Below, piece by piece: positions 1 through 64,000 of a stretch of DNA of 64,000 nucleotides (the stretch's first letter is position 1; each line of letters begins with the position of its first letter). The notes under the pieces were generated by a model. The model searched no databases, had not been told where the DNA came from, and was given only the letters and a program-made list of their open reading frames with translations. The position numbers were made by a program, and so were the translations under genes. The DNA lies in contig CAZSVL010000006.1 of assembly GCA_964610305.1 (NCBI GenBank), positions 13,973 to 77,972 of the forward strand, written 5' to 3'. This DNA comes from an uncultured Gammaproteobacteria bacterium (GTDB taxonomy: Bacteria > Patescibacteriota > Patescibacteriia > Magasanikbacterales > JBBTXJ01).

Positions 1-603
1 CTCCGCGCGATTCCACACGTTAAGATTATTAGATTGGGCACTAAAATGCCGGCCTTTAATCCGTGGCGCACTTTAGGCGATCCTAAACTGCTGGAACTAA
101 TAAGAAAACACTCTACAGCACACCGGCGAATTTACATCATGACCCACTTTGATCACCCGCGCGAGTTGACTCCCGCGGCGTTGGCAGGTATTGATGCGCT
201 TAAGCAGGCTGGAGCAGAAACCGTAAATCAATGCCCGCTTATTAAGGGGGTAAATGACAATGTGCAATGTCTTACTTCGCTTTTTGCGCAACTGTCTTTT
301 ATTGGGTGTTCTCAGTATTATGTTTTTCAAGGAAGGCCAACACAAGGTAATGATCCATACAAGATTCCCATTGTGCGAGCATACAACCTGTTTTCTGCGG
401 CAGTAAAAAGCGTATCTGGCCTGGCCAAACGCGCGCGGTTTATCATGTCGCACGCAACGGGAAAAATTGAAGTGGTAGGTGTTGATGATGAGCATTTATA
501 TATGCGCTACCACCACGCAAAAAATGTAGAGGATGAAGGCCGTTTTATGACCTTCAGAAGAGACGACACCGCCTTTTGGTTTGATCAATTGGCTCCAGTA
601 TAA
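1..603 (+). CDS. Lysine 2,3-aminomutase family radical-SAM protein (KamA/EpmB-like), C-terminal fragment; start lies upstream of the window
   Basis: Translation matches the KamA C-terminal region (THFDHPRELT, LIKGVND, YYVFQGRP motifs). Reading frame is open from position 1. Confidence 0.65.
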   Translation, partial: LRAIPHVKIIRLGTKMPAFNPWRTLGDPKLLELIRKHSTAHRRIYIMTHFDHPRELTPAALAGIDALKQAGAETVNQCPLIKGVNDNVQCLTSLFAQLSFIGCSQYYVFQGRPTQGNDPYKIPIVRAYNLFSAAVKSVSGLAKRARFIMSHATGKIEVVGVDDEHLYMRYHHAKNVEDEGRFMTFRRDDTAFWFDQLAPV

Positions 604-618
604 TTTTGTAGCGTAGAC

Positions 619-647
619 CCGCCGGGCAGTACGGCGGTTTTTTTATT
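619..647 (+). terminator. Rho-independent terminator after the kamA-like gene
   Basis: Stem ccgccg/cggcgg followed by a T-run. Confidence 0.55.
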
Positions 648-1050
648 GTTTTAAGCGTGAGGCGAAGATTTCATTTAGCTGCTTTTCTTCTTGACAAGAT
701 ATCAAAGTTCTGCTACTGTTTTTCTACCAAGCTAAGGCTAGGTATAATGGGTTTGTTGTGGCGATGGAGGTGTTTTGCCGTGAGCAGGGCAAAAGGATTG
801 GACGAGCTTAAAGGGCTTGCCAACCCGGCTCTGCATTACGCAGAGTTGGTAAGGCTAGCTCAGGAGAACTCGCCCAACAAAGCGCAGCAGCTTGCAAGCG
901 GCCGGTGGCCCAGAAGGCAAGCGCGTGCGTGTCGCTTCCTGGCGATCATTCGTCGGGATTTTCCGGAGGCCTTTGAGGCCTTCATTAACCCCCCGTCAGA
1001 GCACGTTCAGGCAGATTCTTCTGCTTTGAGCAAGCTCGAGGAGGAGACAG

Positions 1051-2433
1051 ATGGAAACGCAAGTAAGCCAGGAAGAGCTGCTTAGGCAGCTTAGCTTCAT
1101 TGAAGATCCTGGCAAACAGCTCCAAGAGATGATTAAACGAGGGCTTCTTGATCAGGCAGATAAAAAACTGCGCGATCTGGTGGCCAGCACTGATCGGATT
1201 TACTTTCAGCATCCAAGTCGCATCAACGGTGCGGTGTGCATCGGCAAAGGCAAGTCCAGCAGTAAGTACATTGTCTGCGTGGGCAATCAGCTTGTTGGCC
1301 GAACAGACTTTCCTTCCTTTGCGTTTGATCCCAAGGGACTGCAGCGGCTCTTTGGCTGGACAGACCAGCAGCTCAATGAGTTCATGCAGAGCGTTTTTGT
1401 TCGTGTCATGGGCGTGGTGAGTCCCGATCGTGTTGAGGAGTGCATTGCTTCTTGGGCAGGTTCCTGGGAGGTCAACGCCTTTTACTTGGCTATGAATGAT
1501 CTAGTCCCAGAGGATCATGATCTGCGCTCTCAGCTAGAGTTGTGGCAGCTGCGTGCCGTATTTTTTACCGGGGATTATTTTCTTGTGAAAATGCCTGAGC
1601 AATGGCGCAATGATGTGCTGGGCTGTGAAATCAAAGAAAATCCTTACTCGTATCGGCATTGGCTGAATGCTCACGGCACGCTGCAGCGTATGACTGGGAT
1701 GGCAGAGGCCGTCATTGAGCGCATGCGCGTGCTGGGAATGAGCGATGATCAGATCAGAGAGGATTGCTACACATGGCTGGATCAATACGCGCAAAGGATC
1801 AGCGCTTCGTTGCTGGTGGGGGTTGCTAACGCCTCTGTGTTTGAGTGGGCCGATCAGCGTCGGGCTGAAATCATGAAGCCCATTGCCGTCTATGTGACCA
1901 AGCTTATGCTTGATGGCAACCGGAATGCACAGCCGCAGGTAGTTGCAAGGCTCATTGAAGGTGGCATGCTTCAGAGTGCCGAGGGACGTGCGTGCGCTGC
2001 TTACAAAGAGCATGCGGCGCAGAGTCTTTCTGAGGGGCGTATTGGACTTGTTAGTGAGGTAACCGCCATGGTGGGCGCGTGCTATTTTGAAGAGGAAGAG
2101 CCCTGGGGGCCAGATCCCAAGCTCAAGTTCAGCCTTGAGGAGTGCGCTGCGCGCGCTTTTGATCTGGCTTGGGAGAAGGGTGAGCACGGCATTGCAGCTG
2201 CGTTGGTAAACCAGTTTGGGCCAGAGGCCTGCTTTGACAAGAAGGTGCTCAGGGATCGGCTGCCAGAGATCATGAAGCGCGAGCCCGATGGTCAGTCAAA
2301 AAAAGAAAAGCTCAAGGAGCTGGTTGCTGAGCGTAAGGCGCAAATTAAAAATGTGTGCGACTTGGCAAAAACTATGGGTAAGCCCGCAAGGCTGGATTAC
2401 TCACCTGGGTTTGCGCCTAAGCTAAACGATTAA
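1051..2433 (+). CDS. Hypothetical protein (460 aa)
   Basis: Long ORF with GAGGAGG Shine-Dalgarno 6 nt upstream. No recognisable motif. Higher GC than surrounding DNA. Confidence 0.55.
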   Translation: METQVSQEELLRQLSFIEDPGKQLQEMIKRGLLDQADKKLRDLVASTDRIYFQHPSRINGAVCIGKGKSSSKYIVCVGNQLVGRTDFPSFAFDPKGLQRLFGWTDQQLNEFMQSVFVRVMGVVSPDRVEECIASWAGSWEVNAFYLAMNDLVPEDHDLRSQLELWQLRAVFFTGDYFLVKMPEQWRNDVLGCEIKENPYSYRHWLNAHGTLQRMTGMAEAVIERMRVLGMSDDQIREDCYTWLDQYAQRISASLLVGVANASVFEWADQRRAEIMKPIAVYVTKLMLDGNRNAQPQVVARLIEGGMLQSAEGRACAAYKEHAAQSLSEGRIGLVSEVTAMVGACYFEEEEPWGPDPKLKFSLEECAARAFDLAWEKGEHGIAAALVNQFGPEACFDKKVLRDRLPEIMKREPDGQSKKEKLKELVAERKAQIKNVCDLAKTMGKPARLDYSPGFAPKLND

Positions 2434-2446
2434 TTCTCTTACTGAG

Positions 2447-2477
2447 TGCCCTGTATACTAGTATGCAGGGTTTTTTT
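2447..2477 (+). terminator. Intrinsic terminator
   Basis: Stem ccctg...caggg followed by T7. Confidence 0.6.
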
Positions 2478-2585
2478 GTTGACGAAAGTTTAAAAGCAGC
2501 GCATAGTAGAAACAGGGCAACAAAAGGAGGGATGAAGGTGGACAAGGTAGCTTAGAGAGGGGAGCCATTGTTTTAGGAGGTCACC

Positions 2586-2912
2586 ATGAGGCAAGCGGTA
2601 CTGCTTGTGGTGGCTCTACTGGTTTTGCCGGGTTGCGATTTTCAGGTTGAGGATGCGCAAGTAGACAAGCTGGCGGATAAGGCGGATGTCACCATTGATG
2701 TGGATATTAATGTAAGTAGAGAGTCTTTGGATGAGGTAGAGTTTGCTGCCACCGTAAGCGGAAAGGCAGATGGAGAGGAAATTAAGCAGCAAGAGCTTGA
2801 GCCGGACAAACTGGCAGACATGGTCTGTCAGCTCACCGGCAAGTGTCATGTTCTTACGCCAACAGAGTTTGCTCAGTGCGGCGATGTTGGTGTGCCATCG
2901 GTGGCGCCATAG
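2586..2912 (+). CDS. Small lipoprotein
   Basis: Signal peptide with LPGC lipobox-like cysteine. GGAGG RBS present. Confidence 0.5.
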   Translation: MRQAVLLVVALLVLPGCDFQVEDAQVDKLADKADVTIDVDINVSRESLDEVEFAATVSGKADGEEIKQQELEPDKLADMVCQLTGKCHVLTPTEFAQCGDVGVPSVAP

Positions 2913-2918
2913 TGTACA

Positions 2919-2946
2919 GACCCCCGTGTTTACACGGGTTTTTTTA
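2919..2946 (+). terminator. Intrinsic terminator
   Basis: Stem cccgtg/cacggg followed by T7, immediately followed by the next promoter. Confidence 0.65.
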
Positions 2947-2949
2947 TAC

Positions 2950-2978
2950 TTGACAAGCTATTCGCAATATGTTAGCTT
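2950..2978 (+). promoter_or_regulatory. Sigma70-type promoter of paralog A (TTGACA-N17-TAGCTT)
   Basis: Consensus -35. The same arrangement is duplicated at 4547-4575. Confidence 0.55.
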
Positions 2979-3114
2979 AAAAGAGCTCATCGGGACGCCA
3001 CGAGCATTGAAAATACTTGGTCAGTGACCATTGAAATCGGCGACAGGTTCCCACCTGCGCGCTATTGATCTTTAAAACAGGGACGCCTGAGAGTATTGAT
3101 TGTGAGAGGGAAAA
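2979..3114 (+). promoter_or_regulatory. Conserved 5' leader of paralog A with two GGGACGCC motifs (2992-2999, 3080-3087)
   Basis: Near-identical blocks shared with the 4576-4720 leader. Confidence 0.5.
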
Positions 3115-4515
3115 ATGCAAGAGACCTTTTGGTCAGATGCCAGTGATAAAGGGCTAACAGCAAAGGCGGTGATTTCACCAACGGGCGCTGTTATTGCCAA
3201 GAATTTTGGGTCCAGTGATCCCCTGAGAAATGGAGACATTGGCCTAGAGGTTAGGATTAAGCGAAAGAACGCCCCCGAGCTCTCGGCAGAGCAGAGAATG
3301 GCCGCGCAGGGAGTGGCAGAAGCCATGAGCGATAAGCTCAAGGGTCATTTGGGTCAGGAACGGCCGGCTCATAAATGGCCGCTTGGCGCGGTTGTGAGAG
3401 TTCGCATGGACAACTTTGGTGGCGTGGGCTTTATTGTAGCTCAGAGTGATACGCATTTAGCGCTGATGGATTTCAACGAGGATTGCTCCGCGCTACTGAG
3501 GACGGACTATCCGCTCTCTGCCATTGTCATTGAGCAGCTAGAGCTTCCAGCCAATGGAAAAGCCGGCTTGGCTCTTAGGCAATTGGAAGACCAGGTTGAA
3601 AGGCTTGGGCGGCTTGACTTAGACGAGTTTAAGGGCATTGCCACGCATTTTCGTGGCGATCCTGTTGCCGTTTGTCATGGCGCGCGGTTTGCCGATGGCT
3701 GGGATCAATTGTGTTTTCTCTTTGAGATGCTTAAGGGAGAGGATCCTGAGCATCGCGCCACCTTGATCAGCTTTGCTAAGCCTCATTTTGCGTATGACCT
3801 TTTAAGCAAATTTACTGTTCCAGTCCAAATGGCAGAGGTAGCATTGCTGGGTGGTACACAGGAGAATGAGTCACGTGCAACAGCTGCCATTAAGGTTTTG
3901 ACAGTGTTTCCATCCGATACGGTGATAGGCTCTTGCGGTAGCGCAGCTCTGTTTACCTATTGGAAAAAGATGGGCGAAGGGCGCAGGAATGTCATCTCTA
4001 CTCTCACGCGTAGCGAGAAGTTACACACGGCATATAAGGCTTCATTTTTTTGCTTTGATGTCGCTACCTGTCGCTCTATGCTGAATTCATGCCATGAAAT
4101 GGTTGCTGAAAAGGTTGCAGAAAATCTAGCTTACCTGCTTGACACCGGAATGTGTGCTGGCGAGGACATTAGCCTCAGTGAGCTAAGAGACATGCTGGGT
4201 TTTCTAGCCGATGATTTCGCCGGTGTTGCTAAGCATATAGAGTCTGTTCCTTTTTTGGAAACACTTGCTTCTGATTGCTATTCTGATTTTAAGCAAGCAC
4301 AAAGAGCCATTTCTGATAAGTGGCTACAGCTAACCGGGAATACTGTGCCAAAGAAAGATCACTTTCGTTGGCAGCACGATGAATCCGGCAAATGGTCTGA
4401 AGACGTGTATTGCTATGATTACAACGATCAGAAGGCTTTGGGGATGAGAACGCACTCTTTGGCTCTCACGGATGACGGCCTGCTTGTTCTGGCAAGCGTT
4501 CCTTTCAAAGATTAA
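3115..4515 (+). CDS. Hypothetical protein, paralog A (466 aa)
   Basis: N-terminus (FWxDxxxKGxxAKAVxSPxG...LREGDxGLExR) is clearly homologous to the adjacent ORF 4721..6211. Confidence 0.6.
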   Translation: MQETFWSDASDKGLTAKAVISPTGAVIAKNFGSSDPLRNGDIGLEVRIKRKNAPELSAEQRMAAQGVAEAMSDKLKGHLGQERPAHKWPLGAVVRVRMDNFGGVGFIVAQSDTHLALMDFNEDCSALLRTDYPLSAIVIEQLELPANGKAGLALRQLEDQVERLGRLDLDEFKGIATHFRGDPVAVCHGARFADGWDQLCFLFEMLKGEDPEHRATLISFAKPHFAYDLLSKFTVPVQMAEVALLGGTQENESRATAAIKVLTVFPSDTVIGSCGSAALFTYWKKMGEGRRNVISTLTRSEKLHTAYKASFFCFDVATCRSMLNSCHEMVAEKVAENLAYLLDTGMCAGEDISLSELRDMLGFLADDFAGVAKHIESVPFLETLASDCYSDFKQAQRAISDKWLQLTGNTVPKKDHFRWQHDESGKWSEDVYCYDYNDQKALGMRTHSLALTDDGLLVLASVPFKD

Positions 4516-4521
4516 TTCAGT

Positions 4522-4552
4522 GCCATCCAGTTTTACTGGGTGGCTTTTTTTA
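4522..4552 (+). terminator. Intrinsic terminator
   Basis: Imperfect hairpin followed by T-run. Confidence 0.45.
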
Positions 4553-4575
4553 ATCCTTGACAAATGACCAAAGAT
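4547..4575 (+). promoter_or_regulatory. Sigma70-type promoter of paralog B (TTGACA-N17-TAGCTT)
   Basis: Duplicate of the 2950-2978 promoter. Confidence 0.55.
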
Positions 4576-4720
4576 ATGTTAGCTTACAAGAGCTGCACGG
4601 GACGCCAGCAGTACCGAAAAATACGGCCAGAGGCCACTGAAAACGGCGGCGGGTACCCACCCAGCTGCTACTGATCCTTAAAACAGGGACGCCTGATAAT
4701 GTAAACGGTGAGAGGGAAGC
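4576..4720 (+). promoter_or_regulatory. Conserved 5' leader of paralog B with two GGGACGCC motifs (4589-4596, 4686-4693)
   Basis: Alignable with the 2979-3114 leader. Confidence 0.5.
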
Positions 4721-6211
4721 ATGAGTACGTCATTTTGGGAAGATAGCGGTAGAAAGGGAATGGTTGCAAAAGCAGTTGTTTCTCCTGATGGTACGATTAT
4801 TGCACGAAATCATCATAAAAAGGCTCCGCTCCGCGAAGGAGATGTTGGCCTTGAGATTCGTTTGGATCGTAAAAAGGCAGAGGAGATCACGCCAGAGCAG
4901 CGCATGGGCATGCAGAGTATTGCCGGCGCTATGGCAGATCATCTGCTCGTCTATGTAGGAGCACGTAAAGAGGCTCCTATGTGGGAAGAGGGCAATGTTG
5001 TAGAAGTCACGTGTGATGGCACTACTATCCGCGGCGTGGTTCAGAGGGTTTCGCAAACGCATATCCGGGTAGCAACTTTTAGTGAGGAGTATCATCAAGA
5101 TGAGGAAAAAGCACGTATTGTAACGCGCGATTTCCCCTTGGCTCTGTCTGCAGTTTGGCAGGTGGATGTTCCGCTGCCTGAGTGTGATGGTTTGCCTGGC
5201 CTTGCGCTTGCTACTTTTTTGCAGAACGTTGATGAGTCTTTGCTTCCGTATTTGTTTGAGCATCCTCACCTTGTTGAGTACGTGCTCAAGCATATGAATA
5301 GCCAACGGATTCAGCCAGGTTACTATGTGGGAAAGTACCTTGATTACATTAATGCGGATCATTACGTTGATTTAATCTCTGAGGCTTTTGATAATCGGTT
5401 CCTCAGGCTTATTGGCAGAGCTACTACGGATCAACTCTCGCAGATCGCTTTGCTTGACAAGACTGAAAATGCTGCAGTTGCCAAGCCGCGCAACAAGTAT
5501 CGGACTGCTGCGGTTAGAGCGCTTGTGCAGGAAGATAAGAGCATTGAGCGTCGGCCTTTTGGTAAGCCTACTAGCGTTGCATACCATGACGTATGGCGGG
5601 CATTGACGCCTAACAGAAAGCGCTTGCTTTTGGGTTTGTGCACCGCAGATAGCCCCGCGCTTACTCACGCTATTAAGTACGTGTTTGATTCAGAGGTTTT
5701 ACTTCATCTCTTAAGCGAGGATGTTGGTCTAGTGAACTCGCAGGCTGTAAGTGCTGTACGTAGGAATCTTGGTCACCTCATTAGTATCGGACTTTCTGTG
5801 GAGGTTTTCTTTGGGGGTGAAGATTTTAAAAGGGAGATGTATCGTATTTGGGAGGGTCTGTGTAACTCATCAAGGCCGGGTTTTCTGAGGCAGATAACTG
5901 ATCGCAAGCTTCTGGAAACCATCATCTTCGGCCTAGATAGAGGTGATGGAAATGTAGAAACGGTCTGCGCTCGGTGGATGGAGCTTTCAGAGGATATTCC
6001 CAAGCCTCAAGATGAGGGATCCTTCATCTATAGAGATGACAAAGGTAACTGGCATGGGCCATTTCTGAAGTCTGATGACTACGATCATCTTCTCAGAGAG
6101 AAAAAGTTGACCAGCCTGATGCTGTGCGTAACTCCCGATGGCATTATGAGAATTGCTCGATACGCTCTTGAGATGTCTGATGCTGATCTTTCGTCGTGGG
6201 AAAGGGCATAA
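4721..6211 (+). CDS. Hypothetical protein, paralog B (496 aa)
   Basis: Paralog of 3115..4515. Confidence 0.6.
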   Translation: MSTSFWEDSGRKGMVAKAVVSPDGTIIARNHHKKAPLREGDVGLEIRLDRKKAEEITPEQRMGMQSIAGAMADHLLVYVGARKEAPMWEEGNVVEVTCDGTTIRGVVQRVSQTHIRVATFSEEYHQDEEKARIVTRDFPLALSAVWQVDVPLPECDGLPGLALATFLQNVDESLLPYLFEHPHLVEYVLKHMNSQRIQPGYYVGKYLDYINADHYVDLISEAFDNRFLRLIGRATTDQLSQIALLDKTENAAVAKPRNKYRTAAVRALVQEDKSIERRPFGKPTSVAYHDVWRALTPNRKRLLLGLCTADSPALTHAIKYVFDSEVLLHLLSEDVGLVNSQAVSAVRRNLGHLISIGLSVEVFFGGEDFKREMYRIWEGLCNSSRPGFLRQITDRKLLETIIFGLDRGDGNVETVCARWMELSEDIPKPQDEGSFIYRDDKGNWHGPFLKSDDYDHLLREKKLTSLMLCVTPDGIMRIARYALEMSDADLSSWERA

Positions 6212-6392
6212 AGGAAATCAATAAAATCAGACTCGGCGTCATGTACGTCGGGTTTTTTAATTGTGTATAACTCTAGACGCAAAATGCGCTATAATAACTG
6301 CAATAATTAATTGCAGCAACTTGATGTTTTTTGTGTTCGCCTTTTGGTGGGTAGAAAAAACAACCCCAACGCTGCAGTAACGGAGGTGTGCT

Positions 6393-9300
6393 ATGATTCC
6401 CCTATCGGAATCACACTCATATTGGGTGTGTAACAAAAGCCTTTTTAAAAAGGCATTCTTTGTGGCCAGTATTATGGCTGCTTTTTTATTAATGACCGTT
6501 CCTGTTTTTGCTCAAGAGATTGCAGACAAGGACAATGATGGTATTGCTGATGGCATTGATAATTGTATAGACATTGCCAACGCCCAGCAGATAGATGCGG
6601 ATCAGGATGGAACGGGAGATCTCTGTGATATTGATGATGATAACGACCGCATTGCAGATGGAGAGGACAACTGTCCTACCACTGCAAACCCTAAGCAGGC
6701 GGATACAGATGGTGATGGTGCCGGGGACTTGTGTGATGTAAACACCGATGAAAGCGCCGCGCAGTCTGCAGAGGCGTTGCAGGATGAGAATGTTACGCTA
6801 GAGGACTTAGGCACCATAGAAGCGCGTGTTTTGCCAGACAGTCCTTTGCATTTTTTCAAACGTTTTGGTCGTGGGGTACAAGAGGCTCTTACGTTTGATC
6901 CTGTTAGAGACGCTAAATTAAAATTGCAGCACGCTAACCAGCAACTTTCAGAAACCAAGCAGATGATAGACCAAAAGGGAATGGCTAATGTGGCACCCGC
7001 TGTAGTTAAAAGTGCGGTTAAGAAATATCAAAACAAGCTAGCAGACATTAAGGATGTAGCAGATGCTCTGAAAGCAGAAAAAGTAGACAATCCAGAGGTT
7101 ATAGACAGGTTGCTCAACGATGTAACGGATAAACAGCTTAAACAACAAAAAGTATTAGATAACATTGCTGCGCAGGCACTAGAGGTAAAAAGAAAAGCAA
7201 AAGAAGAGGGCAGAGATATAAGCGATGACGTAGATGGCGTTCTCTCTGGCGTAAAAGACGTTAAACAGAGCGCCATGGAAGATTTTACTGCTACACTGGC
7301 CACGGTTGAAGACTCTGCATCTAATATTGGTGTTAGGGTTACCTCGGTGATGGATCGTCAGAAAGGATCAGAATTTAAAGAGCTTAAAAACTTGGAAATT
7401 TTGGAATCCATGCGCAGAGCAGCTCCGGCAGATGTAAAGGAGGCTATAAGCATAGCCAAGAAAAATACCGTAGAGAAGTTTGAGAAAAATCTGAGGGATC
7501 TGCCAGCCGTAGTAAGAGCTGATAAGTTTGAGAATTACGTAAAGCACGCTACGTCTGACGAGACAAAATTGGTTAAATTGTTAGATGAGATTAAAAAATC
7601 CAGTGGCATACCGGCTGACGTTCTTGATATTTTAGAAGAAGCAAAAGAAATTGCCGTGCGCAGATTTGAAGAAAAGTTGAGTCTGGTAGAAGATGATGTT
7701 GTTCAAGCATCTCTGATTTCCGGATTAAGTGTAGAGGATGATAGCGATATTGATGATTTGATTGTGCTAGAGGACTTTAAAAACCGCATGAAGGTGGGAG
7801 AGAAGCAAAAGGAGTTGATGGATGAAATGCATAACAGATCCATTGATGCCTTTAAGCGCAAATTTACTGACACTGAGTCTGCAGACCAGGCAGAGCTTTT
7901 CAGGAAGCTCTCGCAACAAATGCTTGATAACCCATCTCCTAAGACCTTTAAGCTGATGCAGACGCTAGAGGATGAGGTGCGTTCAGATCCAAGTAAGCGC
8001 GCATTCTTAGATCAGCTAGAGGATGACATGCAGCGCCAGTATGAGAATCAGTACAGAAAAGAAGGGGATAGGTTTATGGATCGTGTAGCCACACTAGACC
8101 CAAGCGATATTGCCATCCTGCAATCGCTAGATTTTGACTCTAATTTTGAGGACCGCTTGGTGAAAAGATCTGCAGAGAAGTATAAGAAACGCATGAAGAA
8201 CATTGTGGTACCAGAAGAGTTTGATACCTTCCGCGAGCGCTTCTTTGATATCCCAGACTTTGTGGTACAAGAAATAAAGAAAAACGACACAGATTTTGAG
8301 CAAGCCATGCAGTTTAAGGTGCGTAAAATGGAAGAAACGCGCGCTGAACGCGAGCGTGAGATTGCAAGGGCCTCACTGGATTATGAAGAAAGAGAGCTTT
8401 GGCACCAAGATGACAGGCAGCGCCAGAGAGAAGACGACGAATTCTGGAGACAGCTCAACAATTCTGATTGGGAAGACTTTGATACCAGAAAGCAGCTTTG
8501 GGATGAAAAAATTAACGACAGATATGACACCATCGATTCCCGTTTTGACAGGCAAAAAGAGCTCTTTGAACAAAAAATGGCTCTTGACCCATGGTGTGAT
8601 GAGGTTTGTAAGCAGATTCAGCTGCAATTCTTAGAACAAGATTTGCGTCACGAGAAAGAGCGCTTGGCAGACGATTTGATACGTGAGCGAAACAGAATTG
8701 AGGCAGAACAAGTGCAGCATCAACAAAATGATCCTCTCTATGGAAAATGTGATTCTCCAGAGAGTTGTGAATATTACTGTAGTACCAATCCTGGCGTGCC
8801 TGGATGTGAGTGGGCTATTCACGTGGATAAAGGTCAAGATTGTGGCCCTGGCGCTTACTGGGATTATGGTAGGCGACAATGTGAGAGCTTTGACAGCCAA
8901 GTATACAGTTGTGAGCCTGGCTACTACTGGGATTATGCTGTGAATGGTTGTACGCCAGATCCATATTATGTTCCACCAACTAACTTTAGAACCTGTGGTT
9001 ACGGCATGTTCTGGAATGAGCAATTTGGTCACTGTGAGAGCGCTGTAACGGTGGTAACGGTGCCGCCATCCGGCGTGCCAGGAGAGCCAGCACCTACGCC
9101 GGGAACTACGTATCCATCTGGCTTCCCGCCAGACACCTACCCAGGGGATGATAGCTATTGTCCATATGAGTACCGCTGGGATAGCTTTTACTCAGAGTGT
9201 GTACCAAGAGACTACCAAGATTGTGGACCAGGCTATTACTATGATTTCTATGACAGAAGATGTCACCGAGATTGGCAAGATTGTGGCCCAGGTTTCTACT

Positions 9301-12300
9301 GGGATGCTGGCATTGAGCAGTGTGTGGAGGAAGATACCTATATTCCAGAGTTTGGTGTTTGTCCTCCGGGATTTGTTTCTGGTCCAGCAGATGGTTGTAT
9401 TCCAGAGTGGCGCCCAGAGCCAATTAACCCAGGCGTATACTGCCCATCTGGTGAGATATATAACCCAACGACAGACCGTTGTGAGGTTGAAACGCAGCCA
9501 GAGTATTGTACGCAAGAGTATAAGCCGGTCTGTGGAACAGATGGCAGCACCTTTACCAACGCTTGTTACGCTAAGCAGGCGGGTGTCGGTATAAAAAATG
9601 AGGGAGAGTGTGAGAGCACTCCTTATCCACCAGTAGTTGAGCAGTGTTCTAACACAAAATACAATATTGGAGATTCCTACTCATGTGATTATGGCGTTTG
9701 TCCTCACGGATGTAACTACGGATTCAACGGTTGTCCGGTAGAATGTTCTGCTGCTCCAACGGAATACTGTGGAGACGGTATTTGTCAGGAGTATAATGGC
9801 GAGATCTATAGTTGTGAGCAGGATTGTGGAGAAATAGAAAGACCAGAGCAGTGTGCCTCTTATTGTGAGCAGTCATGTGGCTATGAAAACGGAAGCTACT
9901 GTATGTTTGATAACTACGGTTGTGCCCAAGGATGTAGTCCAACGTGTGATGGTTATGATCAGTGGTATGATCAAGAATTAGGACGTTGTATTAACGATAA
10001 AGAATATTCAAAGATTCACGGTTGTTCTGAGCATGAGTACTATGACACCTATTACCGCGTCTGTAGAGAAAATTACTGTCCTGCCGGTTGGCAGTGGGAT
10101 GTAGACTCTGGTGGTTGTGTGAGTCTTGATGATCCAAGTTGTAAGTCTGAGTGTACCGACAGATGTAGCAATAACAGCTGGTGTATGTACGCAGATAACG
10201 GATGTGCCGTAGGTTGCTCGCCAGAATGTCCAGAAAATCAGTATTATGATCAGAAGCAAAGCAAGTGTGTTTCATATTATGACGGCACGGATTGTAAGGC
10301 CACTGATTACAACATGGGCGAGAGCAGTGACTGTAACTACGACACCTGTAGTTCTGGGTGTGAATATAGCGATTCAGGCTGCCCTACTGGCTGCTACACC
10401 CCACCAACCACAGACAAATGTACTGATAATGGATATAACGTAAGCGGAACCGCGGCGTGTGATTATAATGCGTGTTCAGAAGGGTGTACCTGGGATAACA
10501 ACGGTTGTCCTAAGGGTTGCTACGAGCATACGGGTGGTACCTGTGGAGACAACAGATGTGATAGCGGAGAAGAATCATGGTGTTCAACTGATTGTGGCGG
10601 AGAGCAATGTGATAGCACCAAATATAATGATTTCTCTGGATCGTATCAGTGTAGCTATAGCGAGTGTCCATCTGGATGTAACTGGGATGATCGTGGGTGC
10701 GCTGTAGGGTGCTATGATCCTGATTACCAATGTCCAGCTTCTGATTACTCGCGCGGGTACAATAATAGAGAATGTAATTACAACGAGTGTAGCAGTGGTT
10801 GTAATTTTGACACTAATGGTTGCCCTACTGGTTGTATGACCGGAGATGACATGTGTAAATACATGGATGGTTGGTCATATGACAGTATAAGCGGTGGATG
10901 TGTGAAAGACGGCGTAACATGTAGTCAGCCAACATCATGTGATAGTTGCAGAGGACATGGCAATAGCGATAGTTGGTGCAATTACGATTATGATGGTTGT
11001 CCGATGGGTTGTCAGAGTAGTACCTATGGAGACTGTAGAAATAATTCTGGAGAGTCAGCTTGTTGGGCTCAGCCGGGTTGCTCATGGTATACCGAAAATG
11101 GCAGCAGCTTCTGTGAGGGAAATGATTATTATGGCCCACCATCCGCATGTGACTATGATGGTTACTGCGAGGGGGGAGAAAGCTCTAGTTCATGTTCTGA
11201 CTGTTCCTATGATAATGGCGTCTGTACTGGCGACAACAGATCTTCATGTGAATCTGTACCGGATTGTTATTGGTCTGACGACGGACACTACTGCTTCTAT
11301 CAGTCATACACGTGTAATTACGACGGCATCTGTGATGCAAATGAGAGTGGTCCTGAGTGTGGAGACTGCTCGTCCAGTCCTGGCACTTCTATGTGTAACA
11401 ATGATGGCTCTTGCACCTTTGGAGAAACCTATGAGAATTGTGCAGGAGATTGTCCGTATACCGACGGTATGTGCGGAAACGGTAATTGTGACCCAGGAGA
11501 GAGCTATGACAATTGCAGCTCTGACTGCCAAGCTTTAAGCTGTAACAACAACGGATTCTGCGATATTTGGGAGACAAATGCAAATTGTTACCAGGATTGC
11601 CCACCAGATGGCACACTGGGTACGTCATGTAACAACAATGGCTACTGTGATTTTAATGAGAGTTCAAGCTCATGTCCTGCTGACTGTACCAATGCTACGG
11701 GCGGCACCTGTTGGGGCAAAGCATATGATATGTGCGAGACCAGCGGCTGCATATGGTATGAGAATCACTACGATGGATCGCATTGTGACGATTATGCGCA
11801 TGGCAATGCCAATGTATTTCTAGGTTGTAACTATGATGGTATTTGTGGAAACGATGAAGATTATGGTTCATGCCCTGCTGATTGTGGAACGGGCGGAATA
11901 GAGTGTAACTACAACGGTGTGTGCGATGGGTATGAAACCCCAATGCTCTGTCCAGGGGAGTGTGTTGTGAGTGGAACGGACTGTAATTACAACGGTATCT
12001 GTGATCCGTCTGAGACTATGGCGTCATGTTCTAGCGACTGCTACAGCAATGGCGGAGGCAGCACAGCCTGTCCAGACAATGGCTACAACACAGGAAGCGG
12101 CTCTACCAGCTGTAACTACAGCACGTGCGCTAGCGGTTGTCACTATGATGGCCAAGGTTGTCCAACCGCTTGTATGGAGTTAGCGTGTCCAGATATCGGA
12201 TTCAATATTCCGGGAACCATGAACTGTGATTACGCAGCATGTAGTGAAGGGTGTAGCTTTGATGGCCAAGGTTGTCCAAGTGGATGCTTTGCGCCGCCAC

Positions 12301-12386
12301 CACCACCGGTCTCAGGACTGCTTCAGCGATTAGCTACCGGACTCTACGCTCTGATAACGCTACCGGCACGAGCACTAGGATTATAG
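6393..12386 (+). CDS. Giant secreted protein (1997 aa). Signal peptide, thrombospondin type 3-like Ca-binding repeats, long charged coiled-coil region, Kazal-like module, then a very large cysteine-rich repeat region.
   Basis: GGAGG RBS. N-terminal hydrophobic segment. DxDxDGxxDxxDNC repeats at roughly nt 6525-6740. CGTDGSTFTNAC Kazal motif near nt 9505-9615. Many CxYxxCxxGCxxDxxGCPxGC and CNxxGxCDxxExxxxCxxDC repeats from about nt 8750 to the stop. Confidence 0.75.
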   Translation: MIPLSESHSYWVCNKSLFKKAFFVASIMAAFLLMTVPVFAQEIADKDNDGIADGIDNCIDIANAQQIDADQDGTGDLCDIDDDNDRIADGEDNCPTTANPKQADTDGDGAGDLCDVNTDESAAQSAEALQDENVTLEDLGTIEARVLPDSPLHFFKRFGRGVQEALTFDPVRDAKLKLQHANQQLSETKQMIDQKGMANVAPAVVKSAVKKYQNKLADIKDVADALKAEKVDNPEVIDRLLNDVTDKQLKQQKVLDNIAAQALEVKRKAKEEGRDISDDVDGVLSGVKDVKQSAMEDFTATLATVEDSASNIGVRVTSVMDRQKGSEFKELKNLEILESMRRAAPADVKEAISIAKKNTVEKFEKNLRDLPAVVRADKFENYVKHATSDETKLVKLLDEIKKSSGIPADVLDILEEAKEIAVRRFEEKLSLVEDDVVQASLISGLSVEDDSDIDDLIVLEDFKNRMKVGEKQKELMDEMHNRSIDAFKRKFTDTESADQAELFRKLSQQMLDNPSPKTFKLMQTLEDEVRSDPSKRAFLDQLEDDMQRQYENQYRKEGDRFMDRVATLDPSDIAILQSLDFDSNFEDRLVKRSAEKYKKRMKNIVVPEEFDTFRERFFDIPDFVVQEIKKNDTDFEQAMQFKVRKMEETRAEREREIARASLDYEERELWHQDDRQRQREDDEFWRQLNNSDWEDFDTRKQLWDEKINDRYDTIDSRFDRQKELFEQKMALDPWCDEVCKQIQLQFLEQDLRHEKERLADDLIRERNRIEAEQVQHQQNDPLYGKCDSPESCEYYCSTNPGVPGCEWAIHVDKGQDCGPGAYWDYGRRQCESFDSQVYSCEPGYYWDYAVNGCTPDPYYVPPTNFRTCGYGMFWNEQFGHCESAVTVVTVPPSGVPGEPAPTPGTTYPSGFPPDTYPGDDSYCPYEYRWDSFYSECVPRDYQDCGPGYYYDFYDRRCHRDWQDCGPGFYWDAGIEQCVEEDTYIPEFGVCPPGFVSGPADGCIPEWRPEPINPGVYCPSGEIYNPTTDRCEVETQPEYCTQEYKPVCGTDGSTFTNACYAKQAGVGIKNEGECESTPYPPVVEQCSNTKYNIGDSYSCDYGVCPHGCNYGFNGCPVECSAAPTEYCGDGICQEYNGEIYSCEQDCGEIERPEQCASYCEQSCGYENGSYCMFDNYGCAQGCSPTCDGYDQWYDQELGRCINDKEYSKIHGCSEHEYYDTYYRVCRENYCPAGWQWDVDSGGCVSLDDPSCKSECTDRCSNNSWCMYADNGCAVGCSPECPENQYYDQKQSKCVSYYDGTDCKATDYNMGESSDCNYDTCSSGCEYSDSGCPTGCYTPPTTDKCTDNGYNVSGTAACDYNACSEGCTWDNNGCPKGCYEHTGGTCGDNRCDSGEESWCSTDCGGEQCDSTKYNDFSGSYQCSYSECPSGCNWDDRGCAVGCYDPDYQCPASDYSRGYNNRECNYNECSSGCNFDTNGCPTGCMTGDDMCKYMDGWSYDSISGGCVKDGVTCSQPTSCDSCRGHGNSDSWCNYDYDGCPMGCQSSTYGDCRNNSGESACWAQPGCSWYTENGSSFCEGNDYYGPPSACDYDGYCEGGESSSSCSDCSYDNGVCTGDNRSSCESVPDCYWSDDGHYCFYQSYTCNYDGICDANESGPECGDCSSSPGTSMCNNDGSCTFGETYENCAGDCPYTDGMCGNGNCDPGESYDNCSSDCQALSCNNNGFCDIWETNANCYQDCPPDGTLGTSCNNNGYCDFNESSSSCPADCTNATGGTCWGKAYDMCETSGCIWYENHYDGSHCDDYAHGNANVFLGCNYDGICGNDEDYGSCPADCGTGGIECNYNGVCDGYETPMLCPGECVVSGTDCNYNGICDPSETMASCSSDCYSNGGGSTACPDNGYNTGSGSTSCNYSTCASGCHYDGQGCPTACMELACPDIGFNIPGTMNCDYAACSEGCSFDGQGCPSGCFAPPPPPVSGLLQRLATGLYALITLPARALGL

Positions 12387-12392
12387 ATAACA

Positions 12393-12426
12393 AAGAGGCT
12401 GGCTTGCCAGCCTCTTTTGGTTTTCT
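12393..12426 (+). terminator. Intrinsic terminator of the giant gene
   Basis: Stem aagaggctgg/ccagcctctt followed by T-rich tract. Confidence 0.6.
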
Positions 12427-12434
12427 CACACTTT

Positions 12435-12472
12435 GTCATCCCGGATTCGCGTAGCGAAGTCCGGGATCTCAC
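12435..12472 (+). repeat. GTCATCCCGG...CCGGGATCTCA miniature palindromic element (family 1, short variant)
   Basis: Shares terminal motifs with copies at 16542, 22105, 22188, 31926 and 31994. Confidence 0.6.
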
Positions 12473-12705
12473 AGAAAGGAAAACTAGCAACTGAGCCGAA
12501 TTTGAGTGATATCCTCTGGCCGACCGACAGTCCGCGCCCACCGGCGCGGCTGTCTTGAAACTCCCCCCTGAAATTTTTTGCTTCGCAAAAAAACCAGGTT
12601 TCAGGTTTTCCGTTACATCGTCCAGAGGATGTCATTGAAATTTTACTGTTTTGGTTAGACACAGATTTTGTTTCACTTTAGTTTAAAAAACGCTATAATA
12701 AGACC

Positions 12706-12954
12706 ATGAAGCAATTTATTCTTGGAGCCCTAGCAACAGCAATAGGTATGTATATGGTTATAAAGACAGAATCTGTTTTGAATATGTTTGGCAGTATGCG
12801 TTGGGCAGAAGAAAAACTCTCTGGCAGATCTAGGATGGGGTATAAATTAATAGGGCTTTTGGTGGTCATCATGGGACTTTTGGCGGTAACGGGTATGTTT
12901 GGAGGATTGGCCAGAGGCGCACTTACAGCTATTTTTGGCGGTGGCGGACAATGA
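12706..12954 (+). CDS. Small membrane protein (82 aa)
   Basis: Two hydrophobic helices. TATAAT sits just upstream. Confidence 0.4.
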   Translation: MKQFILGALATAIGMYMVIKTESVLNMFGSMRWAEEKLSGRSRMGYKLIGLLVVIMGLLAVTGMFGGLARGALTAIFGGGGQ

Positions 12955-13493
12955 TAACATCTTCATCTCTTCTAAAACCTCAAACACTGTGCGATATTGC
13001 GCAGTTGCAGCCGGGACACAACGTGGCAGATTTTGGCTGTGGCTCTCACGGATCGCTTGCTCACCATTTAGCACACTCTGTGGGGGAGGCGGGCAAAGTG
13101 TATGCCGTTGATGTGCGACCAGAGGCAGTACGGTTGGTGGGAAGATCACCCGGCCTTTATAATCCACCAACACCCATTGAGCCCATTTGGGCAGATATTG
13201 AACATTACGGCGCATGCAGTATTCCGCATGAAAGTCTTGACGTAGTATTTATAGTTGATGTAATCTCTTACTTGTCTAACATAGTTGGCGCGCTCAGAGA
13301 GGCTCAGAGATTACTGAGCCGCGGAGGACGCGTTGTGGTAGTAGAGTGGGGACATAGCGATCATCCACTAGCGCCACAGATGCCTGTTACACCAGAATCG
13401 GTGGCACGAGCAGGAGCAGATTTAGGCTTTGTTTTTGATCAGATTATTCCGGCCAGCGATCATCACTGGAGTATTGTTTTGCATCATACTTAA
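12951..13493 (+). CDS. Class I SAM-dependent methyltransferase
   Basis: VADFGCGSHG motif I. ATGA start overlaps the upstream stop. Confidence 0.55.
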   Translation: MITSSSLLKPQTLCDIAQLQPGHNVADFGCGSHGSLAHHLAHSVGEAGKVYAVDVRPEAVRLVGRSPGLYNPPTPIEPIWADIEHYGACSIPHESLDVVFIVDVISYLSNIVGALREAQRLLSRGGRVVVVEWGHSDHPLAPQMPVTPESVARAGADLGFVFDQIIPASDHHWSIVLHHT

Positions 13494-13499
13494 ACATAT

Positions 13500-13919
13500 A
13501 TGAACAATTTTTCACTGGGACATTTTTTTGATTGGGGATACTGGTTTGGTAAACCACTTACTGCTTCTACCAATGCACTTTGGGCAATGGCAATACTCTT
13601 TACGGGCATTTTTTTATTTGGTATTTATGCGGCTAGAAAGAGAAAGCAGGTGGACACGGGTATACAACGCGGCGTTTGGCGCAGATTTGCACAATGGGGC
13701 ATTACGTTTGGACTGTTGGGTTGGGTTTTTTGGCTTGCGCGTTATGAGACAATGCTTATCTTCAGGAGGCGCTACTGGATGCTCATATGGGCGCTGGCGG
13801 CCCTCTGGTGGCTCCACAGAGCATTTAAGCACGCAAAGCACCGTGCTCCGGCCCTAAACGCAGCAGCAAAGCAAGAGGCCTATAGAGAGCGTTATTTGCC
13901 AAAGAGAAAAAATAAGTGA
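13500..13919 (+). CDS. Membrane protein (139 aa), hypothetical
   Basis: Multiple hydrophobic helices. Confidence 0.4.
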   Translation: MNNFSLGHFFDWGYWFGKPLTASTNALWAMAILFTGIFLFGIYAARKRKQVDTGIQRGVWRRFAQWGITFGLLGWVFWLARYETMLIFRRRYWMLIWALAALWWLHRAFKHAKHRAPALNAAAKQEAYRERYLPKRKNK

Positions 13920-14272
13920 AGACGCAAAGAAGAGAATTTGGCGACTGGGGAGAAAAAGTTGCGGCGTGGTATTTGCAAAGAAAAGGATACAGGGTTTTTG
14001 CAAAAAATGTTCAATGTAGAGGTGGGGAGATAGATATAGTTGCACTAAAGGCCGGAATTTTGGTTTTTGTGGAGGTCAAGACAAGAAAAACAGATAATTT
14101 TGGCGGTATACAATCTATTACGCCCTATAAACAAAATAAGTTGCGTATTGCCGCGCAGCAGTTTTGTAGAAAAACGGGTGTGTCGGGAGCCATGCAATTT
14201 GATGCTCTCGTCATTGTTGGCGGCTCTCAAAGCAAGAGTATTAGCATAAAACATTACAGAAACTGTTTTTAA
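13916..14272 (+). CDS. YraN family (UPF0102) endonuclease-like protein
   Basis: GEIDIVA...VFVEVKTR...FDALVIV motifs. GTG start overlaps the upstream stop. Confidence 0.55.
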   Translation: MKTQRREFGDWGEKVAAWYLQRKGYRVFAKNVQCRGGEIDIVALKAGILVFVEVKTRKTDNFGGIQSITPYKQNKLRIAAQQFCRKTGVSGAMQFDALVIVGGSQSKSISIKHYRNCF

Positions 14273-14274
14273 AC

Positions 14275-14303
14275 TTGACACATAATACGCGCGGTGCTAT
14301 ACT
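14275..14303 (+). promoter_or_regulatory. Sigma70 promoter (TTGACA-N17-TATACT) upstream of nusA
   Basis: Consensus hexamers. Followed by hairpin 14313-14328 plus U-tract, a possible attenuator. Confidence 0.55.
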
Positions 14304-14407
14304 GCCCGTAATCAGCATAACTATGCTGGTTATTTTTATACTACAAATTGATTAATAGCTAAAAAAACGCGACTAGTTACCAGTTACTAGTTACCAGTTA
14401 TAAATGT

Positions 14408-15790
14408 ATGTCTGAAGTAACAAAAGCAATACAGTTTATTGCAGAAGAAAAAGGCTTGGATCCCGAGTCTATTTTAGAAACCGTACAGGTGGCGCTTGCA
14501 GCCGCTTATAGAAAAGATTTTGGCAATAAGCAGCAAAATATCTTGGTTATTTTTGAGCCAGAAAGTGGGGACATGAAGGTGTGGGACGAGAAAACGGTAG
14601 TAGAAGATGTTGATATAGAAGCGCAAGATGCTGAGTATGAGAAATTTGTGGAGCGCAAAGAAGCGGCAGAGGCGGCGGGAGAGGAGTTTGAAGAAGAAGA
14701 AATGGAGCGTTTTAATCCAAAAACAGAGATGATGTTAACTGACGCAAAAGAGCACAAAAAAACAGCAAAAGTAGGTGATGTGTTAAAGATAGATTTAGAA
14801 ATTCCATCAGAGTTTGGCAGAATGGCAGCTCAGACTGCAAAGCAAGTTATTATTCAAAAGCTTAGAGAAGCTGAGCGCCAAACCATGCACGATGACTTTA
14901 AAGATAAAGAAGGAACCGTGGTAACCGGAACTGTCCAGCGTAGAGAGGCACGTGGAGTTTTGGTAGATTTCGGCAAAATTTCTGGGATTATTCCGCTAGA
15001 TCATCAAATTAGAGGAGAGCGATACATGCCAGGGGCCCGTATAAAAGTGTATGTGGTATCCGTGGACATGGGAACACGTGGTCCAGAAATTATTTTGAGC
15101 AGAGCAGATAATGGTTTTGTATCTCAGATTTTTGAGATGGAAATTCCGGAAGTGGCAAGCGGTGTTGTAGAAGTTAAGGGTATTGCCAGAGATGCTGGCT
15201 GGAGATCAAAAGTAGCCGTATGGACAGACGATGACAGCATAGATCCTATTGGATCTTGTATTGGGCAGCGTGGATCAAGAATTCAAGTAATTATAGATGA
15301 ATTGGGTGGAGAAAAAGTAGACATAATCATGTGGGATGAGGACATAAAAACCTATATAGCAAATGCGCTGTCACCGGCAAAAATTAGCGATGTACAGCTA
15401 GACGAAGAAAACAAAACAGCAACGGTGAATGTAACGGACGATCAGTTTTCTCTTGCTATTGGTAGAGGCGGACAGAACGTGAGGTTGGCAGCTTCTCTAA
15501 CCGGATGGAAAATAAATGTGGTTCAAGAAGGTAAAGAGGATGAGGTAATCTCGTCTGAAGACAGTAGAGAAGATGTTGAAGCAAAGACAAACGAAGAGGG
15601 GGTCGGCAGTGAGCAACCGGTAACAGGGGAAGAAGAGGAAGAAGTGCTAGAAGAGGAAAAGCCAGACGAAACGGACTCTCCAGAAGAAGAGCCTAATGAG
15701 GAGGCTCCAGAAGCTTCTGAGGAATCAGAAGAAGAGCCTAAAGAGACTCCAGAAGTGTCAGAAGATTCAGAGGAAGAAGCTGAAGAATAA
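14408..15790 (+). CDS. nusA: Transcription termination/antitermination factor NusA, with acidic C-terminal tail
   Basis: S1 and KH domains (IGRGGQNVRLAASLTGWKI). Confidence 0.85.
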   Translation: MSEVTKAIQFIAEEKGLDPESILETVQVALAAAYRKDFGNKQQNILVIFEPESGDMKVWDEKTVVEDVDIEAQDAEYEKFVERKEAAEAAGEEFEEEEMERFNPKTEMMLTDAKEHKKTAKVGDVLKIDLEIPSEFGRMAAQTAKQVIIQKLREAERQTMHDDFKDKEGTVVTGTVQRREARGVLVDFGKISGIIPLDHQIRGERYMPGARIKVYVVSVDMGTRGPEIILSRADNGFVSQIFEMEIPEVASGVVEVKGIARDAGWRSKVAVWTDDDSIDPIGSCIGQRGSRIQVIIDELGGEKVDIIMWDEDIKTYIANALSPAKISDVQLDEENKTATVNVTDDQFSLAIGRGGQNVRLAASLTGWKINVVQEGKEDEVISSEDSREDVEAKTNEEGVGSEQPVTGEEEEEVLEEEKPDETDSPEEEPNEEAPEASEESEEEPKETPEVSEDSEEEAEE

Positions 15791-15792
15791 AT

Positions 15793-16527
15793 ATGAAGGC
15801 ACTTTTTCATACCGTACTGTACAAGCCTCTATTTAACGCATTGGTATTGCTCTATGCCCTTTTAGGAAACAATGTGGGGTTTGCTATTATTGTGCTCACC
15901 ATTGCGCTTAAGGCACTTTTGTATCCGCTGATGAGCTCTAGCATAAAGGCGCAAAAGTCTTTGCAAGAGCTTCAGCCAAAACTCAATGAGCTAAAGAAAA
16001 AGCACGGATCAGATAAGCAGGCGCTTGCGCAGGATACCATGACTCTTTATAAAGAGAATCAGGTAAATCCTTTTTCTTCTTGTTTGCCGCTTATTATTCA
16101 GTTGCCAATACTACTGGCGCTTTATTGGGTTTTGCGTGATGGATTGGGCACCACGGATTTTTCTCTGCTTTACGGATTTGTTCAGAGTCCAGAAATTCTA
16201 AATCCTCATTTTTTTGGCTTTGATTTATCTGAGCCTATCCTTCTTTTGGCCGTAATGGCCGGGGCAGCTCAATATTGGCAAGGAAAAATGCTTGCCATTA
16301 CGCGCCCTCCAAAGGCGGCCGGTGAGGGAGGAAAAGATGAAGACATGATGGCTATGATGAACAAGCAGATGATTTACTTTATGCCGGTGCTGACGGTGAT
16401 TATTGGAACAAGGCTTCCTGGTGGTTTGGCCCTGTATTGGTTTATGAGCACTTTTTTAACGGCGGTTCAGCAATTGGTAATTTTCAAAAAGCACGATAAG
16501 GACAAGAAAAAAGAAATAGCAGCTTAA
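15793..16527 (+). CDS. yidC: Membrane protein insertase YidC (short form)
   Basis: YidC/Oxa1 conserved region (KSLQELQPKL..YKENQVNPFSSCLPLIIQLPILLALY). Confidence 0.75.
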   Translation: MKALFHTVLYKPLFNALVLLYALLGNNVGFAIIVLTIALKALLYPLMSSSIKAQKSLQELQPKLNELKKKHGSDKQALAQDTMTLYKENQVNPFSSCLPLIIQLPILLALYWVLRDGLGTTDFSLLYGFVQSPEILNPHFFGFDLSEPILLLAVMAGAAQYWQGKMLAITRPPKAAGEGGKDEDMMAMMNKQMIYFMPVLTVIIGTRLPGGLALYWFMSTFLTAVQQLVIFKKHDKDKKKEIAA

Positions 16528-16541
16528 AAGACACCCCACAG

Positions 16542-16584
16542 GTCATCCCGGAATTTTGTGAAGCAAAATATCCGGGATCTCAAG
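16542..16584 (+). repeat. Family 1 GTCATCCCGG...CCGGGATCTCAAG element, embedded in the yidC terminator loop
   Basis: Flanked by acaccccac / ttggggtgttttttt, which would form the terminator stem. Confidence 0.6.
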
Positions 16585-16602
16585 AATTGGGGTGTTTTTT
16601 GG

Positions 16603-16631
16603 TTGACTAAGATATATGGAAATGATATAAA
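16603..16631 (+). promoter_or_regulatory. Sigma70 promoter TTGACT-N17-TATAAA
   Basis: Consensus spacing. AGGAGG RBS follows. Confidence 0.5.
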
Positions 16632-16649
16632 TACGCGCAGGAGGTGGTC

Positions 16650-17357
16650 ATGGCGAACCAGGATTTGCTCTTTGCGCGGGTTGCAGGGATCAGAAACGAA
16701 AGCATGCTTGATGATGGCGCTTTCAGGGCTTACCAAGAGCTTTACAGAAGAGGCGAGTTGAGCGAGCTTTTGGTCCGGAGAATTGAAGGTGCTGCACCTA
16801 TTTTATTGAGATTTGCTGCTCATTTGGATACGGGCGGGCGAAAAACCGTATTTGATAAAATCTTAGCTGCTCCAATACTTACAACATGTGAGTTCGCGCT
16901 GAGTCGCAAGCAAACTCTTGGAGACATGCTTTCAGGGGCACAAATTACGATCCCGCAGGCTCATGGCTGTGATGAGAGATTTTGTCAAGATCTAGAGCAC
17001 GTGCATAGTAGACATGTGTTTGAGTTGAGCGCCTTTGTGCATGGCGCAGATCCATCATCAGGCACTCTCAGAGTCATTCAGCCCACCTTTGAGGGGGGTT
17101 ACGGACACCTCCGAGACCGTCTATTTGACGCCGGACTTCGTTTTGCCAATTTGTATGAGTATGCAAGCTCTGGGGCAAAAGTTGGTTCTGCTGCAGTTCT
17201 TATTTTGGGCTCTGCTGACGTTGATGAGGATGGAAAGTGGTTTGCTCCCATGATTACCAAAAGAGCCGATGAGTATCAACTTACTAAGGGTCACTTTGGT
17301 GGCCCGTCTGAAACATGGGCTCTTTGGAGATACGGTGTCCCAGTTGTTGACCTGTAG
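16650..17357 (+). CDS. Hypothetical protein
   Basis: AGGAGG 5 nt upstream of the ATG. No recognisable motif. Confidence 0.5.
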   Translation: MANQDLLFARVAGIRNESMLDDGAFRAYQELYRRGELSELLVRRIEGAAPILLRFAAHLDTGGRKTVFDKILAAPILTTCEFALSRKQTLGDMLSGAQITIPQAHGCDERFCQDLEHVHSRHVFELSAFVHGADPSSGTLRVIQPTFEGGYGHLRDRLFDAGLRFANLYEYASSGAKVGSAAVLILGSADVDEDGKWFAPMITKRADEYQLTKGHFGGPSETWALWRYGVPVVDL

Positions 17358-17425
17358 AGACTTTATCCGCTTTATGCGGATTTTTTGTTGTAGGATGAGT
17401 GGGTATTTTGTGGTAAGGTGAGACT

Positions 17426-18217
17426 ATGAACAAGACAGAAATTAAGGCATTTTTTAATTTGTTTAATTACAAGCTTTCAGGTTATGAGCAATACAGTTGG
17501 TCTGGGCAATGGGGTGAAAATGATCTTAGAGATACTGAAAGTCAGAAGTGGATAGCGCAAAAGATGAAAAAAGCACGGAAAGCGGGAAGGCTTCTGCGAT
17601 GCATTCCTTTTGTAAAAATGGTGGCGGTTTGTAATACGCTATCGGCCGGTCATCCCAAAAAAAGTTCAGACATAGATTTTTTTATTATCATAGAAGAGGG
17701 GAGGCTCTGGATTGGTAGACTGCTCGTGACCGGATGGATGCAGCTCTGGGGAATGCGCCGACACGGGAAAAATGTAAGTGACCATATTTGCCTTAGTTTT
17801 TACATAACACAATCGGCAGGGGATTTATCTAAAGTAGCCATAGAAAATGATGTATACATGAAGTTTTGGATAGGGAACCTTTTGCCACTGTGGAGTCGCG
17901 ATGGCGCGCTGCAGCATTTTTTTAGGAATAATCAGTGGGCGATGGGGGAGTTTCCACAAAGACTAGAGCCATTGCCACTGGATCAAAAACCCACTCCCCT
18001 ACCGATAAAAATTTTTGAAATCGTAAGTTTTTTCGGTGTCGGAAAAATACTAGATTCTCTTGCAAAAAAAATACAAAAAAAGCGCATTATTTCAAAAGAT
18101 CTTCAAAGATCAATTTCTACTGCTGTTGTTGTAAATGACACCATGCTTAAGTTTCATGAGAAGGACACACGGGTTGCTGTTAGGGATAGATGGCTGGCCA
18201 AATTGAACCAGCTGTAA
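17426..18217 (+). CDS. Hypothetical protein, possible nucleotidyltransferase fold
   Basis: GHPKKSSDIDFFII resembles the NTase G[SG]..DxD motif. Weak. Confidence 0.35.
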   Translation: MNKTEIKAFFNLFNYKLSGYEQYSWSGQWGENDLRDTESQKWIAQKMKKARKAGRLLRCIPFVKMVAVCNTLSAGHPKKSSDIDFFIIIEEGRLWIGRLLVTGWMQLWGMRRHGKNVSDHICLSFYITQSAGDLSKVAIENDVYMKFWIGNLLPLWSRDGALQHFFRNNQWAMGEFPQRLEPLPLDQKPTPLPIKIFEIVSFFGVGKILDSLAKKIQKKRIISKDLQRSISTAVVVNDTMLKFHEKDTRVAVRDRWLAKLNQL

Positions 18218-18381
18218 GCTAGAGGCTATAGGCTGTAGGGTGCCACCATGTCATTCTGAACTTGATTCAGAATCTAGGGTAGAAATTGAGTACGTCTTAA
18301 TCTTCCTAACTGGATACTGAATCAAGCTGCGCATGACGCTAACAGGATTTACAGCATAAAGCCTACAGCCTACGGCATTCA
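18218..18381. repeat. Composite palindromic element, family 2 (GTCATTCTGAACTTGATTCAGAAT core with ctacagc-rich flanks)
   Basis: Homologous to elements at 23287-23448 and 35874-36032. Confidence 0.55.
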
Positions 18382-18388
18382 AAAATAC

Positions 18389-19636
18389 ATGCTACAAAAA
18401 ATACGCATCGCACTAACAATCGTTTTCTTCACCATACTCCCCTTTCAGACAAGGTGGATATATTCTGATTCTCCCATTGATCCAGCAGCAGAATGGGGAA
18501 GACTATCACTTTATGGCAGCGAGTTAGTTTTAGGGGCTCTTTTGGTTCTGGCCCTCGCTGAGGCGTGGAAAAAAAGAGGAAAGATAAAAAAAGCTGCTAA
18601 GAGAAAAAAGAGTTGGTGGTATTGGGTGGCTCTTGTATTTATTTTGTATTTGTTTAGGTATGCGTTGTTTCACGGTTTTATATCTCTGCAAGCTATCACA
18701 TGGATTTTGTTGGCTACTGCCACTGTTATATTCGTATTTTCTGGATGGATGCCCAAACGAGCGGTTCTCCACGGCGTTTACATTGGACTGCTGCTTGCAG
18801 CTTTGATGGGAATTTTTCAGGTGATAGATCAAAGTGTGATAGCAAATAAGTGGTTGGGACTAGCGCAGCACCTCCCCCAAGAAGGCGGCGCGGCAGTGGT
18901 GGAATATGGCAATACACGTTTTTTGCGAGCATACGGCCCCTTGCCTCATCCAAATATTTTTGGAGGATATATGGCTATCGCCCTAATTTTGAGCCTCTAT
19001 GCTTGTTTACAAACAGAATTCTGTAAGAAAAAATTAGCTGCCCTCGTCATTGCAAGTAGTGTGGCGCTTACCTTAAGTTTTTCCCGAGGCGCTTGGCTGG
19101 CGGCAGCGATCGGCATAGGCATACTCATAATAAAACACAAAAAAAATATTGTCAGGCCGTTGCTGCTGGCCGCACTACCAATACTTATTACTGTTTCCAT
19201 GACCTGGCCTGTTGTTCAGACAAGAATAAGTGGCCAGCAAAGACTAGAGGAAAGATCTTTGCAGGAGCGAGGTGCTTCACTAAAGGACGGATGGCTATTG
19301 CTGCAGGATCATCCCATAACCGGAGTGGGTATTGGTATGAGCGCGCTCATCTTAGGAGAAGGTTACATTGATCAATGGTGGCAGATAGCGCCGCCTCATA
19401 ATATTCTCTTGGTAATAGCGCTAGAGATTGGAGTGGTTGGCCTTATTCTTGTTGGGCTGCTGGTGGTACCGTTGCTAAAAAAGTTTGAGTTTAACTTAGT
19501 TGCGTTTCCACTTTTAGTAGCTGGCATGTTTGATCACTACCTGTGGACCCTTTATCCGGGGGTCATGCTCGTAGCGCTAAGTGCAGCCATAATTATTGCG
19601 TTATCCCCACAGCGTCCACATGCTTTGCACAATTAG
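18389..19636 (+). CDS. O-antigen ligase (Wzy_C) family polytopic membrane protein
   Basis: About 10 TM segments. LSFSRGAWLA motif typical of the Wzy_C family. Confidence 0.55.
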   Translation: MLQKIRIALTIVFFTILPFQTRWIYSDSPIDPAAEWGRLSLYGSELVLGALLVLALAEAWKKRGKIKKAAKRKKSWWYWVALVFILYLFRYALFHGFISLQAITWILLATATVIFVFSGWMPKRAVLHGVYIGLLLAALMGIFQVIDQSVIANKWLGLAQHLPQEGGAAVVEYGNTRFLRAYGPLPHPNIFGGYMAIALILSLYACLQTEFCKKKLAALVIASSVALTLSFSRGAWLAAAIGIGILIIKHKKNIVRPLLLAALPILITVSMTWPVVQTRISGQQRLEERSLQERGASLKDGWLLLQDHPITGVGIGMSALILGEGYIDQWWQIAPPHNILLVIALEIGVVGLILVGLLVVPLLKKFEFNLVAFPLLVAGMFDHYLWTLYPGVMLVALSAAIIIALSPQRPHALHN

Positions 19637-20285
19637 TGTATTGACAGGCAAAAAATGTCATGGGATGGTGGATAGAGAGAAAAAAGGCCTTTTACAATTT
19701 GCTTTCGGCTCGCCATATCCTCTTCTACAAGTAAGAAAATAAACGTGCCTAACCGCACATTAGACTAGCGAAGGCAGGATACTGCCGGGCCGCAAGAAGG
19801 TTGTAAACCGTTCAACACTTAAATTACCTAATTGCTTATTAGCAAATATGAACGTGTTTGTGCCTTCGGACAAAGAGAGTAATGCTCACACAATGCCGCC
19901 TGCGTTTTCCCCTTATCAGAAATCAAAGGTCACACTGGCATAGTGTACTGGTTGCCACGGAGACGCATGGGATTCCGTTGCAAAAGCATGATTGGACGGT
20001 AGGTTGTTGGGAAACCGCAGCTCCGCCACTTGTGTGTTAATCGAGCTTACTGGTTTCTGAGCAGATCTCTCTGAAAAAATAAAAAAAATAACGTGATGAG
20101 CTATGTTTGTGCATAATACTTCCGGCGCATCACCACTACGCATGGGACGTTGGGTAGCTCGCCATGGCTACAGAAGTCACCGCAGACAAAGGACAGACAG
20201 AAGGGTAAGATTGACACTGATGAGCAGAGAGCTAAGACACATGGAACGCGATCCAACGTTAGTATAATGATAAGGGACAAAACGC

Positions 20286-20310
20286 GGCGCAAGCCGGTTT
20301 TTTGTTTTAA
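20286..20310 (+). terminator. Terminator with GCAA tetraloop
   Basis: aaaacgCGGC-GCAA-GCCGgtttttt. Confidence 0.5.
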
Positions 20311-20321
20311 GGAGCTCAGCC

Positions 20322-20350
20322 TTGACAAAAACCGCAATTTGTGGTATAAA
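20322..20350 (+). promoter_or_regulatory. Pilin promoter TTGACA-N17-TATAAA
   Basis: Perfect -35. AGGAGG RBS follows. Confidence 0.65.
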
Positions 20351-20373
20351 AGTAAGGCAATAAAGGAGGATTC

Positions 20374-20664
20374 ATGCGCAAAAGAGGTTTTACGCTCATT
20401 GAGCTGATGATTACAGTGGCTTTCATTGGAACTGTCTTTACACTTCTTGCACTTCCAATGGCCAACGTTTGGGTAACTGAATCAAGTGCCCTGCGCTGTG
20501 CAAGGCGAGCGGCTGAAGAAGTAGAAGTGGTCACCGAGATCCAGAGAAACATTTTCAGTAATACACGTGTCAGCGCAAAAACAAAAGACGGCAAGAGGGT
20601 GCTTGTAGAAATGGATGCAAACGTGCTGTTTAATGCATCGTGTCATTTTGTCGCCAAAGAGTGA
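20374..20664 (+). CDS. Type IV pilin/pseudopilin-like protein (prepilin class III signal)
   Basis: MRKRGFTLIELMITVAFIG prepilin peptidase motif. Confidence 0.7.
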   Translation: MRKRGFTLIELMITVAFIGTVFTLLALPMANVWVTESSALRCARRAAEEVEVVTEIQRNIFSNTRVSAKTKDGKRVLVEMDANVLFNASCHFVAKE

Positions 20665-20667
20665 GTG

Positions 20668-22095
20668 CTATTCCGATTCCGTTTTGGGATCGGTTTTTTT
20701 ATAGTGTTCGATAGCAACAGAGGAAAGGGAATCAAAATATTCAGTTTTTGAATGTTGATAGTCCTTTGCTTCTAGCCATTGCTTAACGCCTTGCACGTAC
20801 GGATCGCTTTGAACTACTAAAAGCTCCGTAGATGTAGGCGCTTTTTTTTCAAGTTGCTCTTGTATATAGGGTTCATCTAAATTCCACTTCCAGCTAGTTT
20901 GGGTTATGGTTTTTATGGTTGTGGTTGATGTGTTTGGTGCAGGGATGGTCGTAAACTCTCCCTTATTGTAATGACCAAAAGGTATGGCATTCACTGACCA
21001 GGGAATAAGAACTGAAGTGTTTTGTTCTGCAACATAATCAGCAGCTAAATCCCAGCTAAATCTAAAATCTGATACTAGATTATAACTGGATCCCATCATG
21101 AGCATTAACAAGATCCCCCCATACAAACCGCGCCATTTTTTCTCTGTCTTTTCCACGGCATGCGCAAGAAGCAAGAAAAGAAGAGGTATTACAAAAATAA
21201 AATACTTTAGTTTTGGAGGTCCAGCAAGCCAAGCGATAATAACAGAGCACAGCATCATGGCAAAAAGCATGCTTTCTTTTCTTTTTTTAGCGGCTATAGC
21301 AGGAAGGCTTGTTGATAAAATTAACAAGATAACCAGAGCAGTAGTTATCCAAAAAATCCAAGAGTCGTGACTGCTGATAAGAGGATTGGAAAATATAGCC
21401 AAGGGCCATCCTTTTGGTGGAGAAATTGCTAAATACCAACTATTGGTAAACAGATCTGGTAGTTTTGGGACAAGTGCAAATGCTGCCCATGCGGTATAAA
21501 TTAGTGTCAGAATACCGTGCTTAATGTGCCATGGTTTGCGCTTTTTTCTTTCCTCTGGAATGCCCCAGACATAAGTAAAAGCTAAAGGAAAGATGGCGTA
21601 GGTATGAGAGGCTAGAAGTAAAAAGGAAGAGATAAAATAAGATCTTTTGTTCTTTTTTGTAAAGAAATACCAGGTGAGGAGCGTGAGAAAAAGGTACAGA
21701 GCGTACTGCCGGGCTTCGGTAGAGAAATAAATGCCAAATCTTGAAACGGCTAGAAGGGTCGCAGCCAAAAGTCCAGCTCGCGGTCCCAGCCATTGTTTTG
21801 CCAGTAGGCCAAGCAGATAAATACTAGAAATACCCAATATTAGGGCAGGAATTCTGGTTGCTATCTCTGTGTCACCAAAAATTCTAATCCACGGCCACAT
21901 GAGCAATGTGTGGAGTGGAGGAAACGTATCTGCGCCAGCAATGGACAAAGCTTGTAAAAAAGGCAATTGAGCTACTTTGAGAGAAAAAACTTCATCAAAC
22001 CAAAAAGATCCGCGAGAGCGGAGCAAAAAAACGCGTGGTATTATCCCGGCCGCGGTGATTAAGCAAAGGTATAATCTAAATTTTTTTTGAGTCAT
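20668..22095 (-). CDS. GT-C glycosyltransferase family 39 (ArnT/PMT-like) membrane protein
   Basis: Multi-TM protein with N-terminal FWFDEVFS...RFGIYFSTEARQYALY region. Start set at Met 22095 because the longer ORF runs into repeat elements. Confidence 0.5.
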   Translation of the reverse strand: MTQKKFRLYLCLITAAGIIPRVFLLRSRGSFWFDEVFSLKVAQLPFLQALSIAGADTFPPLHTLLMWPWIRIFGDTEIATRIPALILGISSIYLLGLLAKQWLGPRAGLLAATLLAVSRFGIYFSTEARQYALYLFLTLLTWYFFTKKNKRSYFISSFLLLASHTYAIFPLAFTYVWGIPEERKKRKPWHIKHGILTLIYTAWAAFALVPKLPDLFTNSWYLAISPPKGWPLAIFSNPLISSHDSWIFWITTALVILLILSTSLPAIAAKKRKESMLFAMMLCSVIIAWLAGPPKLKYFIFVIPLLFLLLAHAVEKTEKKWRGLYGGILLMLMMGSSYNLVSDFRFSWDLAADYVAEQNTSVLIPWSVNAIPFGHYNKGEFTTIPAPNTSTTTIKTITQTSWKWNLDEPYIQEQLEKKAPTSTELLVVQSDPYVQGVKQWLEAKDYQHSKTEYFDSLSSVAIEHYKKTDPKTESE

Positions 22096-22104
22096 GGTTG
22101 CGCT

Positions 22105-22164
22105 GTCATCCCGGGCTTGCCTGTCCGGCGTAGCTTTAGCGTAGACGGAACCCGGGATCTCAAG
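22105..22164 (+). repeat. Family 1 element, 60-bp variant (identical to the reverse-oriented copy at 31994-32053)
   Basis: gtcatcccgggcttgcctgtccggcgtagctttagcgtagacggaacccgggatctcaag. Confidence 0.7.
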
Positions 22165-22187
22165 TAAAGAATATGTGGCGGCGCGCT

Positions 22188-22228
22188 CTTGGGATCCCGG
22201 ATATTTGCTACGCAAATTCCGGGATGAC
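22188..22228 (-). repeat. Family 1 element, reverse orientation
   Basis: cttgggatcccgg...ccgggatgac. Confidence 0.6.
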
Positions 22229-22235
22229 AGGAGTG

Positions 22236-23276
22236 TCACCGGTCAGCAGCTTGAAGGGCTTCTACTATCGGGCCAAGATCCCCCGCCATAACACCCGGAA
22301 TATTGCTCCAGCTTTTTCCAATGCGGTGATCCGTGATTCTGTCCTGAGGGTAGTTGTAGGTGCGGATTTTCTCTGATCTATCCCCTGTCCCAATTTGGGC
22401 GGAACGCTCATCAGAGAGCTCTTTTGCTTCTTTTAATTCTTTTTCTTCTTGAATTCTGGCGCGCAGAAGTTCCATGGCTTTAAGTTTGTTTTGTAGCTGA
22501 GATCTTTCTTGTTGGCATGCTACGGCTATACCCGTTGGAATGTGCGTGATCCTAATTGCGGTTTCAACTTTGTTAACGTTCTGTCCTCCGGCGCCGCCCG
22601 AGTGAAATTTATCTATACGCAGGTCTTTATCTTCTATGACTAGCTCTGTGGCTTCAACTTCTGGCATAACGGCAACCGTGGCGGTGCTGGTATGAATCCT
22701 CCCTTGTTTTTCCGTGCCGGGAACACGCTGAACTCTGTGAACTCCTTGTTCAAATTTTAGTTCGCCGTATACCCCCTTACCCTCTACTTGGGCAATTACT
22801 TCTTTGTATCCGCCAAGTCCTGTTTCGTTTACCGATACTTTTTTAAAGCTCCATCCTTTTTCTTCTGCATAACGCTGATACATCTCATACAAATCTGCCG
22901 CAAAAAGACTTGCCTCGTCTCCACCAGCACCTGCACGTATTTCCAGCATTACATTTTTTTTGTCTCGCGGATCGCGCGGGCGCAGCAAATCAAGCAGCGC
23001 AGCCTCTAGTTTTATTTTTTTTGCGTTGAGCTCCTGCAGCTCAAAATCTGCCAAGTCTTTCATGCTCTGATCCTTCTCTGTCCCCGCCAAAAGCTCTGTC
23101 TCTTTTATTTGAGCATCAATACTCTCCAGCTGCACAATAATATCTACTTTTTCTTTTACATCAGAGTGTTCCATCCCCACCTCTTTTATTTTTTGAGGAT
23201 CAGAAAGAACCGCAGGGTCTTGAAGCTGCGTTTCTAGTTCCTTTAGTCGTTTTTTTAGTTGTTGTCGTTCGGACAT
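22236..23276 (-). CDS. prfA: Peptide chain release factor 1
   Basis: GGQ motif, RF1-type P(G)T tripeptide, coiled-coil N-domain. Confidence 0.85.
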
Positions 23277-23286
23277 ATTTTTGTCT

Positions 23287-23448
23287 GCTGTACGCTGTAT
23301 GCTTTATGCTGTACGCCCCGTTAGCGTGATCCTGAACCTGATTCAGGATCCATTAGGAGTATAAGACGTACTCTATTTTTTTCTGGATTCTGAAATAAAT
23401 TCAGAATGACAAGTGGAACCCTACAGCATAAAGCATACAGCCTACAGC
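23287..23448. repeat. Composite palindromic element, family 2, in the prfA 5' region
   Basis: Inverted flanks gctgtacgctgtatgctttatgctgtacg / ctacagcataaagcatacagcctacagc around a GTGATCCTGAACCTGATTCAGGATC...TTCAGAATGAC core. Confidence 0.6.
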
Positions 23449-23479
23449 ACGCTGCAGTAGTGCCAGCGATTGTTTTACC

Positions 23480-23500
23480 GCAAACAATAAAACAGACTGC
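23480..23500 (-). terminator. rpmE terminator
   Basis: Minus strand reads cagacggcagtctg followed by ttttatt. Confidence 0.5.
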
Positions 23501-23521
23501 CGTCTGCTTATTGTATCATAG

Positions 23522-23818
23522 CTATTTTTCTTCTGCTTTTGGTCCTTCTTCTGCCTTTTTGGCAGCGCGGGCTGCGCGTTTTGCAGCTTTGCCTTTTCTG
23601 CCTTTGGCAACATCGCCCTTTGCGGCCATCTTAGCTTGAAATTTCTCTACACGACGTGCAGAGTCTACAAATTTTTGTTTTCCGGTATAAAAAGGATGGC
23701 ACTTGTTACAAAGCTCTGTTTCAATGGCTTCAGCTGTAGAGCCGGTGGTAAATTCATTACCGCACGCGCATTTTACAGCAACCTGCGTGTTATATTTTGG
23801 GTGAATTGCAGTTTTCAT
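23522..23818 (-). CDS. rpmE: 50S ribosomal protein L31 with Lys/Ala-rich C-terminal extension
   Basis: MKTAIHPKY...CxC...CHPFYTG motifs. Start taken at the internal Met matching the L31 N-terminus. Confidence 0.8.
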
Positions 23819-23828
23819 AAGTGGCCAC

Positions 23829-23857
23829 ATTGTATCAGACCGTTGTAATAGTGTCAA
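23829..23857 (-). promoter_or_regulatory. rpmE promoter TTGACA-N17-TACAAT (minus strand), near-leaderless
   Basis: Consensus hexamers. The -10 lies about 10 nt upstream of the ATG. Confidence 0.6.
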
Positions 23858-23910
23858 GGTGGATAAGGGAAAGAAAAAAACCGTCCAGCGGGACGGAATT
23901 TGATGTGGTT

Positions 23911-24678
23911 TTAGTGCAGCTCCAATTCACACGTGACCGTTGCAAATTTATCGGTGTATTTGGTAAGTGTGGATGTTTTGAGATTGGGCGAAAGCGTTAC
24001 GGTGCAGGTCCCTCCCAGCATTGAAATGTAGCCCCGCTGACCCTCGTCCAGACGTGTAAGGTCTAGCTGGGCAACAGATGCAAGTCCTGCAACTAAGGCG
24101 ATTCGTTCCAATTCTGCAAAGCGTGGAAGATCTACACTTACCACTTTTTCACCATAGATGTCTGTTCTCTCTGCTCTCAGAATAATTTTTTTGAATCCCG
24201 CTTTCTTGCCTTCGGTAACCATGCGCAATACAAGGCTGTGTAGGTTTTCATCTTCCGCTACGGCAATAACGGTTTTTGCGTCAGCATCTACTTTTATTTC
24301 AGATGCAAGGCAGAACTTCTTAAGAGCCTTCATTGATTCAGAGAAACGCTCTTGCGCTGCCTTGGCCTCTTCCTGTTCTTGCTGTATCTTCTGCGCTTTT
24401 TCTTGTTCAGAGCTCATGGCGGTCTTGATAGAGTCAAAGAACTCGCCAAAGAGGTTGTAGACAAATGCGTCAAAGACAATGCTTGTTGGAATTGCTGTCT
24501 GATGGGTTTGACGTAGATAGTCAGCTAAGGTGGCTGCCTTGGTGTGTTTGCACCCGTCAGTAGCAACAGCGCTAATTTGAGTGGCAGCAAGACAATTTGC
24601 ACATAAGAAATCTCCATCACGGAAAATTCCGGCAGGTTGCTCCGTCTTGCAGCAAATACACGGTACCGTTGTGCTCAT
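23911..24678 (-). CDS. Hypothetical protein with N-terminal Cys4 zinc-ribbon
   Basis: CxxC...CxxC at the N-terminus. A terminator hairpin follows on the minus strand. Confidence 0.5.
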
Positions 24679-24766
24679 GCATCCTCCATTTGTTGTTACG
24701 GTAAGGATGGCATAATGCGACTATTTTGTCAAGAAAAAACCACACATGGATATGTGTGGTATATAT

Positions 24767-25171
24767 CTAGCCAACGGGCTCAATGGTGCACATGGTGTGG
24801 TGCACTGCTTGCATGAAAGTGTCGTTGGAGTATGCGGCTCTCGTTGGTCTGAAAGACACGTCAACGGGGTGCTGCTTGGCAAAACCTTTTGTTAAGCGGA
24901 GAGAGCTTTCGTTGTCCCATTTTTCAGCGTGTGGTGATTTTTCCAATTTAAGTCTGCAGAGCAGCGCAACCCGCGCATAGACGTTAATAGGAATAGAAGT
25001 TGCTCTTAATCGTGTGTCGGAGCGCTTTTTGGATGGAGATGAGACATTCGCTGTTGGTAGAAGTATTACGTATCTACCTCTTTCAAGCAGTGTGCTCAAA
25101 AGCCGCGATATCTCTTCACTTTTTGCCAGATCCAAAACCACTGCTTTTTTATGACCATCTGGACCGCTCAT
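24767..25171 (-). CDS. Hypothetical protein. It is in the same frame as the upstream ZBD ORF, separated by a single TAG.
   Basis: ORF only. No AAA+ motifs. Confidence 0.35.
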   Translation of the reverse strand: MSGPDGHKKAVVLDLAKSEEISRLLSTLLERGRYVILLPTANVSSPSKKRSDTRLRATSIPINVYARVALLCRLKLEKSPHAEKWDNESSLRLTKGFAKQHPVDVSFRPTRAAYSNDTFMQAVHHTMCTIEPVG

Positions 25172-25231
25172 TTTCTGCTCGCAATATTCATTTGCTACAT
25201 TTACCGCCCGCAGAAAGGCATCTTCTTTTTT

Positions 25232-25417
25232 CTACGCCTCTGCCATGGAGTCCGTGGGTAGAAAATGGTCACTTGAGTTTGGCGTAGTATCCTTGCCAAG
25301 GATTTCGTTACACTGGGCAACGCAATGATCGCAAATGGTCGTGTGAAGGCCTACAATGAGCTTTCCAACTTCTACTCGTGGTCTTCCACAAAATGAACAC
25401 CGCCTTAGATCTGTCAC
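25232..25417 (-). CDS. ClpX-type N-terminal zinc-binding domain protein (61 aa, standalone)
   Basis: CSFCGRPRVEVGKLIVGLHTTICDHCVAQCNEIL matches the ClpX ZBD C4 motif. No ATPase domain follows. Confidence 0.5.
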   Translation of the reverse strand: MTDLRRCSFCGRPRVEVGKLIVGLHTTICDHCVAQCNEILGKDTTPNSSDHFLPTDSMAEA

Positions 25418-25483
25418 GGGCCCTCCTTTGAATGAGCTCTCTGCAGTTTTACACGCGCGTCGGTTTTAGTCAAGCGCTCTACT

Positions 25484-25511
25484 TGACTAATTTCAGCCTT
25501 TTTTGTATACT
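25484..25511 (+). promoter_or_regulatory. rpsB promoter TTGACT-N18-TATACT with palindromic -35 region (TTAGTCAAG-n6-CTTGACTAA)
   Basis: Consensus hexamers. The inverted repeat 25470-25494 could serve divergent promoters or an operator. Confidence 0.5.
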
Positions 25512-25558
25512 GTTGCCATCTTATCAGCCGTGAATTTTATTCTGGCCGCAAGGCTCTC

Positions 25559-26353
25559 ATGGCGATGTTAAAAGAATTACCTATGAATATCCCAACATTA
25601 GAGGATATGCTCAAGGCCGGTGTGCATTTTGGTCACAGAACCTCACGCTGGCATCCTAACATGGAGCCGTTTATTTTTGGTGAGCGAGGCGGCGTTCATA
25701 TTATCAACTTAGAGCTCACGCAGAAAAAATTAGAAGACACACTGGCCACCGCAAAAGCTTTTGCAGCCGCAGGCAAAACCATTTTGTTTGTGGGAACAAA
25801 AAAGCAAGGTCAGGAAATCGTCAAAAAGCACGCTAAAGAGGCCGGCATGCCCTATATGGTAGAGCGCTGGATTGGCGGGCTTCTTACCAATTTTGCAGAA
25901 ATAAGCAAAGTTATTAAAAAATTCAATCAGCTCCGCGAGGGTCAAGAAAAAGGTGAATGGGAAAAATTCACCAAGCGTGAGCAACTAGATCTTAAAAGAG
26001 AATTAGAAAAACTTACGCCTGTTGTAGAGGGTATTGCGGATCTTACCAGAAAGCCAGATGTGCTTTTTGTAACAGATCTGCGTAGAGAAAAGACGGCACT
26101 TACAGAAGCTATCAGAACCAAAATAGAAGTAATTGGTATTGCTGACACCAATGCAAATCCGGCAAGAGCCAATTATATTATCCCAGCGAATGATGACGCG
26201 GTAAAATCAATAGAAATGATGGTGTCCGCTGTAGCGCAGGCTATCAAAGAAGGAAGAAAAGAATGGGACAAGAAGCAGGCAGCACTTCCAACAAAACCAG
26301 TTGAAAAGAAAATTGTTAAAAAAGAAGCACTTGTTGTAGCTTCATCTGAATAA
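25559..26353 (+). CDS. rpsB: 30S ribosomal protein S2
   Basis: GVHFGHRTSRWHP motif. Confidence 0.9.
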   Translation: MAMLKELPMNIPTLEDMLKAGVHFGHRTSRWHPNMEPFIFGERGGVHIINLELTQKKLEDTLATAKAFAAAGKTILFVGTKKQGQEIVKKHAKEAGMPYMVERWIGGLLTNFAEISKVIKKFNQLREGQEKGEWEKFTKREQLDLKRELEKLTPVVEGIADLTRKPDVLFVTDLRREKTALTEAIRTKIEVIGIADTNANPARANYIIPANDDAVKSIEMMVSAVAQAIKEGRKEWDKKQAALPTKPVEKKIVKKEALVVASSE

Positions 26354-26438
26354 ATATACTATTTAAGTAAAAAGTAACAAGCAGTAAGTAGCAAGTCGCT
26401 TCAAGGCCTTTGCATATTTGTTACTTGTTACTTGTTAA

Positions 26439-27059
26439 TTGCATATGGGCGTTGATATAAAAACCATTCAAGAGCTGCGCTTGAAAACTGGCGCAGGTAT
26501 TGCAGACTGTAAAGCGGCGCTAGAGGCTTCTGGAGATGATCTTGCGGCGGCTGAAAAGTGGCTCCGAGAGAAGGGTGCTATTAAAGCTGCAAAAAGAGCA
26601 GATAAAGAGACTAATGAAGGTCTTATTGAGGCATATATACACGCTGGCGGAAAAGTTGGTGTGATACTTATGCTTACGTGCGAGACAGATTTTGTGGCGC
26701 GCAACGAGAATTTTAAGGCGCTCGTAAAAGACATTGCCATGCATATTGCCGCTTCTGATCCGCTTTATTTGCGTGCAGAGGATGTCCCTGCAGAAGACAT
26801 AGAAAAAGAAAAAGAAGTATTGCGTGGCCAGCTAGAGCAAGAAGGAAAGCCATCAGATATGATAGAGAAGATTTTAGAAGGCAAGATGGCAAAATGGCAT
26901 GAAGAAGTTTCCCTCTTGAATCAAAAATACGTAAAAAATGAGGATCTCACGATACAAGAGGTGCTCAATGAAGCCGTAGCCTCTATGGGAGAGCGAATAG
27001 AGATAAAACGCTTCACCCGCTTTGCACTGCAAGGCAACAACACAGCTTGCGGGCTGTAG
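26439..27059 (+). CDS. tsf: Elongation factor Ts
   Basis: LRLKTGAGIADCKAAL N-terminal UBA-like motif and TDFVARN motif. Confidence 0.85.
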   Translation: MHMGVDIKTIQELRLKTGAGIADCKAALEASGDDLAAAEKWLREKGAIKAAKRADKETNEGLIEAYIHAGGKVGVILMLTCETDFVARNENFKALVKDIAMHIAASDPLYLRAEDVPAEDIEKEKEVLRGQLEQEGKPSDMIEKILEGKMAKWHEEVSLLNQKYVKNEDLTIQEVLNEAVASMGERIEIKRFTRFALQGNNTACGL

Positions 27060-27063
27060 TAAA

Positions 27064-27090
27064 AAAGCGCCCAAGCGGCGCTTTTTTGAA
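27064..27090 (+). terminator. tsf terminator (bidirectional hairpin)
   Basis: aaaaaagcgcccaagcggcgctttttt. Confidence 0.6.
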
Positions 27091-27092
27091 TT

Positions 27093-27326
27093 AAAAAAAA
27101 GCGTCAGACGGCTGACGCGCAGTGGGTGTTAAAAAGCGGTTCCCCTGACTGGACTGCTTGCGGCCACTTGGTAAACCGCTTGCATCCTAATCCCCGGCTG
27201 GTGTGCGGCGCAGCCTAGACTAGGTGAACTCTCAAGGAGACCTCCAATCATACTCCTCTTGCACAAGAAGCAGTGTCGTACCGGTTTTTCCGCCACCGGA
27301 TCCACGCAAGTGCCACTTTTTACCCA
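27093..27326 (-). ncRNA. Candidate sRNA (~230 nt) with minus-strand TTGACA-N17-TATAGT promoter (27333-27361) and intrinsic terminator (27093-27118)
   Basis: Perfect promoter hexamers and a hairpin gcgtcagccgtctgacgc plus T8. No ORF longer than 18 aa inside. Confidence 0.45.
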
Positions 27327-27367
27327 CACAACACTATAGCACAAAACGCGGAATTTGTCAAGGGGTG

Positions 27368-27376
27368 TGCTATAAT
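27368..27376 (+). promoter_or_regulatory. Extended -10 (TGcTATAAT) of gap; ATG 6 nt downstream (leaderless)
   Basis: TGnTATAAT directly abuts the start codon at 27383. Confidence 0.5.
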
Positions 27377-27382
27377 AAGCGC

Positions 27383-28387
27383 ATGCCAAAAGTGAGGATG
27401 GCAATAAATGGGTTTGGGCGCATTGGGCGTCAGGCTTTTAAGATTGCGCTAGAAAATAAAAAAATAGAGGTGGTTGCAATCAATGATTTAACAGACAATG
27501 AAACACTTGCCCATCTTTTGAAATATGACAGCGTGTACGGGCGGTATGATAAGAAAGTTGCTTTTGATAGAGATCATTTAATTGTTGGAAGTAAAAAGAT
27601 ACCGGTATATGAGCAGCCGCTTCCAAGAAAGTTGCCGTGGAGGCGGCACAAGGTAGATGTGGTGATTGAGTCTACCGGAAGATTTGTAAAAGATGGGGCG
27701 GCTAGAGATCACGTAAGAGCCGGAGCTGCGGCTGTAGTATTGTCGGCACCGGCAAAAGGTCGTGGAAAAATTCCAACCTACCTACGCAGCGTCAATGACA
27801 AAGAGTATGAAGGAGAAAAGCTTATAAGCAACGCTAGCTGCACCACTAATTGCATTGCCCCAGTTATGGCGGTGATGGAAAGCGCTTTTGGAATAGAGAA
27901 ATCCATGATGACCACGGTGCATGGTTACACCGCGGATCAAAAACTTCAAGATGGGCCTCATAGAGATTTAAGAAGATCCAGAGCAGCGGCGCTAAATATA
28001 ATACCTACTACAACCGGAGCGGCAATTGCTACTACAGAAGTTATGCCGCAGCTTGAAGGTAAGTTTGATGGCATTGCTATGAGGGTTCCGGTAGCGGTTG
28101 GGTCGCTGTCAGATTTTTGTATAGTCACCAAGAAAAATGTCACGGAGACTCAAGTAAAAAATGCTTTTAAAAAGGCCGCAAAAAATCCTCTGTACAAGGG
28201 CGTGCTTGAGGTAACAGAAGACGCCATTGTCTCTACCGATATTATCGGCAATCCAGCCAGCTCAATAGTAGATTTAGGTTTCATCCGCGTAGTGGGCGGA
28301 AATTTGGTTAAAATTTTGGCGTGGTATGATAACGAATATGGTTATGCAAACCGCTTAGTAGAAATGGCGGCTCAAGTGGGAAAGTAA
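27383..28387 (+). CDS. gap: Glyceraldehyde-3-phosphate dehydrogenase
   Basis: MPKVRMAINGFGRIGR NAD-binding N-terminus and SNASCTTNC active site. The upstream in-frame extension in the ORF track is rejected. Confidence 0.85.
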   Translation: MPKVRMAINGFGRIGRQAFKIALENKKIEVVAINDLTDNETLAHLLKYDSVYGRYDKKVAFDRDHLIVGSKKIPVYEQPLPRKLPWRRHKVDVVIESTGRFVKDGAARDHVRAGAAAVVLSAPAKGRGKIPTYLRSVNDKEYEGEKLISNASCTTNCIAPVMAVMESAFGIEKSMMTTVHGYTADQKLQDGPHRDLRRSRAAALNIIPTTTGAAIATTEVMPQLEGKFDGIAMRVPVAVGSLSDFCIVTKKNVTETQVKNAFKKAAKNPLYKGVLEVTEDAIVSTDIIGNPASSIVDLGFIRVVGGNLVKILAWYDNEYGYANRLVEMAAQVGK

Positions 28388-28388
28388 T

Positions 28389-29147
28389 ATGAGAAAATTA
28401 TTTTTTGTCGTCGCAGCGGTTGTCGCGATACCGGTAGCTATTGCAGTTACTTTTTTTGTTTACAAATTTATTGCAGGCATGATGGTTGGTGGCAGCGCGG
28501 GCGAAGTTCATGATAGGGTTTATCAGTGTGAGCGTATAGCGGGAGAGCGTGTTGGTTATGTGTATGTTCGCGGTTTTGGAGAAGATGATCCAGATGCGGC
28601 ATATGCTATTGATGAAGCTGCAAAAATGGATTCTCGTTATGTTGGACTCTTGGATTATGATTATGATGAAGCACTTGAGCTTGAGCAGATAACGAATATA
28701 TTTTTAGAGAAATTAGAAGATTTTGTGGGGGCTAAAAGGCCAGATGCTTTGGTGGTGTTTGGATTTAGCGCCGGCGGCACGGTTATATCTAGCGCCGCCC
28801 ACGCTTTAAATTTTGATGGACCGGTGCAGTTGCACACTATGGCCTCTCCTTTGTCTGGCTACCACGTGGCGGAGTTATTTTTAGCAGATAGAGAGGGTTA
28901 TCTAAGAGAGTTGGCCGCCGGAATACAGGCTTACTTGCCTCCAACAGAAAATGTATCAGCTGTTCACCATAAAACGGTTACCGACAAGGTTTTGGTTGAT
29001 TTTTGTGAAAACGCAAAGAAATTTTGCGATCCACTAAAAGTGCAAAATAATAATCTAAAGGGAAGCGCAGATTTTTACTACCCACAGGAGAGTCACAACT
29101 CAATTGTGATGACCGTGGTAGACAAGGTTATGGCTTGTCAAAAATAA
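28389..29147 (+). CDS. Membrane-anchored alpha/beta-hydrolase-like protein
   Basis: N-terminal TM helix. GFSAGG (GxSxG) nucleophile elbow. Confidence 0.4.
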   Translation: MRKLFFVVAAVVAIPVAIAVTFFVYKFIAGMMVGGSAGEVHDRVYQCERIAGERVGYVYVRGFGEDDPDAAYAIDEAAKMDSRYVGLLDYDYDEALELEQITNIFLEKLEDFVGAKRPDALVVFGFSAGGTVISSAAHALNFDGPVQLHTMASPLSGYHVAELFLADREGYLRELAAGIQAYLPPTENVSAVHHKTVTDKVLVDFCENAKKFCDPLKVQNNNLKGSADFYYPQESHNSIVMTVVDKVMACQK

Positions 29148-29370
29148 AAAAACCTTACGAACACGCTCGTAGGGTCTGGGGTAAACTTCTTTGGAGCTCT
29201 CACCCTCCATCTACTGCACCATCCTACTTACCCAACTGGACGGCGCACCACTGCGCTCTACTCGATTGGCCGCCTCCGGAGGCGCCGCTCGGGCATGTAC
29301 GCATCAGATCTCCCGAATTTTTTGTGTTTATTGCTTGAGGCAATAGCGTGTTGCGAAGAGATCTGAGGAT
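29146..29370 (-). ncRNA. Candidate sRNA B (~225 nt). Minus-strand promoter TTGACA-N17-TATTAT (29377-29405), terminator 29146-29175.
   Basis: Consensus promoter. 3' hairpin cctacgagcgtgttcgtaagg plus T7. No convincing ORF. Confidence 0.4.
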
Positions 29371-29423
29371 GAGTAAATAATAGCACACTTTGCATATTTT
29401 GTCAAGGGCTGGGCTAACATAAT

Positions 29424-29655
29424 TAAAAAACCCTCGCGCACGCACACGAAGGTCTGGGGTTTCTGATTGAGGCTATACGCAGTACGCCTCTCCTGCCACG
29501 CTGCGCGCGATACCCATGGGCGCTTTGTGGGATTTGTACATTGAGTTTGCATGCTTCACTGCCTGCAGACAGATCTGCCTCAATGTACAGAGGTTTTCTT
29601 TTTTTCTTTTTTACAGGAGCGGTTGCGAGCCGCTGCGTGTTCCTGCTTTTTGTTT
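29424..29655 (-). ncRNA. Candidate sRNA A (~230 nt). Minus-strand promoter TTGACA-N17-TATAGT (29662-29690), GC-rich hairpin plus T6 terminator (29424-29460).
   Basis: Consensus promoter. Shares a ccccagacc 3' motif and agatct-containing segments with sRNA B. Confidence 0.4.
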
Positions 29656-29733
29656 GTATAGACTATAGCATAATTCTATACATTTGTCAAGAGCAGTGGC
29701 TCAATAATGGCTAAAATAAGCAAAAATTCAGCC

Positions 29734-29762
29734 TTGACAGGCTTTTTTATATTCGCTATTAT
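29734..29762 (+). promoter_or_regulatory. groES promoter TTGACA-N17-TATTAT; the -35 lies inside hairpin agccttgacaggct
   Basis: Consensus hexamers about 35 nt upstream of the groES ATG. No CIRCE element found. Confidence 0.55.
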
Positions 29763-29798
29763 TATGGCGCACTAAAATAATGCATTTTTTATAACATT

Positions 29799-31803
<2,005 letters not shown>

Positions 31804-31858
31804 GTTGGTAACTGGTAACTGGTAACTAGCCACTCGTAACTAGACTAGAAAATTTAAA

Positions 31859-31885
31859 ACACTCGGCTTTTGCCGGGTGTTTTTG
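31859..31885 (+). terminator. groEL terminator
   Basis: acactcggc tttt gccgggtgt followed by T5. Confidence 0.6.
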
Positions 31886-31925
31886 GTTGTGTGGCATTTC
31901 GGAATTTTGTGAAGCCTACCACTCT

Positions 31926-31968
31926 GTCATCCCGGAATTTTGCGAAGCAAAATATCCGGGATCTCAAG
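31926..31968 (+). repeat. Family 1 element
   Basis: gtcatcccggaattttgcgaagcaaaatatccgggatctcaag. Confidence 0.65.
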
Positions 31969-31993
31969 AATAACGTATACAGCAAAGCGTTCT

Positions 31994-32053
31994 CTTGAGA
32001 TCCCGGGTTCCGTCTACGCTAAAGCTACGCCGGACAGGCAAGCCCGGGATGAC
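31994..32053 (-). repeat. Family 1 element, 60-bp variant in reverse orientation (identical to 22105-22164)
   Basis: Exact reverse complement match. Confidence 0.7.
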
Positions 32054-32062
32054 ACGAATCAC

Positions 32063-32137
32063 GTCATCCTGAACCGAAGGTGAAGGATCTCCTGCCGCAA
32101 AGGAACGTATGAGATCCTTCGCTGCGCTCAGGATGAC
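32063..32137 (+). repeat. GTCATCCTGA...TCAGGATGAC inverted-repeat element (sub-family)
   Basis: 10-bp terminal inverted repeats with internal ggatctc/gagatcc palindrome. Confidence 0.6.
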
Positions 32138-32604
32138 AGGAAACCGCAAGGAAATAAAAAAAGCCCACAAAGCGGGCACCGCTTAAGCAGCTTGGGCAAA
32201 GACCTCTTGCATGTGGCTGTAGAACCACCCCACTGCACGTGTCGGTCGTCGTTGAGCATGTCTAGAGCTTGCTCTAGTGCGGCAAGCATCCGATCACTAT
32301 AGAAGCCAAGTACCTCTGGATCAATGAGCTCTCGCAAGGGAGGGCCAACATCATGGTAGAAAGCTCTGCAGCTCATCTTCCACCTTGGATGGAGCTCGCA
32401 GAAAAGGAAGTCAACGACGGATTCGTAGTCTTTCAGCCGCTCTTCGCATCCAACGTACTTGAGCGCTCGCTGGTAATCCAGCTTGCTTTTCAGAAGTACC
32501 TCTACAAGAGGGAACAAAGACTCAGTAGCACCGCCCGTTAGCGAAAGCGCCAAAATCAAGTCTGTTCGCATCCTGGGTGTCATACTTAGTGACATTCGCA
32601 TCAT
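32128..32604 (-). CDS. Hypothetical protein; C-terminus reads through a hairpin into repeat element
   Basis: ORF only. Confidence 0.4.
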   Translation of the reverse strand: MMRMSLSMTPRMRTDLILALSLTGGATESLFPLVEVLLKSKLDYQRALKYVGCEERLKDYESVVDFLFCELHPRWKMSCRAFYHDVGPPLRELIDPEVLGFYSDRMLAALEQALDMLNDDRHVQWGGSTATCKRSLPKLLKRCPLCGLFLFPCGFLSS

Positions 32605-32661
32605 GATTTTTCTACGGCCAAAAGGGCAATATATTTAAACTAGCATTCTTTTTGATGTTTG

Positions 32662-32922
32662 TCAAGTGGTGGTATTAAAAAAACCGTCTAGCACATGCAA
32701 GGCGGTTTTGGGAATATCATCTCTATCTTTTGGCGGATCGTCTGGATCCGGATGAGATTCTGATGTAGAGGCAAAAAAGAGCGCATATAGGGGCATCAGG
32801 GCAAAAAGAAGCACTGCTGCACCAACGTAATAAAGCAATACGGGAATGACAAGAAGCGGGATAATTACCATGCTTGCAACTACTGCGGGTGTAAAGAAGA
32901 CTAGAAAAATAAATTGAGACAA
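32662..32922 (-). CDS. Small membrane protein
   Basis: Two TM helices. Confidence 0.4.
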   Translation of the reverse strand: MSQFIFLVFFTPAVVASMVIIPLLVIPVLLYYVGAAVLLFALMPLYALFFASTSESHPDPDDPPKDRDDIPKTALHVLDGFFNTTT

Positions 32923-33069
32923 CGGGTGCTGTTCTCGTTTCTTAACTTAAAGGGTAGAATTTTTGCCATGGTTTCCTCCTGGTGGGATTTTATCATGATG
33001 GGCGGGAAAGTCACAACGCTGTTGCGATTAAAAAAAGCCGTTCCCTTTGCAGGTAATAGGCTCTTGATC

Positions 33070-33531
33070 TTAACGATTTCTCCCTGTGGGCTTAATGGCC
33101 TCAAGGCATGCTCGCGCCATATTGGCATACGCGTTTGCGCTTGCGCGCAGCCGGTCTGCTGGATCAATGTTCATGCGATCCTTGCTGGCATACAGCTTCT
33201 CTGCCTTTTCCATCCGTGCAAAGCTGGTGTTGAGCATTTGGTGGCACAGCGTGCTGTGTGGTAGCACCGGCTCCATCCATGAGGCTGGCCACACGGGATC
33301 CTCTTCGACGGTCATGAAGTCCACCCACTCAAGCGGTCCGCTGCCCGGGTTTACTCCCGGCTGGCGACACTTCTTTTTGGTTTCGTAGCCCAGCGTACCA
33401 TCAACGGGTTTTGCCTGCGCAACGCTTGGCCCACTCAGCTGATTTGAAACCGATGAGATCAGTGGGAACACGCACAAAAAGGCCAGAAAAAAGCACACAT
33501 TTGCGATTCTACCGAGGGTCTTTCTCTTCAT
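33070..33531 (-). CDS. Secreted hypothetical protein (signal peptide); paralog of 33704..34102
   Basis: Signal peptide. Shares the C-terminal ANAxANxAxAC motif with its neighbour. Confidence 0.5.
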   Translation of the reverse strand: MKRKTLGRIANVCFFLAFLCVFPLISSVSNQLSGPSVAQAKPVDGTLGYETKKKCRQPGVNPGSGPLEWVDFMTVEEDPVWPASWMEPVLPHSTLCHQMLNTSFARMEKAEKLYASKDRMNIDPADRLRASANAYANMARACLEAIKPTGRNR

Positions 33532-33588
33532 GTGACCTCCTAAGTCTTTGAGAAATGCCTGATTCGTCAGGTGTTTAGATCACATACT

Positions 33589-33617
33589 ATTATAGCATAT
33601 TTTAGTAGTTTTGTCAA
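33589..33617 (-). promoter_or_regulatory. Promoter TTGACA-N17-TATAAT (minus strand)
   Basis: Perfect consensus. Confidence 0.65.
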
Positions 33618-33703
33618 GGGCAAAACGGCTTTATTTGGCTTAGATTAGCCAAAATAATAAGTTTAAAAAAACCGCCTTTCCCCGTAGGTACTAAGCGGAT
33701 TTA

Positions 33704-34102
33704 CTAGTAGTGCTTAAGCGCGTTGTAGCATGCGTTTGCCGCGTTAGCAAAGGCGTTCATGACCTGTGGGTCCGCGGCCGTGACACGTTCCATGCGTTCT
33801 TCATACCAATCCTTTGGTATGTACGTTTTTGTTTGGGAGAGGCTTTCGTAAAGCAGCGTCTCGCACGTGTCCCTTGAGAGCCAATTTGGCAATTCTGAAG
33901 CTGCCTTTTGCTCTGCTTGCTGCATATACCAGTCTAGCGGCTTGGGTTTGTCAGTCGCATATTCGGCATCAAAGGCCGTCTGGGCGTTGGCAACAGACGT
34001 GCCGGTGAAGTGATTTAGCAGAGGCTGCGCTACGGGCAGCAGGCACAAAAGGCCAGCGATAACAAGAATCTTTCCTAGGCTGATAGCTGTCTTAGCACGC
34101 AT
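33704..34102 (-). CDS. Secreted hypothetical protein; paralog of 33070..33531
   Basis: Signal peptide. AAGGAGG RBS. Confidence 0.5.
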   Translation of the reverse strand: MRAKTAISLGKILVIAGLLCLLPVAQPLLNHFTGTSVANAQTAFDAEYATDKPKPLDWYMQQAEQKAASELPNWLSRDTCETLLYESLSQTKTYIPKDWYEERMERVTAADPQVMNAFANAANACYNALKHY

Positions 34103-34111
34103 ATGTCCTCC

Positions 34112-34318
34112 TTACGGTTGCGTCCAGAAATCATGCGGAATTTTCATGCGTTTGATTTTCATCGGTGGCACAAATGGCGGTGGGCCCTTGGGGGCTAGCT
34201 CTGTAGCTCTCACCAGGGCAAGCTCATTTTTGAGCATTTGTGTGATGGGAATAGAATCCAGCGGTACTTCTGTTTCATCAAGAATCATCGTAAGCATCCT
34301 CCAGAGCTTTTTGTTCAT
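34112..34318 (-). CDS. Small hypothetical protein
   Basis: ORF ends at the RBS of the downstream gene. Low complexity. Confidence 0.25.
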   Translation of the reverse strand: MNKKLWRMLTMILDETEVPLDSIPITQMLKNELALVRATELAPKGPPPFVPPMKIKRMKIPHDFWTQP

Positions 34319-34703
34319 TATGGGGACCTTCTGGATTCAGAAAGAAACCAGGATCAAGGGAAAAGCCAGAATCTCCTAGAATTTGGGTTAAACGATTCAG
34401 CTCTTCTGTGGAGAAAATATCGTGCTTGCTCAAATACTCAAGCACTTCACGGGCTCCGCTCAGTTGAATGGTAGTGAGCTTTTTGGGGTCTTCGCCGTCA
34501 AAGGCATTGAAAAGAGCAATAATTGCTCTTGTTTTGTTGCTCTTTGGATTCATCTTCGTATTTTTGAGATGAAGCAGCGATAATCTTACAAAGAAGATAG
34601 AAACATTAGCTATTAGCTTCTGTTGATTACCGTAGAGACAAAAGCCTACAGCATCTGACAGAAGCTGCAACATTTCTGTATAGAGATCTGCATGCTTGTC
34701 CAT
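34278..34703 (-). CDS. Hypothetical protein
   Basis: AGGAGG RBS 4 nt upstream of Met 34703. Confidence 0.45.
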   Translation of the reverse strand: MDKHADLYTEMLQLLSDAVGFCLYGNQQKLIANVSIFFVRLSLLHLKNTKMNPKSNKTRAIIALFNAFDGEDPKKLTTIQLSGAREVLEYLSKHDIFSTEELNRLTQILGDSGFSLDPGFFLNPEGPHNEQKALEDAYDDS

Positions 34704-34769
34704 TGCCCCTCCTTTGCTATAAAAATAGCACATAAAGACAAATTTGTCAAGATGTGCTATAGTTGCGCC

Positions 34770-35873
34770 ATGACTATTAGAGAATTGGTACAAGAATTAG
34801 AAGTTTTAAAAGAAGAGGTTGCTAAGACGTCTGTTTTGTTGCTGCCAGATGAGCAAAAAAAAGAGGCAGAAAAGCTTGAAAAACAGATGCAAAAGCAGGG
34901 TTTTTGGGATGATCAGCAAAAGGCGCAAAAGGTGAGTCAACGGCACGCTCATATTTTGCAAGAATTGCAGCTTTGGGAAGATTTGGCGCACGATGTTGAT
35001 AGCACCCTAGCCATGGCAGCTGAATCTGAAAAACAAGAAGATGATGTTTTGCTTAAAGATATTACGGCGCAGACAAAAAAAATAAGAAAGACTTTTGAAA
35101 AAATGGCTGTTTCAGTATTGCTCAGTGAAGAGCATGATGACAAAAATGCCGTGCTGTCTATCCATGCGGGAGCTGGTGGAACAGAGGCACAAGATTGGGC
35201 AGAGATGATTAAAAGAATGCTGCTTAGGTTTATTGAAAAACGTGGATGGAAAGCGGATATTTTAGATGAACAAGCTGGGTCAGAGGCGGGGATAAAATCA
35301 TGTGTTATAGAAGTATCTGGGACGCAGGCCTATGGTTATTTAAAATCAGAACATGGGGTTCACAGATTAGTGCGCATCTCCCCTTTTGACGCAGAAAAAA
35401 TGCGCCACACCAGCTTTGCAATGGTAGAGGTTTTGCCAGAGTTAGATGATGAGGTGGAGATAGAAATGGACGCAAAAGATCTGCGGGTTGATACGTTTCA
35501 TGCCGGCGGAAAAGGCGGTCAGAATGTTAACAAGGTGGAAACGGCCATTAGAATTACCCATCTTCCAACTAACACAGTGGTGACGTGTCAGAATCAGAGA
35601 TCTCAAGGCCAAAATAAAGAAACCGCCATGAGAATTTTGAAATCCCGTCTGGCTCAGCTGGAGCATCAGAAAAAGCTGGAAGAAAAAGAAGAGTTGCGCG
35701 GCAAGGCAGAAAAAGTAGAATGGGGATCACAAATAAGATCTTATGTTTTGCATCCTTACCAGATGGTAAAGGATCATCGCAGTAATGTAGAAACGCAAGA
35801 CACGGAGGATGTTTTAGACGGGGATTTGGACGCTTTTGTAGAAGGATATCTGCGGTGGAAGATCAGGCATTAG
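34770..35873 (+). CDS. prfB: Peptide chain release factor 2 (no programmed frameshift)
   Basis: SPF and GGQ motifs. Single continuous ORF. TATAGT 6 nt upstream of the ATG (leaderless). Confidence 0.85.
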   Translation: MTIRELVQELEVLKEEVAKTSVLLLPDEQKKEAEKLEKQMQKQGFWDDQQKAQKVSQRHAHILQELQLWEDLAHDVDSTLAMAAESEKQEDDVLLKDITAQTKKIRKTFEKMAVSVLLSEEHDDKNAVLSIHAGAGGTEAQDWAEMIKRMLLRFIEKRGWKADILDEQAGSEAGIKSCVIEVSGTQAYGYLKSEHGVHRLVRISPFDAEKMRHTSFAMVEVLPELDDEVEIEMDAKDLRVDTFHAGGKGGQNVNKVETAIRITHLPTNTVVTCQNQRSQGQNKETAMRILKSRLAQLEHQKKLEEKEELRGKAEKVEWGSQIRSYVLHPYQMVKDHRSNVETQDTEDVLDGDLDAFVEGYLRWKIRH

Positions 35874-36032
35874 GCTGTATGCTGTAGGCTGTATACCCTC
35901 TTAGTGTCATGCTGAACTTGATTCAGCATCCAGGCAGAAGTATAAGACGTACTCTATTTCTAACTAGATTCTGAAATAAATTCAGAATGACAATCTGCGA
36001 TCACTAATGCCTGAAGCCTAATGCCTACTGCC
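35874..36032. repeat. Composite palindromic element, family 2, immediately after prfB
   Basis: GTCATGCTGAACTTGATTCAGCAT...ATTCAGAATGAC core with ctgtatgctgtaggc flanks. Confidence 0.6.
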
Positions 36033-36040
36033 TTAAAAAA

Positions 36041-36634
36041 ATGAAAATAATTAAAGAAAAAGAGGAGTTGCAACAGGCCATTGAACATTTGCGCGATGGC
36101 GGTGTTTTAATATACCCAACAGAGAGCTCATACGGCATTGGCTGCAGGGCGGATGACGTAATTGCGGTGGGGAATGTGTTTTCTTTTAAAGAGAGGGCTG
36201 TAGATAAAACCGTTTTGATTTTAGTGCCAAGCGTAGAAGTTGCAAAAAGATTAGTGCAGTGGTCAGATAAGATTCAGGAATTGGTGGATAGACACTGGCC
36301 TGGCCAGCTCTCTATTGTGGCGCAAGCAACGCCGGAGGGAAGGCATTTGGCGCCGGGCGTGGTGGCAAAAGATGGTACTATTGCGCTGCGTATGTCGCCT
36401 CACCCAACCGCACAAGCGCTTGCTGAGGCTGTTGGTCCGCTTGTGTCTTCGTCGGCAAATAAAGGCAGTGAGCCTCCTTGCTATAGTATGGAGCAGATAC
36501 TTGATTGGCTCCAAGAGGATGATGAGATCATGATAATTGACGGCGGCGGTTTGCCTAAAAAGAAACCGTCCACAGTGGCAAAGGTGAACGGAAATGAAGT
36601 AAGGGTGCTAAGACAGGGCGCGGTACATTTGTGA
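36041..36634 (+). CDS. tsaC: L-threonylcarbamoyladenylate synthase TsaC/YrdC family
   Basis: YPTESSYGIGC and SSANKGSEP motifs. Confidence 0.75.
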   Translation: MKIIKEKEELQQAIEHLRDGGVLIYPTESSYGIGCRADDVIAVGNVFSFKERAVDKTVLILVPSVEVAKRLVQWSDKIQELVDRHWPGQLSIVAQATPEGRHLAPGVVAKDGTIALRMSPHPTAQALAEAVGPLVSSSANKGSEPPCYSMEQILDWLQEDDEIMIIDGGGLPKKKPSTVAKVNGNEVRVLRQGAVHL

Positions 36635-36642
36635 GACGTTCT

Positions 36643-36670
36643 TGACAAACGTTCGTAAATGCGCTATACT
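36643..36670 (+). promoter_or_regulatory. Promoter TTGACA-N16-TATACT driving a noncoding transcript
   Basis: Consensus hexamers. Confidence 0.55.
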
Positions 36671-36676
36671 GTTAGT

Positions 36677-36760
36677 AACACTAGGATGTTACTCCGTACC
36701 TTACGGATTGCATCACAACTGGGTACCAAAAAAGATCTCCTCTTGGGGAGCTCTTTTTTT
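36677..36760 (+). ncRNA. Candidate small RNA 1 (~85 nt) with two hairpins and short terminator
   Basis: Bounded by the promoter and ctcc tcttgg ggag plus T7. Confidence 0.35.
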
Positions 36761-36776
36761 ATGCTATACTTTTTTT

Positions 36777-36856
36777 GGACCCGAGGGCCCGTGAGGTATA
36801 CAGTAACCCCCTGGTGTTGGTACCCAGGTAAGCGGGTGCAAGTCCCGCCGGGTCCA
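36777..36856 (+). ncRNA. tRNA-like 80-nt element (7-bp acceptor-like stem, T-arm-like GCGGG-TGCAAGT-CCCGC)
   Basis: A second -10 (TGcTATACT, 36762-36770) puts the TSS at G36777. 5' GGACCCG pairs with 3' CGGGUCC before discriminator A. The D and anticodon regions are not canonical. A bidirectional terminator at 36858-36883 follows. Confidence 0.4.
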
Positions 36857-36857
36857 T

Positions 36858-36883
36858 AAAAAACGCCTGTCAAGGCGTTTTTT
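36858..36883. terminator. Bidirectional terminator (aaaaaacgcctgtcaaggcgtttttt)
   Basis: Perfect hairpin flanked by an A-run and a T-run. Confidence 0.7.
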
Positions 36884-37823
36884 ATTTGAGTATTCTTTTT
36901 TTGTACCACTCTATTTCTGCAGCAAATCCGTCTATGTGGGCGGTTTTTGGTTCGTATCCTAGTATTCTGCGGGCCTTATCTATGTTTGCATGCGTTACTT
37001 TTTGATCTCCAGGCCGCGGGGGCATGTGTTTAAAGCGTGTTTTTTTGCCAATGAGGCTTTCTACCATTTCTATTGCCTCTTTGGTGCTCATTTGTTTGTC
37101 TGAGCCAATGTTGAAAATTTCGCCGGGCATTTTATCAATATTATCAAGCGCAGCAATAAAACCGTCTAGAGCGTCATGTACATACGTAAAACTGCGCAGA
37201 TGCTGCAAGGATCCTTCGTAGAGCGGCACCTGCCCATCCGTTAGAAGAGCTCCAATAAGACGGGGGTATAGTTTTTCAGGACGCTCGCGAGGTCCAAAAA
37301 CAGAAAATAAACGTAGAGAACAGGCTGGCAGATTTCCGTTTCTGTGGTAGGCAAGGGCAAGCTGTTCTGCTGCAAGTTTGGTTACGCCATAATATGATAC
37401 CGGCTTGGCGGCTACGTTTTCTTCATCGGTTGCATGGTGACCATAGCAAGAAGATGTTGCGGTGTTTACAAAAAGTTTGAGGGTTGGGACTTTTTTTGCG
37501 GCCTCTAGTAGCTTGTGAATTGCTAGCAGATTATTGCGCGTGTAAGCCGCCAGTGTTACATGAGCCACAATGCCGGGCTGTCCTGCTAAATGATAAATTA
37601 CCTCTACGCCATTGAGTATGGGATCAAGCGGCGTGGTAGCAAGATCAGCTTCAATAAAGGTAACGCCCGCTTTTTTAATATCTGCCACGTTCATCTCTTT
37701 TAGATGACGCGCGTAGTAATCAGTAAAGCAATCAATTCCAATAACGTCATGGCCCATTTTGGCCAGACGCTCGCATAAATGTGATCCTACAAAGCCGGCT
37801 GCGCCGGTAACGAGTATTTTCAT
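36882..37823 (-). CDS. NAD-dependent epimerase/dehydratase (UDP-sugar 4-epimerase-like)
   Basis: GAAGFVGSHL Rossmann motif and YxxxK. Minus-strand promoter TTGACT-N18-TACAAT about 10 nt upstream of the ATG. Confidence 0.7.
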   Translation of the reverse strand: MKILVTGAAGFVGSHLCERLAKMGHDVIGIDCFTDYYARHLKEMNVADIKKAGVTFIEADLATTPLDPILNGVEVIYHLAGQPGIVAHVTLAAYTRNNLLAIHKLLEAAKKVPTLKLFVNTATSSCYGHHATDEENVAAKPVSYYGVTKLAAEQLALAYHRNGNLPACSLRLFSVFGPRERPEKLYPRLIGALLTDGQVPLYEGSLQHLRSFTYVHDALDGFIAALDNIDKMPGEIFNIGSDKQMSTKEAIEMVESLIGKKTRFKHMPPRPGDQKVTHANIDKARRILGYEPKTAHIDGFAAEIEWYKKRILK

Positions 37824-37921
37824 GTACCGCTTATTGTAGCCAAATTACGCATGTTTAGTCAAGGGTCAGTGTTGATTAATGAGTGGGTGTATGATAAGCT
37901 GATGCCAAAAGGAGAATACCT

Positions 37922-38857
37922 ATGAAATATCTTGTCACCGGAGGTGCGGGCTTTGTAGGCTCTCACCTGTGCCAGGCGCTTTTGAAAAAAAGCGGGCAGG
38001 TGCGCGTGATAGACAATCTGTCTACGGGAAATAAGGCTAATTTAGACCCTATTTCTTCTGATATTGAGTTTGTTCAGGGAGATGTGCAAAGCAGTGAAGT
38101 AATGAGGCAAGCGTGTGATCGGGTGGATGTGGTGTTTCATCAGGCCGCGTACCCATCGGTTCCCTATTCTCTGAAAGAATCGGTAAAGGCTCATGATGCT
38201 AATCTTACCGGCACTGTTGTTACGCTCTCGGCCGCGAAGGATGCTGGGGTAAAACGGTTTGTATTTGCAAGCTCTGCGGCTGTTTATGGAGATAGCATTG
38301 CGGCAGTTCAAAAAGAAGATGATAAGCTTAATCCGCTTTCTAATTATGCGGTTCATAAGCTGGCAGCTGAGTGGTACTTGAAAGTTGCTTTTGAGCGTTT
38401 TGGGCTTCAGACAGTTGCTTTGCGTTACTTTAACATTTTTGGGCCAAAACAGGATCCTGCTTCTGATTACGCAGCCGTGATTCCTATATTTATCAAAAAG
38501 ATGCTCTCTGGGCAGCAGCCGACCATTTTTGGAGACGGCAGCGCCACAAGAGATTTTGTTTTTATTGATAACGTGGTTGCGGCTAACATTGCTGCCTCTG
38601 AGGCTTCGGTAGAAAAAGTGGGTGGGACCGTGATGAACATTGCTGGCGGAAGTAAGACATCAGTTCTGCAGCTTGTTGGCATGCTCAATGATGTCTTGGG
38701 AACTTCAATTGACCCTATTTTTGCTGATATTAGAGATGGGGATATAGCGCATTCAAGCGCGGATATTAGCAGAGCTGGGGAGCTTTTGGACTACCATCCA
38801 GAGGTATCAGTTTTGGACGGATTACGCGCCACGGCTGAGTACTTTAAAAGTGCTTAA
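37922..38857 (+). CDS. NAD-dependent epimerase/dehydratase (WbpP/UDP-GlcNAc 4-epimerase-like)
   Basis: GGAGFVGSHL motif and YAVHKLAAE. Confidence 0.7.
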   Translation: MKYLVTGGAGFVGSHLCQALLKKSGQVRVIDNLSTGNKANLDPISSDIEFVQGDVQSSEVMRQACDRVDVVFHQAAYPSVPYSLKESVKAHDANLTGTVVTLSAAKDAGVKRFVFASSAAVYGDSIAAVQKEDDKLNPLSNYAVHKLAAEWYLKVAFERFGLQTVALRYFNIFGPKQDPASDYAAVIPIFIKKMLSGQQPTIFGDGSATRDFVFIDNVVAANIAASEASVEKVGGTVMNIAGGSKTSVLQLVGMLNDVLGTSIDPIFADIRDGDIAHSSADISRAGELLDYHPEVSVLDGLRATAEYFKSA

Positions 38858-38858
38858 T

Positions 38859-39674
38859 ATGTACAGTGCGGCTAAAGTAAAAAAATTGTGTGAAGAGCAC
38901 ATGCTGCGACCGGAAAAAGACCGGGGGCAGCATTTTTTAATTGAGGAATCTTTTGCACAGAAAATGGTAGAGGCTGCCGATGTAAAAAAAGGAGATGTGG
39001 TGGTAGAGGTGGGGCCGGGTTGGGGCGTGCTGACAGAGCAGCTTGATAAGGCTGGAGCACATATTACTGCCATTGAGATAGAGAAAAAAATGGCGGATTA
39101 TATTGCTGAGAATTTTCCTGAGGCAACAGTAATTAATCAAGATGTGCTTAAATTTTTTGGAAAAGAGCCGCGGGAAGCATATAGCGTAATAGCAAACGTT
39201 CCATATCAAATTACCGGCGCAATAATTAGAGGTTTTCTAGAAAAAACAACAAGGCCACCAGAGCAAATGGTGCTCATGATTCAAAAAGAGGTGGCGCAGC
39301 GGATCATGGCAAAACCGGGGAACATGAATTTGCTGGCACTCTCTGTGCAGTACTATGGTGATCCACAAAAACTTTTTAACGTGCCCATGAGCGCGTATTG
39401 GCCTCAACCAAAAGTAGAATCTGCCGTGATTCATATAAAAAATATTGTAAGACCTTCTCCAGAGGAGACCTGCAAGCTTTTTGCTTTGGCAAACAGAGCC
39501 TTCAAGCAAAAAAGAAAAATGCTCACCTCTACGCTTGCCGGAACTCAATTGGGAGCCGACAAAATGGCGGTGGCAAGCACGCTCAAAAGCCATAAAATAC
39601 CAGAAAATGCACGACCACAAGAGCTCTCTGTGGATCAGTGGAGATGCCTTGCCACCAGGTGTCTGCAGGTGTAG
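38859..39674 (+). CDS. rsmA: 16S rRNA (adenine1518/1519-N6)-dimethyltransferase RsmA/KsgA
   Basis: GQHFL and VVEVGPGWGVLT motifs. An alternative GTG start at 38850 is possible. Confidence 0.8.
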   Translation: MYSAAKVKKLCEEHMLRPEKDRGQHFLIEESFAQKMVEAADVKKGDVVVEVGPGWGVLTEQLDKAGAHITAIEIEKKMADYIAENFPEATVINQDVLKFFGKEPREAYSVIANVPYQITGAIIRGFLEKTTRPPEQMVLMIQKEVAQRIMAKPGNMNLLALSVQYYGDPQKLFNVPMSAYWPQPKVESAVIHIKNIVRPSPEETCKLFALANRAFKQKRKMLTSTLAGTQLGADKMAVASTLKSHKIPENARPQELSVDQWRCLATRCLQV

Positions 39675-39741
39675 ATAACTAAGCCGGCCAGAGTGCCGGT
39701 TTTATGGTATAATAATGGTGCCAAAAGGAGGCAAAAAAATC

Positions 39742-40296
39742 ATGACTTCCCAGCAAAAAATAAGTGTGCTTGGACTGGGCGTATTTGCTATTGCTGCAAT
39801 TACGCTTGGTTTGTTGCATATAAATCAGGGAATTATTAGACCCATCACACCAGACACGGCTGATGATACGCTAGAGGTAAGCAAAGAGTTGGCAGAAGAT
39901 ACCACGTACGCTGAGCTCTCAAGCAAGGATACAGACAATGATGGCCTTAATGATTATGAAGAATTGCACGTGTTTGGAACCAGTCCATATCTTACCGATA
40001 CAGACGGTGATGATTTGGATGATGCGGTAGAGATACAATCCGGAGGAGATCCTAATTGTCCAACCGGCAGAACATGTGGGGCGGTGATAGAGGGCAGCAC
40101 ATCCGGAAATTCAGGTGTTGTAGATTCTATTGATCCGGCTGCATCCTACGGCGCTCAGGATATGGAGCCAGATACCTTAAGAAAGCTTTTGGCAGAGATG
40201 GGATTTCCCTCAGAGCAGATAACCTCTTTAAGTGATGATCAGATAGTACAAATTTTTGAGCAAGCTCTTGTGGAGCAAGAAGCGGCAAATAATTAA
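39742..40296 (+). CDS. Membrane-anchored protein with Asp-rich Ca-binding (TSP3/dockerin-like) repeats; first gene of the large + strand block
   Basis: AGGAGG RBS. N-terminal TM segment. DTDNDGLNDYEE and DTDGDDLDDAVE repeats. Confidence 0.5.
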   Translation: MTSQQKISVLGLGVFAIAAITLGLLHINQGIIRPITPDTADDTLEVSKELAEDTTYAELSSKDTDNDGLNDYEELHVFGTSPYLTDTDGDDLDDAVEIQSGGDPNCPTGRTCGAVIEGSTSGNSGVVDSIDPAASYGAQDMEPDTLRKLLAEMGFPSEQITSLSDDQIVQIFEQALVEQEAANN

Positions 40297-40301
40297 TAAC
40301 C

Positions 40302-43300
40302 ATGCAAAAAAGGCACAAGCCACCCGTGTTTAAACGGATAATGCTGGGAATGCTCAGCGGTTTTATGGTTGTGCAGATTGGTTTTGCAGCACTCATGGTT
40401 CCGCGTGTTGCGCATGCGCAGTGGTATGTTTTTGATCCTTTTTCTGTTATCTCTGCTGCCATTGATCAGATTTCAAACGCGGCAAGAGTAGTTGATGAGG
40501 CGGTAGGTGGGGCTCTTTCTACTGCCGTACTTGGCGCTTCTCTTCATTTGGCGCAGTCATTGGCGTATGATTCTGCTCAGTGGATTGCAGATTCAGCTTG
40601 GGGTAAAGAGCCGGCATTTTTTGCCAGCAATATGGGGGATTACCTACTGGATCATGCTACAGACGGAGCCGTAGACGCACTGAACGAAATGTCAAAAGAG
40701 TGGATTGGACTGGATTTGTGTAAGCCAAAGGATCCTACGTTTAATTTGCTCATTCAGCTTGGTTTTAGAAAACATCATGATCCTAAAGTTGATTGTAGTT
40801 TTGATCAGATGAGTGATGCGTGGGATAAAAAGTGGGAGCAATTAAAAGACAAATACAATGGCTGCGCTGGCAACACCTTTGGCTCTGCCAGTGTAGATGA
40901 AAAAGCCACGGGAAGGTCTGCAAAAAAAGGCGGCAACTTGGACGAGTGTATGACCGCCATGGCTAAGACCATGTTTAAGCCAGATAATACAGAGATTGGT
41001 CTTGCCATTAATGCACGGCTAGCGATTACAAAAAAAATAAGAGCAAAAGGACAAATTGCTTTGGAAGAGAGAAAAGAAGGACAAGGGTTTAAATCCAAAA
41101 AAGGTGGCGCAGCTGGTGCCTATATTTCTAAGCCGGCTCCTCTTGTTAAAGAAGAAGGTAAAGCATCTACAAAAGTAAAACAGGAGGACAGAACCTTCCA
41201 GATGATCTCTGGTCAGCTTGGGTCTGGGTATAAGGCCGGTTTGGCTGCTATTCCTACGCTTTTTTTGAGTCAGTTGCTCAGCGCAAATGGAGAAAACTTT
41301 TTTGAATGGTTAAAGAAGCCAGGAGATCAAAAAAAGAGCGATCCGTTTGATAGATTGGCTGATATAGATGGCTTAAGTAATCCTAATTCTGGCGATGGCG
41401 GTTTTGGGTTGTCACCCCAAGCAGAGAGAGCATTTGAGACCATTGCCATAGGAGACCCTTCAACTATTGATATTATTAGCCAGTTTACAGCATGTCCCTC
41501 AGAGGATGGCACGGTTAACCGAGGACCGCATGATTGTGTGATGGATGCTAAATTTGCACAAGCAGTAAGGTTAGCTGATTCTGGCAGGGCAATTACCATA
41601 GCTGAGGCCATTGACAGAACAATGCTACAGCCGGGGTGGAGACTGATTCCACCATCAAACGTGGGCGCTAACTCAGAGGTTTCTTGCAGGAATGAAGCCT
41701 ATTGTTTTTCAAACATAGCAAAATTAAGGCAAGCGAGAATTCTGCCATTGGGTTTTGAAATAGCAGCCTCAGAATCGCCGGAGGGTAGGCACTGGACATT
41801 AAGAGAAGTGGTGGATGGTTTTTTGAGTTGTAATGGAGATGGGCGGAGGGATAACGACCATCCGTTCTGTCATTTAATTGATCCAAATTGGATTTTGAAA
41901 GCGCCACCAGCAAGATGTAACGCTACTGTTCCCGGGCCCATGCTAGAGGCATCTGACACGCTGGTGAGAAAAAATGTATGCGCTGATACCGTAACTTGTC
42001 TACAGGATGATGGTCGCGGAGCGTGCGAGAGCCCGTGGGGGTACTGTCTAAAGGAAAAAAATATTTGGAGAACAGGCGCAGATAGTTGCGCGGCACAATA
42101 TTCTAGTTGTACTACTTACACAGGTAGCAGTGCTGGCGCTCAGAATAAAGTAAGCTATCTTTCAAAAACTATAGATTTTGGCCAGTGTACCGCAGAAGAC
42201 GTGGGATGCCGTGGGTATCTGACGCATCAACTGCTGCAGGATGACGGCACTTATGGTTGGCCTTCTGTTCTAGATGAGCTGGCCGGACGTCCGATGCATT
42301 TAACGGCAAAGGCTCAAGAATGTACAGAGCCCGGGTGCACCTTGTTTACTAAAAAGGATGGCACAGAAGTGCACATCAAAAAGGCGCCTCATTATTTAGG
42401 GTGTTATGATCAGGTTGATCCAGACAGCCCAGCCAGACAAGAGGGGGATTGGCCTCAGAAAATTGCAGACTTGGCGTTGTTGAATCCTGCGGCTGAGTGC
42501 GGTCAGTACGCAGCTGTTTGTGCTGCAGAAGAAGAGGGTTGCACCAGCTACGCGCCAGAAAACGGAGATCCAACCGTGCCAGCCATTGTGGCAGAATCTG
42601 ATTACTGTTCTGATCAGTGTGTGGGTTACGATTCTTACAAACAATTAGAGACAGATTTTGACACCGCAGAATTCCCTATTCACTTTATTCCTAGCACCGC
42701 GCAACAATGTAACGGCGCGTTTGTTGGGTGTGATCAGTTTGTAAATGTAAATAGTGAGCAGTTTGAGCATTATAGTTTTGTAAAACAATGCGAGAGGCCA
42801 GAAGAAGATGATGCCAACTCTGGCGTATTTTACGCGTGGGAAGGATCAGATATTCAGGGGTACCAACTGCGGTCTTACGTTTTGAAGACCTCACTTGAGA
42901 TACCGGGAGGTGGGCAGTGGCTTATGGAGCCATATCCTATTCCTGCTTACGCAGCGGCTTATGATGAAGATCTAATGATTTCTTATCATGATGTTTGCAA
43001 TCAAGAGCTTTATGAGGCTCGTTTGGCAGATCAGGATTGTAGGGAGCTTTTTGACAGAGAGGGGCGCAAATCATACAGACTTTTGGCTCATACCATTACC
43101 GTCTCAGACCAGTGCCATCTTGTCAGAAAGACAAGTGCAGATATTATTGAATTGGGAAACGTTGTCCGTAGGCAAAATGACTGTGAGCAAGATGCAAAAG
43201 GTGTCTGGGAAGATGGGGCATGCAACGTCTGTAAAGGCGGCGGTGAAAACAGAAACGGCACCTGCATGTATTGGGTATTGCCATCAGAAGCCATAAGCTG

Positions 43301-46300
43301 CCCCGCAGAAGCCGCCGGATGCAGAAAATACACCGGAAATGCTGGCGGTAACGTAGAAGAAATTGTTCGCCACACGTTTGAAGATGTGTTGCCAGAAGAT
43401 TTGCAGGCATGGGATCAAGGAGAGGTTTCTGCTGAATCTGTCACCGTTGGCGGACACTCTTGGAAAGCTGTAAACAGAACAAATGTTGTAATACAGGCAG
43501 AAAAAGATTCAAGTTACACGTTTTCTTTCTGGGCAAAAGGTGAACCGGGTTTTGTAACATTAGAGTTTGGCGGGGTAATTGCGGATAATGTAGGCGGAGA
43601 GCCAACCGTGCAAATCGTGAATGATTGGCAACAATTTACACTTGGGCCAATTTACTTTAAAGAGGTCACAGATGTGCTCTCTAGAGCTACTGTTACTTTC
43701 AACATGAATGGCATAAGAGATGCAAATACGTTTTATGTGGATAATGTCATTATAAAAAAGACCATCGCGCACACCACCTTGGTAAAAGACAGCTGGTCCA
43801 CTCCCCTTGCGTGTGATAATAATCCGCAAGATAATTTGCCAGGAGAGGCGCTTGGTTGCAAGGCATATAGAAGCAGTGCTGGTGCCCGCGTGGCGCTTAA
43901 ATCTTTCTCTAATTTGTGTAGAGCAGAGGCAGTAGGATGCGAGAGATTGGTAAATACGCACAACTCTTCTCAATCAGAAGGAAAAACCGTTGGCATGGAG
44001 TGTGGCATGTTCATTGAGGGTCTTGTGGAAGATAGAATACACCCAGACAGCAGAGAGTGTTTTGCAGATATTGATTTAGATGGGGATGGTAGCATTGATA
44101 ATCAAGAGGCGGTGTGTACTGTTCCTGTTGGAGAAGACACATGCTTCTTTGAGATGCCTCGCGCTATAGATTATGACAACAATGATAAAGATATTTACCG
44201 CTCCGGAAGTTCTGTATTTGTGGTACCTGCAGACAGTCTGGCTTACTTGGTGAATAAAGCGGAACATCGCTGCAGTCCAGATCAGATTGGTTGTATGGCA
44301 TTGGGAGAGGTAACGGGAGAGCGCAGCGAGGATAACAGACGCGTCATAAACACCGTCAATAAAATTGTTGTTCCAGATCAGTTTGACAGCATAATGTGTA
44401 ACGCCTCTCTTGTTGGTTGTGAGGCTTATAATGTGAAAAGTTTGGCAGATCAGAGTAACAGAACGGTTTATTTTAAAGATCCGGTAGCGGCTGGAAGGGG
44501 TGTGTGCGAATACAAAAAAGATGTAGACGCCACACTAAGAAATGGCGATGTGGTAACCGGTGCCAGTGGTTGGTTTGTGGCAGGAAGTGATCCTCTCAGG
44601 CCATGTGAAGAAAGGCTACGCAAAATAAATGACTTTCAGTTGCCGAGCCAAGGAGATGCTTTATATGAGTTTGCTCTTGCTCAAGTAGGCGTCTGTCCTG
44701 CTACCGCAAATTCTTGTACAGAGATGGTTGATCCAGCGGATACATCTCAAACGCATCCAGACGGTAAGCCATATTTTGTTTTGGATAACGGAAAGTTGGA
44801 TAAGACAAGTTGTAACAATAAAGCAAGTCTGAAAGAAGGGTGTGTGTTGTTTGATGACAGATCAGTGCCAAACAAGAAGTATCAGGTGGGACAGACCTAT
44901 GATTTAAGTGCTGCTAATGATAATGCGCTTGTAGAACCTGTGTTTATTGGGGCAATTCCTCCTTTTACGTGCAGGGATGATGAGTGTGTAGAAATTCTAG
45001 ATACTCACGAGTCCGTATCTCACCCTGGATTTATCGGTGAGCTTGTGTACCAGGCGCCCCAAGGATCATATTCGTTGATAGATGACGGGCTTTTTGGTGT
45101 CCGTACTTTTACGGTTCTAGACTCATGTAATGCTGGTTTTGCAATGCATACAACTCCAGGCAATACCTATACCGACAATAAGAGGGTGATACACAATGTT
45201 GAAGAAGATCTTTCATTTAGAATTTGTATACCAGAAGATTTGGTTAATACCGATGTAGCAAATACTATTGTTAAGGTGAGTAGAGATAGGGCGTGTTCTG
45301 AGTGGTTGTATTGCCAGTCCCATATGACAGTTACGGACCCTAGTACAAATCAAAAGAAAAATGTTTGTGGATCTGTAGGTGTTTGTGATTCATTTGGGGA
45401 TGTCATAGATGGGATTGCTACCTGTAAGAATGTTGTTGCTAATCCAGGATTTTCAGGAGAAAAATTAACCAAGGCGGCTTACGCAGAGCGTTCGGTTGGT
45501 TGGTATGACGAGGAGTTTACCGGTCATTCGCTCTACAATAAGTATCAAATTTATGACTATACGTTTGTTAAAAGTGATGTGGAGGGTGTGGGCAAAGGAA
45601 GGACTTATTTGGTGAGTATGCCATATGATAGGGAGGCTGCGGCTCTTGCTTGTGAAAATGATGGCGGAATTGATGATGACGGAAGCAATTGTAGGGTTAA
45701 TCGTTCACCGGGTACTTGCATAGCAGGTTTGTGCGTACAAAAGCTTGGCGGCGGGCCAATTGTTTTGGCTGATGCGGGAGAGCAAGCACTGGCGTGCAGA
45801 GGATATGCACACTCGCAAGCGCCATTTACTTTTTCTGGTAAGGATATTACATGGGTTGAGACTGCGGCTAATGGAGACCAAGATGATCAGCAAAAAGTAG
45901 ACGCTACTGCAATAATGCAGTCATTAAATATAAGCGGCTTTGATAACGCAGCCATATGCCAGAAAGGCGATGAATGCGTATGTTCTTACAAAAAAGTGGA
46001 GTATGGAGATGGAAGAGAACAACGTTATTTTGATGTTAATCGGCAAGGAATTCCAAAAGGCGTTTGTGGCGGTGGCTTTACCGCAGGAGTAAACTCCAAA
46101 TCTAAAAAGGGGAGAGCGTGCGATACCCCGGTAGATTGCAGGGATGACAGATATGGTGATAATGACTCCCCTGAAGCTTTAAGAAATAGACGGGATGGCG
46201 ACTGTTTATATAAAACCAATGTGGCAACCTTTAATGGCTGGAGCGGCTTTTGCATAGATCAAGATCAGAGTGTTGAAACGCCGGGCAGTGGTTCAGAAGG

Positions 46301-48494
46301 TAAAGCATGCCAGACGTGGATGCCTTTAGATGTGGTGCCAGGATCAAATAGCATATTTAATCAGTATGTAGAGGCGGGTTATCAGGTTGAAGATCCGGTT
46401 GAAACAACAAGGTATTGCTTGGAAGCAGAAGGCAACGCGCGGAATGCCGGAAATGGTTCTTCTTATAGATACGCGAACGAATTGGATATGTCATGGAGTG
46501 GATACACTAGATTTAGCTACACTGAACGTGATCTTTTTTCCAGATCGCAACGTAAAGATGGGGATTTAAGATTTGAAGAGATTGATTACATAGAGTTTGA
46601 TTGGAAAACTTCTGACAACATGGTTGTTAGGGCTGGTAAGACGCGTCTTGTTAATGATGGGCAAGAAACGGAGTCTGAGGCATACGGCATGTTGCCAAGC
46701 AAACCACGCATCTTTGCTCATTCTAGGCAACGATGTAAGGAGGCGGCATGGATGTCTGGTATAACTACAGGTATTAACAGTAATGAAGACAGGTATACAT
46801 GTGTGACAGCCGATGAGTTTGCAGAAGTACAACCATCTGCACGCGTTAGAGATATGCTTGATCCCGGTGACGCACTGGTTACAATGTTTAGAAGAGATGG
46901 CGCAAGAATACGCGGCTTGGTGCTCATGAGTGATGGTCAGACAGATAGTGACGCGGCATGTTTTCAATATGGCATGCAGGCAGATGTTGATTGCAATGTT
47001 TTTGTAGAGGCTGCAAGAAACACGCAACCCGATCCAGATAGTGGCTGCAACGCACGGCTTGGCTATATTGGAAGTTTTTGTGATGACAAAGATAGTGGTG
47101 ATAGCGGAGACGGGGCTTGGATAGTAATTAATTTTGACGATCAGCACAGATTGGAATCTGAGGTTGTAACCACTTTGGTAAACAGAAATGAGAATGGTGG
47201 AGCAAGCGACGGTTTTGTGGGCGCTACAGCAATTGGATTTGATAGTATAACCGTGGCAAGAAGAGAAGTGTGTAAAACAATTGTTGACATTGCAAATGAA
47301 GAAGAGACGGTGGTGCAAACCAATAGATTATGGAAAGCACAACCTTTGGCAGGCAAAATTGAAGGGGATTACCGCGTGGTTCTTTCTCCTGGCTATAATG
47401 CAAGATGGAATGATTCTAATAAGCCTTTTGCCGGCCTACAAAGTGGCGCAAGCTTAAGTACGGATACTGAGTATTTGCGAGGAACTTACGACGAGGGCTA
47501 TGATTCTGGTGCGGCTAGTTATTCTTGCGCCCGTGGACGATGTGGTCCTTCAGAATCTAACGCTCAGCGTCATACAAAAACGACCCTGCAGGCAGGAATA
47601 CAGGTAATGTCTGAGCTTTTTGGTAAGGTATTTAACGCTTGGTCGCTAAATTCAAATAAGATAGGGTATGATGAATTACTTGACGGCGGGCATTGTGGCG
47701 CAGCGGCGTGCTATGATCAGACTAATGCTAGAGCAAACGCAAAGCCACCTGCGATTGCAAGTGTGAGTGATGATTGCACAGAAGTTTCATGTGGTCTAGG
47801 TAGGGTAGGAAGAATGACAGCAAATGGTAAAGATAGTGGTTATATTTTTGGCAACGGTGTGGCAACGGTTCAGCTGCAATTCTATGCGTGGGCAGATACT
47901 GATAGAATGCCAATTAAAAATGTTTCCGTTTATTGGGGGACAGAGGAAATATTAAAGTCTGGCGGTAATGAAGGCAAGTACAAGAATAGAAAGCCATACT
48001 GTCAGGAAGAAGAAAATACTGGTATAACAACGTGCGCTGGTAATATTGAAGAAACGGCTGGTATAAACATCACCTGCTCAACTCCAGAGGAGTGTTCTGA
48101 TAACGGCGCTGGTGAATGCAGGGGTAGTAGATTAAGTTTTGGTAATACGCCAGACGCGTGTGACACTGGTTTTTATCAGTATCAAGCTACCTATGTCTTT
48201 AGTGAAGATGATCCTGCGTGTCAGAATACTTTTGGCAGTGGCAGTGTTCCCTCTGGTGTAGACGTGGAGAGGGTACGCAGACTTGGATTGACTCCGGGCG
48301 ATAAGTATTGTGCCTTTAAACCACGGGCCATTGTTCAGGATAATTGGGGTTGGTGTAATACGGTTGACAACGCCGGAGCATGGGGAGACTTAAGTGGGGA
48401 TGCAGACGCCGCGAATAGGTGTGATAGACCATCTGATAATGATAATGTTGGAACACCTTATACTGATTGGATAATTGTAGCCGAATCGAAATAG
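40302..48494 (+). CDS. Giant secreted/surface protein (2730 aa), cysteine-containing, no recognisable catalytic domain
   Basis: Single uninterrupted ORF. N-terminal signal/TM segment ending AHAQW. Confidence 0.75.
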   Translation: MQKRHKPPVFKRIMLGMLSGFMVVQIGFAALMVPRVAHAQWYVFDPFSVISAAIDQISNAARVVDEAVGGALSTAVLGASLHLAQSLAYDSAQWIADSAWGKEPAFFASNMGDYLLDHATDGAVDALNEMSKEWIGLDLCKPKDPTFNLLIQLGFRKHHDPKVDCSFDQMSDAWDKKWEQLKDKYNGCAGNTFGSASVDEKATGRSAKKGGNLDECMTAMAKTMFKPDNTEIGLAINARLAITKKIRAKGQIALEERKEGQGFKSKKGGAAGAYISKPAPLVKEEGKASTKVKQEDRTFQMISGQLGSGYKAGLAAIPTLFLSQLLSANGENFFEWLKKPGDQKKSDPFDRLADIDGLSNPNSGDGGFGLSPQAERAFETIAIGDPSTIDIISQFTACPSEDGTVNRGPHDCVMDAKFAQAVRLADSGRAITIAEAIDRTMLQPGWRLIPPSNVGANSEVSCRNEAYCFSNIAKLRQARILPLGFEIAASESPEGRHWTLREVVDGFLSCNGDGRRDNDHPFCHLIDPNWILKAPPARCNATVPGPMLEASDTLVRKNVCADTVTCLQDDGRGACESPWGYCLKEKNIWRTGADSCAAQYSSCTTYTGSSAGAQNKVSYLSKTIDFGQCTAEDVGCRGYLTHQLLQDDGTYGWPSVLDELAGRPMHLTAKAQECTEPGCTLFTKKDGTEVHIKKAPHYLGCYDQVDPDSPARQEGDWPQKIADLALLNPAAECGQYAAVCAAEEEGCTSYAPENGDPTVPAIVAESDYCSDQCVGYDSYKQLETDFDTAEFPIHFIPSTAQQCNGAFVGCDQFVNVNSEQFEHYSFVKQCERPEEDDANSGVFYAWEGSDIQGYQLRSYVLKTSLEIPGGGQWLMEPYPIPAYAAAYDEDLMISYHDVCNQELYEARLADQDCRELFDREGRKSYRLLAHTITVSDQCHLVRKTSADIIELGNVVRRQNDCEQDAKGVWEDGACNVCKGGGENRNGTCMYWVLPSEAISCPAEAAGCRKYTGNAGGNVEEIVRHTFEDVLPEDLQAWDQGEVSAESVTVGGHSWKAVNRTNVVIQAEKDSSYTFSFWAKGEPGFVTLEFGGVIADNVGGEPTVQIVNDWQQFTLGPIYFKEVTDVLSRATVTFNMNGIRDANTFYVDNVIIKKTIAHTTLVKDSWSTPLACDNNPQDNLPGEALGCKAYRSSAGARVALKSFSNLCRAEAVGCERLVNTHNSSQSEGKTVGMECGMFIEGLVEDRIHPDSRECFADIDLDGDGSIDNQEAVCTVPVGEDTCFFEMPRAIDYDNNDKDIYRSGSSVFVVPADSLAYLVNKAEHRCSPDQIGCMALGEVTGERSEDNRRVINTVNKIVVPDQFDSIMCNASLVGCEAYNVKSLADQSNRTVYFKDPVAAGRGVCEYKKDVDATLRNGDVVTGASGWFVAGSDPLRPCEERLRKINDFQLPSQGDALYEFALAQVGVCPATANSCTEMVDPADTSQTHPDGKPYFVLDNGKLDKTSCNNKASLKEGCVLFDDRSVPNKKYQVGQTYDLSAANDNALVEPVFIGAIPPFTCRDDECVEILDTHESVSHPGFIGELVYQAPQGSYSLIDDGLFGVRTFTVLDSCNAGFAMHTTPGNTYTDNKRVIHNVEEDLSFRICIPEDLVNTDVANTIVKVSRDRACSEWLYCQSHMTVTDPSTNQKKNVCGSVGVCDSFGDVIDGIATCKNVVANPGFSGEKLTKAAYAERSVGWYDEEFTGHSLYNKYQIYDYTFVKSDVEGVGKGRTYLVSMPYDREAAALACENDGGIDDDGSNCRVNRSPGTCIAGLCVQKLGGGPIVLADAGEQALACRGYAHSQAPFTFSGKDITWVETAANGDQDDQQKVDATAIMQSLNISGFDNAAICQKGDECVCSYKKVEYGDGREQRYFDVNRQGIPKGVCGGGFTAGVNSKSKKGRACDTPVDCRDDRYGDNDSPEALRNRRDGDCLYKTNVATFNGWSGFCIDQDQSVETPGSGSEGKACQTWMPLDVVPGSNSIFNQYVEAGYQVEDPVETTRYCLEAEGNARNAGNGSSYRYANELDMSWSGYTRFSYTERDLFSRSQRKDGDLRFEEIDYIEFDWKTSDNMVVRAGKTRLVNDGQETESEAYGMLPSKPRIFAHSRQRCKEAAWMSGITTGINSNEDRYTCVTADEFAEVQPSARVRDMLDPGDALVTMFRRDGARIRGLVLMSDGQTDSDAACFQYGMQADVDCNVFVEAARNTQPDPDSGCNARLGYIGSFCDDKDSGDSGDGAWIVINFDDQHRLESEVVTTLVNRNENGGASDGFVGATAIGFDSITVARREVCKTIVDIANEEETVVQTNRLWKAQPLAGKIEGDYRVVLSPGYNARWNDSNKPFAGLQSGASLSTDTEYLRGTYDEGYDSGAASYSCARGRCGPSESNAQRHTKTTLQAGIQVMSELFGKVFNAWSLNSNKIGYDELLDGGHCGAAACYDQTNARANAKPPAIASVSDDCTEVSCGLGRVGRMTANGKDSGYIFGNGVATVQLQFYAWADTDRMPIKNVSVYWGTEEILKSGGNEGKYKNRKPYCQEEENTGITTCAGNIEETAGINITCSTPEECSDNGAGECRGSRLSFGNTPDACDTGFYQYQATYVFSEDDPACQNTFGSGSVPSGVDVERVRRLGLTPGDKYCAFKPRAIVQDNWGWCNTVDNAGAWGDLSGDADAANRCDRPSDNDNVGTPYTDWIIVAESK

Positions 48495-48566
48495 GAAATA
48501 AAACATCCGCGATAATCGGGTGTTTTTTTATACAAAAAAGGCGACACGGGGGTCGCCATACAGAAG

Positions 48567-49496
48567 CTAACGAGTCATTGTAAATTTGCAGAAAACGCGA
48601 AAAAAACTCCGTGGTTCAGTGCTGCTATCAAGGTAGTCGCCTTCACACGTACCGGTGATAGTATTTTTGTCTGCAGAGAGTGTTCCTGAGAAGAGCAGCT
48701 GGTGATCGGGGTCATCTCTGTCGCCCACATGAGATCTGTGAAAAAACCCGTTTGGTTGGGGATCTACCCGGCCGTTTCCTCCACGAAATCCATGAAGTGC
48801 GGAGGCACCACTCGTTTTCACATAGAAAGAGCATCCTTCTTGCCTGATGACTCTCTCGTTTTCTCTCCACATGTCCCGATCGTAGCGATGCTGCATCATA
48901 TCGTAATCATAGTCAACGGGAGTGACATCGGAATACGTGATATTCCACGTACCATCAAACAAGGGATCGGCTCCATTACAGCCCCAGCTTTCATCTACGC
49001 TGCCGTTGCAGTTGTCATCCACCTCATTGCCGTATTTTTCTTCAAGAGCTGGGATATCAGGATCTTTATCATTGCAGTCAAGACCGCCGCATTCAATGGC
49101 AGATTCGCCATCACGGTCATAATCTAGCGGCTGAAACAGGCACGTGCCGGAGTCATGATCGCACAGGCCATCCTTGCAGGGATCCGTATTTTGGCATGAG
49201 AAATCGCCGGCACATGGAACGTCACTGCGCTCTACCTTATCTCCGGTCCACCAGGGATCAATTTCCTGAGGATCGTCACTATTTTCACTTCCTGCATCCG
49301 CATCTTCATTCTTCACGCAGGTTTTTGAATCAAAGCAGGTGTAATCTTGCGGACAGCTTTTATTGCTGCAGTCAAGATCGTGGCCGTCAGGTCCGCTACC
49401 TTCACCATGCGTTCCACCGGGTGCCGCCTCATCGCCGCCACAGGAAACCAGCAGACTCATCATCAAAAGAGCAATAGTGCTTTGCAAAATTCTCAT
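48567..49496 (-). CDS. Cysteine-rich lipoprotein with MopE-like putative metal-binding motif
   Basis: LLVSCGG lipobox. CGGLDCNDKDPDIPALEEKYGNEVDDNCNGSVDE matches DCDD...PGAxExCDGxDNDCDGxxDE. Confidence 0.55.
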   Translation of the reverse strand: MRILQSTIALLMMSLLVSCGGDEAAPGGTHGEGSGPDGHDLDCSNKSCPQDYTCFDSKTCVKNEDADAGSENSDDPQEIDPWWTGDKVERSDVPCAGDFSCQNTDPCKDGLCDHDSGTCLFQPLDYDRDGESAIECGGLDCNDKDPDIPALEEKYGNEVDDNCNGSVDESWGCNGADPLFDGTWNITYSDVTPVDYDYDMMQHRYDRDMWRENERVIRQEGCSFYVKTSGASALHGFRGGNGRVDPQPNGFFHRSHVGDRDDPDHQLLFSGTLSADKNTITGTCEGDYLDSSTEPRSFFRVFCKFTMTR

Positions 49497-49596
49497 GTAT
49501 CCTCCGTTTTTTTGCTAAGCTGAGTTGTTTTTTATCGCTACCATACTAGCGTAGCATGTTTTTTTAGCACGAATCAAGAAATTTGTCAATAGTAAT

Positions 49597-50781
49597 TTAT
49601 TTTTGTTCAGGTGACATTTTTGCAATTGAAAAACTATTAAAGATTTTTACCATTTTATTTTTTTGCAACGCTAGTGGTTGCATGACCGGCTTTACTACGT
49701 CTGACGGAATATTTTTTTCAATGCCTGAGTCGTGTATGTAAAATTGTGTAAGCTCATCAATGTCAGAGGTGATGTGATCAACTTTATTTTTTATATGCTT
49801 TTGTGCGTTGGCCCATTTTTCTTCAGAAATGGTCTTGCCGGTGTCTTTTAGAAGGTTACAGATTTTTTGGTGTGTCTGCTTTGTTTGCTCAGGCGAGCAT
49901 GCAATGCCAATGTTTATAAAACCTACGTTGTGCCAACTGTGGGATGTGACAAACATATCGTAAATATCAGAGCTACCGTCTCTAAGAGTATTCTGGTATT
50001 CAGAGAAAATGTGGCAGATGGGCTCATGAAGAAAGCGGAGTGCATTGTTTAAGCCAAAACCTTTTAATGTCACATATAAAAAACTTTCTTGCCAAAATCC
50101 GTTCATGCTTGTGTGTGATGGAATGTACGTGATGAGCGGGTATGTTGGCAGTTTCCCTACGGGGAGGCTAGCAAAAGCCCTATCAATGGCTAAAGCAAGT
50201 TGTTTTTTTTCTGGGATATCACCTACGGCAATAAGGGTTAGGCGTGTTTTTTTTAGGATGTTTTTTAGTGTCTTTGCTAGCACATTTTGACTAGCGGCTT
50301 CTAGATTTTCATCAACATGACTGGTGGGTGTTGAGTATGGCTTGTTGAGCGTTTCTTCATCATAATCCTCCATGAGAATTTCAAAAGGGTTGCGTTGGTG
50401 GGTACGCCTCTCGTTTCGCATGGCGTTCACTTCTTTTCTTACAGAATTTCTTTCAAAAAGATCAGGGTTTTCTTTGCTAAAAAGATGGCCAAGATCATCT
50501 ATAATTTTTTCACATTGCAGAGACGGAATATTGCTAAACTCTATTGTCATGTATTCACGATACGTATGACCGTTTATGTCTATTTCTGTTTGAGAATTTC
50601 CTTGCTGAAGGCTTTTAACCAATAGGTGTTCTATTAAGTGATGAAGACCGTTATAACCTGGCGGGTCAAAAACAGAGCCGGCACCGTCTATTTTTAGTAC
50701 CAGATTTGCGTTGGTTGCATCAGAGAGACGGTGCGCTATTAGCTTAATTCCAGATTGAGATAATAAATAGGGAGACTTCAT
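49597..50781 (-). CDS. M16 (pitrilysin/insulinase) family zinc peptidase-like protein, single domain
   Basis: HHLIEH inverted zinc-binding HxxEH motif near the N-terminus. Confidence 0.55.
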   Translation of the reverse strand: MKSPYLLSQSGIKLIAHRLSDATNANLVLKIDGAGSVFDPPGYNGLHHLIEHLLVKSLQQGNSQTEIDINGHTYREYMTIEFSNIPSLQCEKIIDDLGHLFSKENPDLFERNSVRKEVNAMRNERRTHQRNPFEILMEDYDEETLNKPYSTPTSHVDENLEAASQNVLAKTLKNILKKTRLTLIAVGDIPEKKQLALAIDRAFASLPVGKLPTYPLITYIPSHTSMNGFWQESFLYVTLKGFGLNNALRFLHEPICHIFSEYQNTLRDGSSDIYDMFVTSHSWHNVGFINIGIACSPEQTKQTHQKICNLLKDTGKTISEEKWANAQKHIKNKVDHITSDIDELTQFYIHDSGIEKNIPSDVVKPVMQPLALQKNKMVKIFNSFSIAKMSPEQK

Positions 50782-50895
50782 TGATTAAAACGTATCACTT
50801 TATTGAGAGCATTTCAAGCTTTTAAACAAAAAAAAGGGGGTGTGCTCGCTAGCACATCCCCAAAAAAAGGGGTGCCTCAGGCGCACCCGGGCGCG

Positions 50896-51066
50896 CTACT
50901 TGGGAACGCGCGTGCCCCTTGTGCCTCTGGACTTGGATCCAGAAGACTTGTTCACGTTGTGCTGGCCCTTGTAGCCAGTACCGGGAACGGGGTTGTTTCT
51001 GCCTTTAGAGCCAGAGTAGCCGCCAGTCTTGCCGCTATTGCCTCCGCTCTTTCCGCTGGAACCCAT
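50896..51066 (-). CDS. Small Gly/Ser/Lys-rich protein (56 aa), absent from the ORF track (<60 aa)
   Basis: GGAGGTGA RBS 5 nt upstream of the ATG. Followed by two intrinsic terminators (about 50820-50895) on the minus strand. Confidence 0.4.
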   Translation of the reverse strand: MGSSGKSGGNSGKTGGYSGSKGRNNPVPGTGYKGQHNVNKSSGSKSRGTRGTRVPK

Positions 51067-51199
51067 GCTTCACCTCCAGTGTGGATGGGTACTTCCACCG
51101 TATTGGGTTTTTGCTATTGTGTCAAGTTCAACTGTGGATAAATAGGGAGAGCCTTTTTAGATTTTTTAAAAAAAGATCCTCGGTAAGAGGATCATTATG

Positions 51200-52846
51200 T
51201 TATGGGTAGCACTCGCCGTAGGCGCATGCTTGGTCGTCATCGCAGGGGCTGTTGCAATCGCCGCAATGTGTTGTGTCAAACATGAGGTTGGCACAAATAC
51301 TGCCTTGCGGACCGCGATCATCGGGGCACAGCGCCATGTCTAGGTCTTCATCGCATTCCATGCAAGAGGCCTCTAGCGCTTCTTCCCAATCGCCAAATTC
51401 AGAGCTGCAGCCAAGTTCTGGTTGACTATCAACGCAGCTTTCATCGCATTGGCCACAATTTTCTGGGTCAAAGGGGTGGACGCACTGTCCATCACACTCC
51501 AGAATACACTCGCACTCGCCCTGATTACAATTTTTATCGGGGTCGCATTCTAAGCCGCATTCCCCGCAGTTTTCAATGTTGTTGCTCAGATTCCTGCAGG
51601 TGCCATCGCACACAACACATTGTCCATCGCACGGAACTTCTTCGCCAAAGTCGTTGAAGTATGTTTCGCAGCCGCATTCAATGCCATTTACGCATTGCGT
51701 GCGATCGGGGCAAATATTGCCGCAGCGTCCACAGTTTTGTTCGTCGCTGGGCCAACACTGTCCTCCGCAGACAATACAGTTGCCATTACAGTCGTTTCTG
51801 AAAACGTCTGTTACGCACTCGCAATTACCTTCTATGCATCGCTCAAAGGCTTCGCATTGCACACCGCAACCACCACAGTTTTGGTGGTCTGTGGAAAGAT
51901 TTAGGCATTCGCCGCTGCATGCGGTTTCGCCTTCCACTCTGCATCTACACACGGAGTTTACGCACTCGACGTTCTGCGGGCATCTGTTGCCGCAGGCTCC
52001 ACAGTTATCTTCATCGCGTCCGATACGAACACATGCATCTTGTCCATCTACAGAGCAGACAATCGTGTTATCTCCTTCGCACTCGCTGCAGGAGCCGTTA
52101 GCACATTGAATATCACCTAGGCACGTGTTGTTACACTCTCCGCAATGCTCATTAGAGGTAAGATCAAATTCTTCATCTACCTCTCCATCGCAGTCATCAT
52201 CTTGATTATTGCACAGCTCTGGCGCATCAGGATAAGCGTCTGCGCTATTGTCATTGCAGTCTTCTCCGCCACATACGCGTGGGGGGTGATCATCTGCGTC
52301 TCCATCTAAGACACTGAATATGCAGGTACGAGAACTCTCTTCACAAACTCCCACTTGGCATGCGTCTTCGATAGCGCAATCTTCACTTGTTCTGCACGGA
52401 TCAGCCACTTTGCAACCCTCTAGGGGGTGACAAGCTTCTTGATCGGGACAGCGGGCGTGAACCGGAGTAATCAGGCATCCACCTACGGGGTCACAGCGCT
52501 CATCTGTGCACTCTAGGCTGTCAGAGCAGTCTAGCTGCTCTCCGGCCACGCACATGCATGCAACACACGTTTCCTCTCCGTTGCACACCGTTTCATCAAC
52601 GCAGTCTGCGTTTTCTTCACATTCGCATGGCAGCGCTTCGCCTTCACCCTCGCCTTCAGTTGGGATTTCTCCTTCTCCTTCGGCGATAGCTTCTCCCTCA
52701 CCCTCAGCGATTATCTCGCCTTCACCTTCAGAAGAGATCTCGTCCTCTCCCTCACCTTCTCCAACAATGCTTCCGTTGGGGAATTTTTCGGGATCAGAGC
52801 TGCTGCAGGCTGCCAGAGCAATACTCAGCAGAGTAAGTGTTCTCAT
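51200..52846 (-). CDS. Secreted acidic cysteine-rich repeat protein (GEGEGE tracts, CGxCGxxC repeats, MopE-like motif)
   Basis: Signal peptide with lipobox-like AACSS. Repeated NCGxCGxxCxxxxxCxxGxC units. GGEDCNDNSADAYPDAPELCNNQDDDCDGEVDE. Confidence 0.55.
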   Translation of the reverse strand: MRTLTLLSIALAACSSSDPEKFPNGSIVGEGEGEDEISSEGEGEIIAEGEGEAIAEGEGEIPTEGEGEGEALPCECEENADCVDETVCNGEETCVACMCVAGEQLDCSDSLECTDERCDPVGGCLITPVHARCPDQEACHPLEGCKVADPCRTSEDCAIEDACQVGVCEESSRTCIFSVLDGDADDHPPRVCGGEDCNDNSADAYPDAPELCNNQDDDCDGEVDEEFDLTSNEHCGECNNTCLGDIQCANGSCSECEGDNTIVCSVDGQDACVRIGRDEDNCGACGNRCPQNVECVNSVCRCRVEGETACSGECLNLSTDHQNCGGCGVQCEAFERCIEGNCECVTDVFRNDCNGNCIVCGGQCWPSDEQNCGRCGNICPDRTQCVNGIECGCETYFNDFGEEVPCDGQCVVCDGTCRNLSNNIENCGECGLECDPDKNCNQGECECILECDGQCVHPFDPENCGQCDESCVDSQPELGCSSEFGDWEEALEASCMECDEDLDMALCPDDRGPQGSICANLMFDTTHCGDCNSPCDDDQACAYGECYP

Positions 52847-52855
52847 CTCTCTCCC

Positions 52856-53905
52856 TTAGCTGCAGCGTCCGTCTGTGCAACGCGTGCCTTGGGGGCATCG
52901 GTTGTTGCACTGTCGGCAGTGTTCATTGGTTGAGCGCCAGTCAAAACATTCGCCATTGCAGAAAATATCGTCATCGCCTCGGCACCGACACTCTCCAGCC
53001 ACACACCGTACAAGCGGAGCCTGGCAAACGTTGCCGCACCGCCCACAATCATTAAAGCTAATCTGCAGATCAACGCAGAACTGGCCGCAGTCTGTATGAG
53101 TTTCTTCAACGCACTGACAATTTCCGCCGTAGCAGTGAAGGTGAGCATCGCACTCTGTGTTGCACGCTCCGCAATGTCGCGCAGATGAATCAAAGTCAAA
53201 ACCTTCATCAATCTGGCCATCGCAGTCATCATCTAGCTCATTGCAGCGTTCGGGGGCCTCAGGGTAGATTTCATGGTCATCGTCCCCGCAATCCTGACCA
53301 CCACAGGCAAGAGAGGCAAAGGTGTCATTGTCAGAATCTACCAAACGGTACTCGCACGTGCCCGTTTCCAGGTTGCACATGCCGGTCTGACACGGATCTT
53401 CAGAATCGCAGTCATCATTGCTAAGACACGGCGGTCTTCCTTGGCAATCCTGCTGCACATCGCAGATTTCATGCTCAGAGCACCATTCATGCCGGGGAAC
53501 GTAATCACACTGGCCGTCTGCTGGATCGCAAACGCCTTGCGTGCAGCCTACGCCATCATCAGGGCAGATAAAAGGTTCGCTTCTCTGACAGACGCATTGG
53601 TTGCATACTTCAATGCCATTGCAAATGTTGCCATCCTGGCAATCTTCATCTGTTAGGCAGGGGCACGGAGCCTCTTCTCCCTCACCTTCTCCTTCAGAGG
53701 GGTTAAGCGGGTCGTTTCCTTCAACTTCTCCTTCACGCGGATCAGATGCCCTATCACCCTCTCCTGATATATCGTCACCGTCCCCCTCTTGCTCAGAAAT
53801 AGCAGGAGGAGCTTCATCTTGGTCTTCAACTGACTCTTCAGGAATGGGGGTAGGGTTACTGCCGCAGCCGAGCGCAAACATGATAAAAAGACCGATAAAT
53901 CTCAT
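52856..53905 (-). CDS. Secreted cysteine-rich repeat lipoprotein, paralog-like of 51200..52846
   Basis: LGCGS lipobox. CGGQDCGDDDHEIYPEAPERCNELDDDCDGQIDE. CGxCNxxC repeats. Confidence 0.55.
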   Translation of the reverse strand: MRFIGLFIMFALGCGSNPTPIPEESVEDQDEAPPAISEQEGDGDDISGEGDRASDPREGEVEGNDPLNPSEGEGEGEEAPCPCLTDEDCQDGNICNGIEVCNQCVCQRSEPFICPDDGVGCTQGVCDPADGQCDYVPRHEWCSEHEICDVQQDCQGRPPCLSNDDCDSEDPCQTGMCNLETGTCEYRLVDSDNDTFASLACGGQDCGDDDHEIYPEAPERCNELDDDCDGQIDEGFDFDSSARHCGACNTECDAHLHCYGGNCQCVEETHTDCGQFCVDLQISFNDCGRCGNVCQAPLVRCVAGECRCRGDDDIFCNGECFDWRSTNEHCRQCNNRCPQGTRCTDGRCS

Positions 53906-54032
53906 GGTTTCCTCCTTTGCTATAAGCTATCACGCGATAGGGTAAATGTCAACCGTATGAGGGTAATATACCCACATAATCATCTTAGCAAAAACGTGCT
54001 ATACTATATCTATATTATTAACGTGCGAAGAC

Positions 54033-56861
54033 ATGCTCGCACGCTTTGTGCATACCTCAGGATGGATAAAACAACAATGGGAAACGCCGTGGGTACGGCG
54101 GGTCTTTTTGGTTTTTATTTTTTCTTTTATTGCTTCTTTGGCAGTGTTTCTTCCGGCAAACGCAATAGGACCAACCTTGGATGATGTAACGGGATGGTTG
54201 GCCAAAACAGTATTTACTTTTGCTAGTTTTTTGGTTGGAATTTTAGCGTGGCTTATCTCTGCGCTTATTACCGTGGCGCAATACAATAATTTTATCCATG
54301 ATGAGGGGGTAATAATTGGCTGGACACTGGTAAGAGATATTGCCAACATGTTTTTTGTGGTGGTATTGCTGGTTATTGCATTTGGAACCATCTTAGGAAG
54401 AGACAGCTATCACATGAAAAATACGCTGGGTCGCTTTGTGGCTACAGCAATACTCATAAACTTTAGCCGATTGTTTTTGGGCATCATGATAGATTTGGTT
54501 CAGGTAATCATGATGACGTTTGTAAATGCTATTGCTCAGGTGGGTGCTGGAAACTTTGTTCAGGCTTTTAAAGTTAATGATGCTTTTAGAGTGGCGCAAC
54601 AGGTGAGTGGTTCGGCTGGAGACATGCTGATTACGGCAATATTGTCTGTCATATTGATAGCTATGGCTGTGTACGCTATTGGTCAGTTTGCCCTTCTTTT
54701 GATATATCGTATGGCAACTCTTTGGGTGCTTATTGTTATGTCTCCTATAGCTTTTTTGCTGGGGGCTATTCCATCTAAGAGCATGGGGTTTGATAGTTAT
54801 TACCAAGAGTGGTGGGGATACCTTAAAGGTAACTTGCTCATTGGTCCGGTTGCTGCTTTCTTTATATGGCTTGCGCTTGCCATGGTGGGAGATGGAAATA
54901 TTTTCACAAAAATTACTAGTGAGGCTGGCTCTGACACCGCAGAGGCAGCAGTCACGCTTAACAGGCCGGAATCTGGTATTACAGACAGCGCAATTTCAAG
55001 CATAGAGAATCTGTCCGGTTTTCTTATTGCTTTTGCTGTATTTATGGTGGCGCTGGATATGACAAAAAAAGTAGCAAGCACCATGGGTGGAGGTGGAGGA
55101 GACTGGATAACAAGCAAGACCAGTAGCATGGCTAACAATATCAAGTCTGGCAATTTAAGAGGGCTAGTAGAAGATATTCCTATTGCAGGAAAGGCAGCAA
55201 CTGCCACCTATGATGCTGCAGCAAAACCATTTAAAGAAGTGTACGGGGCTTATGCAGAGGAACACGGTTTGGCTGCTAAGTACTCAAGTGGCGTTAATAA
55301 GGGGGTTGACGCTGTTGCTGCTAGGGTGGGAACACAAGCAACCAGGGATACGGCAAGGGGCAGGATAGCCTCTAGAGCAGCAGATAAACGAGGAAAGCGT
55401 GAGGAAGCGCTTGGCTCGTCAACCAGTCAGGAACTGCGCCAGTCTTGGAATAACGCCAGCCCTGTAGATAGAGTAGCCATGGCCAAGATAATGCTGGAGC
55501 GTAAGGATCAAATGAGTCCAGAACGTCTAGAGCAAGCGCGAGCCTCTGCAGAGAGAATAGGAGACACTAAAGGGGCACGAGATCTTATGAGCTTGGCAGG
55601 TCAAAATGCTGCACATGCAGCTGCTCAGGATAACTTGGATTCAGTAGATCAAGCGGCAGAATTTCTCAATAGAAAAGACATTAATCAAAACAGTTTTGAT
55701 TCCAATCACCTTACTGATACTCAGATGGATAATGTGGTTCAGGCCACATTGCAGGAGCGTGGCACTGAAGGTTTGAAGGATTTGACCACCAAGTCTGAGC
55801 TGCGCAGAACCAGAGACAACTACAATGATAGAATGCCATCTTTGGTAGCGCAGTCAGTAGAAGGGGCGGCGGGTAGTCAGGAACAGATTGCGCAATTGGA
55901 TGCGCAGATTTTGACAGCAGAACAAAATGTACAAGATCTAGATAGGGGAGAGCAGGCGGGCAGAGGACCTGAGCAGCTTGCCGCAGAGCAGGCTAATTTG
56001 CGCCAATTTCGGGATCGGCGAAGAGAGTTGCACAGCCAAGCAGAGGCGCCGGTTGAAATTGCAATGGTGCATGCGCAGAATACCGGAAGACCAGATCTGT
56101 CAGTCGGTAGTTTAAGTGGTCGGCCAAGAGAGGTGGTTCTAGATCACCTTGTGAGAGATTTGAAACCAAATACTATAAATAGAGAAGCAATCAATCAGGA
56201 GGTTTTGGGATCAGCACGCAGGGTGTATGGTGGGAAAATGGGAGACTGGATTAAGAAATTAAATCCAGAACAGGCAACAGCTGTTTCAGATGCCGCTGAT
56301 AGAATTGAAATTGCAGATCCACGAACAACCAGAAATGAAGCAGAAGCAAAGATACTCCTAAGAGGAGACTTTACCGGACTTGAGAGCAGAGATGATTCTG
56401 GAGCTATTATGGACGGTGCGGTTTCAGATATGAGTTCTAAGCAGATGGCAAAGGTAAGACTTGATACGCTTCAGGGAGGTAATATGGAGGCCTTCTTAAA
56501 TGCCATTAGATCTAACCCTAGAGCGGTTCGTGGTCTCAATAAAGTAGATGGCGTAAGTCAGGCGCTTTTGGACCGCATTGAAGTAGAGGTCAATAACAAC
56601 TATAATAGAGATTCAGAGGGGTGGGGTGAACTTAAAAGCACTACAGACTCCTGGGAGAGTCCGTTGGGCAATCAAATACGCGCTGCTGCCCAAGAAGCTG
56701 CTGATGCAGCTGCGGCAGCTGCAGCAGAGGCAGCGGCCGCACAGCAGTCAGCTGCGCAACAAGCCGATGATCAGGCACGAATGGCGGGCATGGGAGGTGG
56801 GGATTTTGATGATGTTGATCTGGGAGCAGGCGATGGAGATGACTTGGAGTTAGACGTCTAA
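54033..56861 (+). CDS. VirB6/TrbL-like polytopic membrane protein with long C-terminal coiled-coil/acidic extension
   Basis: Signal-like N-terminus, then about 6 TM helices. Sits upstream of a VirB4 ATPase. No strong sequence motif, so identity is tentative. Confidence 0.4.
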   Translation: MLARFVHTSGWIKQQWETPWVRRVFLVFIFSFIASLAVFLPANAIGPTLDDVTGWLAKTVFTFASFLVGILAWLISALITVAQYNNFIHDEGVIIGWTLVRDIANMFFVVVLLVIAFGTILGRDSYHMKNTLGRFVATAILINFSRLFLGIMIDLVQVIMMTFVNAIAQVGAGNFVQAFKVNDAFRVAQQVSGSAGDMLITAILSVILIAMAVYAIGQFALLLIYRMATLWVLIVMSPIAFLLGAIPSKSMGFDSYYQEWWGYLKGNLLIGPVAAFFIWLALAMVGDGNIFTKITSEAGSDTAEAAVTLNRPESGITDSAISSIENLSGFLIAFAVFMVALDMTKKVASTMGGGGGDWITSKTSSMANNIKSGNLRGLVEDIPIAGKAATATYDAAAKPFKEVYGAYAEEHGLAAKYSSGVNKGVDAVAARVGTQATRDTARGRIASRAADKRGKREEALGSSTSQELRQSWNNASPVDRVAMAKIMLERKDQMSPERLEQARASAERIGDTKGARDLMSLAGQNAAHAAAQDNLDSVDQAAEFLNRKDINQNSFDSNHLTDTQMDNVVQATLQERGTEGLKDLTTKSELRRTRDNYNDRMPSLVAQSVEGAAGSQEQIAQLDAQILTAEQNVQDLDRGEQAGRGPEQLAAEQANLRQFRDRRRELHSQAEAPVEIAMVHAQNTGRPDLSVGSLSGRPREVVLDHLVRDLKPNTINREAINQEVLGSARRVYGGKMGDWIKKLNPEQATAVSDAADRIEIADPRTTRNEAEAKILLRGDFTGLESRDDSGAIMDGAVSDMSSKQMAKVRLDTLQGGNMEAFLNAIRSNPRAVRGLNKVDGVSQALLDRIEVEVNNNYNRDSEGWGELKSTTDSWESPLGNQIRAAAQEAADAAAAAAAEAAAAQQSAAQQADDQARMAGMGGGDFDDVDLGAGDGDDLELDV

Positions 56862-56883
56862 ACCAAAGGTCCCTTGTTACTAT

Positions 56884-58272
56884 ATGATTTTATTAACAGC
56901 AACAGAAACAAAGAAAATTCTGCGCCAAGCAGATGACAGAAAAGCTGAGCTTGTAGAGCAAAAGCTTATTCCTATGGTTACCAAGGCGCTAGGGGCTTAT
57001 TATGATGATAAGGCCACGGTTTTGTCCGTTGGGAGGCTTTTTGGTATGGCTGTTTTAGGTGGTGCAAAATATTTAAGGAATGTACCGCAAGAACTCATTG
57101 AAGGATTTGGAACCAATGAAGATTTTGCTTATACCATCTCAGACAAAATTGTAGAGCAGTTTGAAAAGGAATTTGAAGCGTTTGTGGGCAGTGTAAGCGC
57201 CATTAGGATTCCGTGGAGGTCAAAGATAAAGCCGGAATTGTTGAGTGCTAAGAGCGAGAAAAAGGAAAGCAAGGCTATAGCTGCTAAGCCCAAAGTAAAA
57301 GAAGTGGCAACTAGTCCTAAGGTGGTACGGGCGGCACAAACGCCTCCTGCTCCAGCTAAGGTTGCCCCCCGCGCCCCAGCAAAGCCATCACAACATCGCA
57401 GACATCACGGAGAGGATCAAGATGAGCTGTCAACTCATAAAAAAGCAGGGACAGATCATTCAAACGGACATTCAAGGCTAGAAAAACGCGTGGCTATGAT
57501 AGAACAGCTCTCAGGTCTTCATTTTGATGATGTCTCAAAAGAGCAGCGTTTTAGAACCATTGTGAGGCCTGCACTTAAAGGGATAAAACGACCATCAGAT
57601 ACGTCCCGATTACTGGGACTAGCTGCAGATCAGGGTGGAATGGGGCTGTCTAGGCAAAAAGTGGCAGAAGTGGCCGGTCTTTTAGAACGATTAAGAGCAA
57701 AAGATTTAGAGGTTGCGCATCGCTCGCAATTGCAAAAAAAGCACGAGGCTCAGTTGCCAGTTCCGGTAGATACCAAGGCTCAGCTTCCAAAAAAAATAGA
57801 AAAGCAAGAGGGAAAGAAGAGGATTGATACGCTCATAAAGCAAGACGTGGCAAATCAGTCATTTGATTTTAAAGCAGCGCTGAAAAGTAAGGCAAAAAAG
57901 CCCACCGTAATGCCAAGCAGAAAAATGCATGATGTGGCTGCAAGACCGCTAACCATGGGGCCTGTAGAGGTGCTCCGTAGTCTTAATCTCACTGATTTTA
58001 GAAGATTATCCCCTGTGCCCGGAACGGCCGTAGAAAAAATTAAGGACAAGTTGGGGCTTCTGCGCAAACGCGGTGTGGATCAGTTTGCCTCTGGCCTAAA
58101 GGCCTATCAGGACAGCCCGCTTTATGGAATTTATGTAAAAACGCTGCATCAGAGCCTTAGTGAGGATAGTCAGTTGGATGATGCCGTTTCAACCACCACG
58201 GATGATCCTGACAGATTTACCAAAGAAGAATTTACCGCCGTTATGCAATTAAATAGGGCATTGCAGTTTTAG
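56884..58272 (+). CDS. Hypothetical protein (462 aa), Pro/Ala/Lys-rich middle region
   Basis: ORF in an operon context. Confidence 0.5.
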   Translation: MILLTATETKKILRQADDRKAELVEQKLIPMVTKALGAYYDDKATVLSVGRLFGMAVLGGAKYLRNVPQELIEGFGTNEDFAYTISDKIVEQFEKEFEAFVGSVSAIRIPWRSKIKPELLSAKSEKKESKAIAAKPKVKEVATSPKVVRAAQTPPAPAKVAPRAPAKPSQHRRHHGEDQDELSTHKKAGTDHSNGHSRLEKRVAMIEQLSGLHFDDVSKEQRFRTIVRPALKGIKRPSDTSRLLGLAADQGGMGLSRQKVAEVAGLLERLRAKDLEVAHRSQLQKKHEAQLPVPVDTKAQLPKKIEKQEGKKRIDTLIKQDVANQSFDFKAALKSKAKKPTVMPSRKMHDVAARPLTMGPVEVLRSLNLTDFRRLSPVPGTAVEKIKDKLGLLRKRGVDQFASGLKAYQDSPLYGIYVKTLHQSLSEDSQLDDAVSTTTDDPDRFTKEEFTAVMQLNRALQF

Positions 58273-58275
58273 TCT

Positions 58276-58710
58276 ATGGCCGGAAGATTTACTGTTCCAC
58301 AATTTATAGATGCCGAGCCAAAAATAATGGGGCCGCTTTCTGTTCGTCAGTTTATTGTAATGATTGTTGCGGTGCTCCTGATGTTTGTCTCTTGGAAGCT
58401 GGCAGATCTTGTTCTGGCCGGGTTTTTAATTGCTATTTGGGGAGGTTTGGGTTTGTTGTTTGCATTTGTTAAAATAAATGGACAAATATTTCATATATTT
58501 TTGCTTAGTTTTTTAAGAACAATAAAAAAGCCTAAATTGCGGATTTGGTATAAAGAATATTCAAAGGAAGAGTTGGAGTTTTACACCGCCTCTGCTCCAG
58601 AGCCAATTGTAGAGAAAAAGGCGCGCAAACACATAAGAAAAAGCCGGCTCAATGAGCTATCGCTGGTAGTAAATACGGGTGGCGCATATAATCCAGAGGA
58701 ATATCAATAG
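58276..58710 (+). CDS. Small two-TM protein, possible VirB3/PrgI-like T4SS component
   Basis: Two hydrophobic helices. Positioned immediately upstream of VirB4, as VirB3-like genes are. Confidence 0.35.
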   Translation: MAGRFTVPQFIDAEPKIMGPLSVRQFIVMIVAVLLMFVSWKLADLVLAGFLIAIWGGLGLLFAFVKINGQIFHIFLLSFLRTIKKPKLRIWYKEYSKEELEFYTASAPEPIVEKKARKHIRKSRLNELSLVVNTGGAYNPEEYQ

Positions 58711-58720
58711 GCATTAGTTT

Positions 58721-59419
58721 ATGGGAAAAAAGAAGAAGAAAAAGAGAATTGCGCCATCTACGCAGAAGCATTTAGACATAGCGTCTATTAGAGATGGGGC
58801 GGTTATTATGAAAGATGGTACTCTGCGCGCCGTGCTTTTGGTTTCCAGTATTAACTTTGCTCTTAAGGGTGAAGATGAACAGCAAGGGTTGATTCAAAAT
58901 TACGTAAGCTTTTTAAACACGCTAGAGTTTCCTCTGCAGATAGTTATCCAATCCAGAAGAGCAAACATTGAGCCGTATTTAGATCAGTTAAAGGAGCAAG
59001 AGGCTAAGTTGCCCAATGAGCTGCTTAAAGAGCAAATAAGGGATTATCGCGATTTTGTGTCGGATTTGATAACGCTAGGAGATATCATGCAGAAAAGGTT
59101 TTATGTCGTAGTTATGTATGACCCTATTAGCAACAGGAAGAAGGGGTTTTTTAGTAGTTTGGGAGAAATATTAAAGCCTTCAAAATTGATAAAACTAAAG
59201 CAGAAAGAGTTTGAAGACAGAAAAACGCAGCTTGATCTACGTGTGGGTAAGGTTACTAGTAGTCTGCAGAGCATGGGGCTCAAGTCTGCGCTTCTGGATA
59301 CGCAAGGCCTTATAGAGCTGTATTACAATAGTTATAATCCAACCGTGTCTCAGGCACAGGAACTTGGAGATTTAAAAGAGGTGACGGTAGAGCCCGAGCC
59401 TAAATTAGAAACAGAATGA
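58721..59419 (+). CDS. VirB4/TraC/CagE-family N-terminal domain protein (split from the ATPase domain)
   Basis: LDIASIRDGAVIMKDGTLRAVLLV resembles the VirB4 N-terminal domain. ATGA overlap with the next ORF. Confidence 0.5.
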   Translation: MGKKKKKKRIAPSTQKHLDIASIRDGAVIMKDGTLRAVLLVSSINFALKGEDEQQGLIQNYVSFLNTLEFPLQIVIQSRRANIEPYLDQLKEQEAKLPNELLKEQIRDYRDFVSDLITLGDIMQKRFYVVVMYDPISNRKKGFFSSLGEILKPSKLIKLKQKEFEDRKTQLDLRVGKVTSSLQSMGLKSALLDTQGLIELYYNSYNPTVSQAQELGDLKEVTVEPEPKLETE

Positions 59420-61614
59420 GCTTTAAACCATCACAATCAAAAACGGTTTTAGCAAAGGGAAAGAAAGGAGACCTCTCTGACAAAGTAAAGGCGCAATATG
59501 AGAAGGATATGGCCGCCAGAGAGGCGGGGGTGGAAAAGGGCGTGAGCGCTCTGGAAGAAGAGCGCGTCTACAGACAAGGCGTAGTTGCGGTAAGAGATGT
59601 CATTGCTCCGTCTGCCTTTAAAGTAGACCCATCTTACGTTCACGTGGGAGCGCTTTTGGCCAGAACCGTGTATGTGGTTACCTATCCACGCTATATTTCT
59701 GTTGGATGGTTTGCGCCTATTATAAACATGAGTGTCACCACAGATATCTCTATGTTTGTGTATCCGGTAAAAAATAGCGTTATTCTTAAGCAGCTCAAGA
59801 AAAAAGTGGGTACGCTTGAGTCTCAGATGGCGCAAGATCAAGAAAAAGGCGCCGCGCGGGATCCGCTGCAAGAGACCGCGCTGAGGGATGTAGAAGCGCT
59901 TCGTGATTCTCTTACGCAAGGAATAGAGCATTTTTTCCAGTACGCACTTTACATTACGCTGTACGCCAAGACACCAGAGGAGTTGGATAAAGTTACCGAG
60001 CAAGTAGAATCTGTGTTTGCTGGAAAGCTTATTTACACCAAACGTGTGCTCTATCAGGCAGAACAAGGCTTTAACAGCACGTTGCCACTAGCAAATGATG
60101 AGATAATGGTAGCGTTTAATATGAATTCAAGCCCTATTGCTAGCAGCTTTCCGTTTATTTCTTCTGATCTTACCTCTGACAACGGCATTTTGTATGGCGT
60201 GAACCGCCACAATAATTCTTTAATTATTTTTGATAGATTTTCTTTGCCTAATGCAAATGCTGTGGTCTTTGCTACCTCTGGTGCAGGAAAATCGTATGCT
60301 GTTAAGTTAGAAATTTTGCGTTCTCTCATGGTGGGAACAGAGGTAATCGTGATTGACCCAGAAATGGAGTACAAAGACTTAACAGAAGCTGTTGGTGGAA
60401 CGTATATTAATCTGTCTTTATCCTCTGAGAGTAAAATCAATCCTTTTGATTTGCCACGGCCTACTACGGGAGACGCATCTACGGACGATATCATCAGAAG
60501 CGCGGTTATTACCGTAAAGGGAATTTTGCGTGTGATGCTTGGAAAATTCACCACTCAAGAAGATTCTATGTTAGATAGAGCCCTTCTTGAGACCTACGCA
60601 AAAAAAGATATTACGCCAGAGACAAATTTGCTAGAGTTGGGCCCAACTGATATGCCAATTCTTACGGATTTGCAAGATATTTTAGAGGGAATGACCGGAT
60701 CAGAAGAGCTACAGACAAAAATTAAGAAATACACAGAAGGAACTTTCTCTGGGCTACTCAATTCATACACCAATGTGTCTATGGACAATAACATGGTGGT
60801 GTTCTCGGTGAGAGATTTGGAGGATGAGTTGCGTCCGGTGGGAATTTTTACCATTGTGAATTACATTTGGAACGTGGTGAGATCTGAGCGTAAAAAGCGT
60901 ATATTGGTAGTTGATGAGGCGTGGTGGCTCATGCAGCATGAGGATAGTGCCAGATTTATCTTTACTCTTGTTAAAAGATGTAGAAAGTACTGGCTTGGTG
61001 TTACCACAATCACACAGGACGTTGCAGACTTTTTGGGTAGCCAGTATGGAAGAGCTATCGTGACAAACGGCTCAATGCAGCTGCTACTCAAACAGTCCCC
61101 TGCCGCCATAGATAAAATAGTGGAGGTGTTCATGATGACGCAAGGAGAGAAGTTTTTGCTTCTAGAATCTGCCGTGGGAGAGGGAATATTTTTTGCCGGC
61201 CAGAATCATGCGGCAATAAAAATCATCGCTTCCTACAATGAAGACCGGCTTGTTACCACCAATCCAGAAGAGCTTTTGGGAATTGATGAGAGTAAAAAGC
61301 AGTTTAAGGAAGCTATGGATGCTCATAAGGCTGCGGGCAAAAAAGCCGCTGGCGCAGGAAAAGAGGGAGAGCCCTCAGAGATGGCAATTGAAACAGAGAA
61401 AGAAGCCGCTGACGCAGATGCAAAAACGGCTGCTGATAATGAAATAAAAGCAGTAAAAGAGGCGCCAAAAGCTGAACCAAAAAAACAGGCTCCTAAAAAG
61501 GCGGCGCCAGCGAAAGAAGCAAAGAAGACTGCTCCTGCTGCAGCCAAACCGGCAAAACCGGCTGCAAAAAAACCTGCTGCTACTCCTAAGCCACCGCAAC
61601 CACCTAAGGCATGA
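59416..61614 (+). CDS. VirB4-like type IV secretion/conjugation ATPase (ATPase domain) with Lys/Ala/Pro-rich C-terminal tail
   Basis: Walker A FATSGAGKSY and Walker B ILVVDEAWW motifs. Typical VirB4 C-terminal region. Confidence 0.7.
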   Translation: MSFKPSQSKTVLAKGKKGDLSDKVKAQYEKDMAAREAGVEKGVSALEEERVYRQGVVAVRDVIAPSAFKVDPSYVHVGALLARTVYVVTYPRYISVGWFAPIINMSVTTDISMFVYPVKNSVILKQLKKKVGTLESQMAQDQEKGAARDPLQETALRDVEALRDSLTQGIEHFFQYALYITLYAKTPEELDKVTEQVESVFAGKLIYTKRVLYQAEQGFNSTLPLANDEIMVAFNMNSSPIASSFPFISSDLTSDNGILYGVNRHNNSLIIFDRFSLPNANAVVFATSGAGKSYAVKLEILRSLMVGTEVIVIDPEMEYKDLTEAVGGTYINLSLSSESKINPFDLPRPTTGDASTDDIIRSAVITVKGILRVMLGKFTTQEDSMLDRALLETYAKKDITPETNLLELGPTDMPILTDLQDILEGMTGSEELQTKIKKYTEGTFSGLLNSYTNVSMDNNMVVFSVRDLEDELRPVGIFTIVNYIWNVVRSERKKRILVVDEAWWLMQHEDSARFIFTLVKRCRKYWLGVTTITQDVADFLGSQYGRAIVTNGSMQLLLKQSPAAIDKIVEVFMMTQGEKFLLLESAVGEGIFFAGQNHAAIKIIASYNEDRLVTTNPEELLGIDESKKQFKEAMDAHKAAGKKAAGAGKEGEPSEMAIETEKEAADADAKTAADNEIKAVKEAPKAEPKKQAPKKAAPAKEAKKTAPAAAKPAKPAAKKPAATPKPPQPPKA

Positions 61615-62162
61615 TAGAAAACAGAAGAACTCTATTTTTGGCTTTAATAGGATTTGGAGTTCTTGTTTTAATTGGCATTTTTATTTTTTTGAGGGGAGCG
61701 TTGGGTGGTGACGAGCAAGAAGTAGTTGAGCAAAGCACGCCGTTTACTCAGCCAGCTACCGTTTCAGACAATACAGAGCCTGTTGTACAGCTAGATCCGG
61801 CAGAGCATGCAGCGCAGTCGCTTGCTAGAATTTTTGTAGAGCGTATTGGCAGCTATTCTAGCCAGAGCAATTATCAGAATATTGATGATTTGATGGATTT
61901 GATGACGGCTCGCGTGCAGGATTGGGCGCAGGGGTTAAAAACTGAGCAAAACACCGATGAATATACGGGCGTTACCACAAGAGGACTCTCACTGAAAACC
62001 ATTTCTTTTAATGAAAAAAGAAATGCCGTTATAGAAGTGTCTGCGCAAAGACAATATAGCGCAGATGATAAAGAAGACAGCATAGAATACCAAAAAGCTC
62101 AGGTTCACTTGGTTTACACGGCAGGAGAGTGGCTGGTAGACGGGATTTTTTGGCAAGATTAA
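61611..62162 (+). CDS. Membrane-anchored hypothetical protein (last gene of the block)
   Basis: N-terminal TM segment. ATGA overlap with the upstream gene. Confidence 0.45.
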   Translation: MIENRRTLFLALIGFGVLVLIGIFIFLRGALGGDEQEVVEQSTPFTQPATVSDNTEPVVQLDPAEHAAQSLARIFVERIGSYSSQSNYQNIDDLMDLMTARVQDWAQGLKTEQNTDEYTGVTTRGLSLKTISFNEKRNAVIEVSAQRQYSADDKEDSIEYQKAQVHLVYTAGEWLVDGIFWQD

Positions 62163-62167
62163 GAGCT

Positions 62168-62192
62168 AGACTTGACAGGTCTTTTTTTATTT
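62168..62192 (+). terminator. Operon terminator (agac ttgaca ggtct plus T7) that also contains a TTGACA -35
   Basis: Hairpin plus T-run. Confidence 0.6.
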
Positions 62193-62381
62193 GATATACA
62201 ATAAGAGGCCAAGAGGACTAGGTTTTTATGAAAAGGAGCGTGGTCCTAAGTGGCAAGATGAGAGGCAAAGAAGAAGATGGTACTAATGGTGCTCGGTTTG
62301 CCTCTTTGCTGTGGCACGATCTTGCTGATAGTTAAGAACGACTTCATGCCACAATTCCGAGCAGTTCTCTGCTTGGTTTTT

Positions 62382-63050
62382 TTATATCTCTCTGGCAAAA
62401 CAGAATCCGTAGATTTTTTGATAGCCCTCTTTTTGCAGTGTCTGGGCACAAGCGGCAAGCGTGGCGCCGGTGGTAGCAACATCATCAATAAGAATTACAG
62501 GTGTTTGTTTGGAAACGGTAGATGTGTCAGCTAAAGAGAAAGCGTTTTTTACTGCAGAAAGCCGCTCTAGGCGGTTTTTTTGAGCTTGAGGAGTGGTTCT
62601 TTGGCGTCTACGCAACAAAGGTACTACAGGAGTATCAAGATGTGCAGCCAGAGTGCTTGCAATAAGCTCTGCTTGATTAAAACCACGCCTAACAAATCTG
62701 CTTTTATGAAGGGGCACGGGTACTAAAATAGCGCCTCTCTCAAACAGACCTGCACCTCCCTCATCCAGCCATTTGCCAACAACTGGCTCAATCCAGCGCA
62801 TGGTGGTGCTGGCATATTTGTATTTAAGCATTTTAATAATTTCAGCCACCACCTTTTGATCATACGTATAAACGCTGGCTAAACCCTCTAGCGGCGAGAG
62901 CGCATTATTCCAAATAGGAATGGAAAACGTCAGTTTATCCTCGCAACTCTGGCATACCCACAAGCCTTCAAATTCGCATCCAACACAAAAAATGGGAAAA
63001 ATTCTATCTGCTATAAAATCAATAATGTCACGCCCCCAAGTATGCTTCAT
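62382..63050 (-). CDS. comFC: ComF family protein ComFC (phosphoribosyltransferase domain with N-terminal Cys4)
   Basis: CVGCEFEGLWVCQSC zinc finger and ILIDDVATTGATL PRTase motif. Confidence 0.7.
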   Translation of the reverse strand: MKHTWGRDIIDFIADRIFPIFCVGCEFEGLWVCQSCEDKLTFSIPIWNNALSPLEGLASVYTYDQKVVAEIIKMLKYKYASTTMRWIEPVVGKWLDEGGAGLFERGAILVPVPLHKSRFVRRGFNQAELIASTLAAHLDTPVVPLLRRRQRTTPQAQKNRLERLSAVKNAFSLADTSTVSKQTPVILIDDVATTGATLAACAQTLQKEGYQKIYGFCFAREI

Positions 63051-63732
63051 GCATAGTCTCCTTGGCTGATAACTCTTGTGAGCTACCCTCCTTAATTATA
63101 CAGCCATTGGCCAGTAGATAGCCTCTTTGAGCAAATGACAGAACAAGACGCACATTTTGTTCCACAATAAGCAGCGCTGTACCTGACCGGTTAATAGTTC
63201 TGAGCGCATCAAAAATATCTTTTTGAGCAGAAGGCGAGAGCCCCAGGGATGGCTCATCTAACATGAGCAGTTTTGGCTTAAGCATAAGAGCTCGAGCAAG
63301 AGCTACTGTTTGCTGCTGCCCACCAGAGAGGTCTCCTGCCGGCACTTTTTTCTTTTCTAGTAGAATAGGGAATTGTCTCAAGAGGGCTTTCACTCTTTGC
63401 TCCGTCTCTTCTTTGTCTTGGATTAAATATCCGCCCATGCGTATGTTTTCTTCTACTGTGAGGCTTGAAAAAACCAAACGACCTTGGGGAACATAAGAAA
63501 TTCCTTTTTTAATCAGCTCGTGTGTGGGCGATTTAGTAATGTCTTGTTGTGAAAATCCAATACTCCCCTCATAGACATCACATAAGTTAAAAATAGCTTT
63601 TAAGATGGTAGACTTTCCCGCACCGTTGGGTCCGATAAGTGCAATAATTTCACCTTCACTAATCTCCAAAGATACATCACTAAGAATTTTGAGCCTTCCG
63701 TATCCGGCATTGAGGTTTTTTATGGATAACAT
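63028..63732 (-). CDS. ABC transporter ATP-binding protein (LivF-like)
   Basis: Walker A GPNGAGKST, LSGGQQQ signature, Walker B LLMLDEPS. Confidence 0.8.
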   Translation of the reverse strand: MLSIKNLNAGYGRLKILSDVSLEISEGEIIALIGPNGAGKSTILKAIFNLCDVYEGSIGFSQQDITKSPTHELIKKGISYVPQGRLVFSSLTVEENIRMGGYLIQDKEETEQRVKALLRQFPILLEKKKVPAGDLSGGQQQTVALARALMLKPKLLMLDEPSLGLSPSAQKDIFDALRTINRSGTALLIVEQNVRLVLSFAQRGYLLANGCIIKEGSSQELSAKETMHEAYLGA

Positions 63733-63733
63733 A

Positions 63734-64000
63734 TTATACGGCTAGTTCTTTTCCTAAGTATGCCTCCAATACTTGATCATTTTGTTGTATGTTAGATGGC
63801 GCACCTTCCGCAATTACTCTTCCTTGCGCCATGACAATAACGGTATCAGCAACACTCATAACAAAATCCATGTCATGCTCAATGAGTAAAAGCGTTTCCC
63901 CTTCACTTTTTAATGAATGAATAATTTCTTTAAGTTTTTCACGCAACACAGGATTAACACCAGCAACGGGCTCATCTAGCATAAGCAGTTTGTGCGGTAG
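63734..64000 (-). CDS. ABC transporter ATP-binding protein (LivG-like), C-terminal part; gene continues beyond the window end
   Basis: MLDEPVAGVNP Walker B/D-loop region and H-loop IEHDM. Confidence 0.7.
   Translation of the reverse strand, partial: LPHKLLMLDEPVAGVNPVLREKLKEIIHSLKSEGETLLLIEHDMDFVMSVADTVIVMAQGRVIAEGAPSNIQQNDQVLEAYLGKELAV

Follow-up and report, generated by a model that had tools for sequence, protein, structure and literature searches.

Paired GACG hairpins in the leaders of two diverged Patescibacteria paralogs: a probable new gene-control RNA

Why would two neighboring genes keep upstream regions that are better conserved than the genes themselves? The question is raised by gene A (3115–4515, plus strand, an ORF of 466 aa) and gene B (4721–6211, plus strand, 496 aa), both found in the 64-kb stretch of DNA analyzed here, hereafter the window. 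A preliminary description of this DNA considered the two to be diverged paralogs. Indeed, BLASTP aligned their products over the full length (E 7e-39), and the sequence and coordinates were found to be as described; the protein identity, however, was measured at 26% and not at about one third. The ORF at 1051–2433, considered as a third paralog, is unrelated to A and B. The claim that the upstream regions are better conserved than the genes was borne out, as leaders A and B are 74% identical compared with 51% for the coding DNA and about 25–26% for the proteins. Likewise, gene B and P0003, its ortholog and sole close relative (43–44% protein identity), share 85% identity in the leader (leader C, L081) and 59% in the coding sequence. 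The preliminary description reasoned that a recent segmental duplication would leave equal identity through the genes; since identity falls instead from leader to coding sequence, the duplication is not recent. All of the sequence blocks listed in that description align between the two leaders.

As judged from the sequence, A and B are each a separate transcription unit composed of a terminator, a promoter, a 5′ UTR of ~130 nt, a G-rich Shine-Dalgarno (SD) sequence, and ATG, all on the plus strand. A terminator scan found an intrinsic terminator for the 108-aa gene upstream at 2923–2945 (hairpin 2923–2938 and a T-run), where it is predicted to insulate unit A, one for gene A at 4522–4551 (10-bp stem and T7), and one for gene B at 6229–6262. 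Promoter A (2950–2978) consists of a −35 TTGACA (2950–2955), a 17-nt spacer with TG at 2970–2971, and a −10 TAGCTT (2973–2978), and transcription of unit A would start at about 2984–2986. Promoter B (4557–4585) has TTGACA at 4557–4562, a 17-nt spacer ending in TGT, and TAGCTT at 4580–4585, and both promoters read TTGACA-N17-TGnTAGCTT. The promoter reported earlier before both genes, TTGACA-N17-TAGCTT, stands; the window has 3 copies (0.01 expected), the additional one on the minus strand at 53924–53952. At the other end of the leaders, the pre-start block of unit A, UUGUGAGAGGGAAAAAUG (3100–3117), contains the SD followed by the AUG at 3115 (CM R1 match 3064–3117, 49.7 bits), and that of unit B, CGGUGAGAGGGAAGCAUG (4706–4723), contains the SD and the AUG at 4721 (CM R1 match 4670–4723, 56.3 bits). 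The family consensus of this block, AAC(C)GUGA(G/A)nGGG, includes the SD.

The leader consists of four local hairpins in a row, H1 to H4, with ACYGAAAC-like single-stranded linkers between them, followed by the conserved AACCGUGAnnGGG SD block. On the plus strand of leader A, H1 (2985–3005) has an outer stem GCUC/GAGC, an inner stem GG/CC, and a GACG tetraloop (2994–2997); H2 (3018–3030) reads UGGUC-AGU-GACCA and is followed by the linker UUGAAAUC; H3 (3039–3063) is formed by GGCG-A-CAGGU, a UCCC loop, and ACCUG-CG-CGCU; and H4 (3078–3089), CAGG-GACG-CCUG, carries a second GACG loop (3082–3085) located 33 nt upstream of the AUG. Leader B, also on the plus strand, repeats this arrangement with H1 at 4592–4612 (GCUGC / CGG-GACG-CCA / GCAGU, loop 4601–4604), H2 at 4625–4635 (GGCC-AGA-GGCC, then the linker ACUGAAAAC at 4636–4644), H3 at 4645–4669 (GGCGGCGGGU-ACCC-ACCC-A-GCUGCU), and H4 at 4684–4695 (CAGG-GACG-CCUG, loop 4688–4691, its GACG again 33 nt upstream of the AUG). 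With the predicted start, the transcript would begin at H1 or close to it. The 3′ end of H4 is about 25–30 nt upstream of the AUG, close to where a bound 30S subunit is expected to have its 5′ edge.

These structures change the reading of GGGACGCC, which had been described as a linear box occurring twice in each leader. It is really the GACG tetraloop with the closing pairs of two hairpins, H1 (box 1) and H4 (box 2), and the conserved unit is a GACG loop on a variable stem, not an 8-mer. The positions given for the boxes hold in part: one does lie near the predicted start, but box 2 begins at −35 relative to the ATG and its GACG at −33, and the distance from the end of the hairpin to the GUGAGAGGG block is 12–14 nt and not ~25 nt. 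GGGACGCC has 4 copies in the 64 kb, all within the two leaders (0.8 expected; 1/100 shuffles reach 4), and the 19-mer TTAAAACAGGGACGCCTGA is found in the window in the two leaders only, even when 3 mismatches are allowed. A search of the window with CM R1, filters off, found the two leaders alone, the next best hit scoring 10 bits, and outside the leaders the window has no more GACG hairpins than expected by chance.

We looked for the leader in related genomes and found it upstream of family members elsewhere. A total of 12 further distinct leaders were recovered upstream of relatives, and the 14 leaders that make up the sample with the window pair are phylogenetically related to one another. 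The metagenome search for related loci returned at least one locus, L088, among the matches listed. The relatives' leaders are preceded by TTGACA-N17-TAG(C/T)TT, as in the window, and come from hosts ranging from about 35% to 60% GC. In the third leader, that of P0003, box 1 is kept and box 2 changes from CAGG-GACG-CCUG to GCAAG-GACG-CUUGC. Both GACG hairpins are present in 10/14 leaders, including the two window copies, and the 3′ GACG is 33–40 nt from the AUG in every one of the 10 leaders having that loop. The two loops of a leader are 83–147 nt apart, with H2 and H3 in between. Overall, the leaders contain 14 GACG-capped hairpins over 2.8 kb, where the frequency in 236 kb of surrounding DNA predicts 0.45. 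The remaining four leaders do not have one or both GACG loops, and three of these have H4 loops of the GGA(A)UAU type. Two wider scans gave chance-like results: GGGACGCC-N60-90-ACAGGGACGCCTG matched 26 times in unrelated, mostly high-GC taxa of a genome-contig collection that does not include the window's own genome, and a 15-mer matched 53 times in viral contigs, the sole CM-scoring match (L043) being inside a 527-aa ORF.

The genes that follow the leader belong to an uncharacterized protein family of 53 sequence clusters, at least one of which is annotated as Patescibacteria. Searches with A and B as queries recovered A, B, and P0003 and nothing else, a homologous-protein search with the N-terminal domain alignment gave zero matches, and no domain match was found for the family in Pfam, NCBIfam, or PADLOC. 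Besides the N-terminal domain of ~115 aa, which is all that the whole family has in common, the gene A product has helical repeats and an SH3-like barrel. In distant members, identity (~35%) is confined to this domain and the gene neighborhoods are unrelated, yet the leader is still present. Indeed, it was found only before genes with the conserved N-terminal domain, whatever their C-terminus or neighborhood. The domain is confidently modeled (pLDDT 90.7), with a predicted beta-sheet that leads into a long helix. The full-length gene B model (pLDDT 61) was too poor to serve as a structure-search query.

Is the conserved element DNA or RNA? The leader was analyzed module by module because a full-length MAFFT alignment of nine leaders mis-registers the 5′ hairpins. 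In H4 (5 pairs), 95.6% of cells are paired, 4/5 pairs show compensatory changes, and 0/500 shuffles are as good; the structures collapse when shifted by 1–3 columns, and RNAalifold independently recovers the helix. In H1, the two pairs that close the loop are kept in 9/9 leaders, with switches between GC and AU. The H2 stems of 10 leaders are compensatory (GGUC/GACC, GGCC/GGCC, GCCC/GGGC, CCCC/GGGG), and H3 shows an A-U to G-C compensatory change as well as one pair with a G-C/G-U/A-U series. The covariation check suggested at the outset thus returned compensatory changes in all of H1, H2, H3, and H4. It also backs the register of the loop, as GACG is closed by G-C or A-U and the ACGN register breaks the stems. 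The G-U pairs of the stems would be A-C mismatches on the opposite strand, so they are compatible with sense RNA only. The element has the features of a structured 5′ UTR in general, being on the sense strand between a promoter-like sequence and a start codon, with compensatory substitutions across homologs.

It could be argued that the boxes act in DNA as transcription-factor operators or are a functionless remnant of a segmental duplication, as the two boxes repeat in the same orientation at a distance of about 88 bp, a strong promoter precedes them, and A and B are tandem paralogs. We consider this highly unlikely: the identity profile speaks against a recent duplication, the leader is kept in other genomes, and its stems, which flank an asymmetric GACG core, change there by compensatory substitutions and G-U pairs, as expected of RNA and not of a double-stranded DNA operator. 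Because the stems vary in sequence yet stay paired, the patterns indicate a structured RNA on the sense strand and not a DNA operator or a leftover of recent duplication. The preliminary description had left both a regulator's operator and a structured cis-regulatory RNA open; of its alternatives, the latter is supported by leaders that are conserved while the proteins diverge and by hairpins that covary, and the former is disfavored.

Other ways for the leader to act found little in their favor. An attenuator was rejected, as the leader has no plus-strand terminator; where the scan reported terminator-like signals on the minus strand, it had picked up H2 and H3 in reverse, with their A-rich 5′ linkers. 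A UCYUU:AGGGA pairing suggested an SD-sequestering (anti-SD) helix for A and B but is not conserved in the family, and several linker:pre-SD pairings compared by eye were inconsistent and dropped. A leader peptide was discarded since stop codons interrupt the plus-strand frames throughout, and so was an antisense ORF, as the open minus-strand frame shows weaker conservation at the protein level than at the DNA level. Finally, an Rfam scan, also suggested earlier, found no match to any catalogued RNA family (whole window at the gathering score; 2800–4900 at E<=10; the loci of eight relatives at E<=1). As the leader precedes the genes of relatives in other Patescibacteria and is absent from known RNA families, it probably represents a new gene-control RNA of Patescibacteria.

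We tentatively favor a cis-regulatory leader whose two GACG loops would form a kissing contact, serve as the site of a dimeric protein, or both, next to the ribosome-binding site. Each paralog mRNA would start with a structured 5′ UTR of ~130 nt, an RNA motif particular to one Patescibacteria gene family, and this leader would act in cis, as RNA, on translation initiation and/or mRNA stability. The loops of H1 and H4 could pair via their self-complementary CpG into a two-base-pair kissing complex, and this contact, which a further factor may stabilize or disrupt, would draw the leader together into a compact structure by the ribosome-binding site; we infer the contact, its regulatory output, and the effector, as we do the transcription start. 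Control at the RNA level other than attenuation agrees with the lack of an internal terminator and of a conserved SD-sequestering helix. It is important to note that the GACG loops are invariant, so a loop-loop contact is beyond the reach of covariation, and that secondary-structure programs do not score a 2-bp kissing contact. The four leaders without one or both loops count against kissing, and the GGA(A)UAU-type H4 loops in three of them indicate that it is not universal in the family.

The closest precedents for such an arrangement are a retroviral GACG-hairpin pair and the guanidine-II riboswitch. The former, SL-C and SL-D of the MoMuLV/MoMuSV Psi region, was reportedly described by Konings et al. 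in 1992 (J Virol 66:632). GACG tetraloop pairs of retroviruses dimerize stably by kissing, held together by two C:G pairs and stacked adenines (PDB 1F5U), and the two loops of guanidine-II adopt the same kissing geometry (PMC7357161, PMC516450). As in the retroviral pair, two hairpins of a 5′ untranslated leader each carry a GACG tetraloop here, with an identical closing context in several relatives (GAGACGUC). However, the retroviral hairpins are adjacent and serve dimerization and packaging of a eukaryotic retroviral genome and Gag/NC binding, whereas those described here are in a bacterial mRNA, far apart, with two hairpins between them and the 3′ hairpin at a fixed distance from the SD and AUG. 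The likeness is convergent, and no homology is implied. The spacing between the loops, far above the guanidine-II linker of 7–40 nt, weighs against kissing, but the retroviral contact also forms between molecules.

Two identical loops would suit a dimeric RNA-binding protein equally well. A translational operator is accordingly a possible, if less likely, explanation: the GACG hairpins, perhaps with the repeated ACYGAAAC linkers, would bind a dimeric or oligomeric protein, which would either keep the 30S subunit away or bring it in. The simplest candidate would be the gene's own product, with the conserved N-terminal domain as the acting part. Such autoregulation is known from ribosomal-protein leaders, ThrRS, and the MS2 coat protein, and the leader resembles these operators and the PP7 coat-protein hairpin in that a hairpin with a sequence-specific loop adjoins the ribosome-binding site of the regulated gene, and in being specific to one gene family. 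The restriction of the leader to genes with this confidently modeled domain, the fixed distance from H4 to the start codon, the finding that terminal loops and linkers, not a multi-helix junction, hold the conserved nucleotides, and the absence of a conserved alternative helix sequestering the SD all fit. Unlike in the known operators, however, the domain has no significant likeness to known RNA-binding folds (best Foldseek E about 0.3–1, TM about 0.3; best PDB profile E for the family 0.035), and the family has no Pfam, NCBIfam, or PADLOC domain. Hairpin-binding coat proteins of ssRNA phages recur among the non-significant top structure matches, which is a lead only.

A small-molecule riboswitch analogous to guanidine-II, with a ligand in or between the GACG loops stabilizing kissing and altering ribosome access, seems improbable. 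Guanidine-II (mini-ykkC, RF01068) is a translational regulator whose loops kiss through C:G pairs, and the leader shares its layout, in which two small hairpins upstream of the SD carry an identical, conserved tetraloop that contains CG (PMC7357161); the loops are also strongly conserved in hosts of very divergent GC content. However, the leaders do not match its Rfam model (E<=10 for the window pair, E<=1 for the loci of eight relatives), the loop is GACG rather than ACGR, H2 and H3 occupy the linker, and neither a junction nor a pocket-like conserved core was found. Moreover, guanidine-II controls guanidine-related genes (detoxification/export), whereas this leader precedes uncharacterized helical-repeat proteins, not transporters or enzymes. 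Even less probable is CsrA/RsmA-type control, in which a CsrA-like dimer would bind GGA motifs of hairpin loops and the SD (CAGGGAC, CAAGGAC, GAGAGGGAA) and so bridge H4 and the SD. As in CsrA/Rsm 5′ UTRs, the window copies have GGA in several hairpin loops and the SD; box 2 of the window (ACAGGGAC) resembles the CsrA SELEX consensus ACARGGAU, the SD block is GGA-rich, and the variant non-GACG leaders have GGAU or GGAAU in the H4 loop. In contrast, GACG and not GGA is conserved in the family: the 5′ hairpin of six GACG-type leaders reads A/G-A-GACG-U without GGA (the 5′ loops of L083, L089, L090, L091, L085, and L096 are AGACGU). The 64-kb window, one part of the genome and hence weak evidence, contains no CsrA-like ORF.

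The paired-hairpin leader may have a wider meaning. The GACG motif is among the smallest RNA-RNA kissing interfaces documented, in retroviruses, and shares its geometry with guanidine-II. It is conceivable, though rather unlikely, that the leader is a bacterial kissing-loop switch, either a new class of tandem-hairpin riboswitch, akin to guanidine-II in its principle, or an operator recognized by the previously undescribed N-terminal domain of the family, in which case that domain would represent a new RNA-binding fold. If the switch or operator reading is true, Patescibacteria would have a cis-regulatory RNA class not in Rfam, with convergent reuse of the retroviral GACG-pair architecture. 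Patescibacteria (Candidate Phyla Radiation) are ultrasmall, mostly uncultured bacteria. Their gene regulation is still understudied (PMC11665869), and the leader would be a concrete regulatory RNA candidate, a family-specific structured RNA kept across genomes of widely different GC content. It would also mark the uncharacterized A/B family as tightly regulated and, therefore, probably important.

Genes A (3115-4515, 466 aa) and B (4721-6211, 496 aa) encode full-length paralogs (BLASTP E 7e-39). This kinship had been recognized in the preliminary description, although the protein identity, put there at about one third, is only ~25-26%. Each gene is preceded, in the same order, by an intrinsic terminator, a TTGACA-N17-TAGCTT promoter that carries TG two bases 5' of the -10 hexamer, a leader of ~130 nt and a G-rich Shine-Dalgarno (SD) block ahead of the ATG; the region reads in layout and coordinates as first described. 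A and B are predicted from this sequence to be separate transcription units. Identity between A and B is 74% in the leader, 51% in the coding DNA and 25% at the protein level, which bears out the early claim that the leaders are conserved above the coding DNA. A recent block duplication was ruled out as the source of the leader likeness, as identity falls inside the genes. The box GGGACGCC, noticed twice in each leader, occurs in four copies in the 64 kb window (0.8 expected), all inside leaders A and B, and a 19-mer around the second box is confined to these leaders within the window, with up to 3 mismatches allowed. A third exact TTGACA-N17-TAGCTT promoter-like site lies at 53924-53952 on the minus strand, 5' of the minus-strand ORF 52856-53905. 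This points to TAGCTT, whose third base is G, as an ordinary -10 among the promoters of this organism rather than a mark of the leaders. The relatives' leaders have TAGCTT or TAGTTT as -10.

No match to A or B was found in Pfam, NCBIfam or PADLOC. An A + B profile searched against 1.84 billion representatives recovered 53 clusters (P0001-P0053, clustered at 50% identity), of which only P0003 is related over its full length, at 44% identity to B. Homology of the remaining clusters is limited to the N-terminal ~100-165 residues (FW..G.K...KAVVSPTGHVVAKNY...GD.G..R.DR....TPEQR.AA), and the C-termini of the other family members are highly variable, without a Pfam domain. This N-terminal domain of ~115 aa, encoded at 3115-3460 and 4721-5070, defines an unannotated protein family. 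The family belongs to the Patescibacteria (CPR), on the basis of P0047, which NCBI labels as a hypothetical protein of 'Patescibacteria group bacterium' (contig of 1.36-1.38 Mb); judged by family membership and gene content, the window is probably from this group as well. The domain has a confident AlphaFold model (pLDDT 90.7), in which three strands lead into a long helix and then into the beginning of a small barrel; in the poor full-length model (pLDDT 61), helical repeats seem to come after an SH3-like barrel. Neither structure nor sequence searches found a significant relative of the domain, the best non-significant matches being ssRNA-phage coat proteins by fold and the ribosome hibernation promoting factor 9t0z (E 0.035) by sequence.

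Other genes of the window encode NusA, YidC, RF1, RF2, S2, GroEL, GAPDH, glycosyltransferases and two giant proteins (6393-12386, 1997 aa; 40302-48494, 2730 aa), the first resembling large surface proteins in that DUF5667 and a thrombospondin type 3 (TSP3) repeat lie near its N-terminus. Positions 1-6000, with orphan genes and the two paralogs, have ~50% GC, and the rest ~43-47%. Gene content 5' of the family gene is common to the window (34-2912) and the P0003 locus (L081:286-3644), but the order differs: a KamA-like radical SAM fragment (34-603), a 460-aa orphan (1051-2433) and a 108-aa putative lipoprotein (2586-2912) in the window; in L081, the 460-aa and 107-aa genes first, with the radical SAM gene directly 5' of the family gene. 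Between a TTGACA promoter at 691 and the 460-aa gene lies a long upstream region (~330 nt) that belongs to this gene.

The DNA around family members was retrieved, and the 300 nt 5' of every family gene were taken. Upstream of P0003, in a syntenic locus, stands leader C, which shares 85% of its nucleotides with leader B, against 59% for the coding DNA. The first box of leader C is the same, and its second changes from CAGG-GACG-CCUG to GCAAG-GACG-CUUGC, a stem altered by compensation around a kept loop. This pattern of a varying stem and a constant loop is also found in distant members with unrelated neighbourhoods (RecJ/RNase H, EF-P, pyrB, HhH-GPD/AddA), and the genomes carrying the leader range from about 35% to 60% GC. 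In H4, the last of four leader hairpins and the site of the second box, the relatives' loci show GCGGG-GACG-CUCGC (L083, L089), CCGCGGG-GACG-CUCGUGG (L090), CCUGCGAG-GACG-CUCGCGGG (L091), GCUAGG-GACG-CCUGGC (L085), GAUGCG-GACG-CGCAUU (L096) and GGCAAG-GACG-CUUGCU (L099). In H1, the site of the first box, they show CGGCAAA-GACG-UUCGCCG (L083, L090, L091), UUGA-GACG-UCAA (L089), UUGA-GACG-UCAG (L099), UCUCGA-GACG-UCGGGAGA (L085) and CCUCGA-GACG-UCGAGG (L096). Given these stem variants, the box of the preliminary description is the GACG tetraloop with its two closing pairs.

Both GACG loops are present in 10 of the 14 distinct leaders; L097 has the 5' GACG only, and L088, L095 and L084 have neither. 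The H4 apical sequences without GACG are GAUGGAUAUC (L088:402-453), GGAAUAUCUCC (L095:827-879) and UGGAUAUUCCU (L097:2930-2960), whose loops have GGA(A)UAU in common in its place, and H1 of L088 is a plain UUCG hairpin. The GGA(A)UAU leaders look like a second subtype. Common to all 14 leaders is the pre-start block AAC(C)GUGA(G/A)nGGG.

The proposed reading as a structured cis-regulatory RNA holds as to RNA, with covariation in H1-H4 across relatives. In a nine-leader alignment, 95.6% of the H4 cells are paired and four of its five pairs show compensatory changes; none of 500 shuffles reached the observed score, which collapsed when the registers were slid by 1-3 columns, and RNAalifold returned exactly the H4 helix for the 3' module and no other. 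The two loop-closing pairs of H1 are paired in 9/9 leaders, with switches between G-C and A-U. H2 is a hairpin of 4-5 bp with stems GGUC/GACC, GGCC/GGCC, GCCC/GGGC or CCCC/GGGG, always followed directly 3' by A/U-C/G-C/U-G-A/C-A-A. Pairing in H3 is kept among leaders A, B and C through A-U to G-C and G-C to G-U to A-U changes and a shifted bulge. Folded singly with RNAfold, the 14 leaders all form this series of local hairpins. In the 2.8 kb of leaders there are 14 hairpins that have a GACG cap and at least 3 contiguous pairs, against 0.45 predicted from the surrounding 236 kb. The functional molecule is probably the sense RNA, since several stem positions are G-U, which would give A-C mismatches on the opposite strand.

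After each hairpin, a similar single-stranded linker was observed (3031-3038, 4613-4621, 4636-4644, 4670-4676), reading ACYGAAAC, ACCGCAAC or ACUGAUCC. The resemblance recurs in all relatives' leaders, and the pre-SD block AACCGUGA is similar to the linkers, giving the leader the appearance of a 'hairpin + ACYGA' module repeated four times. The window encodes both release factors of class I (PCRF + RF-1 domains), at 22236-23276 (-) and 34692-35873 (+), consistent with standard code 11 and UGA as a stop, which is relevant here because the leader linkers are UGA-rich. Terminator-like scores also arise on the minus strand (3018-3030 and 4623-4661), where H2 and H3 are followed by the A-rich linkers in complement; we interpret these as a by-product of the plus-strand architecture, and bidirectional termination is possible too.

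A covariance model of the 3' module detected only leaders A and B in the window (50 and 56 bits; next match 10 bits), so the search for further leaders suggested earlier, run within the window, added none. The model also detected leaders on which it had not been trained (L095, E 0.005; L099, E 0.15; L088, E 0.17) and matched no other gene in the retrieved loci; in control loci, its best match falls inside a coding region. The two-box search pattern also has two matches, spaced 132 nt, on a single contig of an Omnitrophota MAG (JAKQSI010000051.1; L026:3314-3554). This hints at a tandem repeat with GGGACGCC...ACAGGGACGCCTG in an unrelated phylum, and may be chance or a repeat array.

The Rfam check proposed at the outset left the leader uncatalogued: no Rfam 15 family matched it in the window and eight relatives' loci, at the gathering score or permissive E-values. 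Of the ten papers returned by a full-text literature search for 'GACG tetraloop', seven deal with retroviruses or lentiviruses and none with bacteria. A 'GACG-hairpin pair motif' is reported in the 5' leader of gammaretroviruses (Konings 1992, as cited in PMC7599994), and our leader has this paired architecture in common with it, as a structural analogy and not a homology. The kissing dimer that retroviral GACG loops form through their self-complementary CpG is stable with only two C:G pairs plus adenine stacking (PDB 1F5U; PMC7357161, PMC516450). The two hairpins of the guanidine-II riboswitch, with ACGR loops, make the same kind of contact with each other (PMC7357161), but the leader was not filed under that class because it fails every testable defining feature, namely covariance model, loop sequence, linker length and gene context.

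Of the two invariant GACG loops, the first lies close to the 5' end, 120-188 nt ahead of the AUG, and the second keeps a set distance from the AUG (33-40 nt in every leader having one), which puts the 3' hairpin close to where the 5' edge of the 30S footprint is expected. No terminator, conserved leader peptide, antisense ORF or conserved SD-sequestering helix was found in the leaders, and predicted SD accessibility (0.21 to 0.64) is near the leader averages. In the model that we tentatively prefer, by analogy with the retroviral loops, CpG pairing would bring the H1 and H4 loops into a kissing contact, tuned by some factor, and the leader would thereby compact next to the SD. The main rival, less likely but serious and compatible with kissing, is that a dimeric RNA-binding protein docks on both loops, the simplest candidate being the N-terminal domain that the gene itself encodes; this would explain why leader and domain always travel together, and the recurring, non-significant fold matches to hairpin-binding ssRNA-phage coat proteins serve as a lead only. 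A ligand-sensing riboswitch is improbable: the gene context speaks against it, as does the absence of a core of the junction type. CsrA-type control is very improbable, as many 5' loops have no GGA, and a DNA operator or functionless duplication remnant, contradicted by the covariation and by the identity drop inside the genes, is the least credible of all.

Covariation supports the leader as a sense-strand, family-specific 5' UTR. As a structured leader motif, with 14 examples, it is uncatalogued, and it goes with a Patescibacteria protein family that is uncharacterised. We rate it as probably cis-regulatory and built on a kissing-type hairpin pair, and we infer that it controls translation initiation and/or mRNA stability.

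Follow-up and report, generated by a model that had tools for sequence, protein, structure and literature searches.

The 1997-residue protein described here belongs to a family of Patescibacteria (CPR) proteins in which a conserved helical head of about 660 residues is paired with a short conserved C-terminal tail, the sequence between these two ends being variable. The preferred reading, which has about an even chance of being correct, is that this very acidic protein leaves the cell by the Sec route and forms a modular fibre on the cell surface, held by its tail at the membrane or at an envelope partner and projecting its head. The bacterium itself is probably related to Magasanikbacteria. 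The gene lies within the window, that is, the whole stretch of 64,000 nucleotides that was analysed, and its features, in coordinates of the window, are as follows.

6229..6255, + strand: terminator-like hairpin closing the upstream gene (11-bp stem, 5 GC pairs, T-run)
6290..6295, + strand: TATAAT, a possible -10 box, in the spacer of 181 nt upstream of the gene; read from the sequence, weak
6383..6387, + strand: Shine-Dalgarno sequence GGAGG, 5 nt 5′ of the ATG; read directly from the sequence
6393..12386, + strand: complete coding sequence, 1997 aa plus stop codon; NCBI has an identical protein (P0001), encoded on a contig of 80 kb
6393..6512, + strand: Sec-type signal peptide, aa 1-40 (KK n-region, hydrophobic core AFFVASIMAAFLLMTVPVFA, predicted cleavage between VFA and QE)
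6519..6740, + strand: thrombospondin type-3 (TSP3) repeats, aa 43-116 (four DxDxDGxxD motifs, 4 Cys)
6783..8762, + strand: all-alpha head domain, aa 131-790, with DUF5667 at aa 146-246 and the invariant motif DPWCDxxC at aa 732-739
8841..9482, + strand: eight of 13 type C hairpins, aa 817-1030, of which aa 885-920 form a Pro-rich linker
9507..9611, + strand: non-classical four-Cys Kazal module, C1039-C1073 (Pfam match, alignment to 2m5x)
9645..12293, + strand: disulfide-rich array, aa 1085-1967 (seven type A, three A-variant, 11 type B, five type C and three type D modules)
12294..12383, + strand: Pro-rich hinge and conserved tail, aa 1968-1997 (APPPPPVSGLLQRLATGLYALITLPARALGL)
12392..12417, + strand: strong terminator-like hairpin 6 nt past the stop codon (11-bp stem, 6 GC pairs, T-rich tail)

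The open reading frame is present exactly as the initial annotation gave it, and the Shine-Dalgarno sequence supports its start codon at 6393. The TATAAT hexamer is absent from the output of a two-hexamer promoter scan. Both hairpins were called by a consensus scan only; the first would end the upstream gene, so that a new transcription unit would begin with the giant gene. Judged by these signals, the reading frame is a real gene that is probably transcribed independently. No RNA genes were found in the window with Rfam. The encoded protein is very rich in Cys, Asp and Gly; its 157 cysteines (7.9 %) lie nearly all past residue 735, and its net charge is about -200.

Secretion, as originally proposed, is upheld by the export signal, whose cleavage site, placed by the -3/-1 rule, falls at an A-Q-[ET] junction past the hydrophobic core that is kept across family members and orthologs. 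The thrombospondin type-3 repeats that had been read in the sequence are likewise recovered, with Pfam TSP_3 (PF02412) scoring 44.7 bits over two stretches at aa 68-102 against a cut-off of 25. The four motifs (DKDNDGIAD, DADQDGTGD, DDDNDRIAD and DTDGDGAGD) are predicted Ca-binding repeats and are accompanied by C58, C78, C94 and C114. Such DxDxDGxxD repeats with paired cysteines are shared with thrombospondin/COMP and with bacterial TSP3 surface proteins; hundreds of bacterial TSP3 giants have the same block, but the rest of the giant protein is unrelated to them. Among its own relatives the block is limited to the giant protein and an ortholog of 71 % identity, being absent in P0003-P0008, and it is a recent, clade-specific addition.

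The 660-aa head is the family-defining core and the best conserved part of the protein. Pfam DUF5667 (PF18915) matches aa 146-246 with 45.3 bits (cut-off 27), and the giant protein is a true member of the DUF5667 proteins of Patescibacteria, its named relatives being listed as ‘DUF5667 domain-containing protein’; the Pfam model spans only about 100 aa, whereas the conserved unit found here spans about 660. The head is collinear in all 27 close relatives, with a length of 655-665 aa. Throughout the family, for which clustering at 50 % identity gives at least 1964 representative proteins, its distance from the N-terminus is always 30-150 aa. Its AlphaFold2 (AF2) model (pLDDT 87.3, pTM 0.77) has 26 helices, mostly of 10-40 residues and broken by loops, and finds no fold match in the PDB; a BLAST self-comparison detected no internal repeats in the helical region. 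A ‘long coiled-coil spacer’ had been proposed here, and the constant length and loop-broken helices lead to its replacement by an all-alpha domain; a two-stranded coiled coil is rejected on the same evidence. A literature search found no paper on DUF5667, and the family has neither an assigned function nor a studied member. Many head-bearing members are Cys-poor, and in these relatives the sequence between head and tail is Pro/Gly-rich and of low complexity, as would be expected if two conserved ends were joined by a variable spacer, comparable to the parts of Gram-positive surface proteins that span the wall.

The end of the tail, ...YALITLPARAFGL, recurs in both Cys-rich and Cys-poor members. 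Tails ending LPA[RK]A[FLM]G[LF] occur in 12 family members, four of them Cys-poor; a broader tail motif is found in 25 of 164 family members and in none of 93 controls, and a hydrophobic stretch in the last 14 residues in 48 of the 164 and 5 of the 93, these motifs having been defined post hoc from the same data, so that the enrichment figures are descriptive only. No obvious tail is present in many family representatives, many of which are fragments. A search with a tail profile found nothing but one fragment of 58 aa, not even the known positives P0001-P0008, and is therefore a poor guide to the spread of the tail. The tail is the sole positively charged segment of the protein (net charge +2), and its uncharged hydrophobic run of 13 residues falls short of the length of a classical transmembrane helix. 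The tail is near-invariant across proteins that are 35-50 % identical elsewhere, which points to specific recognition between proteins more than to mere partitioning into a membrane.

The earlier idea that the C-terminus is a sorting or anchoring signal holds as far as the Pro5 hinge and the conserved tail are concerned, but no known sorting model fits. An LPXTG sortase signal was rejected, since the protein ends ...ITLPARALGL-stop, with no T-G, nothing downstream and no NCBIfam match, and the NCBIfam and Pfam models of the PEP-CTERM, PGF-CTERM, GlyGly-CTERM, MYXO-CTERM and T9SS sorting domains gave no match to aa 1891-1997 or 1951-1997 at E <= 10. Comparison of gene order among relatives revealed no conserved neighbour gene hinting at an anchoring enzyme; the downstream order is common to close relatives only and is not kept in P0019.

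A tail conserved more strictly than a lipid anchor requires might instead dock, as a helix, in the head of a neighbouring molecule, giving a filament or lattice by head-to-tail self-assembly and no membrane anchoring. This alternative, although unlikely, would explain why the tail accompanies the head whatever the middle, Cys-rich or Cys-poor, and why it is absent from all other proteins encoded in 112 kb of related sequence; the low confidence of the isolated tail helix in AF2 (pLDDT about 50) is also what would be expected of folding upon binding. It is weakened by the tails of different subfamilies, which are quite dissimilar (FGF, LLP and KA..GF types) with seemingly no corresponding change in the head, and a cationic, hydrophobic tail would suit membrane binding too.

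In the surface-fibre reading, the signal peptide would be cleaved after Sec export, and the mature protein would consist of the TSP3 cap, the 660-aa head, a stalk of about 1180 aa with about 38 modules, and the hinge with its tail helix. The cationic hydrophobic C-terminal helix would hold the protein at the outward side of the cell membrane or on an envelope partner, and a rigid, protease-resistant, Cys-rich stalk would cross the wall. In this orientation the helical head and the TSP3 cap would be projected outward, toward a host cell, another cell or a surface, to which they may adhere. The TSP3 and Kazal modules, both extracellular disulfide modules, count in favour of this reading, as do the conserved cysteines, the constant head and the enrichment of the cationic tail motif in the family. 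Against it stand the shortness of the tail's hydrophobic run, the low confidence of its helix, its near-invariance, its absence from many representatives and from other proteins in the 112 kb, and the lack of a conserved neighbour gene. The S-layer reading offered by the initial annotation is not sustained: no S-layer or SLH-type domain is found with Pfam or NCBIfam, and 7.9 % Cys is atypical, S-layer proteins being typically Cys-poor.

The stalk carries the Kazal-like module that had been predicted, as both Pfam models exceed their gathering thresholds when aa 1030-1083 are scanned alone (Kazal_1, PF00050, 36.3 bits against 21, E 5.5e-9; Kazal_2, PF07648, 32.5 bits against 22.8); these matches are visible only in the segment scan and were missed in the whole-protein scan. 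The module aligns without gaps to silk protease inhibitor 2 (2m5x) at E 1.2e-11, and the segment also aligns with solved Kazal inhibitors. It has only four cysteines, the equivalents of C1 and C5 of the classical six-Cys domain being missing, and because this is the pattern of GmSPI-2 it is placed in the non-classical two-disulfide subgroup, with predicted disulfides C1039-C1058 and C1047-C1073. With the non-classical inhibitors, GmSPI-2 (2m5x/4hgu) and the horseshoe-crab CrSPI-1, the module has in common four gaplessly aligned cysteines, a spacing of 7 residues between the first two, and the motifs PVCG-DG-TY-N-C and AGVG..EGEC (PMC4169406). GmSPI-2 is a two-disulfide Kazal protein of Galleria that inhibits subtilisin and proteinase K (PMC4169406). 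The giant protein differs from the non-classical inhibitors in having a single copy inside a bacterial protein of 1997 aa, and its putative P1 residue is Gln in place of Thr. The loop C-T-Q-E-Y-K-P-V-C, with 7 residues between the first two cysteines, is invariant in 8 orthologs; its putative reactive portion is C-T-Q(P1)-E-Y, and the module could block subtilisin-like or other serine proteases. Literature pairing Patescibacteria with Kazal yielded nothing relevant.

From this module follows a further alternative, a freely secreted matrix or defence protein, a multivalent, protease-resistant scaffold that would act mainly by serine-protease inhibition and Ca-dependent binding, the tail being a signal for secretion or processing that would be cut off. 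Its grounds are the invariant reactive loop, the inhibitory activity of GmSPI-2 as the nearest solved relative, the absence of a recognised anchor motif and the occurrence of a Kazal-like motif in 27 of 164 family members. There is, however, one Kazal module in 1997 residues and none in most members, so inhibition cannot be the core function of the family, and conservation is centred on the head and tail, not on the Kazal module. Gln at P1 is, moreover, unusual for a potent inhibitor. The scaffold is a distinctly unlikely explanation.

A census of modules bears out the claim of about 1200 aa of Cys-rich repeats. Both repeat motifs quoted in the initial annotation are indeed iterated, but the types number at least five, C and D having been overlooked: type A is present seven times with three further variants, B 11 times, C 13 times, D three times and Kazal once. 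Type A is 36 aa long with 6 Cys, type B about 20 aa with 4 Cys, type C a two-Cys hairpin (CxPGxYWDxxxxxC) and type D a four-Cys unit. Variation is greatest in the B/D-rich part (aa 1561-1890), with 53 % identity to P0002 against 71-95 % elsewhere and indels of module size relative to that protein. An A-A tandem is modelled by AF2 (pLDDT 78-88) as small beta-hairpins and has no fold match in the PDB; the type A module is a confidently predicted small fold that matches no solved structure. The type C region reaches 27.9 bits with CBM_14 (PF01607), summed over 5 stretches, against a cut-off of 22.1. A complete CBM14 domain (about 53 aa, six Cys) was rejected, as the stretches span profile positions 20-48 with two Cys per unit, and what the two share is limited to the central hairpin. 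Whole-protein Pfam and NCBIfam scans returned TSP3 and DUF5667 only, and a search with the Cys-rich region alone found just four proteins, every one a member of this family, and missed known positives. NCBIfam gave no match to the Cys-rich segments at E <= 10, although HMMER filters may hide very weak ones. None of these models bears out a likeness between the Myxococcus cysteine-rich repeat (TIGR02232) and type B, and the null results for the Cys-rich segments and the tail remove the ideas of a Myxococcus repeat and a known sorting signal.

The modules are probably disulfide-bonded. Bond formation would depend on an oxidising system, and none was found in the scanned part of the window. CPR bacteria often inhabit reducing groundwater; in an anoxic habitat the 157 cysteines might bind metal and form no disulfides, the protein serving a metal-binding or redox role as a metallothionein-like Cu or Fe sink. 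The very high Cys, Asp and Gly content and the match of neighbouring reading frames in the window to a MopE putative metal-binding motif agree with such a role. It is nevertheless very improbable in view of the fixed Cys spacing of each module type, the even number of Cys per module, the compact hairpins in the type A models, the presence of TSP3 and Kazal as established disulfide domains, and the lack of any metal-binding family among the Pfam and NCBIfam matches.

The possibility that collapsed repeats had produced the reading frame was also addressed. At the DNA level the repeat copies share no more than 60-87 % identity over stretches of about 30 nt, and no long tandem repeats were found in the gene. 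An independent metagenome contains a full-length ortholog of 2034 aa (71 % identity, 99 % coverage), and orthologs at about 42 % identity are collinear and conserve 91 % of the cysteines, against about 40 % of other residues; the alignments indicate purifying selection on the cysteines. An assembly artefact or pseudogene, to which nothing more than the repetitive look of the protein points, can hardly be the explanation given the diverged copies, the single unbroken frame with its Shine-Dalgarno sequence and terminator, the collinear orthologs from independent samples and the conserved cysteines, and repeat collapse is effectively excluded.

Among known systems, the protein resembles Gram-positive MSCRAMM/LPXTG proteins in having a signal peptide, an N-terminal domain, a repetitive or Pro-rich stalk and a hydrophobic cationic end. 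It differs in that LPARA stands at the very end, without a transmembrane helix and basic tail, and its disulfide-rich stalk is unusual when compared with Gram-positive adhesins. Further parallels are the large Cys-rich extracellular proteins that are a known feature of CPR Peregrinibacteria/Peribacteria and for which a role in attachment has been proposed only (Anantharaman et al. 2016, PMC4736985). Like the giant protein they come from CPR bacteria, carry a signal peptide, exceed 1500 aa, contain 7-8 % Cys and vary at strain level, and the resemblance of its module-indel-rich variable segment to these presumed attachment proteins is counted for the surface-fibre reading (PMC4736985). They are known by composition and weak similarity to the Myxococcus repeat, whereas the family described here is defined by its DUF5667 head and its tail. 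The description of the domain mix as unusual for bacteria is apt for the combination of TSP3 and Kazal but not for large Cys-rich proteins, which were already known in CPR (PMC4736985). A literature search pairing Magasanikbacteria with ‘cysteine-rich’ found nothing relevant.

More broadly, and only tentatively, head and tail (...[AT][KR]A..G[FWL]) may constitute an undescribed two-ended display or self-assembly system that is widespread in Patescibacteria, a reading that is less likely than not. The tail would serve as a novel signal for sorting, anchoring or docking, and the middle, Cys-rich in this protein and Pro/Gly-rich in others, would be an exchangeable spacer setting the distance between head and cell.

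Most CPR/Patescibacteria have not been cultivated and presumably live attached to other cells, and little has been established about how they build their surfaces and cling to hosts. Alone, the giant protein would be one more uncharacterised giant surface protein. In the family of at least 1964 representatives, the conserved head and short tail can now be separated from the exchangeable stalk, and TSP3 and Kazal modules, usually seen as parts of the animal extracellular matrix, are found to occur in CPR surface proteins. Testable pieces are thereby defined: binding by the head, anchoring or docking by the tail, and inhibition by the Kazal module.

The 1997-aa ORF described in the initial annotation is present and appears to form a separate unit, because it has its own Shine-Dalgarno sequence and terminator-like hairpins on both sides. 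The features of this part of the window are as follows.

3115-4515 (466 aa) and 4721-6211 (496 aa), both (+): paralogous ORFs in tandem, just 5′ of the giant gene
6229-6255: terminator-like hairpin ending the upstream gene
5 nt 5′ of the ATG: Shine-Dalgarno sequence GGAGG
6393-12386 (+): giant ORF, 1997 aa
12392-12417: terminator-like hairpin after the giant gene's stop codon
12706-12954 (+): ORF of 82 aa, predicted to contain two hydrophobic helices, directly 3′ of the giant gene

The encoded protein is strongly acidic (D+E 359 versus K+R 159) and contains 157 cysteines, nearly all beyond residue 735. The concern that the ORF might be a misassembly of collapsed repeats was not borne out; an assembly artefact is essentially excluded by repeat copies that are just 60-87 % identical over ~30 nt at the DNA level, by the lack of a long tandem array in the DNA of the gene, and by a 2034-aa ortholog (71 % identity, 99 % coverage) from an independent ENA metagenome. 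An identical protein is recorded in NCBI, and ~25 additional long relatives share 32-50 % identity, the named ones being assigned to 'Patescibacteria group bacterium' or 'Candidatus Magasanikbacteria'. NusA and YidC are encoded shortly 3′ of the giant gene, indicating that the host is a bacterium.

The protein carries an export signal and is built from the following segments (aa positions).

1-40: Sec-type signal peptide, ending VFA|QE
43-116: TSP3 block, four DxDxDGxxD motifs (Pfam TSP_3)
131-790: helical head
791-1967: cysteine-rich region, with
type A, Cx3YNx7CxYxxCxxGCx5GCPxGC (36 aa, 6 Cys): 7 copies, plus 3 variants
type B, C[GN]x[DN]GxCx3Ex4CxxDC (4 Cys): 11 copies
type C, CxPGxYWDxxxxxC (2 Cys): 13 copies
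type D (4 Cys): 3 copies
Kazal module, non-classical (4 Cys): 1 copy
1968-1997: hinge and tail, APPPPPVSGLLQRLATGLYALITLPARALGL

The signal peptide would be cleaved at an A-Q-[ET] junction that is also present in relatives. The TSP3 calcium-binding repeats noted earlier are bona fide and are confined to the giant protein and its closest ortholog.

The segment that had been read as a long coiled-coil spacer is instead a predicted domain of constant length with 26 helices. A head HMM matches end to end in 27 of 27 relatives (655-665 aa), and the head is the best conserved part of the giant protein. Its AlphaFold2 model, based on a 20-sequence alignment, has a pLDDT of 87.3 and a pTM of 0.77. A profile search of 1.84 billion cluster representatives recovered 1964 proteins at E <= 1e-3 (351 of these at E <= 1e-30), and in all of the matches the head begins 30-150 aa from the N-terminus. 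Collinearity, conservation, the confident model and the 1964 matches thus identify the head as the defining domain of the family rather than a spacer. Foldseek returned no significant match to the head in PDB or BFVD; TM-scores did not exceed 0.2, and the proteins concerned were generic alpha-solenoids or elongated helical ones. The giant protein is a true member of Pfam DUF5667, a match that spans only aa 146-246 of the head; a literature search found no papers mentioning DUF5667. An invariant DPWCDxxCxxIQ motif (window 8586-8609, aa 732-739) in the final long helix of this domain places two cysteines, as a CxxxC pair, on the same face. Apart from this pair, the head has a single cysteine, a nearly invariant one at aa 786.

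Selection has acted on the cysteines of the giant protein, with 91 % of them conserved in orthologs at ~42 % identity versus ~40 % of other residues, and the modules would be held together by disulfides. Types A and B are present throughout the close family in variable copy number. Divergence from the 71 % ortholog peaks in the B/D-rich part (aa 1561-1890), with 53 % identity and module-sized indels. A model of tandem type A modules consists of small beta-hairpin units (pLDDT 78-88) with no fold match in PDB. Type C shows partial matches to CBM14 that are restricted to its central hairpin, and it fails as a complete CBM14 domain. Neither the suggested likeness to the Myxococcus cysteine-rich repeat nor an S-layer-like identity survived membership testing.

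The Kazal-like module proved to be bona fide and of the non-classical two-disulfide type. Scanned alone, aa 1030-1083 scores above the gathering thresholds of Kazal_1 and Kazal_2, and its alignment with Galleria silk protease inhibitor 2 (GmSPI-2, 40 residues; 2m5x, E 1.2e-11), with which it shares four cysteines rather than six, is gapless. GmSPI-2 has disulfides Cys5-Cys24 and Cys13-Cys39, has Thr7 at P1, and inhibits subtilisin and proteinase K (PMC4169406). The alignment places the corresponding putative disulfides at C1039-C1058 and C1047-C1073 and predicts Gln1041 at P1 in place of Thr7. The loop YCTQEY(K/A)PVCGTDG is invariant across eight orthologs, and 27 of the 164 family members examined have a Kazal-like motif, mostly once per protein.

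At the opposite end, the final 14 residues are near-invariant across the giant protein and its orthologs (P0001-P0008). The tail also occurs in P0013 and in three cysteine-poor proteins (P0062, P0147 and P0159) whose remaining sequence is only distantly related. It is the sole cationic segment of the protein, has an uncharged hydrophobic run of 13 residues, and is predicted to be helical with low confidence. The earlier proposal of a sorting or anchoring signal holds insofar as the conserved tail could serve in this way; scans with the NCBIfam and Pfam sorting domains gave no hit to it, and it failed membership tests for LPXTG and other known C-terminal sorting signals. A loose terminal pattern (hydrophobic helix, then [AT][KR]A..G[FWL]) is found in 25/164 family members versus 0/93 unrelated TSP3-containing giant proteins used as controls, and a hydrophobic last-14 stretch in 48/164 versus 5/93, counts that are descriptive since the patterns were defined after the data had been seen. 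Tails ending in ...LFGF or ...ALLP are seen in other subfamilies. No other ORF of the window or of two syntenic loci (112 kb in total) carries the tail. Word-indexed protein searches with tail and cysteine-rich queries missed the known full-length P0001-P0008, and negatives from these low-recall searches are therefore weak evidence. A 58-aa protein bearing the conserved tail (P0121) and a 'partial' 1411-aa family member (P0009) are recorded on contigs of equal length (52,662 bp); a split or a frameshift in the assembly may have affected the P0009 gene.

Many head relatives are cysteine-poor, with Pro/Gly-rich low-complexity sequence between head and tail, which indicates that the N-terminal head and C-terminal tail are the conserved ends and that the middle is exchangeable. 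The gene neighbourhood is common only to close relatives, and no functional partner can be inferred from it. The shared order is the giant gene, the 82-aa two-TM protein, a methyltransferase, a small membrane protein, YraN, NusA, YidC, 1-2 ORFs and Wzy_C; it was not found at the locus of P0019, another relative. The 82-aa ORF has no Pfam match, is preceded by a promoter-like site (12672-12699), shares 4 nt with the beginning of the methyltransferase gene, and is kept in sequence and position at the two syntenic loci (L001 16171-16413, L002 13984-14229). The paralogous 466- and 496-aa ORFs (26 % identity over full length, E 7e-39) have a closely similar N-terminus, M..FW.D...KG..AKAV.SP.G..IA.N, with no Pfam match or obvious signal peptide in either.

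Further features lie elsewhere in the window.

39715-40296: ORF of 193 aa that matches a bacterial TSP3 repeat, immediately before the 2730-aa ORF
40302-48494 (+): second giant ORF, 2730 aa, N-terminal hydrophobic segment, no Pfam match whatsoever
48567-53905 (-): minus-strand block
54033-62162 (+): cluster resembling a Gram-positive type IV secretion system, including
58276-58710 (+): PrgI family
58721-59419 (+): 232-aa ORF
59416-61614 (+): VirB4/TraG P-loop ATPase
61611-62162 (+): VirB8

The minus-strand block encodes an ORF of 309 aa whose N-terminus (LLVSCGG) is lipoprotein-like, 548- and 349-aa ORFs with hydrophobic, Cys-containing N-termini, and an M16-type peptidase. The 309- and 349-aa ORFs match the MopE putative metal-binding motif, and the 548-aa ORF matches Stig1. 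GC content is higher (0.52) at ~52-54 kb, with GC skew inverted relative to the remainder. The secretion-like cluster is preceded by large ORFs of 942 and 462 aa; neither these nor the 232-aa ORF has a Pfam match.

The best-supported reading, given about even odds, is that the giant protein is a Sec-exported surface fibre, tethered by its tail and displaying its head distally, a layout that follows that of Gram-positive surface proteins. The protein would leave the cell by the Sec route, and the cationic, hydrophobic tail would hold it at the membrane or on an envelope partner. The disulfide-rich stalk would cross the envelope and withstand proteolysis, possibly aided by the Kazal module, and the head with its calcium-binding TSP3 cap would be presented distally, where it could contact another cell or surface. 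The main rival is head-to-tail docking, in which the tail of one molecule would insert into the head of the next. It would account for the strict conservation of the tail and for its association with the head alone, but we consider it unlikely. Release as a matrix or inhibitor protein is less likely still, and a metal-binding role is very improbable. The surface-fibre reading is in line with the proposal that large cysteine-rich extracellular proteins of Peregrinibacteria act in attachment (PMC4736985).

Giant cysteine-rich extracellular proteins of CPR bacteria are, as a general kind, already known (PMC4736985). What is new here is the definition of the 660-aa head, its pairing with the tail and the set of module types, together with a type A fold that, as modelled, lacks a solved relative. 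It is possible, though less likely than not, that across the CPR the head and tail make up a two-ended system for display or assembly, in which the tail acts as a new C-terminal signal.

Follow-up and report, generated by a model that had tools for sequence, protein, structure and literature searches.

The window, a 64-kb stretch of DNA that was analysed at its full length, derives from a genome of Candidatus Magasanikbacteria (CPR/Patescibacteria), and the locus of interest has the gene order rpsB-tsf-gap-X-groES-groEL both in the window and in relatives. Three short noncoding units lie on the minus strand of this locus, unit 1 between tsf and gap (27093-27326) and units 2 and 3 back to back upstream of groES (29146-29370 and 29424-29655). 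Their transcription is divergent from gap and groES and convergent with tsf and a 252-aa gene. The earlier note had suggested that they may be antisense-adjacent to the gap and groES promoters; they are divergent neighbours of these two genes, and the term calls for a change, as the units overlap neither any gene nor the promoter-proximal transcript of a gene. Leaders were rejected as an explanation because no gene lies downstream of the units on the minus strand. The G+C content is 51-55% within the units versus ~43% in the DNA around them. An alternative genetic code in the host was ruled out, TGA being the stop codon of 11 of 55 long ORFs. The features, in window coordinates, are as follows.

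27093-27326, minus strand: unit 1 RNA, ~234 nt, with a predicted closing stem of its 5' and 3' ends (GGGUAAAAAGUGG / CCGCUUUUUAACACCC)
27093-27118, minus strand: unit 1 intrinsic terminator, GCGUCAG-CCGU-CUGACGC (27118-27101) followed by U8 (27100-27093)
27333-27361, minus strand: unit 1 promoter, TTGACA (27361-27356), 17-nt spacer, TGc-TATAGT (hexamer 27338-27333)
27368-27376, plus strand: putative extended -10 of gap, TGcTATAAT
29146-29370, minus strand: unit 2 RNA, ~225 nt, paralogue of unit 3, with fast-evolving 5' two thirds
29146-29181, minus strand: unit 2 3' module, CCCCAGACC (29181-29173), hairpin (29174-29153) and U7 (29152-29146)
29377-29405, minus strand: unit 2 promoter, TTGACA-N17-TGc-TATTAT
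29424-29655, minus strand: unit 3 RNA, ~232 nt, four predicted hairpins plus terminator
29424-29459, minus strand: unit 3 3' module, CCCCAGACC (29459-29451), 12-bp terminator hairpin (29455-29428) with loop GUGCGUGC, and U6
29635-29643, minus strand: conserved motif of unit 3, GGAACACGC; in unit 2 it reads GCAACACGC, with AACACGC at 29346-29352
29662-29690, minus strand: unit 3 promoter, TTGACA-N17-TGc-TATAGT
29734-29762, plus strand: groES promoter, TTGACA-N17-TATTAT, divergent from unit 3

The three textbook promoters that had been claimed for the units are present exactly as described (27361-27333, 29405-29377 and 29690-29662, minus strand), and each scored 11/12 and carries a TG extended -10. 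TTGACA-N17-TAnnnT was counted 15 times across the window versus 0.71 expected (0 of 100 shuffles) and is also found upstream of rpmE and of a pilin-like gene; because of this excess and its presence before these two genes, it was taken to be the real promoter consensus of the organism, and the units confirm the use of textbook extended -10 sigma-70 promoters in this lineage. Of the other promoter-driven noncoding candidates in the window, some proved to be genes (minus strand at 34714; minus strand at 23821, which is rpmE; plus strand at 20355, which is the pilin-like gene), and those remaining are unrelated small units. In the nearest relative, L081, unit 1 is preceded by TTGACA-N16-TATAGT with the TG, and the promoter of the unit 2 equivalent differs (TTGACA-N17-TACCAT) and is located further upstream. 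The unit 3 promoter is kept in both L081 and L135. The putative extended -10 of gap, read from the sequence, is the same in these two relatives; its distance of 7 bp from the -35 element of unit 1 suggests that the promoters of unit 1 and of gap overlap in divergent orientation. The unit 3 promoter and the divergent groES promoter are separated by 43 bp.

Intrinsic terminators, likewise claimed, were found in all three units, by the terminator tool for units 1 and 3 and, for unit 2, whose hairpin contains one mismatch and was not listed by that tool, in the minimum-free-energy fold and by a separate scan. The unit 1 terminator is kept in L081. The 3' motif said to be shared by units 2 and 3 was recovered as CCCCAGACC directly 5' of the terminator in both; the AGATCT segments proposed as a second shared feature were discarded, being without signal and not conserved in L081. 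The 3' module was not found to be a genome-wide repeat, unit 3 being the only match within 3 mismatches in the window.

In unit 1 the longest ORF has 58 aa from a GTG start or 40 aa from an ATG start, and those of units 2 and 3 have 39 and 36 aa, respectively, so that the lengths of 10-26 aa given previously were too short. Conservation is lacking for every one of these ORFs. When the window is compared with L081, indels shift the frame and start codons are lost, and the sole frame common to the unit 3 pair has 7 replacement versus 2 silent changes in 22 codons, with radical replacements. Nothing meaningful was obtained with Pfam. A coding role for the units, as genes of small proteins or of a type I toxin plus antisense RNA, is accordingly rated as extremely unlikely. 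In its favour, the 40-codon ATG ORF of unit 1 starts one base after AGGAG, a 26-codon ATG ORF of unit 2 starts 5 nt after GGGAG, and a hydrophobic plus-strand ORF (29541-29714), the only hydrophobic one, is antisense to unit 3 and has a weak match to DUF4257 (E 0.0024, below the cutoff). These starts and frames are nevertheless not kept in L081, and the hydrophobic ORF, which is what the A-rich linker of unit 3 reads as on the opposite strand, is unconserved, has neither a promoter nor a ribosome-binding site, and differs from L081 by what are compensatory changes of hairpin 1.

Conservation and covariation in related genomes, which had been proposed as a check, were evaluated against a neutral level that is saturated, four-fold synonymous sites of the window and L081 being 43-50% identical. 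Unit 3 is 84% identical to its counterpart in L081 (body-only alignment z 33) and unit 1 is 63% identical (z 8.5); the body of unit 2 is detectably homologous to that of the L081 unit 2 over the final ~90 nt only. Conservation above neutral is thus strong for unit 3 and for the family formed by units 2 and 3; in unit 1 it is moderate, and in unit 2 only the 3' third shows it. The DNA samples behind this genome and L081 are SRR8146441 (L134, which is 99.96% identical to the window) and ERR2281805. The units of L086 and L091 are 92% identical over their 3' 200 nt, versus 72-75% at synonymous sites. When single-sequence minimum-free-energy folds were moved onto the relative, pair retention was 59-60% for unit 3 versus ~33% in controls, and units 1 and 2 were not above controls. 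A GAPDH search of genome contigs returned only relatives that are at most 58% identical, too distant to help.

With 2-6 sequences per RNA, and with consensus structures derived from the very alignments that were scored, the consensus energies gave z -6.0 for the unit 3 pair and z -4.3 for the unit 1 pair versus column shuffles and z -6.3 for four sequences of the unit 2/3 family, in which 22 of 41 pairs are changed on both sides versus 7.5+-3.0 in column shuffles (0 of 200) and 87.8% of cells are paired versus 72.5% in shuffles. Slid alignments, used as controls, had 2-8 pairs changed on both sides, as opposed to the 22 in the family. In the unit 3 pair, the compensatory changes relative to L081 are located in hairpins 1 and 2. 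The comparisons among relatives show the units to be under purifying selection with a conserved predicted secondary structure. Between the two closest genomes, the 5' two thirds of unit 2 have drifted so far that they are no longer recognisable.

Judged by their sequences and predicted folds, units 2 and 3 belong to one lineage-specific RNA family as tandem paralogues, and a unit 2 profile matches unit 3 with E values of 5.5e-5 and 5.6e-4. From 5' to 3', the elements of unit 3 are hairpin 1, whose 5' side carries GGAACACGC, then an A-rich linker and the long hairpin 2, then hairpin 3, which has CCCAUGGGUA as its loop, and finally hairpin 4, CCCCAGACC and the terminator. The L086 and L091 version of the GGAACACGC motif is GGUACACGC. 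The family is accordingly described by GGWACACGC on the 5' side of a hairpin, an A-rich linker, a long variable hairpin, an (A/U)UGGG loop, CCYCAGRCC before the terminator, and a terminator loop of GUGCGUGC; the CCCCAG version of the C-rich motif is replaced by CCUCAG in L086. The family is absent from Rfam and is located divergently upstream of groES in part of the clade. A covariance model built from the four family sequences recovered the L091 RNA, which lies upstream of groES in a more distant clade and provides an independent test of the family, with 37.8 bits (E about 1e-11) and 30 of 32 non-gap pairs canonical; no further members were detected in the window with this model.

Unit 1 appears to be a separate RNA, younger or faster-evolving, and limited to the species of the window and its nearest relative. 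Its predicted fold is multibranched, with two 5' hairpins and a long arm enclosed by the closing stem. The single-sequence fold has z -2.8, and the two-sequence consensus fold comprises 53 pairs, 11 of which are changed on both sides.

The same arrangement of promoter, unit and terminator recurs in relatives, and the number of copies at the syntenic site is 0, 1 or 2 among close relatives: L083, L092, L093, L136 and L137 have no unit, and L135 has one with an unrelated body. Judging from the drift of unit 2, the unrelated L135 body and the relatives without units, part of the unit sequence may be weakly constrained and the RNAs are evidently dispensable.

The earlier note had offered housekeeping RNAs (6S, SRP or others) as one identity for the units and novel sRNAs as the other. 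The suggested cmscan comparison with Rfam for 6S, SRP, tmRNA and RNase P RNAs was run without a match: no RNA reached the gathering score anywhere in the window, nothing relevant was obtained at E<=10 for 26900-29900 or at E<=5 for five related loci, the 6S covariance models gave no match at E<=1 in the whole window, and ARAGORN found no tmRNA in the window. Inspection of units 1-3 also failed to find the universal RNase P motif (GAGGAAAGUCC) or the SRP domain IV motif. The units resemble 6S RNA in being ~200 nt long and presumably abundant, in having a housekeeping promoter and, in unit 1, in the pairing of the two ends in a closing stem. They differ from it in folding not as a long rod with a large central bubble, but as four successive hairpins (units 2 and 3) or a closing stem with a multibranch interior (unit 1), in matching no 6S model, and in not being universal in close relatives. 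One or more of the units could still be highly diverged housekeeping RNAs missed by current models, as CPR housekeeping RNAs are poorly represented in model seeds, and the strong constitutive-type promoters, the lengths of 225-234 nt, the stand-alone location and the high G+C content would fit. This is nevertheless regarded as highly unlikely, given the negative Rfam and ARAGORN results (for Rfam in relatives as well as in the window), the unsuitable folds and missing motifs, the presence of no, one or two units at the same site in close relatives, and a rate of evolution much faster than that of housekeeping RNAs.

The second identity fared better. Each unit has the attributes of a stand-alone bacterial sRNA gene, with its own promoter, its own intrinsic terminator, no coding overlap, no conserved reading frame, and sequence and structure conserved above neutral; the suggestion of novel sRNAs is backed by conservation far above the saturated neutral level, significant consensus structures and the lack of a conserved ORF. 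The units are probably lineage-specific, accessory, trans-acting small RNAs, and the best joint reading, considered reasonably likely, is that of three independent structured noncoding sRNA genes, units 2 and 3 being tandem paralogues, whose products probably act in trans as accessory RNAs. All three would be made as abundant, stable RNAs from consensus housekeeping-type promoters and would act in trans as accessory regulators, either through base pairing of the conserved unpaired motifs or through protein binding, and the hairpins would give the RNAs a scaffold that stabilises them. The 3' motif may in addition be brought back to the hairpin 3 loop by a possible long-range helix, GGG(U/A)AA : UU(A/U)CCC. 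Folding of target duplexes with the 51 translation-initiation regions of the window gave unrealistically long duplexes, and complements of the motifs in the window were not enriched near starts, with no target site standing out.

Two other explanations were weighed. The function could be the act of transcription itself, with strong divergent promoters competing with, or insulating, the gap and groES promoters, and terminators that merely shield the neighbours from antisense read-through. The spacings of 7 bp to the putative extended -10 of gap and 43 bp to the groES promoter agree with this, as does the fact that no part of units 1 and 2 is better conserved than the promoter and the terminator. 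It is thought improbable, however, as it leaves unexplained the whole-body conservation of unit 3 with its compensatory changes, the conserved internal motifs also present in the L086 and L091 RNAs, and a full unit 2 far from any promoter that it could influence. Alternatively, the RNAs may be parts or remnants of selfish or defence modules, such as RNA antitoxins or decoys, that come and go in the variable slot between gap and groES. L083 has a RelB/ParE toxin-antitoxin pair in this slot, L086 a 424-aa gene and the clade of the window the fast-evolving 252-aa gene; zero, one or two units occur there, their bodies being replaced or drifting. This explanation too is unlikely: the units have no linked gene for a partner protein, the phage, plasmid and viral collections searched contained nothing similar, flanking repeats and extra copies are absent from the window, and the position and orientation of the family beside groES are constant across clades whose GroEL proteins are 80% identical. 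More speculatively, and with a low probability, the groES-divergent family could be a CPR-specific abundant global RNA replacing a missing regulator, or a mobile RNA-only cassette alternating with toxin-antitoxin modules; the former might, for example, be linked to RNA polymerase or to a chaperone, with a tie to the heat-shock locus, and the latter would sit in a genomic hot spot.

Under the preferred reading of accessory trans-acting RNAs, the closest known arrangements are OmrA/OmrB of E. coli and PrrF1/PrrF2 of Pseudomonas, which are tandem paralogous base-pairing sRNAs of 80-150 nt. Like them, units 2 and 3 are adjacent, co-oriented and intergenic, each has its own promoter and intrinsic terminator, and the ends are conserved and the centres diverged; unlike them, they are ~230 nt long, occur in a CPR host and have no sequence or Rfam similarity to either pair. 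In RsaE/RoxS and the S. aureus Rsa RNAs, motifs rich in C are reported to base-pair with ribosome-binding sites rich in G (PMC2790875). Units 2 and 3 are similar in that the conserved C-rich CCYCAG adjoins an intrinsic terminator in a hairpin-rich RNA, and they are dissimilar in having a single C-rich motif that is possibly sequestered in the long-range helix with the UGGG loop. An RsaE/RoxS-type assignment was rejected, there being no Rfam match and only one C-rich motif with ambiguous pairing.

No report of small regulatory RNAs in CPR/Patescibacteria was found in full-text literature searches. The unit 2/3 family is new and its kind, the bacterial sRNA, is known and no surprise; the units are clean examples of it by promoter and terminator and under selection. 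A CPR-specific RNA family gains a first covariance model from them, and their worth lies in offering a point from which the mapping of RNA regulation in such genomes can begin. When metagenomic sequence was scanned for the pattern of the 3' motif, 40 matches were obtained, 39 of which were due to chance in high-G+C genomes, and the sole real match, L127, is identical to L086.

Comparative sequence analysis supported the interpretation of three minus-strand units as genuine genes for structured non-coding RNAs, each transcribed independently. The units, with promoters identified by a consensus scan, are:

Unit 1: 27093-27326, minus strand, between tsf and gap; promoter 27361..27333, minus strand, TTGACA/TATAGT
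Unit 2: 29146-29370, minus strand, upstream of groES; promoter 29405..29377, minus strand, TTGACA/TATTAT
Unit 3: 29424-29655, minus strand, back to back with unit 2; promoter 29690..29662, minus strand, TTGACA/TATAGT

Every promoter agreed with the consensus at 11 of 12 positions and had a spacer of 17 nt and a TG extended -10, and each unit closed with a G+C-rich hairpin and a U-tract, bearing out the promoter-terminator units described in the earlier note. Two of its details were corrected: open reading frames reached 36-58 codons rather than 10-26 aa at most, and the AGATCT words, proposed as a shared feature, were not conserved. The G+C content was 51-55% in the units versus about 43% in their flanks. 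Because TTGACA-N17-TAnnnT occurred 15 times in the 64-kb window (0.71 expected; 15 was attained in 0 of 100 shuffles) and this promoter type also preceded rpmE, a pilin-like gene, and groES, the pattern was judged from sequence to be the genuine housekeeping promoter of the organism and not a chance match.

The window was assigned to Candidatus Magasanikbacteria, of the CPR/Patescibacteria lineage, by GroEL and GAPDH searches; TGA serves as a stop codon, and the standard genetic code therefore applies. Relatives share the order rpsB-tsf-gap-X-groES-groEL. The related loci (L numbers) used for comparison were L134 (same strain, 99.96% identity), L081/L082 (95% identity to the window in GroEL and 92% in GAPDH), L135 (GAPDH 91.5%), a clade of about 80% GroEL identity (L083, L086, L091, L093, L136, and L137, with L086 identical to L087, L088, and L127), L090 (83%), and L092 (76%). 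Between the window and L081, four-fold synonymous identity was 43-50% in gap and groEL, 35% in a fast-evolving 252-aa gene, and 78% in groES (n=40); at only 43-50%, neutral sequence should be unalignable. Conservation in L081 was nevertheless found for unit 3 (84% identical; body-only alignment z = 33) and unit 1 (63%; z = 8.5), but not for the body of unit 2, which had no detectable homology in L081 (z < 3) except in its last ~90 nt. The 3' 200 nt of the L086 and L091 units were 92% identical, versus 72-75% at synonymous sites, and the L091 copy (5233-5478, minus) was ~185 nt longer in its 5' part than that of L086 (5310-5368, minus), so that the groES-divergent RNA family tolerates large 5' insertions.

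The groES-divergent RNA kept a constant position and orientation, had a TTGACA-N17 promoter and a terminator of its own, and was distributed as follows:

Two copies: window, L081
One copy: L086, L091, L090 (partial, contig end)
One unit, unrelated body: L135
No unit: L083, L092, L093, L136, L137

Unit 1 was confined to the window and L081; L083, L086, and L091 had a tsf-gap spacer of no more than 80-126 nt, and L135 lacked the unit 1 -35 element.

Units 2 and 3 are, on profile evidence, paralogues within one RNA family: the unit 2 profile matched unit 3 (E 5.5e-5 and 5.6e-4) and the unit 3 profile matched L081 unit 2 (E 1.1e-5). The family elements, from 5' to 3', are:

1: GGWACACGC, on the 5' side of hairpin 1
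2: A-rich linker
3: hairpin 2, long and variable
4: hairpin 3, with loop (A/U)UGGG(U/A)
5: hairpin 4
6: CCYCAGRCC
7: terminator, with loop GUGCGUGC

A covariance model built from four unit 2/3 sequences (R1) recovered the L091 unit, which was absent from its training set (37.8 bits, E about 1e-11, 203 nt), with the motifs in identical order and 30 of 32 non-gap pairs canonical; it also detected the 3' module of L086, with no further match in the window or 20 other loci. The hairpin 3 loop could also pair with the 3' motif in a long-range helix; this candidate pairing, which showed one U-A to A-U exchange between the two clades, would extend over 8 bp in each unit 2 copy, over 5 bp in L091, and over 4 bp in unit 3.

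Single-sequence folds were only mildly better than shuffles (z -2.8, -2.35, and -2.0 for units 1-3). Consensus folds, scored on the very alignments that yielded them and with only 2-5 sequences to hand, were much better than column shuffles (z -6.0 for the two unit 3 sequences, -4.3 for the two unit 1 sequences, and -6.3 for the alignment of four unit 2/3 sequences). In this four-sequence alignment, both sides had changed in 22 of 41 pairs versus 7.5+-3.0 in shuffles (0/200) and 2-8 in slid controls, and 87.8% of cells were paired versus 72.5% in shuffles. When minimum-free-energy folds were transferred to the relative, unit 3 kept 59-60% of its pairs versus ~33% in the control, and units 1 and 2 were not above controls.

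Diverged housekeeping RNAs (6S, SRP, and others), raised in the earlier note, are not supported, since Rfam matched nothing at gathering score anywhere in the window and gave nothing relevant in 26900-29900 (E<=10), the window (E<=1), or five related loci (E<=5), and ARAGORN (default) found no tRNA or tmRNA in the window. A coding role, for small peptides or for a type I toxin, is less well supported as well. Relative to L081, many indels shifted every frame of the units and start codons were lost; the one unit 3 frame open in both genomes showed 7 replacements, several of them radical, versus 2 silent differences over 22 codons, and the coding reading was rejected on these grounds. The plus-strand sequence antisense to unit 3 contains a hydrophobic ORF, which was the complement of the A-rich linker, lacked a promoter or ribosome-binding site, and was not kept in L081. 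The units are not leaders, because no minus-strand gene follows any of them.

Two further explanations are less well supported overall and might hold for units 1 and 2. The units could be RNA parts of selfish modules, as the contents of the gap-groES slot vary (L083 has a RelB/ParE pair, L086 a gene of 424 aa, and the window clade the 252-aa gene); searches of phage, plasmid, and viral collections returned nothing resembling them. Alternatively, their effect could be purely transcriptional promoter interference. The unit 1 and gap promoters appear divergent and overlapping and could compete for RNA polymerase: gap lacks a recognisable -35 and apparently depends on an extended -10 (TGcTATAAT, 27368-27376), and the unit 1 -35 (27356-27361, minus) lies 7 bp from this -10, an arrangement conserved in L081.

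The novel small RNA reading, the other option in the earlier note, was by contrast supported by conservation, consensus structure, and the lack of a conserved frame, and units 2 and 3 belong to a lineage-specific family missing from Rfam. The RNAs have strong constitutive promoters and compact scaffolds of hairpins, and short motifs at positions predicted to be unpaired or in loops are invariant; copy number varies and the units can be lost. Together these traits would fit accessory trans-acting small RNAs, acting by base-pairing or protein binding; target scans, confined to the 64 kb, yielded unrealistically long duplexes and no enrichment of sites near start codons. The nearest analogues are tandem paralogous small RNA pairs such as OmrA/OmrB or PrrF1/PrrF2. 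The finding is a new family within a familiar class of element, of modest interest, mainly because full-text literature searches turned up no small RNAs described in CPR bacteria.

Several other features were observed nearby. The 252-aa gene (28389-29147, plus, between gap and unit 2) encodes an N-terminal hydrophobic segment and a GFSAGG motif, with a weak alpha/beta-hydrolase match (E 0.009, below cutoff); amino-acid identity was 58-65% among three genomes with GAPDH at about 92%, and other genes take its place in more distant relatives. A canonical CIRCE operator (TTAGCACTC-N9-GAGTGCTAA) precedes groES in the ~80% GroEL-identity clade (L083 ~5545-5575, L086 ~5515-5545, L091 5618-5646, L093 ~955-980, L136 ~215-245, and L137); in the window (compare 29763-29798), L081, and L135 it is degenerate or missing, which points to a loss of HrcA control in the subclade of the window. 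Short palindromic MITE-like elements ('GTCATTGCGAG...' or 'GTCATCC...GGATGAC') occupy the groES-groEL spacer and the region downstream of groEL (30080-30165 and 31930-32140), and in relatives lie inside the groES 5' leader (L083 5570-5660, L086 5555-5650, L090 240-320, L136 255-340).

Elsewhere in the window, an 80-nt cloverleaf (36777-36856, plus) with a 7-bp acceptor stem (GGACCCG/CGGGUCC), a T-arm (GCGGG-UGCAAGU-CCCGC), its own -10 (TGcTATACT), and an intrinsic terminator immediately 3' may be an aberrant tRNA or tRNA-like RNA; it was not called by Rfam or by ARAGORN at default settings, and ARAGORN at an 80% threshold reported tRNA-Pro(TGG) at 36785-36856. Directly 5' lies a ~80-nt promoter-to-terminator unit (36642-36760, plus; TTGACA-N17-TATACT, ending in GGGGAGCUC and U7) with no ORF or Rfam match. 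Finally, ~600 nt without a plausible ORF or Rfam match (19641-20300, plus), running from a TTGACA promoter-like site to a terminator (CGGCGCAAGCCG, then T6) upstream of the pilin-like gene, whose own promoter is at 20320, could represent one or two more non-coding RNAs.

Follow-up and report, generated by a model that had tools for sequence, protein, structure and literature searches.

A recurrent pair of RNA genes in Patescibacteria encodes an alanine-type tRNA mimic and a predicted cognate antisense RNA

We identified two adjacent RNA genes in the window, the 64,000-nt stretch of DNA analysed here, and propose with moderate confidence that they form a module in which a small antisense RNA (sRNA) opens the fold of an alanine-accepting tRNA mimic and neutralises it. 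The two genes with their signals, the cloverleaf of the second, its invariant alanine identity and the cognate-specific complementarity between the two RNAs were all computed directly. The pair recurs across Patescibacteria (CPR) and has no Rfam family beyond a borderline tRNA score.

The sRNA gene lies upstream of the gene of the tRNA-like RNA (Table 1). Most of the signals read in the initial annotation were borne out, namely the TTGACA-17-TATACT promoter, the hairpin-rich stretch running into a 7-T terminator, the extended -10 TGcTATACT with GGACCCG behind it at 36777-36783, the T arm, and a 5-bp stem with a 9-nt loop. The CGGGUCC that pairs with GGACCCG, and the A that follows it, are present as well, one position off: they lie at 36849-36855 and 36856 rather than at 36850-36856. 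TTGGGG (36743-36748), the -35 element of the second promoter, is located within the loop and 3' stem of terminator T1. In an alignment of 44 relatives, cTTGACAaa and TGcTATAcT are the most conserved upstream columns, a TAtAAT-like -10 is found 6-8 nt 5' of the leader, and the T1 hairpin shows covarying pairs and a retained loop motif, cTTGnAAA. Terminator T2 is orthologous to the sole terminator at the module-free site of a relative (L003).

Table 1. Features of the two-gene locus in window coordinates.
Feature	Position	Strand	Description
Promoter P1 of the antisense sRNA	36642-36670	+	TTGACA, 17 nt, TATACT; 11/12 consensus positions
Antisense sRNA, ~85 nt	36677-36760	+	5' end inferred from the -10, 3' end from the U run
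sRNA segment B, ACUGGGUACCAA	36718-36729	+	Complement of the anticodon loop and the 3' strand of its stem
Terminator T1 of the sRNA	36728-36760	+	A tract, hairpin, 7 U (7-T run 36754-36760)
Extended -10 of P2, promoter of the tRNA-like RNA	36762-36770	+	TGcTATACT
5' leader, GGACCCGA	36777-36784	+	GGACCCG pairs with acceptor 3' strand CGGGUCC (36849-36855)
tRNA-Ala-like RNA, 72 nt	36785-36856	+	Cloverleaf; matches the Rfam tRNA and family covariance models
Acceptor stem	36785-36791/36849-36855		GGGCCCG/CGGGUCC, with G3·U70 and A73 (36856)
D arm	36794-36809	+	Loop AUACAGUA, lacking GG
Anticodon stem	36810-36814/36824-36828	+	CCUGG/CCAGG, 5 bp, 9-nt loop UGUUGGUAC
T arm	36832-36848	+	GCGGG/CCCGC, loop UGCAAGU
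Bidirectional terminator T2	36858-36883		A6, CGCCU-GUCA-AGGCG, U6; common to the convergent epimerase gene ending at 36882

A full cloverleaf forms when the acceptor 5' strand is shifted 8 nt downstream, to GGGCCCG. With this register the RNA shows a 7-bp acceptor stem and D, anticodon and T arms, both in the Rfam alignment and by covariation in the 44 relatives. The non-canonical D and anticodon regions described previously are a consequence of the 80-nt register then chosen. That register is not the only fold: its GGACCCG belongs to a conserved leader, which from the sequences would vie with the true acceptor 5' strand for pairing with the 3' strand. The helix between leader and acceptor 3' strand is present in the minimum-energy fold of 36777-36857, and such a leader:3'-end helix of at least 7 bp is found in 96% of relatives, as against 3.3% of shuffled leaders; its extensions covary.

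The initial annotation had named negative tRNA and Rfam scans as part of what would count against its reading, and the scans divided. ARAGORN called neither a tRNA nor a tmRNA in the window, whereas the Rfam tRNA model (RF00005) was passed just above its threshold in a local permissive search of 501 nt (30.1 bits for a gathering score of 29, E = 2.4e-4); the whole-window Rfam scan at gathering thresholds did not detect the element. The covariance model R1, built for the family of relatives, scored it at 88.8 bits, the sole strong match in the window, the next best reaching 12.7 bits. R1 scores are bimodal, with 70-95 bits in the family and at most 62 bits in real tRNAs. Several hallmarks of a tRNA are absent from the window element: the 5-bp stem closes 9 nt instead of a 7-nt anticodon loop with U33 and a purine at 37, the Rfam register places a U·C mismatch at 31·39 and a U at position 37, and both G18G19 and T54-Ψ55-C56 are missing. 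The loop reads UGG or GGU depending on the register, and not the NGC of tRNA-Ala. The earlier view of a tRNA-like RNA that is not an ordinary tRNA is supported, and its option of a fragment is not, the element being a complete, conserved and covarying cloverleaf, more than chance would produce.

The relatives comprise 44 genome-derived and 39 metagenome-derived members, about 82-90 distinct sequences from Patescibacteria genomes and metagenomes. The sampling patterns fixed the T loop of the family, whose full diversity may therefore exceed the sample. Cloverleaf cells are paired in 95.9% of cases in the 44 relatives and in 84.1% in shuffles, with 129 compensatory double changes against 36.7. 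Besides the alanine identity of the acceptor, the common chassis includes a UGCAAGU T loop, a D loop that lacks GG, and a 9-nt loop on an anticodon stem of hypervariable sequence; the acceptor/T branch is 7/5 in all 44, and single-nucleotide indels give length variants of 72-74 nt. G3·U70 occurs in 44/44 genome-derived relatives. In a sample not selected on the acceptor, both G3·U70 and A73 are found in 39/39, and the neighbouring pairs 4:69, 6:67 and 7:66 covary. Genuine CPR tRNA-Ala(UGC) has its acceptor and T stem in common with the family. The anticodon arm is the variable part: 74 sequences hold 53 distinct stems, with a loop restricted to Y-N-U-U-R-N-Y-A-C. The triplets include GAC (32), AGC (14), GGU (13) and others; about 22% of members carry the Ala-type triplets AGC or GGC and would for that reason not mistranslate. 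One module (L084:1967-2038) has canonical D and T loops, a 7-nt loop, anticodon AUC, G3·U70 and A73, together with the sRNA and leader architecture of the rest of the family, and is by its sequence a predicted translation-competent member.

The initial annotation had noted that ctgggtacc (36719-36727) is complementary to ggtacccag. The first segment stands where it was placed, while the second lies at 36819-36827, not at 36816-36824. The 9 nt extend to 11/12, segment B facing UUGGUACCCAGG at 36817-36828, and this complementarity is the key to the locus: it recurs with a different sequence in nearly every relative, the segment-B equivalents matching their own, differing, anticodon arms. A second stretch, 36671-36706, is a colinear reverse complement of 36789-36824 in the tRNA-like RNA, identical at 26/36 positions with additional wobbles. 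Every copy adjoins its own ~85-nt sRNA with separate promoter and terminator, and the sRNA covaries with the 5' half and anticodon arm of its neighbour. The sRNA has a folding z-score of -4.2 and a consensus with a stem labelled P1 between segments A and B, followed by the terminator; the local Rfam scan returned nothing above noise for it.

The complementarity is cognate-specific. The antisense score is 21.0 for the own anticodon arm and 11.9±2.7 for non-cognate ones, the cognate arm ranks first in 32/47 cases, and RNAduplex energies in the same comparison are -37.1 versus -27.1 kcal/mol. The window pair cofolds at -66.4, compared with -58.8 for the separately folded RNAs. Transition mismatches between sRNA and tRNA-like RNA are G·U in 98 cases and A·C in 27, an excess that suggests selection on the pairing at the RNA level. 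The likeness of two nearby inverted segments could in part reflect gene conversion instead of selection for pairing.

In at least 10 loci the gene order is reversed, with the sRNA gene placed 3' of the tRNA-like gene under a TTGACA promoter of its own (L041, L048, L072, L042 and L053, Saccharibacteria L031/L074/L089/L125 and the Bacillota MAG L051). Since the separate promoters and the terminator are conserved and the order is reversed elsewhere, the two RNAs would pair in trans. Copies occur in tandem or nearby and are mutually orthogonal; one has decayed. The closest relative found (79% TsaC identity) has a clean 222-bp gap at the module site, and the synteny of TsaC homologues shows that the module is not conserved at this site, a comparison that supplied the empty site and no module relatives. 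This distribution suggests an accessory element with selfish-type behaviour. No conserved protein partner emerged when the ORFs within ±3.5 kb of 47 loci were compared all against all by BLASTP; the sole recurrent 'ORFs' near the loci are read-throughs of the conserved RNA, in which the single-nucleotide indels break any reading frame. A search of 2.9 million viral contigs found no CPR-type copy of the module. The viral pattern scan returned two contigs sharing one identical sequence, a different tRNA-like element of alphaproteobacterial type. A literature search on Patescibacteria/CPR tRNA-like RNAs or antisense partners of tRNAs found nothing relevant.

The two RNAs are presumably made and paired in vivo, and the mimic presumably alanylated. 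The downstream gene would encode a tRNA-Ala-derived RNA that retains the core of the L shape together with the identity set for alanyl-tRNA synthetase (G3·U70, A73, G1-C72 and G2-C71) and leaves the anticodon arm free to vary, the upstream gene its dedicated antisense sRNA. Pairing may start when the single-stranded 3' tail of the sRNA, GGGUACCAA, contacts the U-turn-type anticodon loop (UUGGUAC). Strand exchange would then spread through both strands of the anticodon stem to the D arm and the acceptor 5' strand, giving a heteroduplex of ~30 bp that blocks the cloverleaf, while the 5' leader could hold the freed acceptor 3' strand. The sRNA would keep the mimic unfolded, unprocessed and uncharged, and would probably flag it for RNase III.

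As to its role, the module may tentatively be seen as an RNA-only toxin/antitoxin or addiction/defence-type pair, an assignment that we regard as possible rather than probable. A stable alanine-accepting mimic, once freed, might be harmful by missense insertion of alanine or by titrating tRNA-handling enzymes, and the sRNA would be the antidote; the toxicity of the mimic is at this stage conjecture. As a precedent, tRNAs that combine G3:U70 with a non-Ala anticodon receive alanine in E. coli (PMC5389517). In staphylococci, the T-loop UGC triplet accompanies weak binding to EF-Tu and the ribosome (PMC7826273). The 9-nt anticodon loop, the absence of G18G19 and the replacement of TΨC by UGC, features of most family members, make ribosomal missense decoding by the window copy doubtful. 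The fullest version of this idea, and a speculative one, is that Patescibacteria widely carry an RNA-only toxin/antitoxin or abortive-infection system, in which the toxin would be an alanine-charged missense or decoy tRNA, the antitoxin a private sRNA that unzips it from the anticodon loop, and the hypervariable stems address codes keeping paralogous pairs orthogonal.

The mimic could instead be a dedicated non-ribosomal alanine donor serving a transferase that depends on tRNA, as in Fem/MurM-type peptidoglycan bridging, in Ala-lipid synthesis or in a similar reaction; the sRNA would then regulate dosage. The identity for AlaRS is invariant while the anticodon is free, the UGC T loop and the D loop without GG match the staphylococcal non-proteogenic tRNAGly (PMC7826273), and canonical CPR tRNAs of the same loci retain both the GG of the D loop and the TTC of the T loop. 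However, no tRNA-dependent transferase gene was found within ±3.5 kb of the loci, and a housekeeping role in the cell wall would sit oddly with genomes that carry several orthogonal copies, with decayed copies and with the absence from a close relative. Moreover, nothing about a donor calls for a hypervariable stem and a private antisense RNA to match it, and genuine DPANN and Planctomycete tRNA-Ala also have the UGC T loop. We therefore judge a donor unlikely.

Complementarity is identical whichever RNA is the effector, and tRNA-derived sponges are known in enterobacteria. With the roles reversed, the sRNA would be an active regulator of other mRNA targets and the tRNA-like RNA its sponge or decoy. 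Yet the variable segments of the sRNA follow only the neighbouring stem, through 53 different stems, which argues against a common cellular target, as this would keep them constant; the invariant G3·U70 and A73 and the leader helix would also be left unexplained. We hold such a reversal to be quite improbable.

The earlier proposal of one RNA of about 180 nt corresponds to a single cis-acting structured RNA of ~180-215 nt, made by read-through of T1 from P1, whose upstream part would fold back as a switch. In its favour, the window and most Parcubacteria-type loci carry the two parts side by side on one strand, and their cofolding is favourable. This proposal does not agree with the intervening terminator, a conserved and covarying hairpin with a U run followed at fixed distance by a -10 and the leader, nor with the lineages having the sRNA downstream, and there is very little room left for it.

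That the element decodes as an eccentric tRNA for Pro (UGG) or Thr (GGU), or is a decaying pseudogene with chance complementarity, is highly improbable, even though it scores above the Rfam tRNA threshold and ARAGORN calls about half of the relatives tRNAs. Those calls are inconsistent (Ser of type II without a long variable arm, Leu, Thr and Pro), the window gives none, and the locus is missing in a close relative; a normal isoacceptor and neutral decay are both excluded by the loop of 9 nt, by non-Ala triplets on an alanine acceptor, by strong conservation with covariation and by the covarying cognate sRNA.

A DNA-level element (recombination or inversion repeats, an integrase att site or a MITE) would account for presence/absence polymorphism and multiple copies, and tRNA-like sequences are classic att sites, but we give it almost no credence: the repeats match imperfectly (72% in the window), contain gaps and run in non-inverted order, and the G·U bias is strand-specific, which is unexpected from DNA pairing, so that invertible DNA and an att site were rejected; no integrase or transposase is linked to the loci, and no CPR-type copy was found among the viral contigs.

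In Patescibacteria, whose genomes measure about 1 Mb, very few regulatory RNAs are known. If the two-RNA reading is correct, these bacteria carry several copies of an RNA gene pair that annotation has missed or mislabelled as odd tRNAs. The mimic would be, to our knowledge, the first known tRNA-shaped RNA with a dedicated trans-antisense RNA, and the pair would offer a natural case of four-way covariation, between two stem strands and two strands of the partner RNA. With this pair it becomes testable whether alanine-accepting tRNAs with non-alanine anticodons are deliberately maintained and how they are kept harmless, and whether ultra-small bacteria harbour addiction or defence modules made of RNA alone. 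CPR tRNA counts and inferences of codon reassignment should leave out these tRNA-like elements.

Canonical bacterial tRNA-Ala is among the closest known systems. CPR tRNA-Ala(UGC) (L059:6440-6512) shares with the family the acceptor GGGCCNG/CNGGUCC with G3·U70 and A73, a near-identical T stem, and the 7/5 cloverleaf with U8, A14, A21, G53-C61, C56 and A58. The family differs by its AUAYAGUA D loop without G18G19, UGC for TTC in the T loop, an anticodon loop of 9 nt with, in most cases, a triplet other than NGC, the hypervariable stem, the self-complementary 5' leader and the private antisense sRNA.

The tRNA-like domain of tmRNA also has a G3·U70 alanine acceptor, and the T arm GGGUGCAAGUCCC is identical in Christensenellales tmRNA. 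A tmRNA identity was rejected: at 72 nt the element has its D and anticodon arms in full but lacks an mRNA-like domain and a tag ORF, and neither the whole-window nor the local Rfam scan matched tmRNA. An ARAGORN 'tmRNA*' call in one locus (L062) overlaps the module; it is probably false, its tag being atypical in lacking the AA end of usual tmRNA tags. GGGUGCAAGUCCC occurs in cobalamin riboswitches too, an identity likewise rejected for a window without B12 box or Rfam match. T-box leaders resemble the sRNA in placing, directly 5' of a terminator, an element complementary to a tRNA anticodon loop. Here 12-36 nt are complementary, and their pairing would open the tRNA fold. Both a Stem I platform and a T-box sequence are missing, the local Rfam scan gave no T-box match even at E ≤ 10, and no regulated ORF lies downstream.

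The non-proteogenic tRNAGly of staphylococci have an altered D loop. Like the family, these NP1-3 tRNAs carry TGC (or TGT) for TTC in the T loop and are paralogues of normal isoacceptors that keep their synthetase identity (PMC7826273), and the family combines the same two traits, an altered UGC T loop and a retained identity. They differ by a normal UCC anticodon, a housekeeping role in pentaglycine bridges and the absence of an antisense partner, while the module has no linked Fem-type gene. Allo-tRNAs and natural G3:U70 tRNAs share alanine identity with Arg-, Leu- and other anticodons and an accessory, patchy distribution, some lying near toxin-antitoxin genes (Mukai et al. 2017, PMC5389517). 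In allo-tRNAs the acceptor/T branch is 8/4 or 9/3 and the variable arm is long, compared with 7/5 and a 3-nt variable region in the family, and the consulted passages of that paper mention no cognate antisense sRNA for them.

CopA/CopT, RNAI/RNAII and hok/sok type I TA are antisense control pairs with U-turn recognition loops, and SdsR/RyeA and CreT/CreA are RNA-RNA 'type VIII' TA pairs. With these the module shares a small, unstable-type RNA with its own strong promoter, a YUNR-type loop leading to an extended duplex, a variable stem-loop that sets specificity, orthogonal paralogues and a compact, self-contained organization. It differs in that the target is a tRNA mimic and not an mRNA or replication primer, the sRNA is trans-encoded and non-overlapping, and the small toxin ORF that the antisense RNA targets in type I systems is lacking; we know of no link of the module to Cas or Hfq. 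An RNA complementary to a putatively toxic RNA is what characterizes the type VIII-like arrangement, and the cognate-specific complementarity computed for the module would fit it.

The locus occupies about 250 nt of noncoding DNA between tsaC and an epimerase gene. The tRNA-like character proposed in the initial annotation was missed by ARAGORN, which called no tRNA in the window, and by an Rfam scan of the whole window at gathering thresholds, which returned nothing, but a permissive scan of 36500-37000 aligned the 72-nt sequence end to end with the Rfam tRNA model at 30.1 bits (gathering score 29). In this register, the acceptor stem GGGCCCG/CGGGUCC contains a G3·U70 wobble and is followed by discriminator A73. 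The D stem has 3 bp plus an A·C, the D loop AUACAGUA is without GG, the anticodon stem CCUGG/CCAGG surrounds a 9-nt loop UGUUGGUAC, the variable region has 3 nt and the T arm is GCGGG-UGCAAGU-CCCGC. The features first described for an 80-nt tRNA-like element and an upstream RNA of ~85 nt were correct, except that CGGGUCC lies at 36849-36855 and ggtacccag at 36819-36827. The proposed pairing of GGACCCG is indeed used by the minimum-energy fold of 36777-36857, but GGACCCG is a leader able to displace the true 5' strand.

Features of the tRNA-like/antisense locus in the window
Feature	Position	Sequence or type	Remark
tsaC	36041-36634	Pfam Sua5_yciO_yrdC	upstream of locus
sRNA promoter P1	36642-36670	TTGACA-17-TATACT	
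sRNA terminator T1	36728-36760	A-tract/hairpin/U7	closes hairpin-rich stretch
Extended -10	36762-36770	TGcTATACT	
Leader	36777-36784	GGACCCGA	8 nt
tRNA-shaped sequence	36785-36856		72 nt
Terminator T2	36858-36883	A6/hairpin/U6	
NAD-dependent epimerase gene	36882-37823		minus strand, convergent; downstream of locus

Scanning one genome per prokaryotic species with the pattern GGTGCAAGTCC-N5-GGTCCA gave more than 119 loci in four groups: Christensenellales tmRNA 3' ends, genuine tRNA-Ala of DPANN archaea and Planctomycetes, a tRNA-like element of Alphaproteobacteria, and some 50 Patescibacteria loci (among them Parcubacteria/Paceibacterota, Yanofsky-, Uhr- and Falkowbacteria, Saccharibacteria), which share the chassis of the window element nearly base for base. 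When 44 Patescibacteria loci were aligned, the cloverleaf was paired at 95.9%, versus 84.1% in column shuffles, with 129 double-sided compensatory cells versus 36.7; sliding the register by 1-3 columns lowered pairing to 29-56%. A covariance model built from this alignment scored the window element at 88.8 bits, its sole strong match in 64 kb. Scores over all fetched loci are bimodal, with members at 70-95 bits and real tRNAs at 62 or less. On the Planctomycetota contig L029 (~100-4400), at least 15 closely spaced matches on one strand fit a large array of tRNA genes. Roughly half of the members are called by ARAGORN, with conflicting identities (Ser-UGA/Ser-CGA without a long variable arm, also Leu, Thr and Pro). 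Ordinary tRNAs on the same contigs have a D-loop GG, a T-loop TTC and varied acceptors. In the Saccharibacteria members, CCA is encoded and the loops, with anticodons GCG, ACG and GUC, are 7 nt long.

Upstream of the tRNA-like gene, almost all loci have the arrangement seen in the window: a promoter (cTTGACAaa-17-TGcTATAcT in the relatives), an sRNA of ~80 nt, a terminator, a -10 and a leader. The relatives' terminator loop reads cTTGnAAA and is followed by a TATAAT-like -10. In the window, the T1 loop holds a TTG of the -35 matching the extended -10. Three segments of the sRNA are complementary to the neighbouring tRNA-like RNA: segment A to the 5' strand of the anticodon stem and the loop start, the central part (…CGUAYACUACGGGYY…) to the acceptor 5' strand and D arm, and segment B to the rest of the loop and the 3' strand of the anticodon stem. 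Examples are CACUAGGUGUCAA versus UUGACACCUAGUG at locus L008 and ACAACGGAAUG versus CAUUCCGUUGU at L016. In the window, 36671-36706 and 36789-36824 are colinear reverse complements (26/36 identical, plus wobbles), and 36718-36729 is complementary to 36817-36828 at 11/12.

The anticodon stems are hypervariable, 53 being different in 74 sequences, and the sRNA tracks them. The local antisense score averaged 21.0 for cognate pairs versus 11.9±2.7 for non-cognate ones, the cognate partner ranking first in 32/47 cases, and RNAduplex gave -37.1 versus -27.1 kcal/mol. Cofolding of the window pair yielded -66.4 kcal/mol versus -58.8 for both RNAs folded separately. Transition mismatches in the sRNA:tRNA-like alignments comprise 98 G·U and 27 A·C, a bias expected from selection for RNA-RNA pairing on these strands and not from DNA repeats. 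RNAalifold on 34 sRNAs predicted a stem joining segments A and B, and also the terminator; both covary, and the loop-complementary stretch is predicted to be single-stranded.

The order is the opposite in L041, L048, L072, L053 and L042: here the antisense RNA follows the tRNA-like gene, as it does in Saccharibacteria (L031, L074, L089, L125) and a Bacillota MAG (L051). These downstream RNAs have their own TTGACA promoter and are colinear with nt 1-42 or complementary in patches. The tRNA-like and antisense transcripts are best read as two RNAs that pair in trans.

The leader can pair with the 3' end of the tRNA-like RNA, typically as GUGGAYC with GGUCCAC. This helix reaches at least 7 bp in 96% of members versus 3.3% of shuffled leaders, and its outward extensions covary (GCCUGUGGA/UCCACAGGC, GGGCGUGG/CCACGCCC). 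The -10 precedes the leader by 6-8 nt, so the primary transcript probably starts with the leader. The helix and acceptor pairs 1-3:70-72 are mutually exclusive; its formation would mask G3·U70 and lay the acceptor 5' strand open to the sRNA.

Since the first scan had fixed U70, metagenomes were scanned with a T-arm-only pattern. G3·U70 and A73 were each present in 39/39 members recovered, while pairs 4:69, 6:67 and 7:66 vary, with compensation or via wobbles (U4-A69 in L172, for example). G3 is thus kept with U70, though A-U would be stabler. G3:U70 is the main AlaRS determinant (PMC5389517). At L059:6440-6512, a genuine CPR tRNA-Ala(UGC) shares its acceptor (GGGCCAG/CUGGUCC-A-C) with the family and differs little in the T stem, so the family derives from tRNA-Ala.

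The T arm also occurs elsewhere. About half of the T-arm-only metagenome matches are cobalamin riboswitches (L127, L132, L133, L144 and many others), explained by the motif AAGCGGGTGCAAGTCCCGC, followed by …GCCGCGCAACTGTAA, in many riboswitch cores. The tmRNA 3' ends of Christensenella and other Clostridia (L019, L036, L038, L046, L052, L056, L066, L067, L077, L095, L100, L104 and others) have the same T arm GGGUGCAAGUCCC and an acceptor …CUGGUCCACCA. A permuted 'tmRNA*' called by ARAGORN at L062:1907-2542 overlaps a family module. The usual tmRNA tag has an ...AA end, which the tag AVRDITMALWPEGMPA lacks, so the program was probably misled by the alanine-type acceptor and T arm into a false call. 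Genuine tRNA-Ala(CGC) with a UGC T loop was found in DPANN and other archaea (L024:5615-5688, L054, L071, L117) and Planctomycetes (L007, L069); the tRNA-Ala genes of DPANN archaea and Planctomycetes showed no antisense partner of this kind. Archaeal ones are also without D-loop GG (AGACAGCCA), so real decoders can have the A18/G55-type variant as well. The alphaproteobacterial element, ~68 nt (GGGCCUAG…GAGGGUGCAAGUCCCUCUAGGUCCACC(A)), has G·U at the 3:70 equivalent, often an encoded CCA, and a single middle hairpin. It occurs on viral contigs (L005:5150-5217, L006:7176-7243) and in Sphingomonas and other Alphaproteobacteria (L009, L039, L040, L044, L075, L085, L093, L116, L122). ARAGORN did not call it in L005, L006, L009 or L040, Rfam found nothing on the viral copies, and no antisense partner was seen in L009 and L040.

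No recurrent protein family was found within ±3.5 kb of 47 loci, nor any CPR-type copy in 2.9 million viral contigs. In the closest TsaC relative found (79% identity, L003), tsaC and the epimerase gene are present with a single terminator; the module is absent, leaving a clean 222-bp gap exactly at its position, and the orthologue of the lone terminator is T2. Tandem copies 276 bp (L158) and 706 bp (L135) apart have different, mutually orthogonal stems; in other cases the spacing is a few kb (L084), among them one with a decayed copy (L081). The copy at L084:1967-2038 (minus strand) has fully canonical D/T loops, anticodon AUC (for the Asp codon GAU) in a loop of 7 nt, G3·U70, A73 and the complete sRNA (~2095-2150), leader and terminator architecture, making it a candidate bona fide Ala-inserting missense tRNA.

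The window also contains MITE-like palindromic intergenic repeats (18249-18387, 23276-23449, 35905-36032; TGTCATKCTGAACTTGATTCAGMATC…, TACAGCATAAAGCMTACAGCCTAC…), one copy lying close to the locus on its upstream side, between tsaC and a release-factor gene. A 61-nt perfect inverted repeat has arms 9.8 kb apart (22104-22164, 31994-32054), one adjoined by a 46-nt direct repeat (16542-16587, 31926-31971; 98% identity). The repeated ATAGCAYA…TTTGTCAAG (24707-24733, 27336-27362, 29377-29409, 29665-29691, 33589-33621, 34725-34751) is the reverse complement of CTTGACAAA-N-TRTGCTAT, a strong P1-type promoter consensus on the minus strand; near-consensus sigma-70 promoters appear to be in use across the whole genome. 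Two very large ORFs are present: 6393-12386 (1997 aa), with internal Cys/Gly-rich repeats (families D1, D8), and 40302-48494 (2730 aa), preceded by a small ORF that encodes a bacterial TSP3 repeat.

These data show a conserved module of two predicted RNA genes, an alanine-identity tRNA mimic and its private antisense sRNA. The anticodon stem of the mimic would be a variable address, and the sRNA matches this address and the conserved 5' half. The loop is limited to Y-N-U-U-R-N-Y-A-C, and ~90% of loops fit YUNR, the U-turn motif of antisense-RNA recognition loops and anticodon loops. Most economically, the tRNA-like loop would first contact the sRNA tail, and strand exchange would then yield a ~30-bp duplex, abolishing the cloverleaf.

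The role is less certain. The patchiness, multiplicity, orthogonality, decay and lack of protein partners of the module are reminiscent of toxin/antitoxin or addiction modules. That the harmful partner is an alanine-charged missense tRNA is supported by two points: canonical-looking members that have Asp or Arg anticodons, and the precedent of G3:U70 tRNAs being alanylated despite foreign anticodons (PMC5389517). For the window copy, the 9-nt loop, missing G18G19 and UGC T loop count against this; in staphylococci, tRNAs marked by the same T-loop triplet avoid EF-Tu and the ribosome (PMC7826273). Ala-type triplets in 22% of members also count against it. Serious alternatives for these reasons are a role as alanine donor outside the ribosome or as decoy for enzymes that bind tRNA.

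For the mimic/antisense module itself, no Rfam 15 family covers the sRNA, the generic tRNA model alone grazes the tRNA-like RNA, and full-text literature searches returned no description of such pairs. The module fails at least one defining test of each family considered. Its ingredients, namely tRNA mimicry, alanine identity by G3·U70 and antisense regulation by way of a U-turn loop, are each known; to our knowledge, their combination is not.
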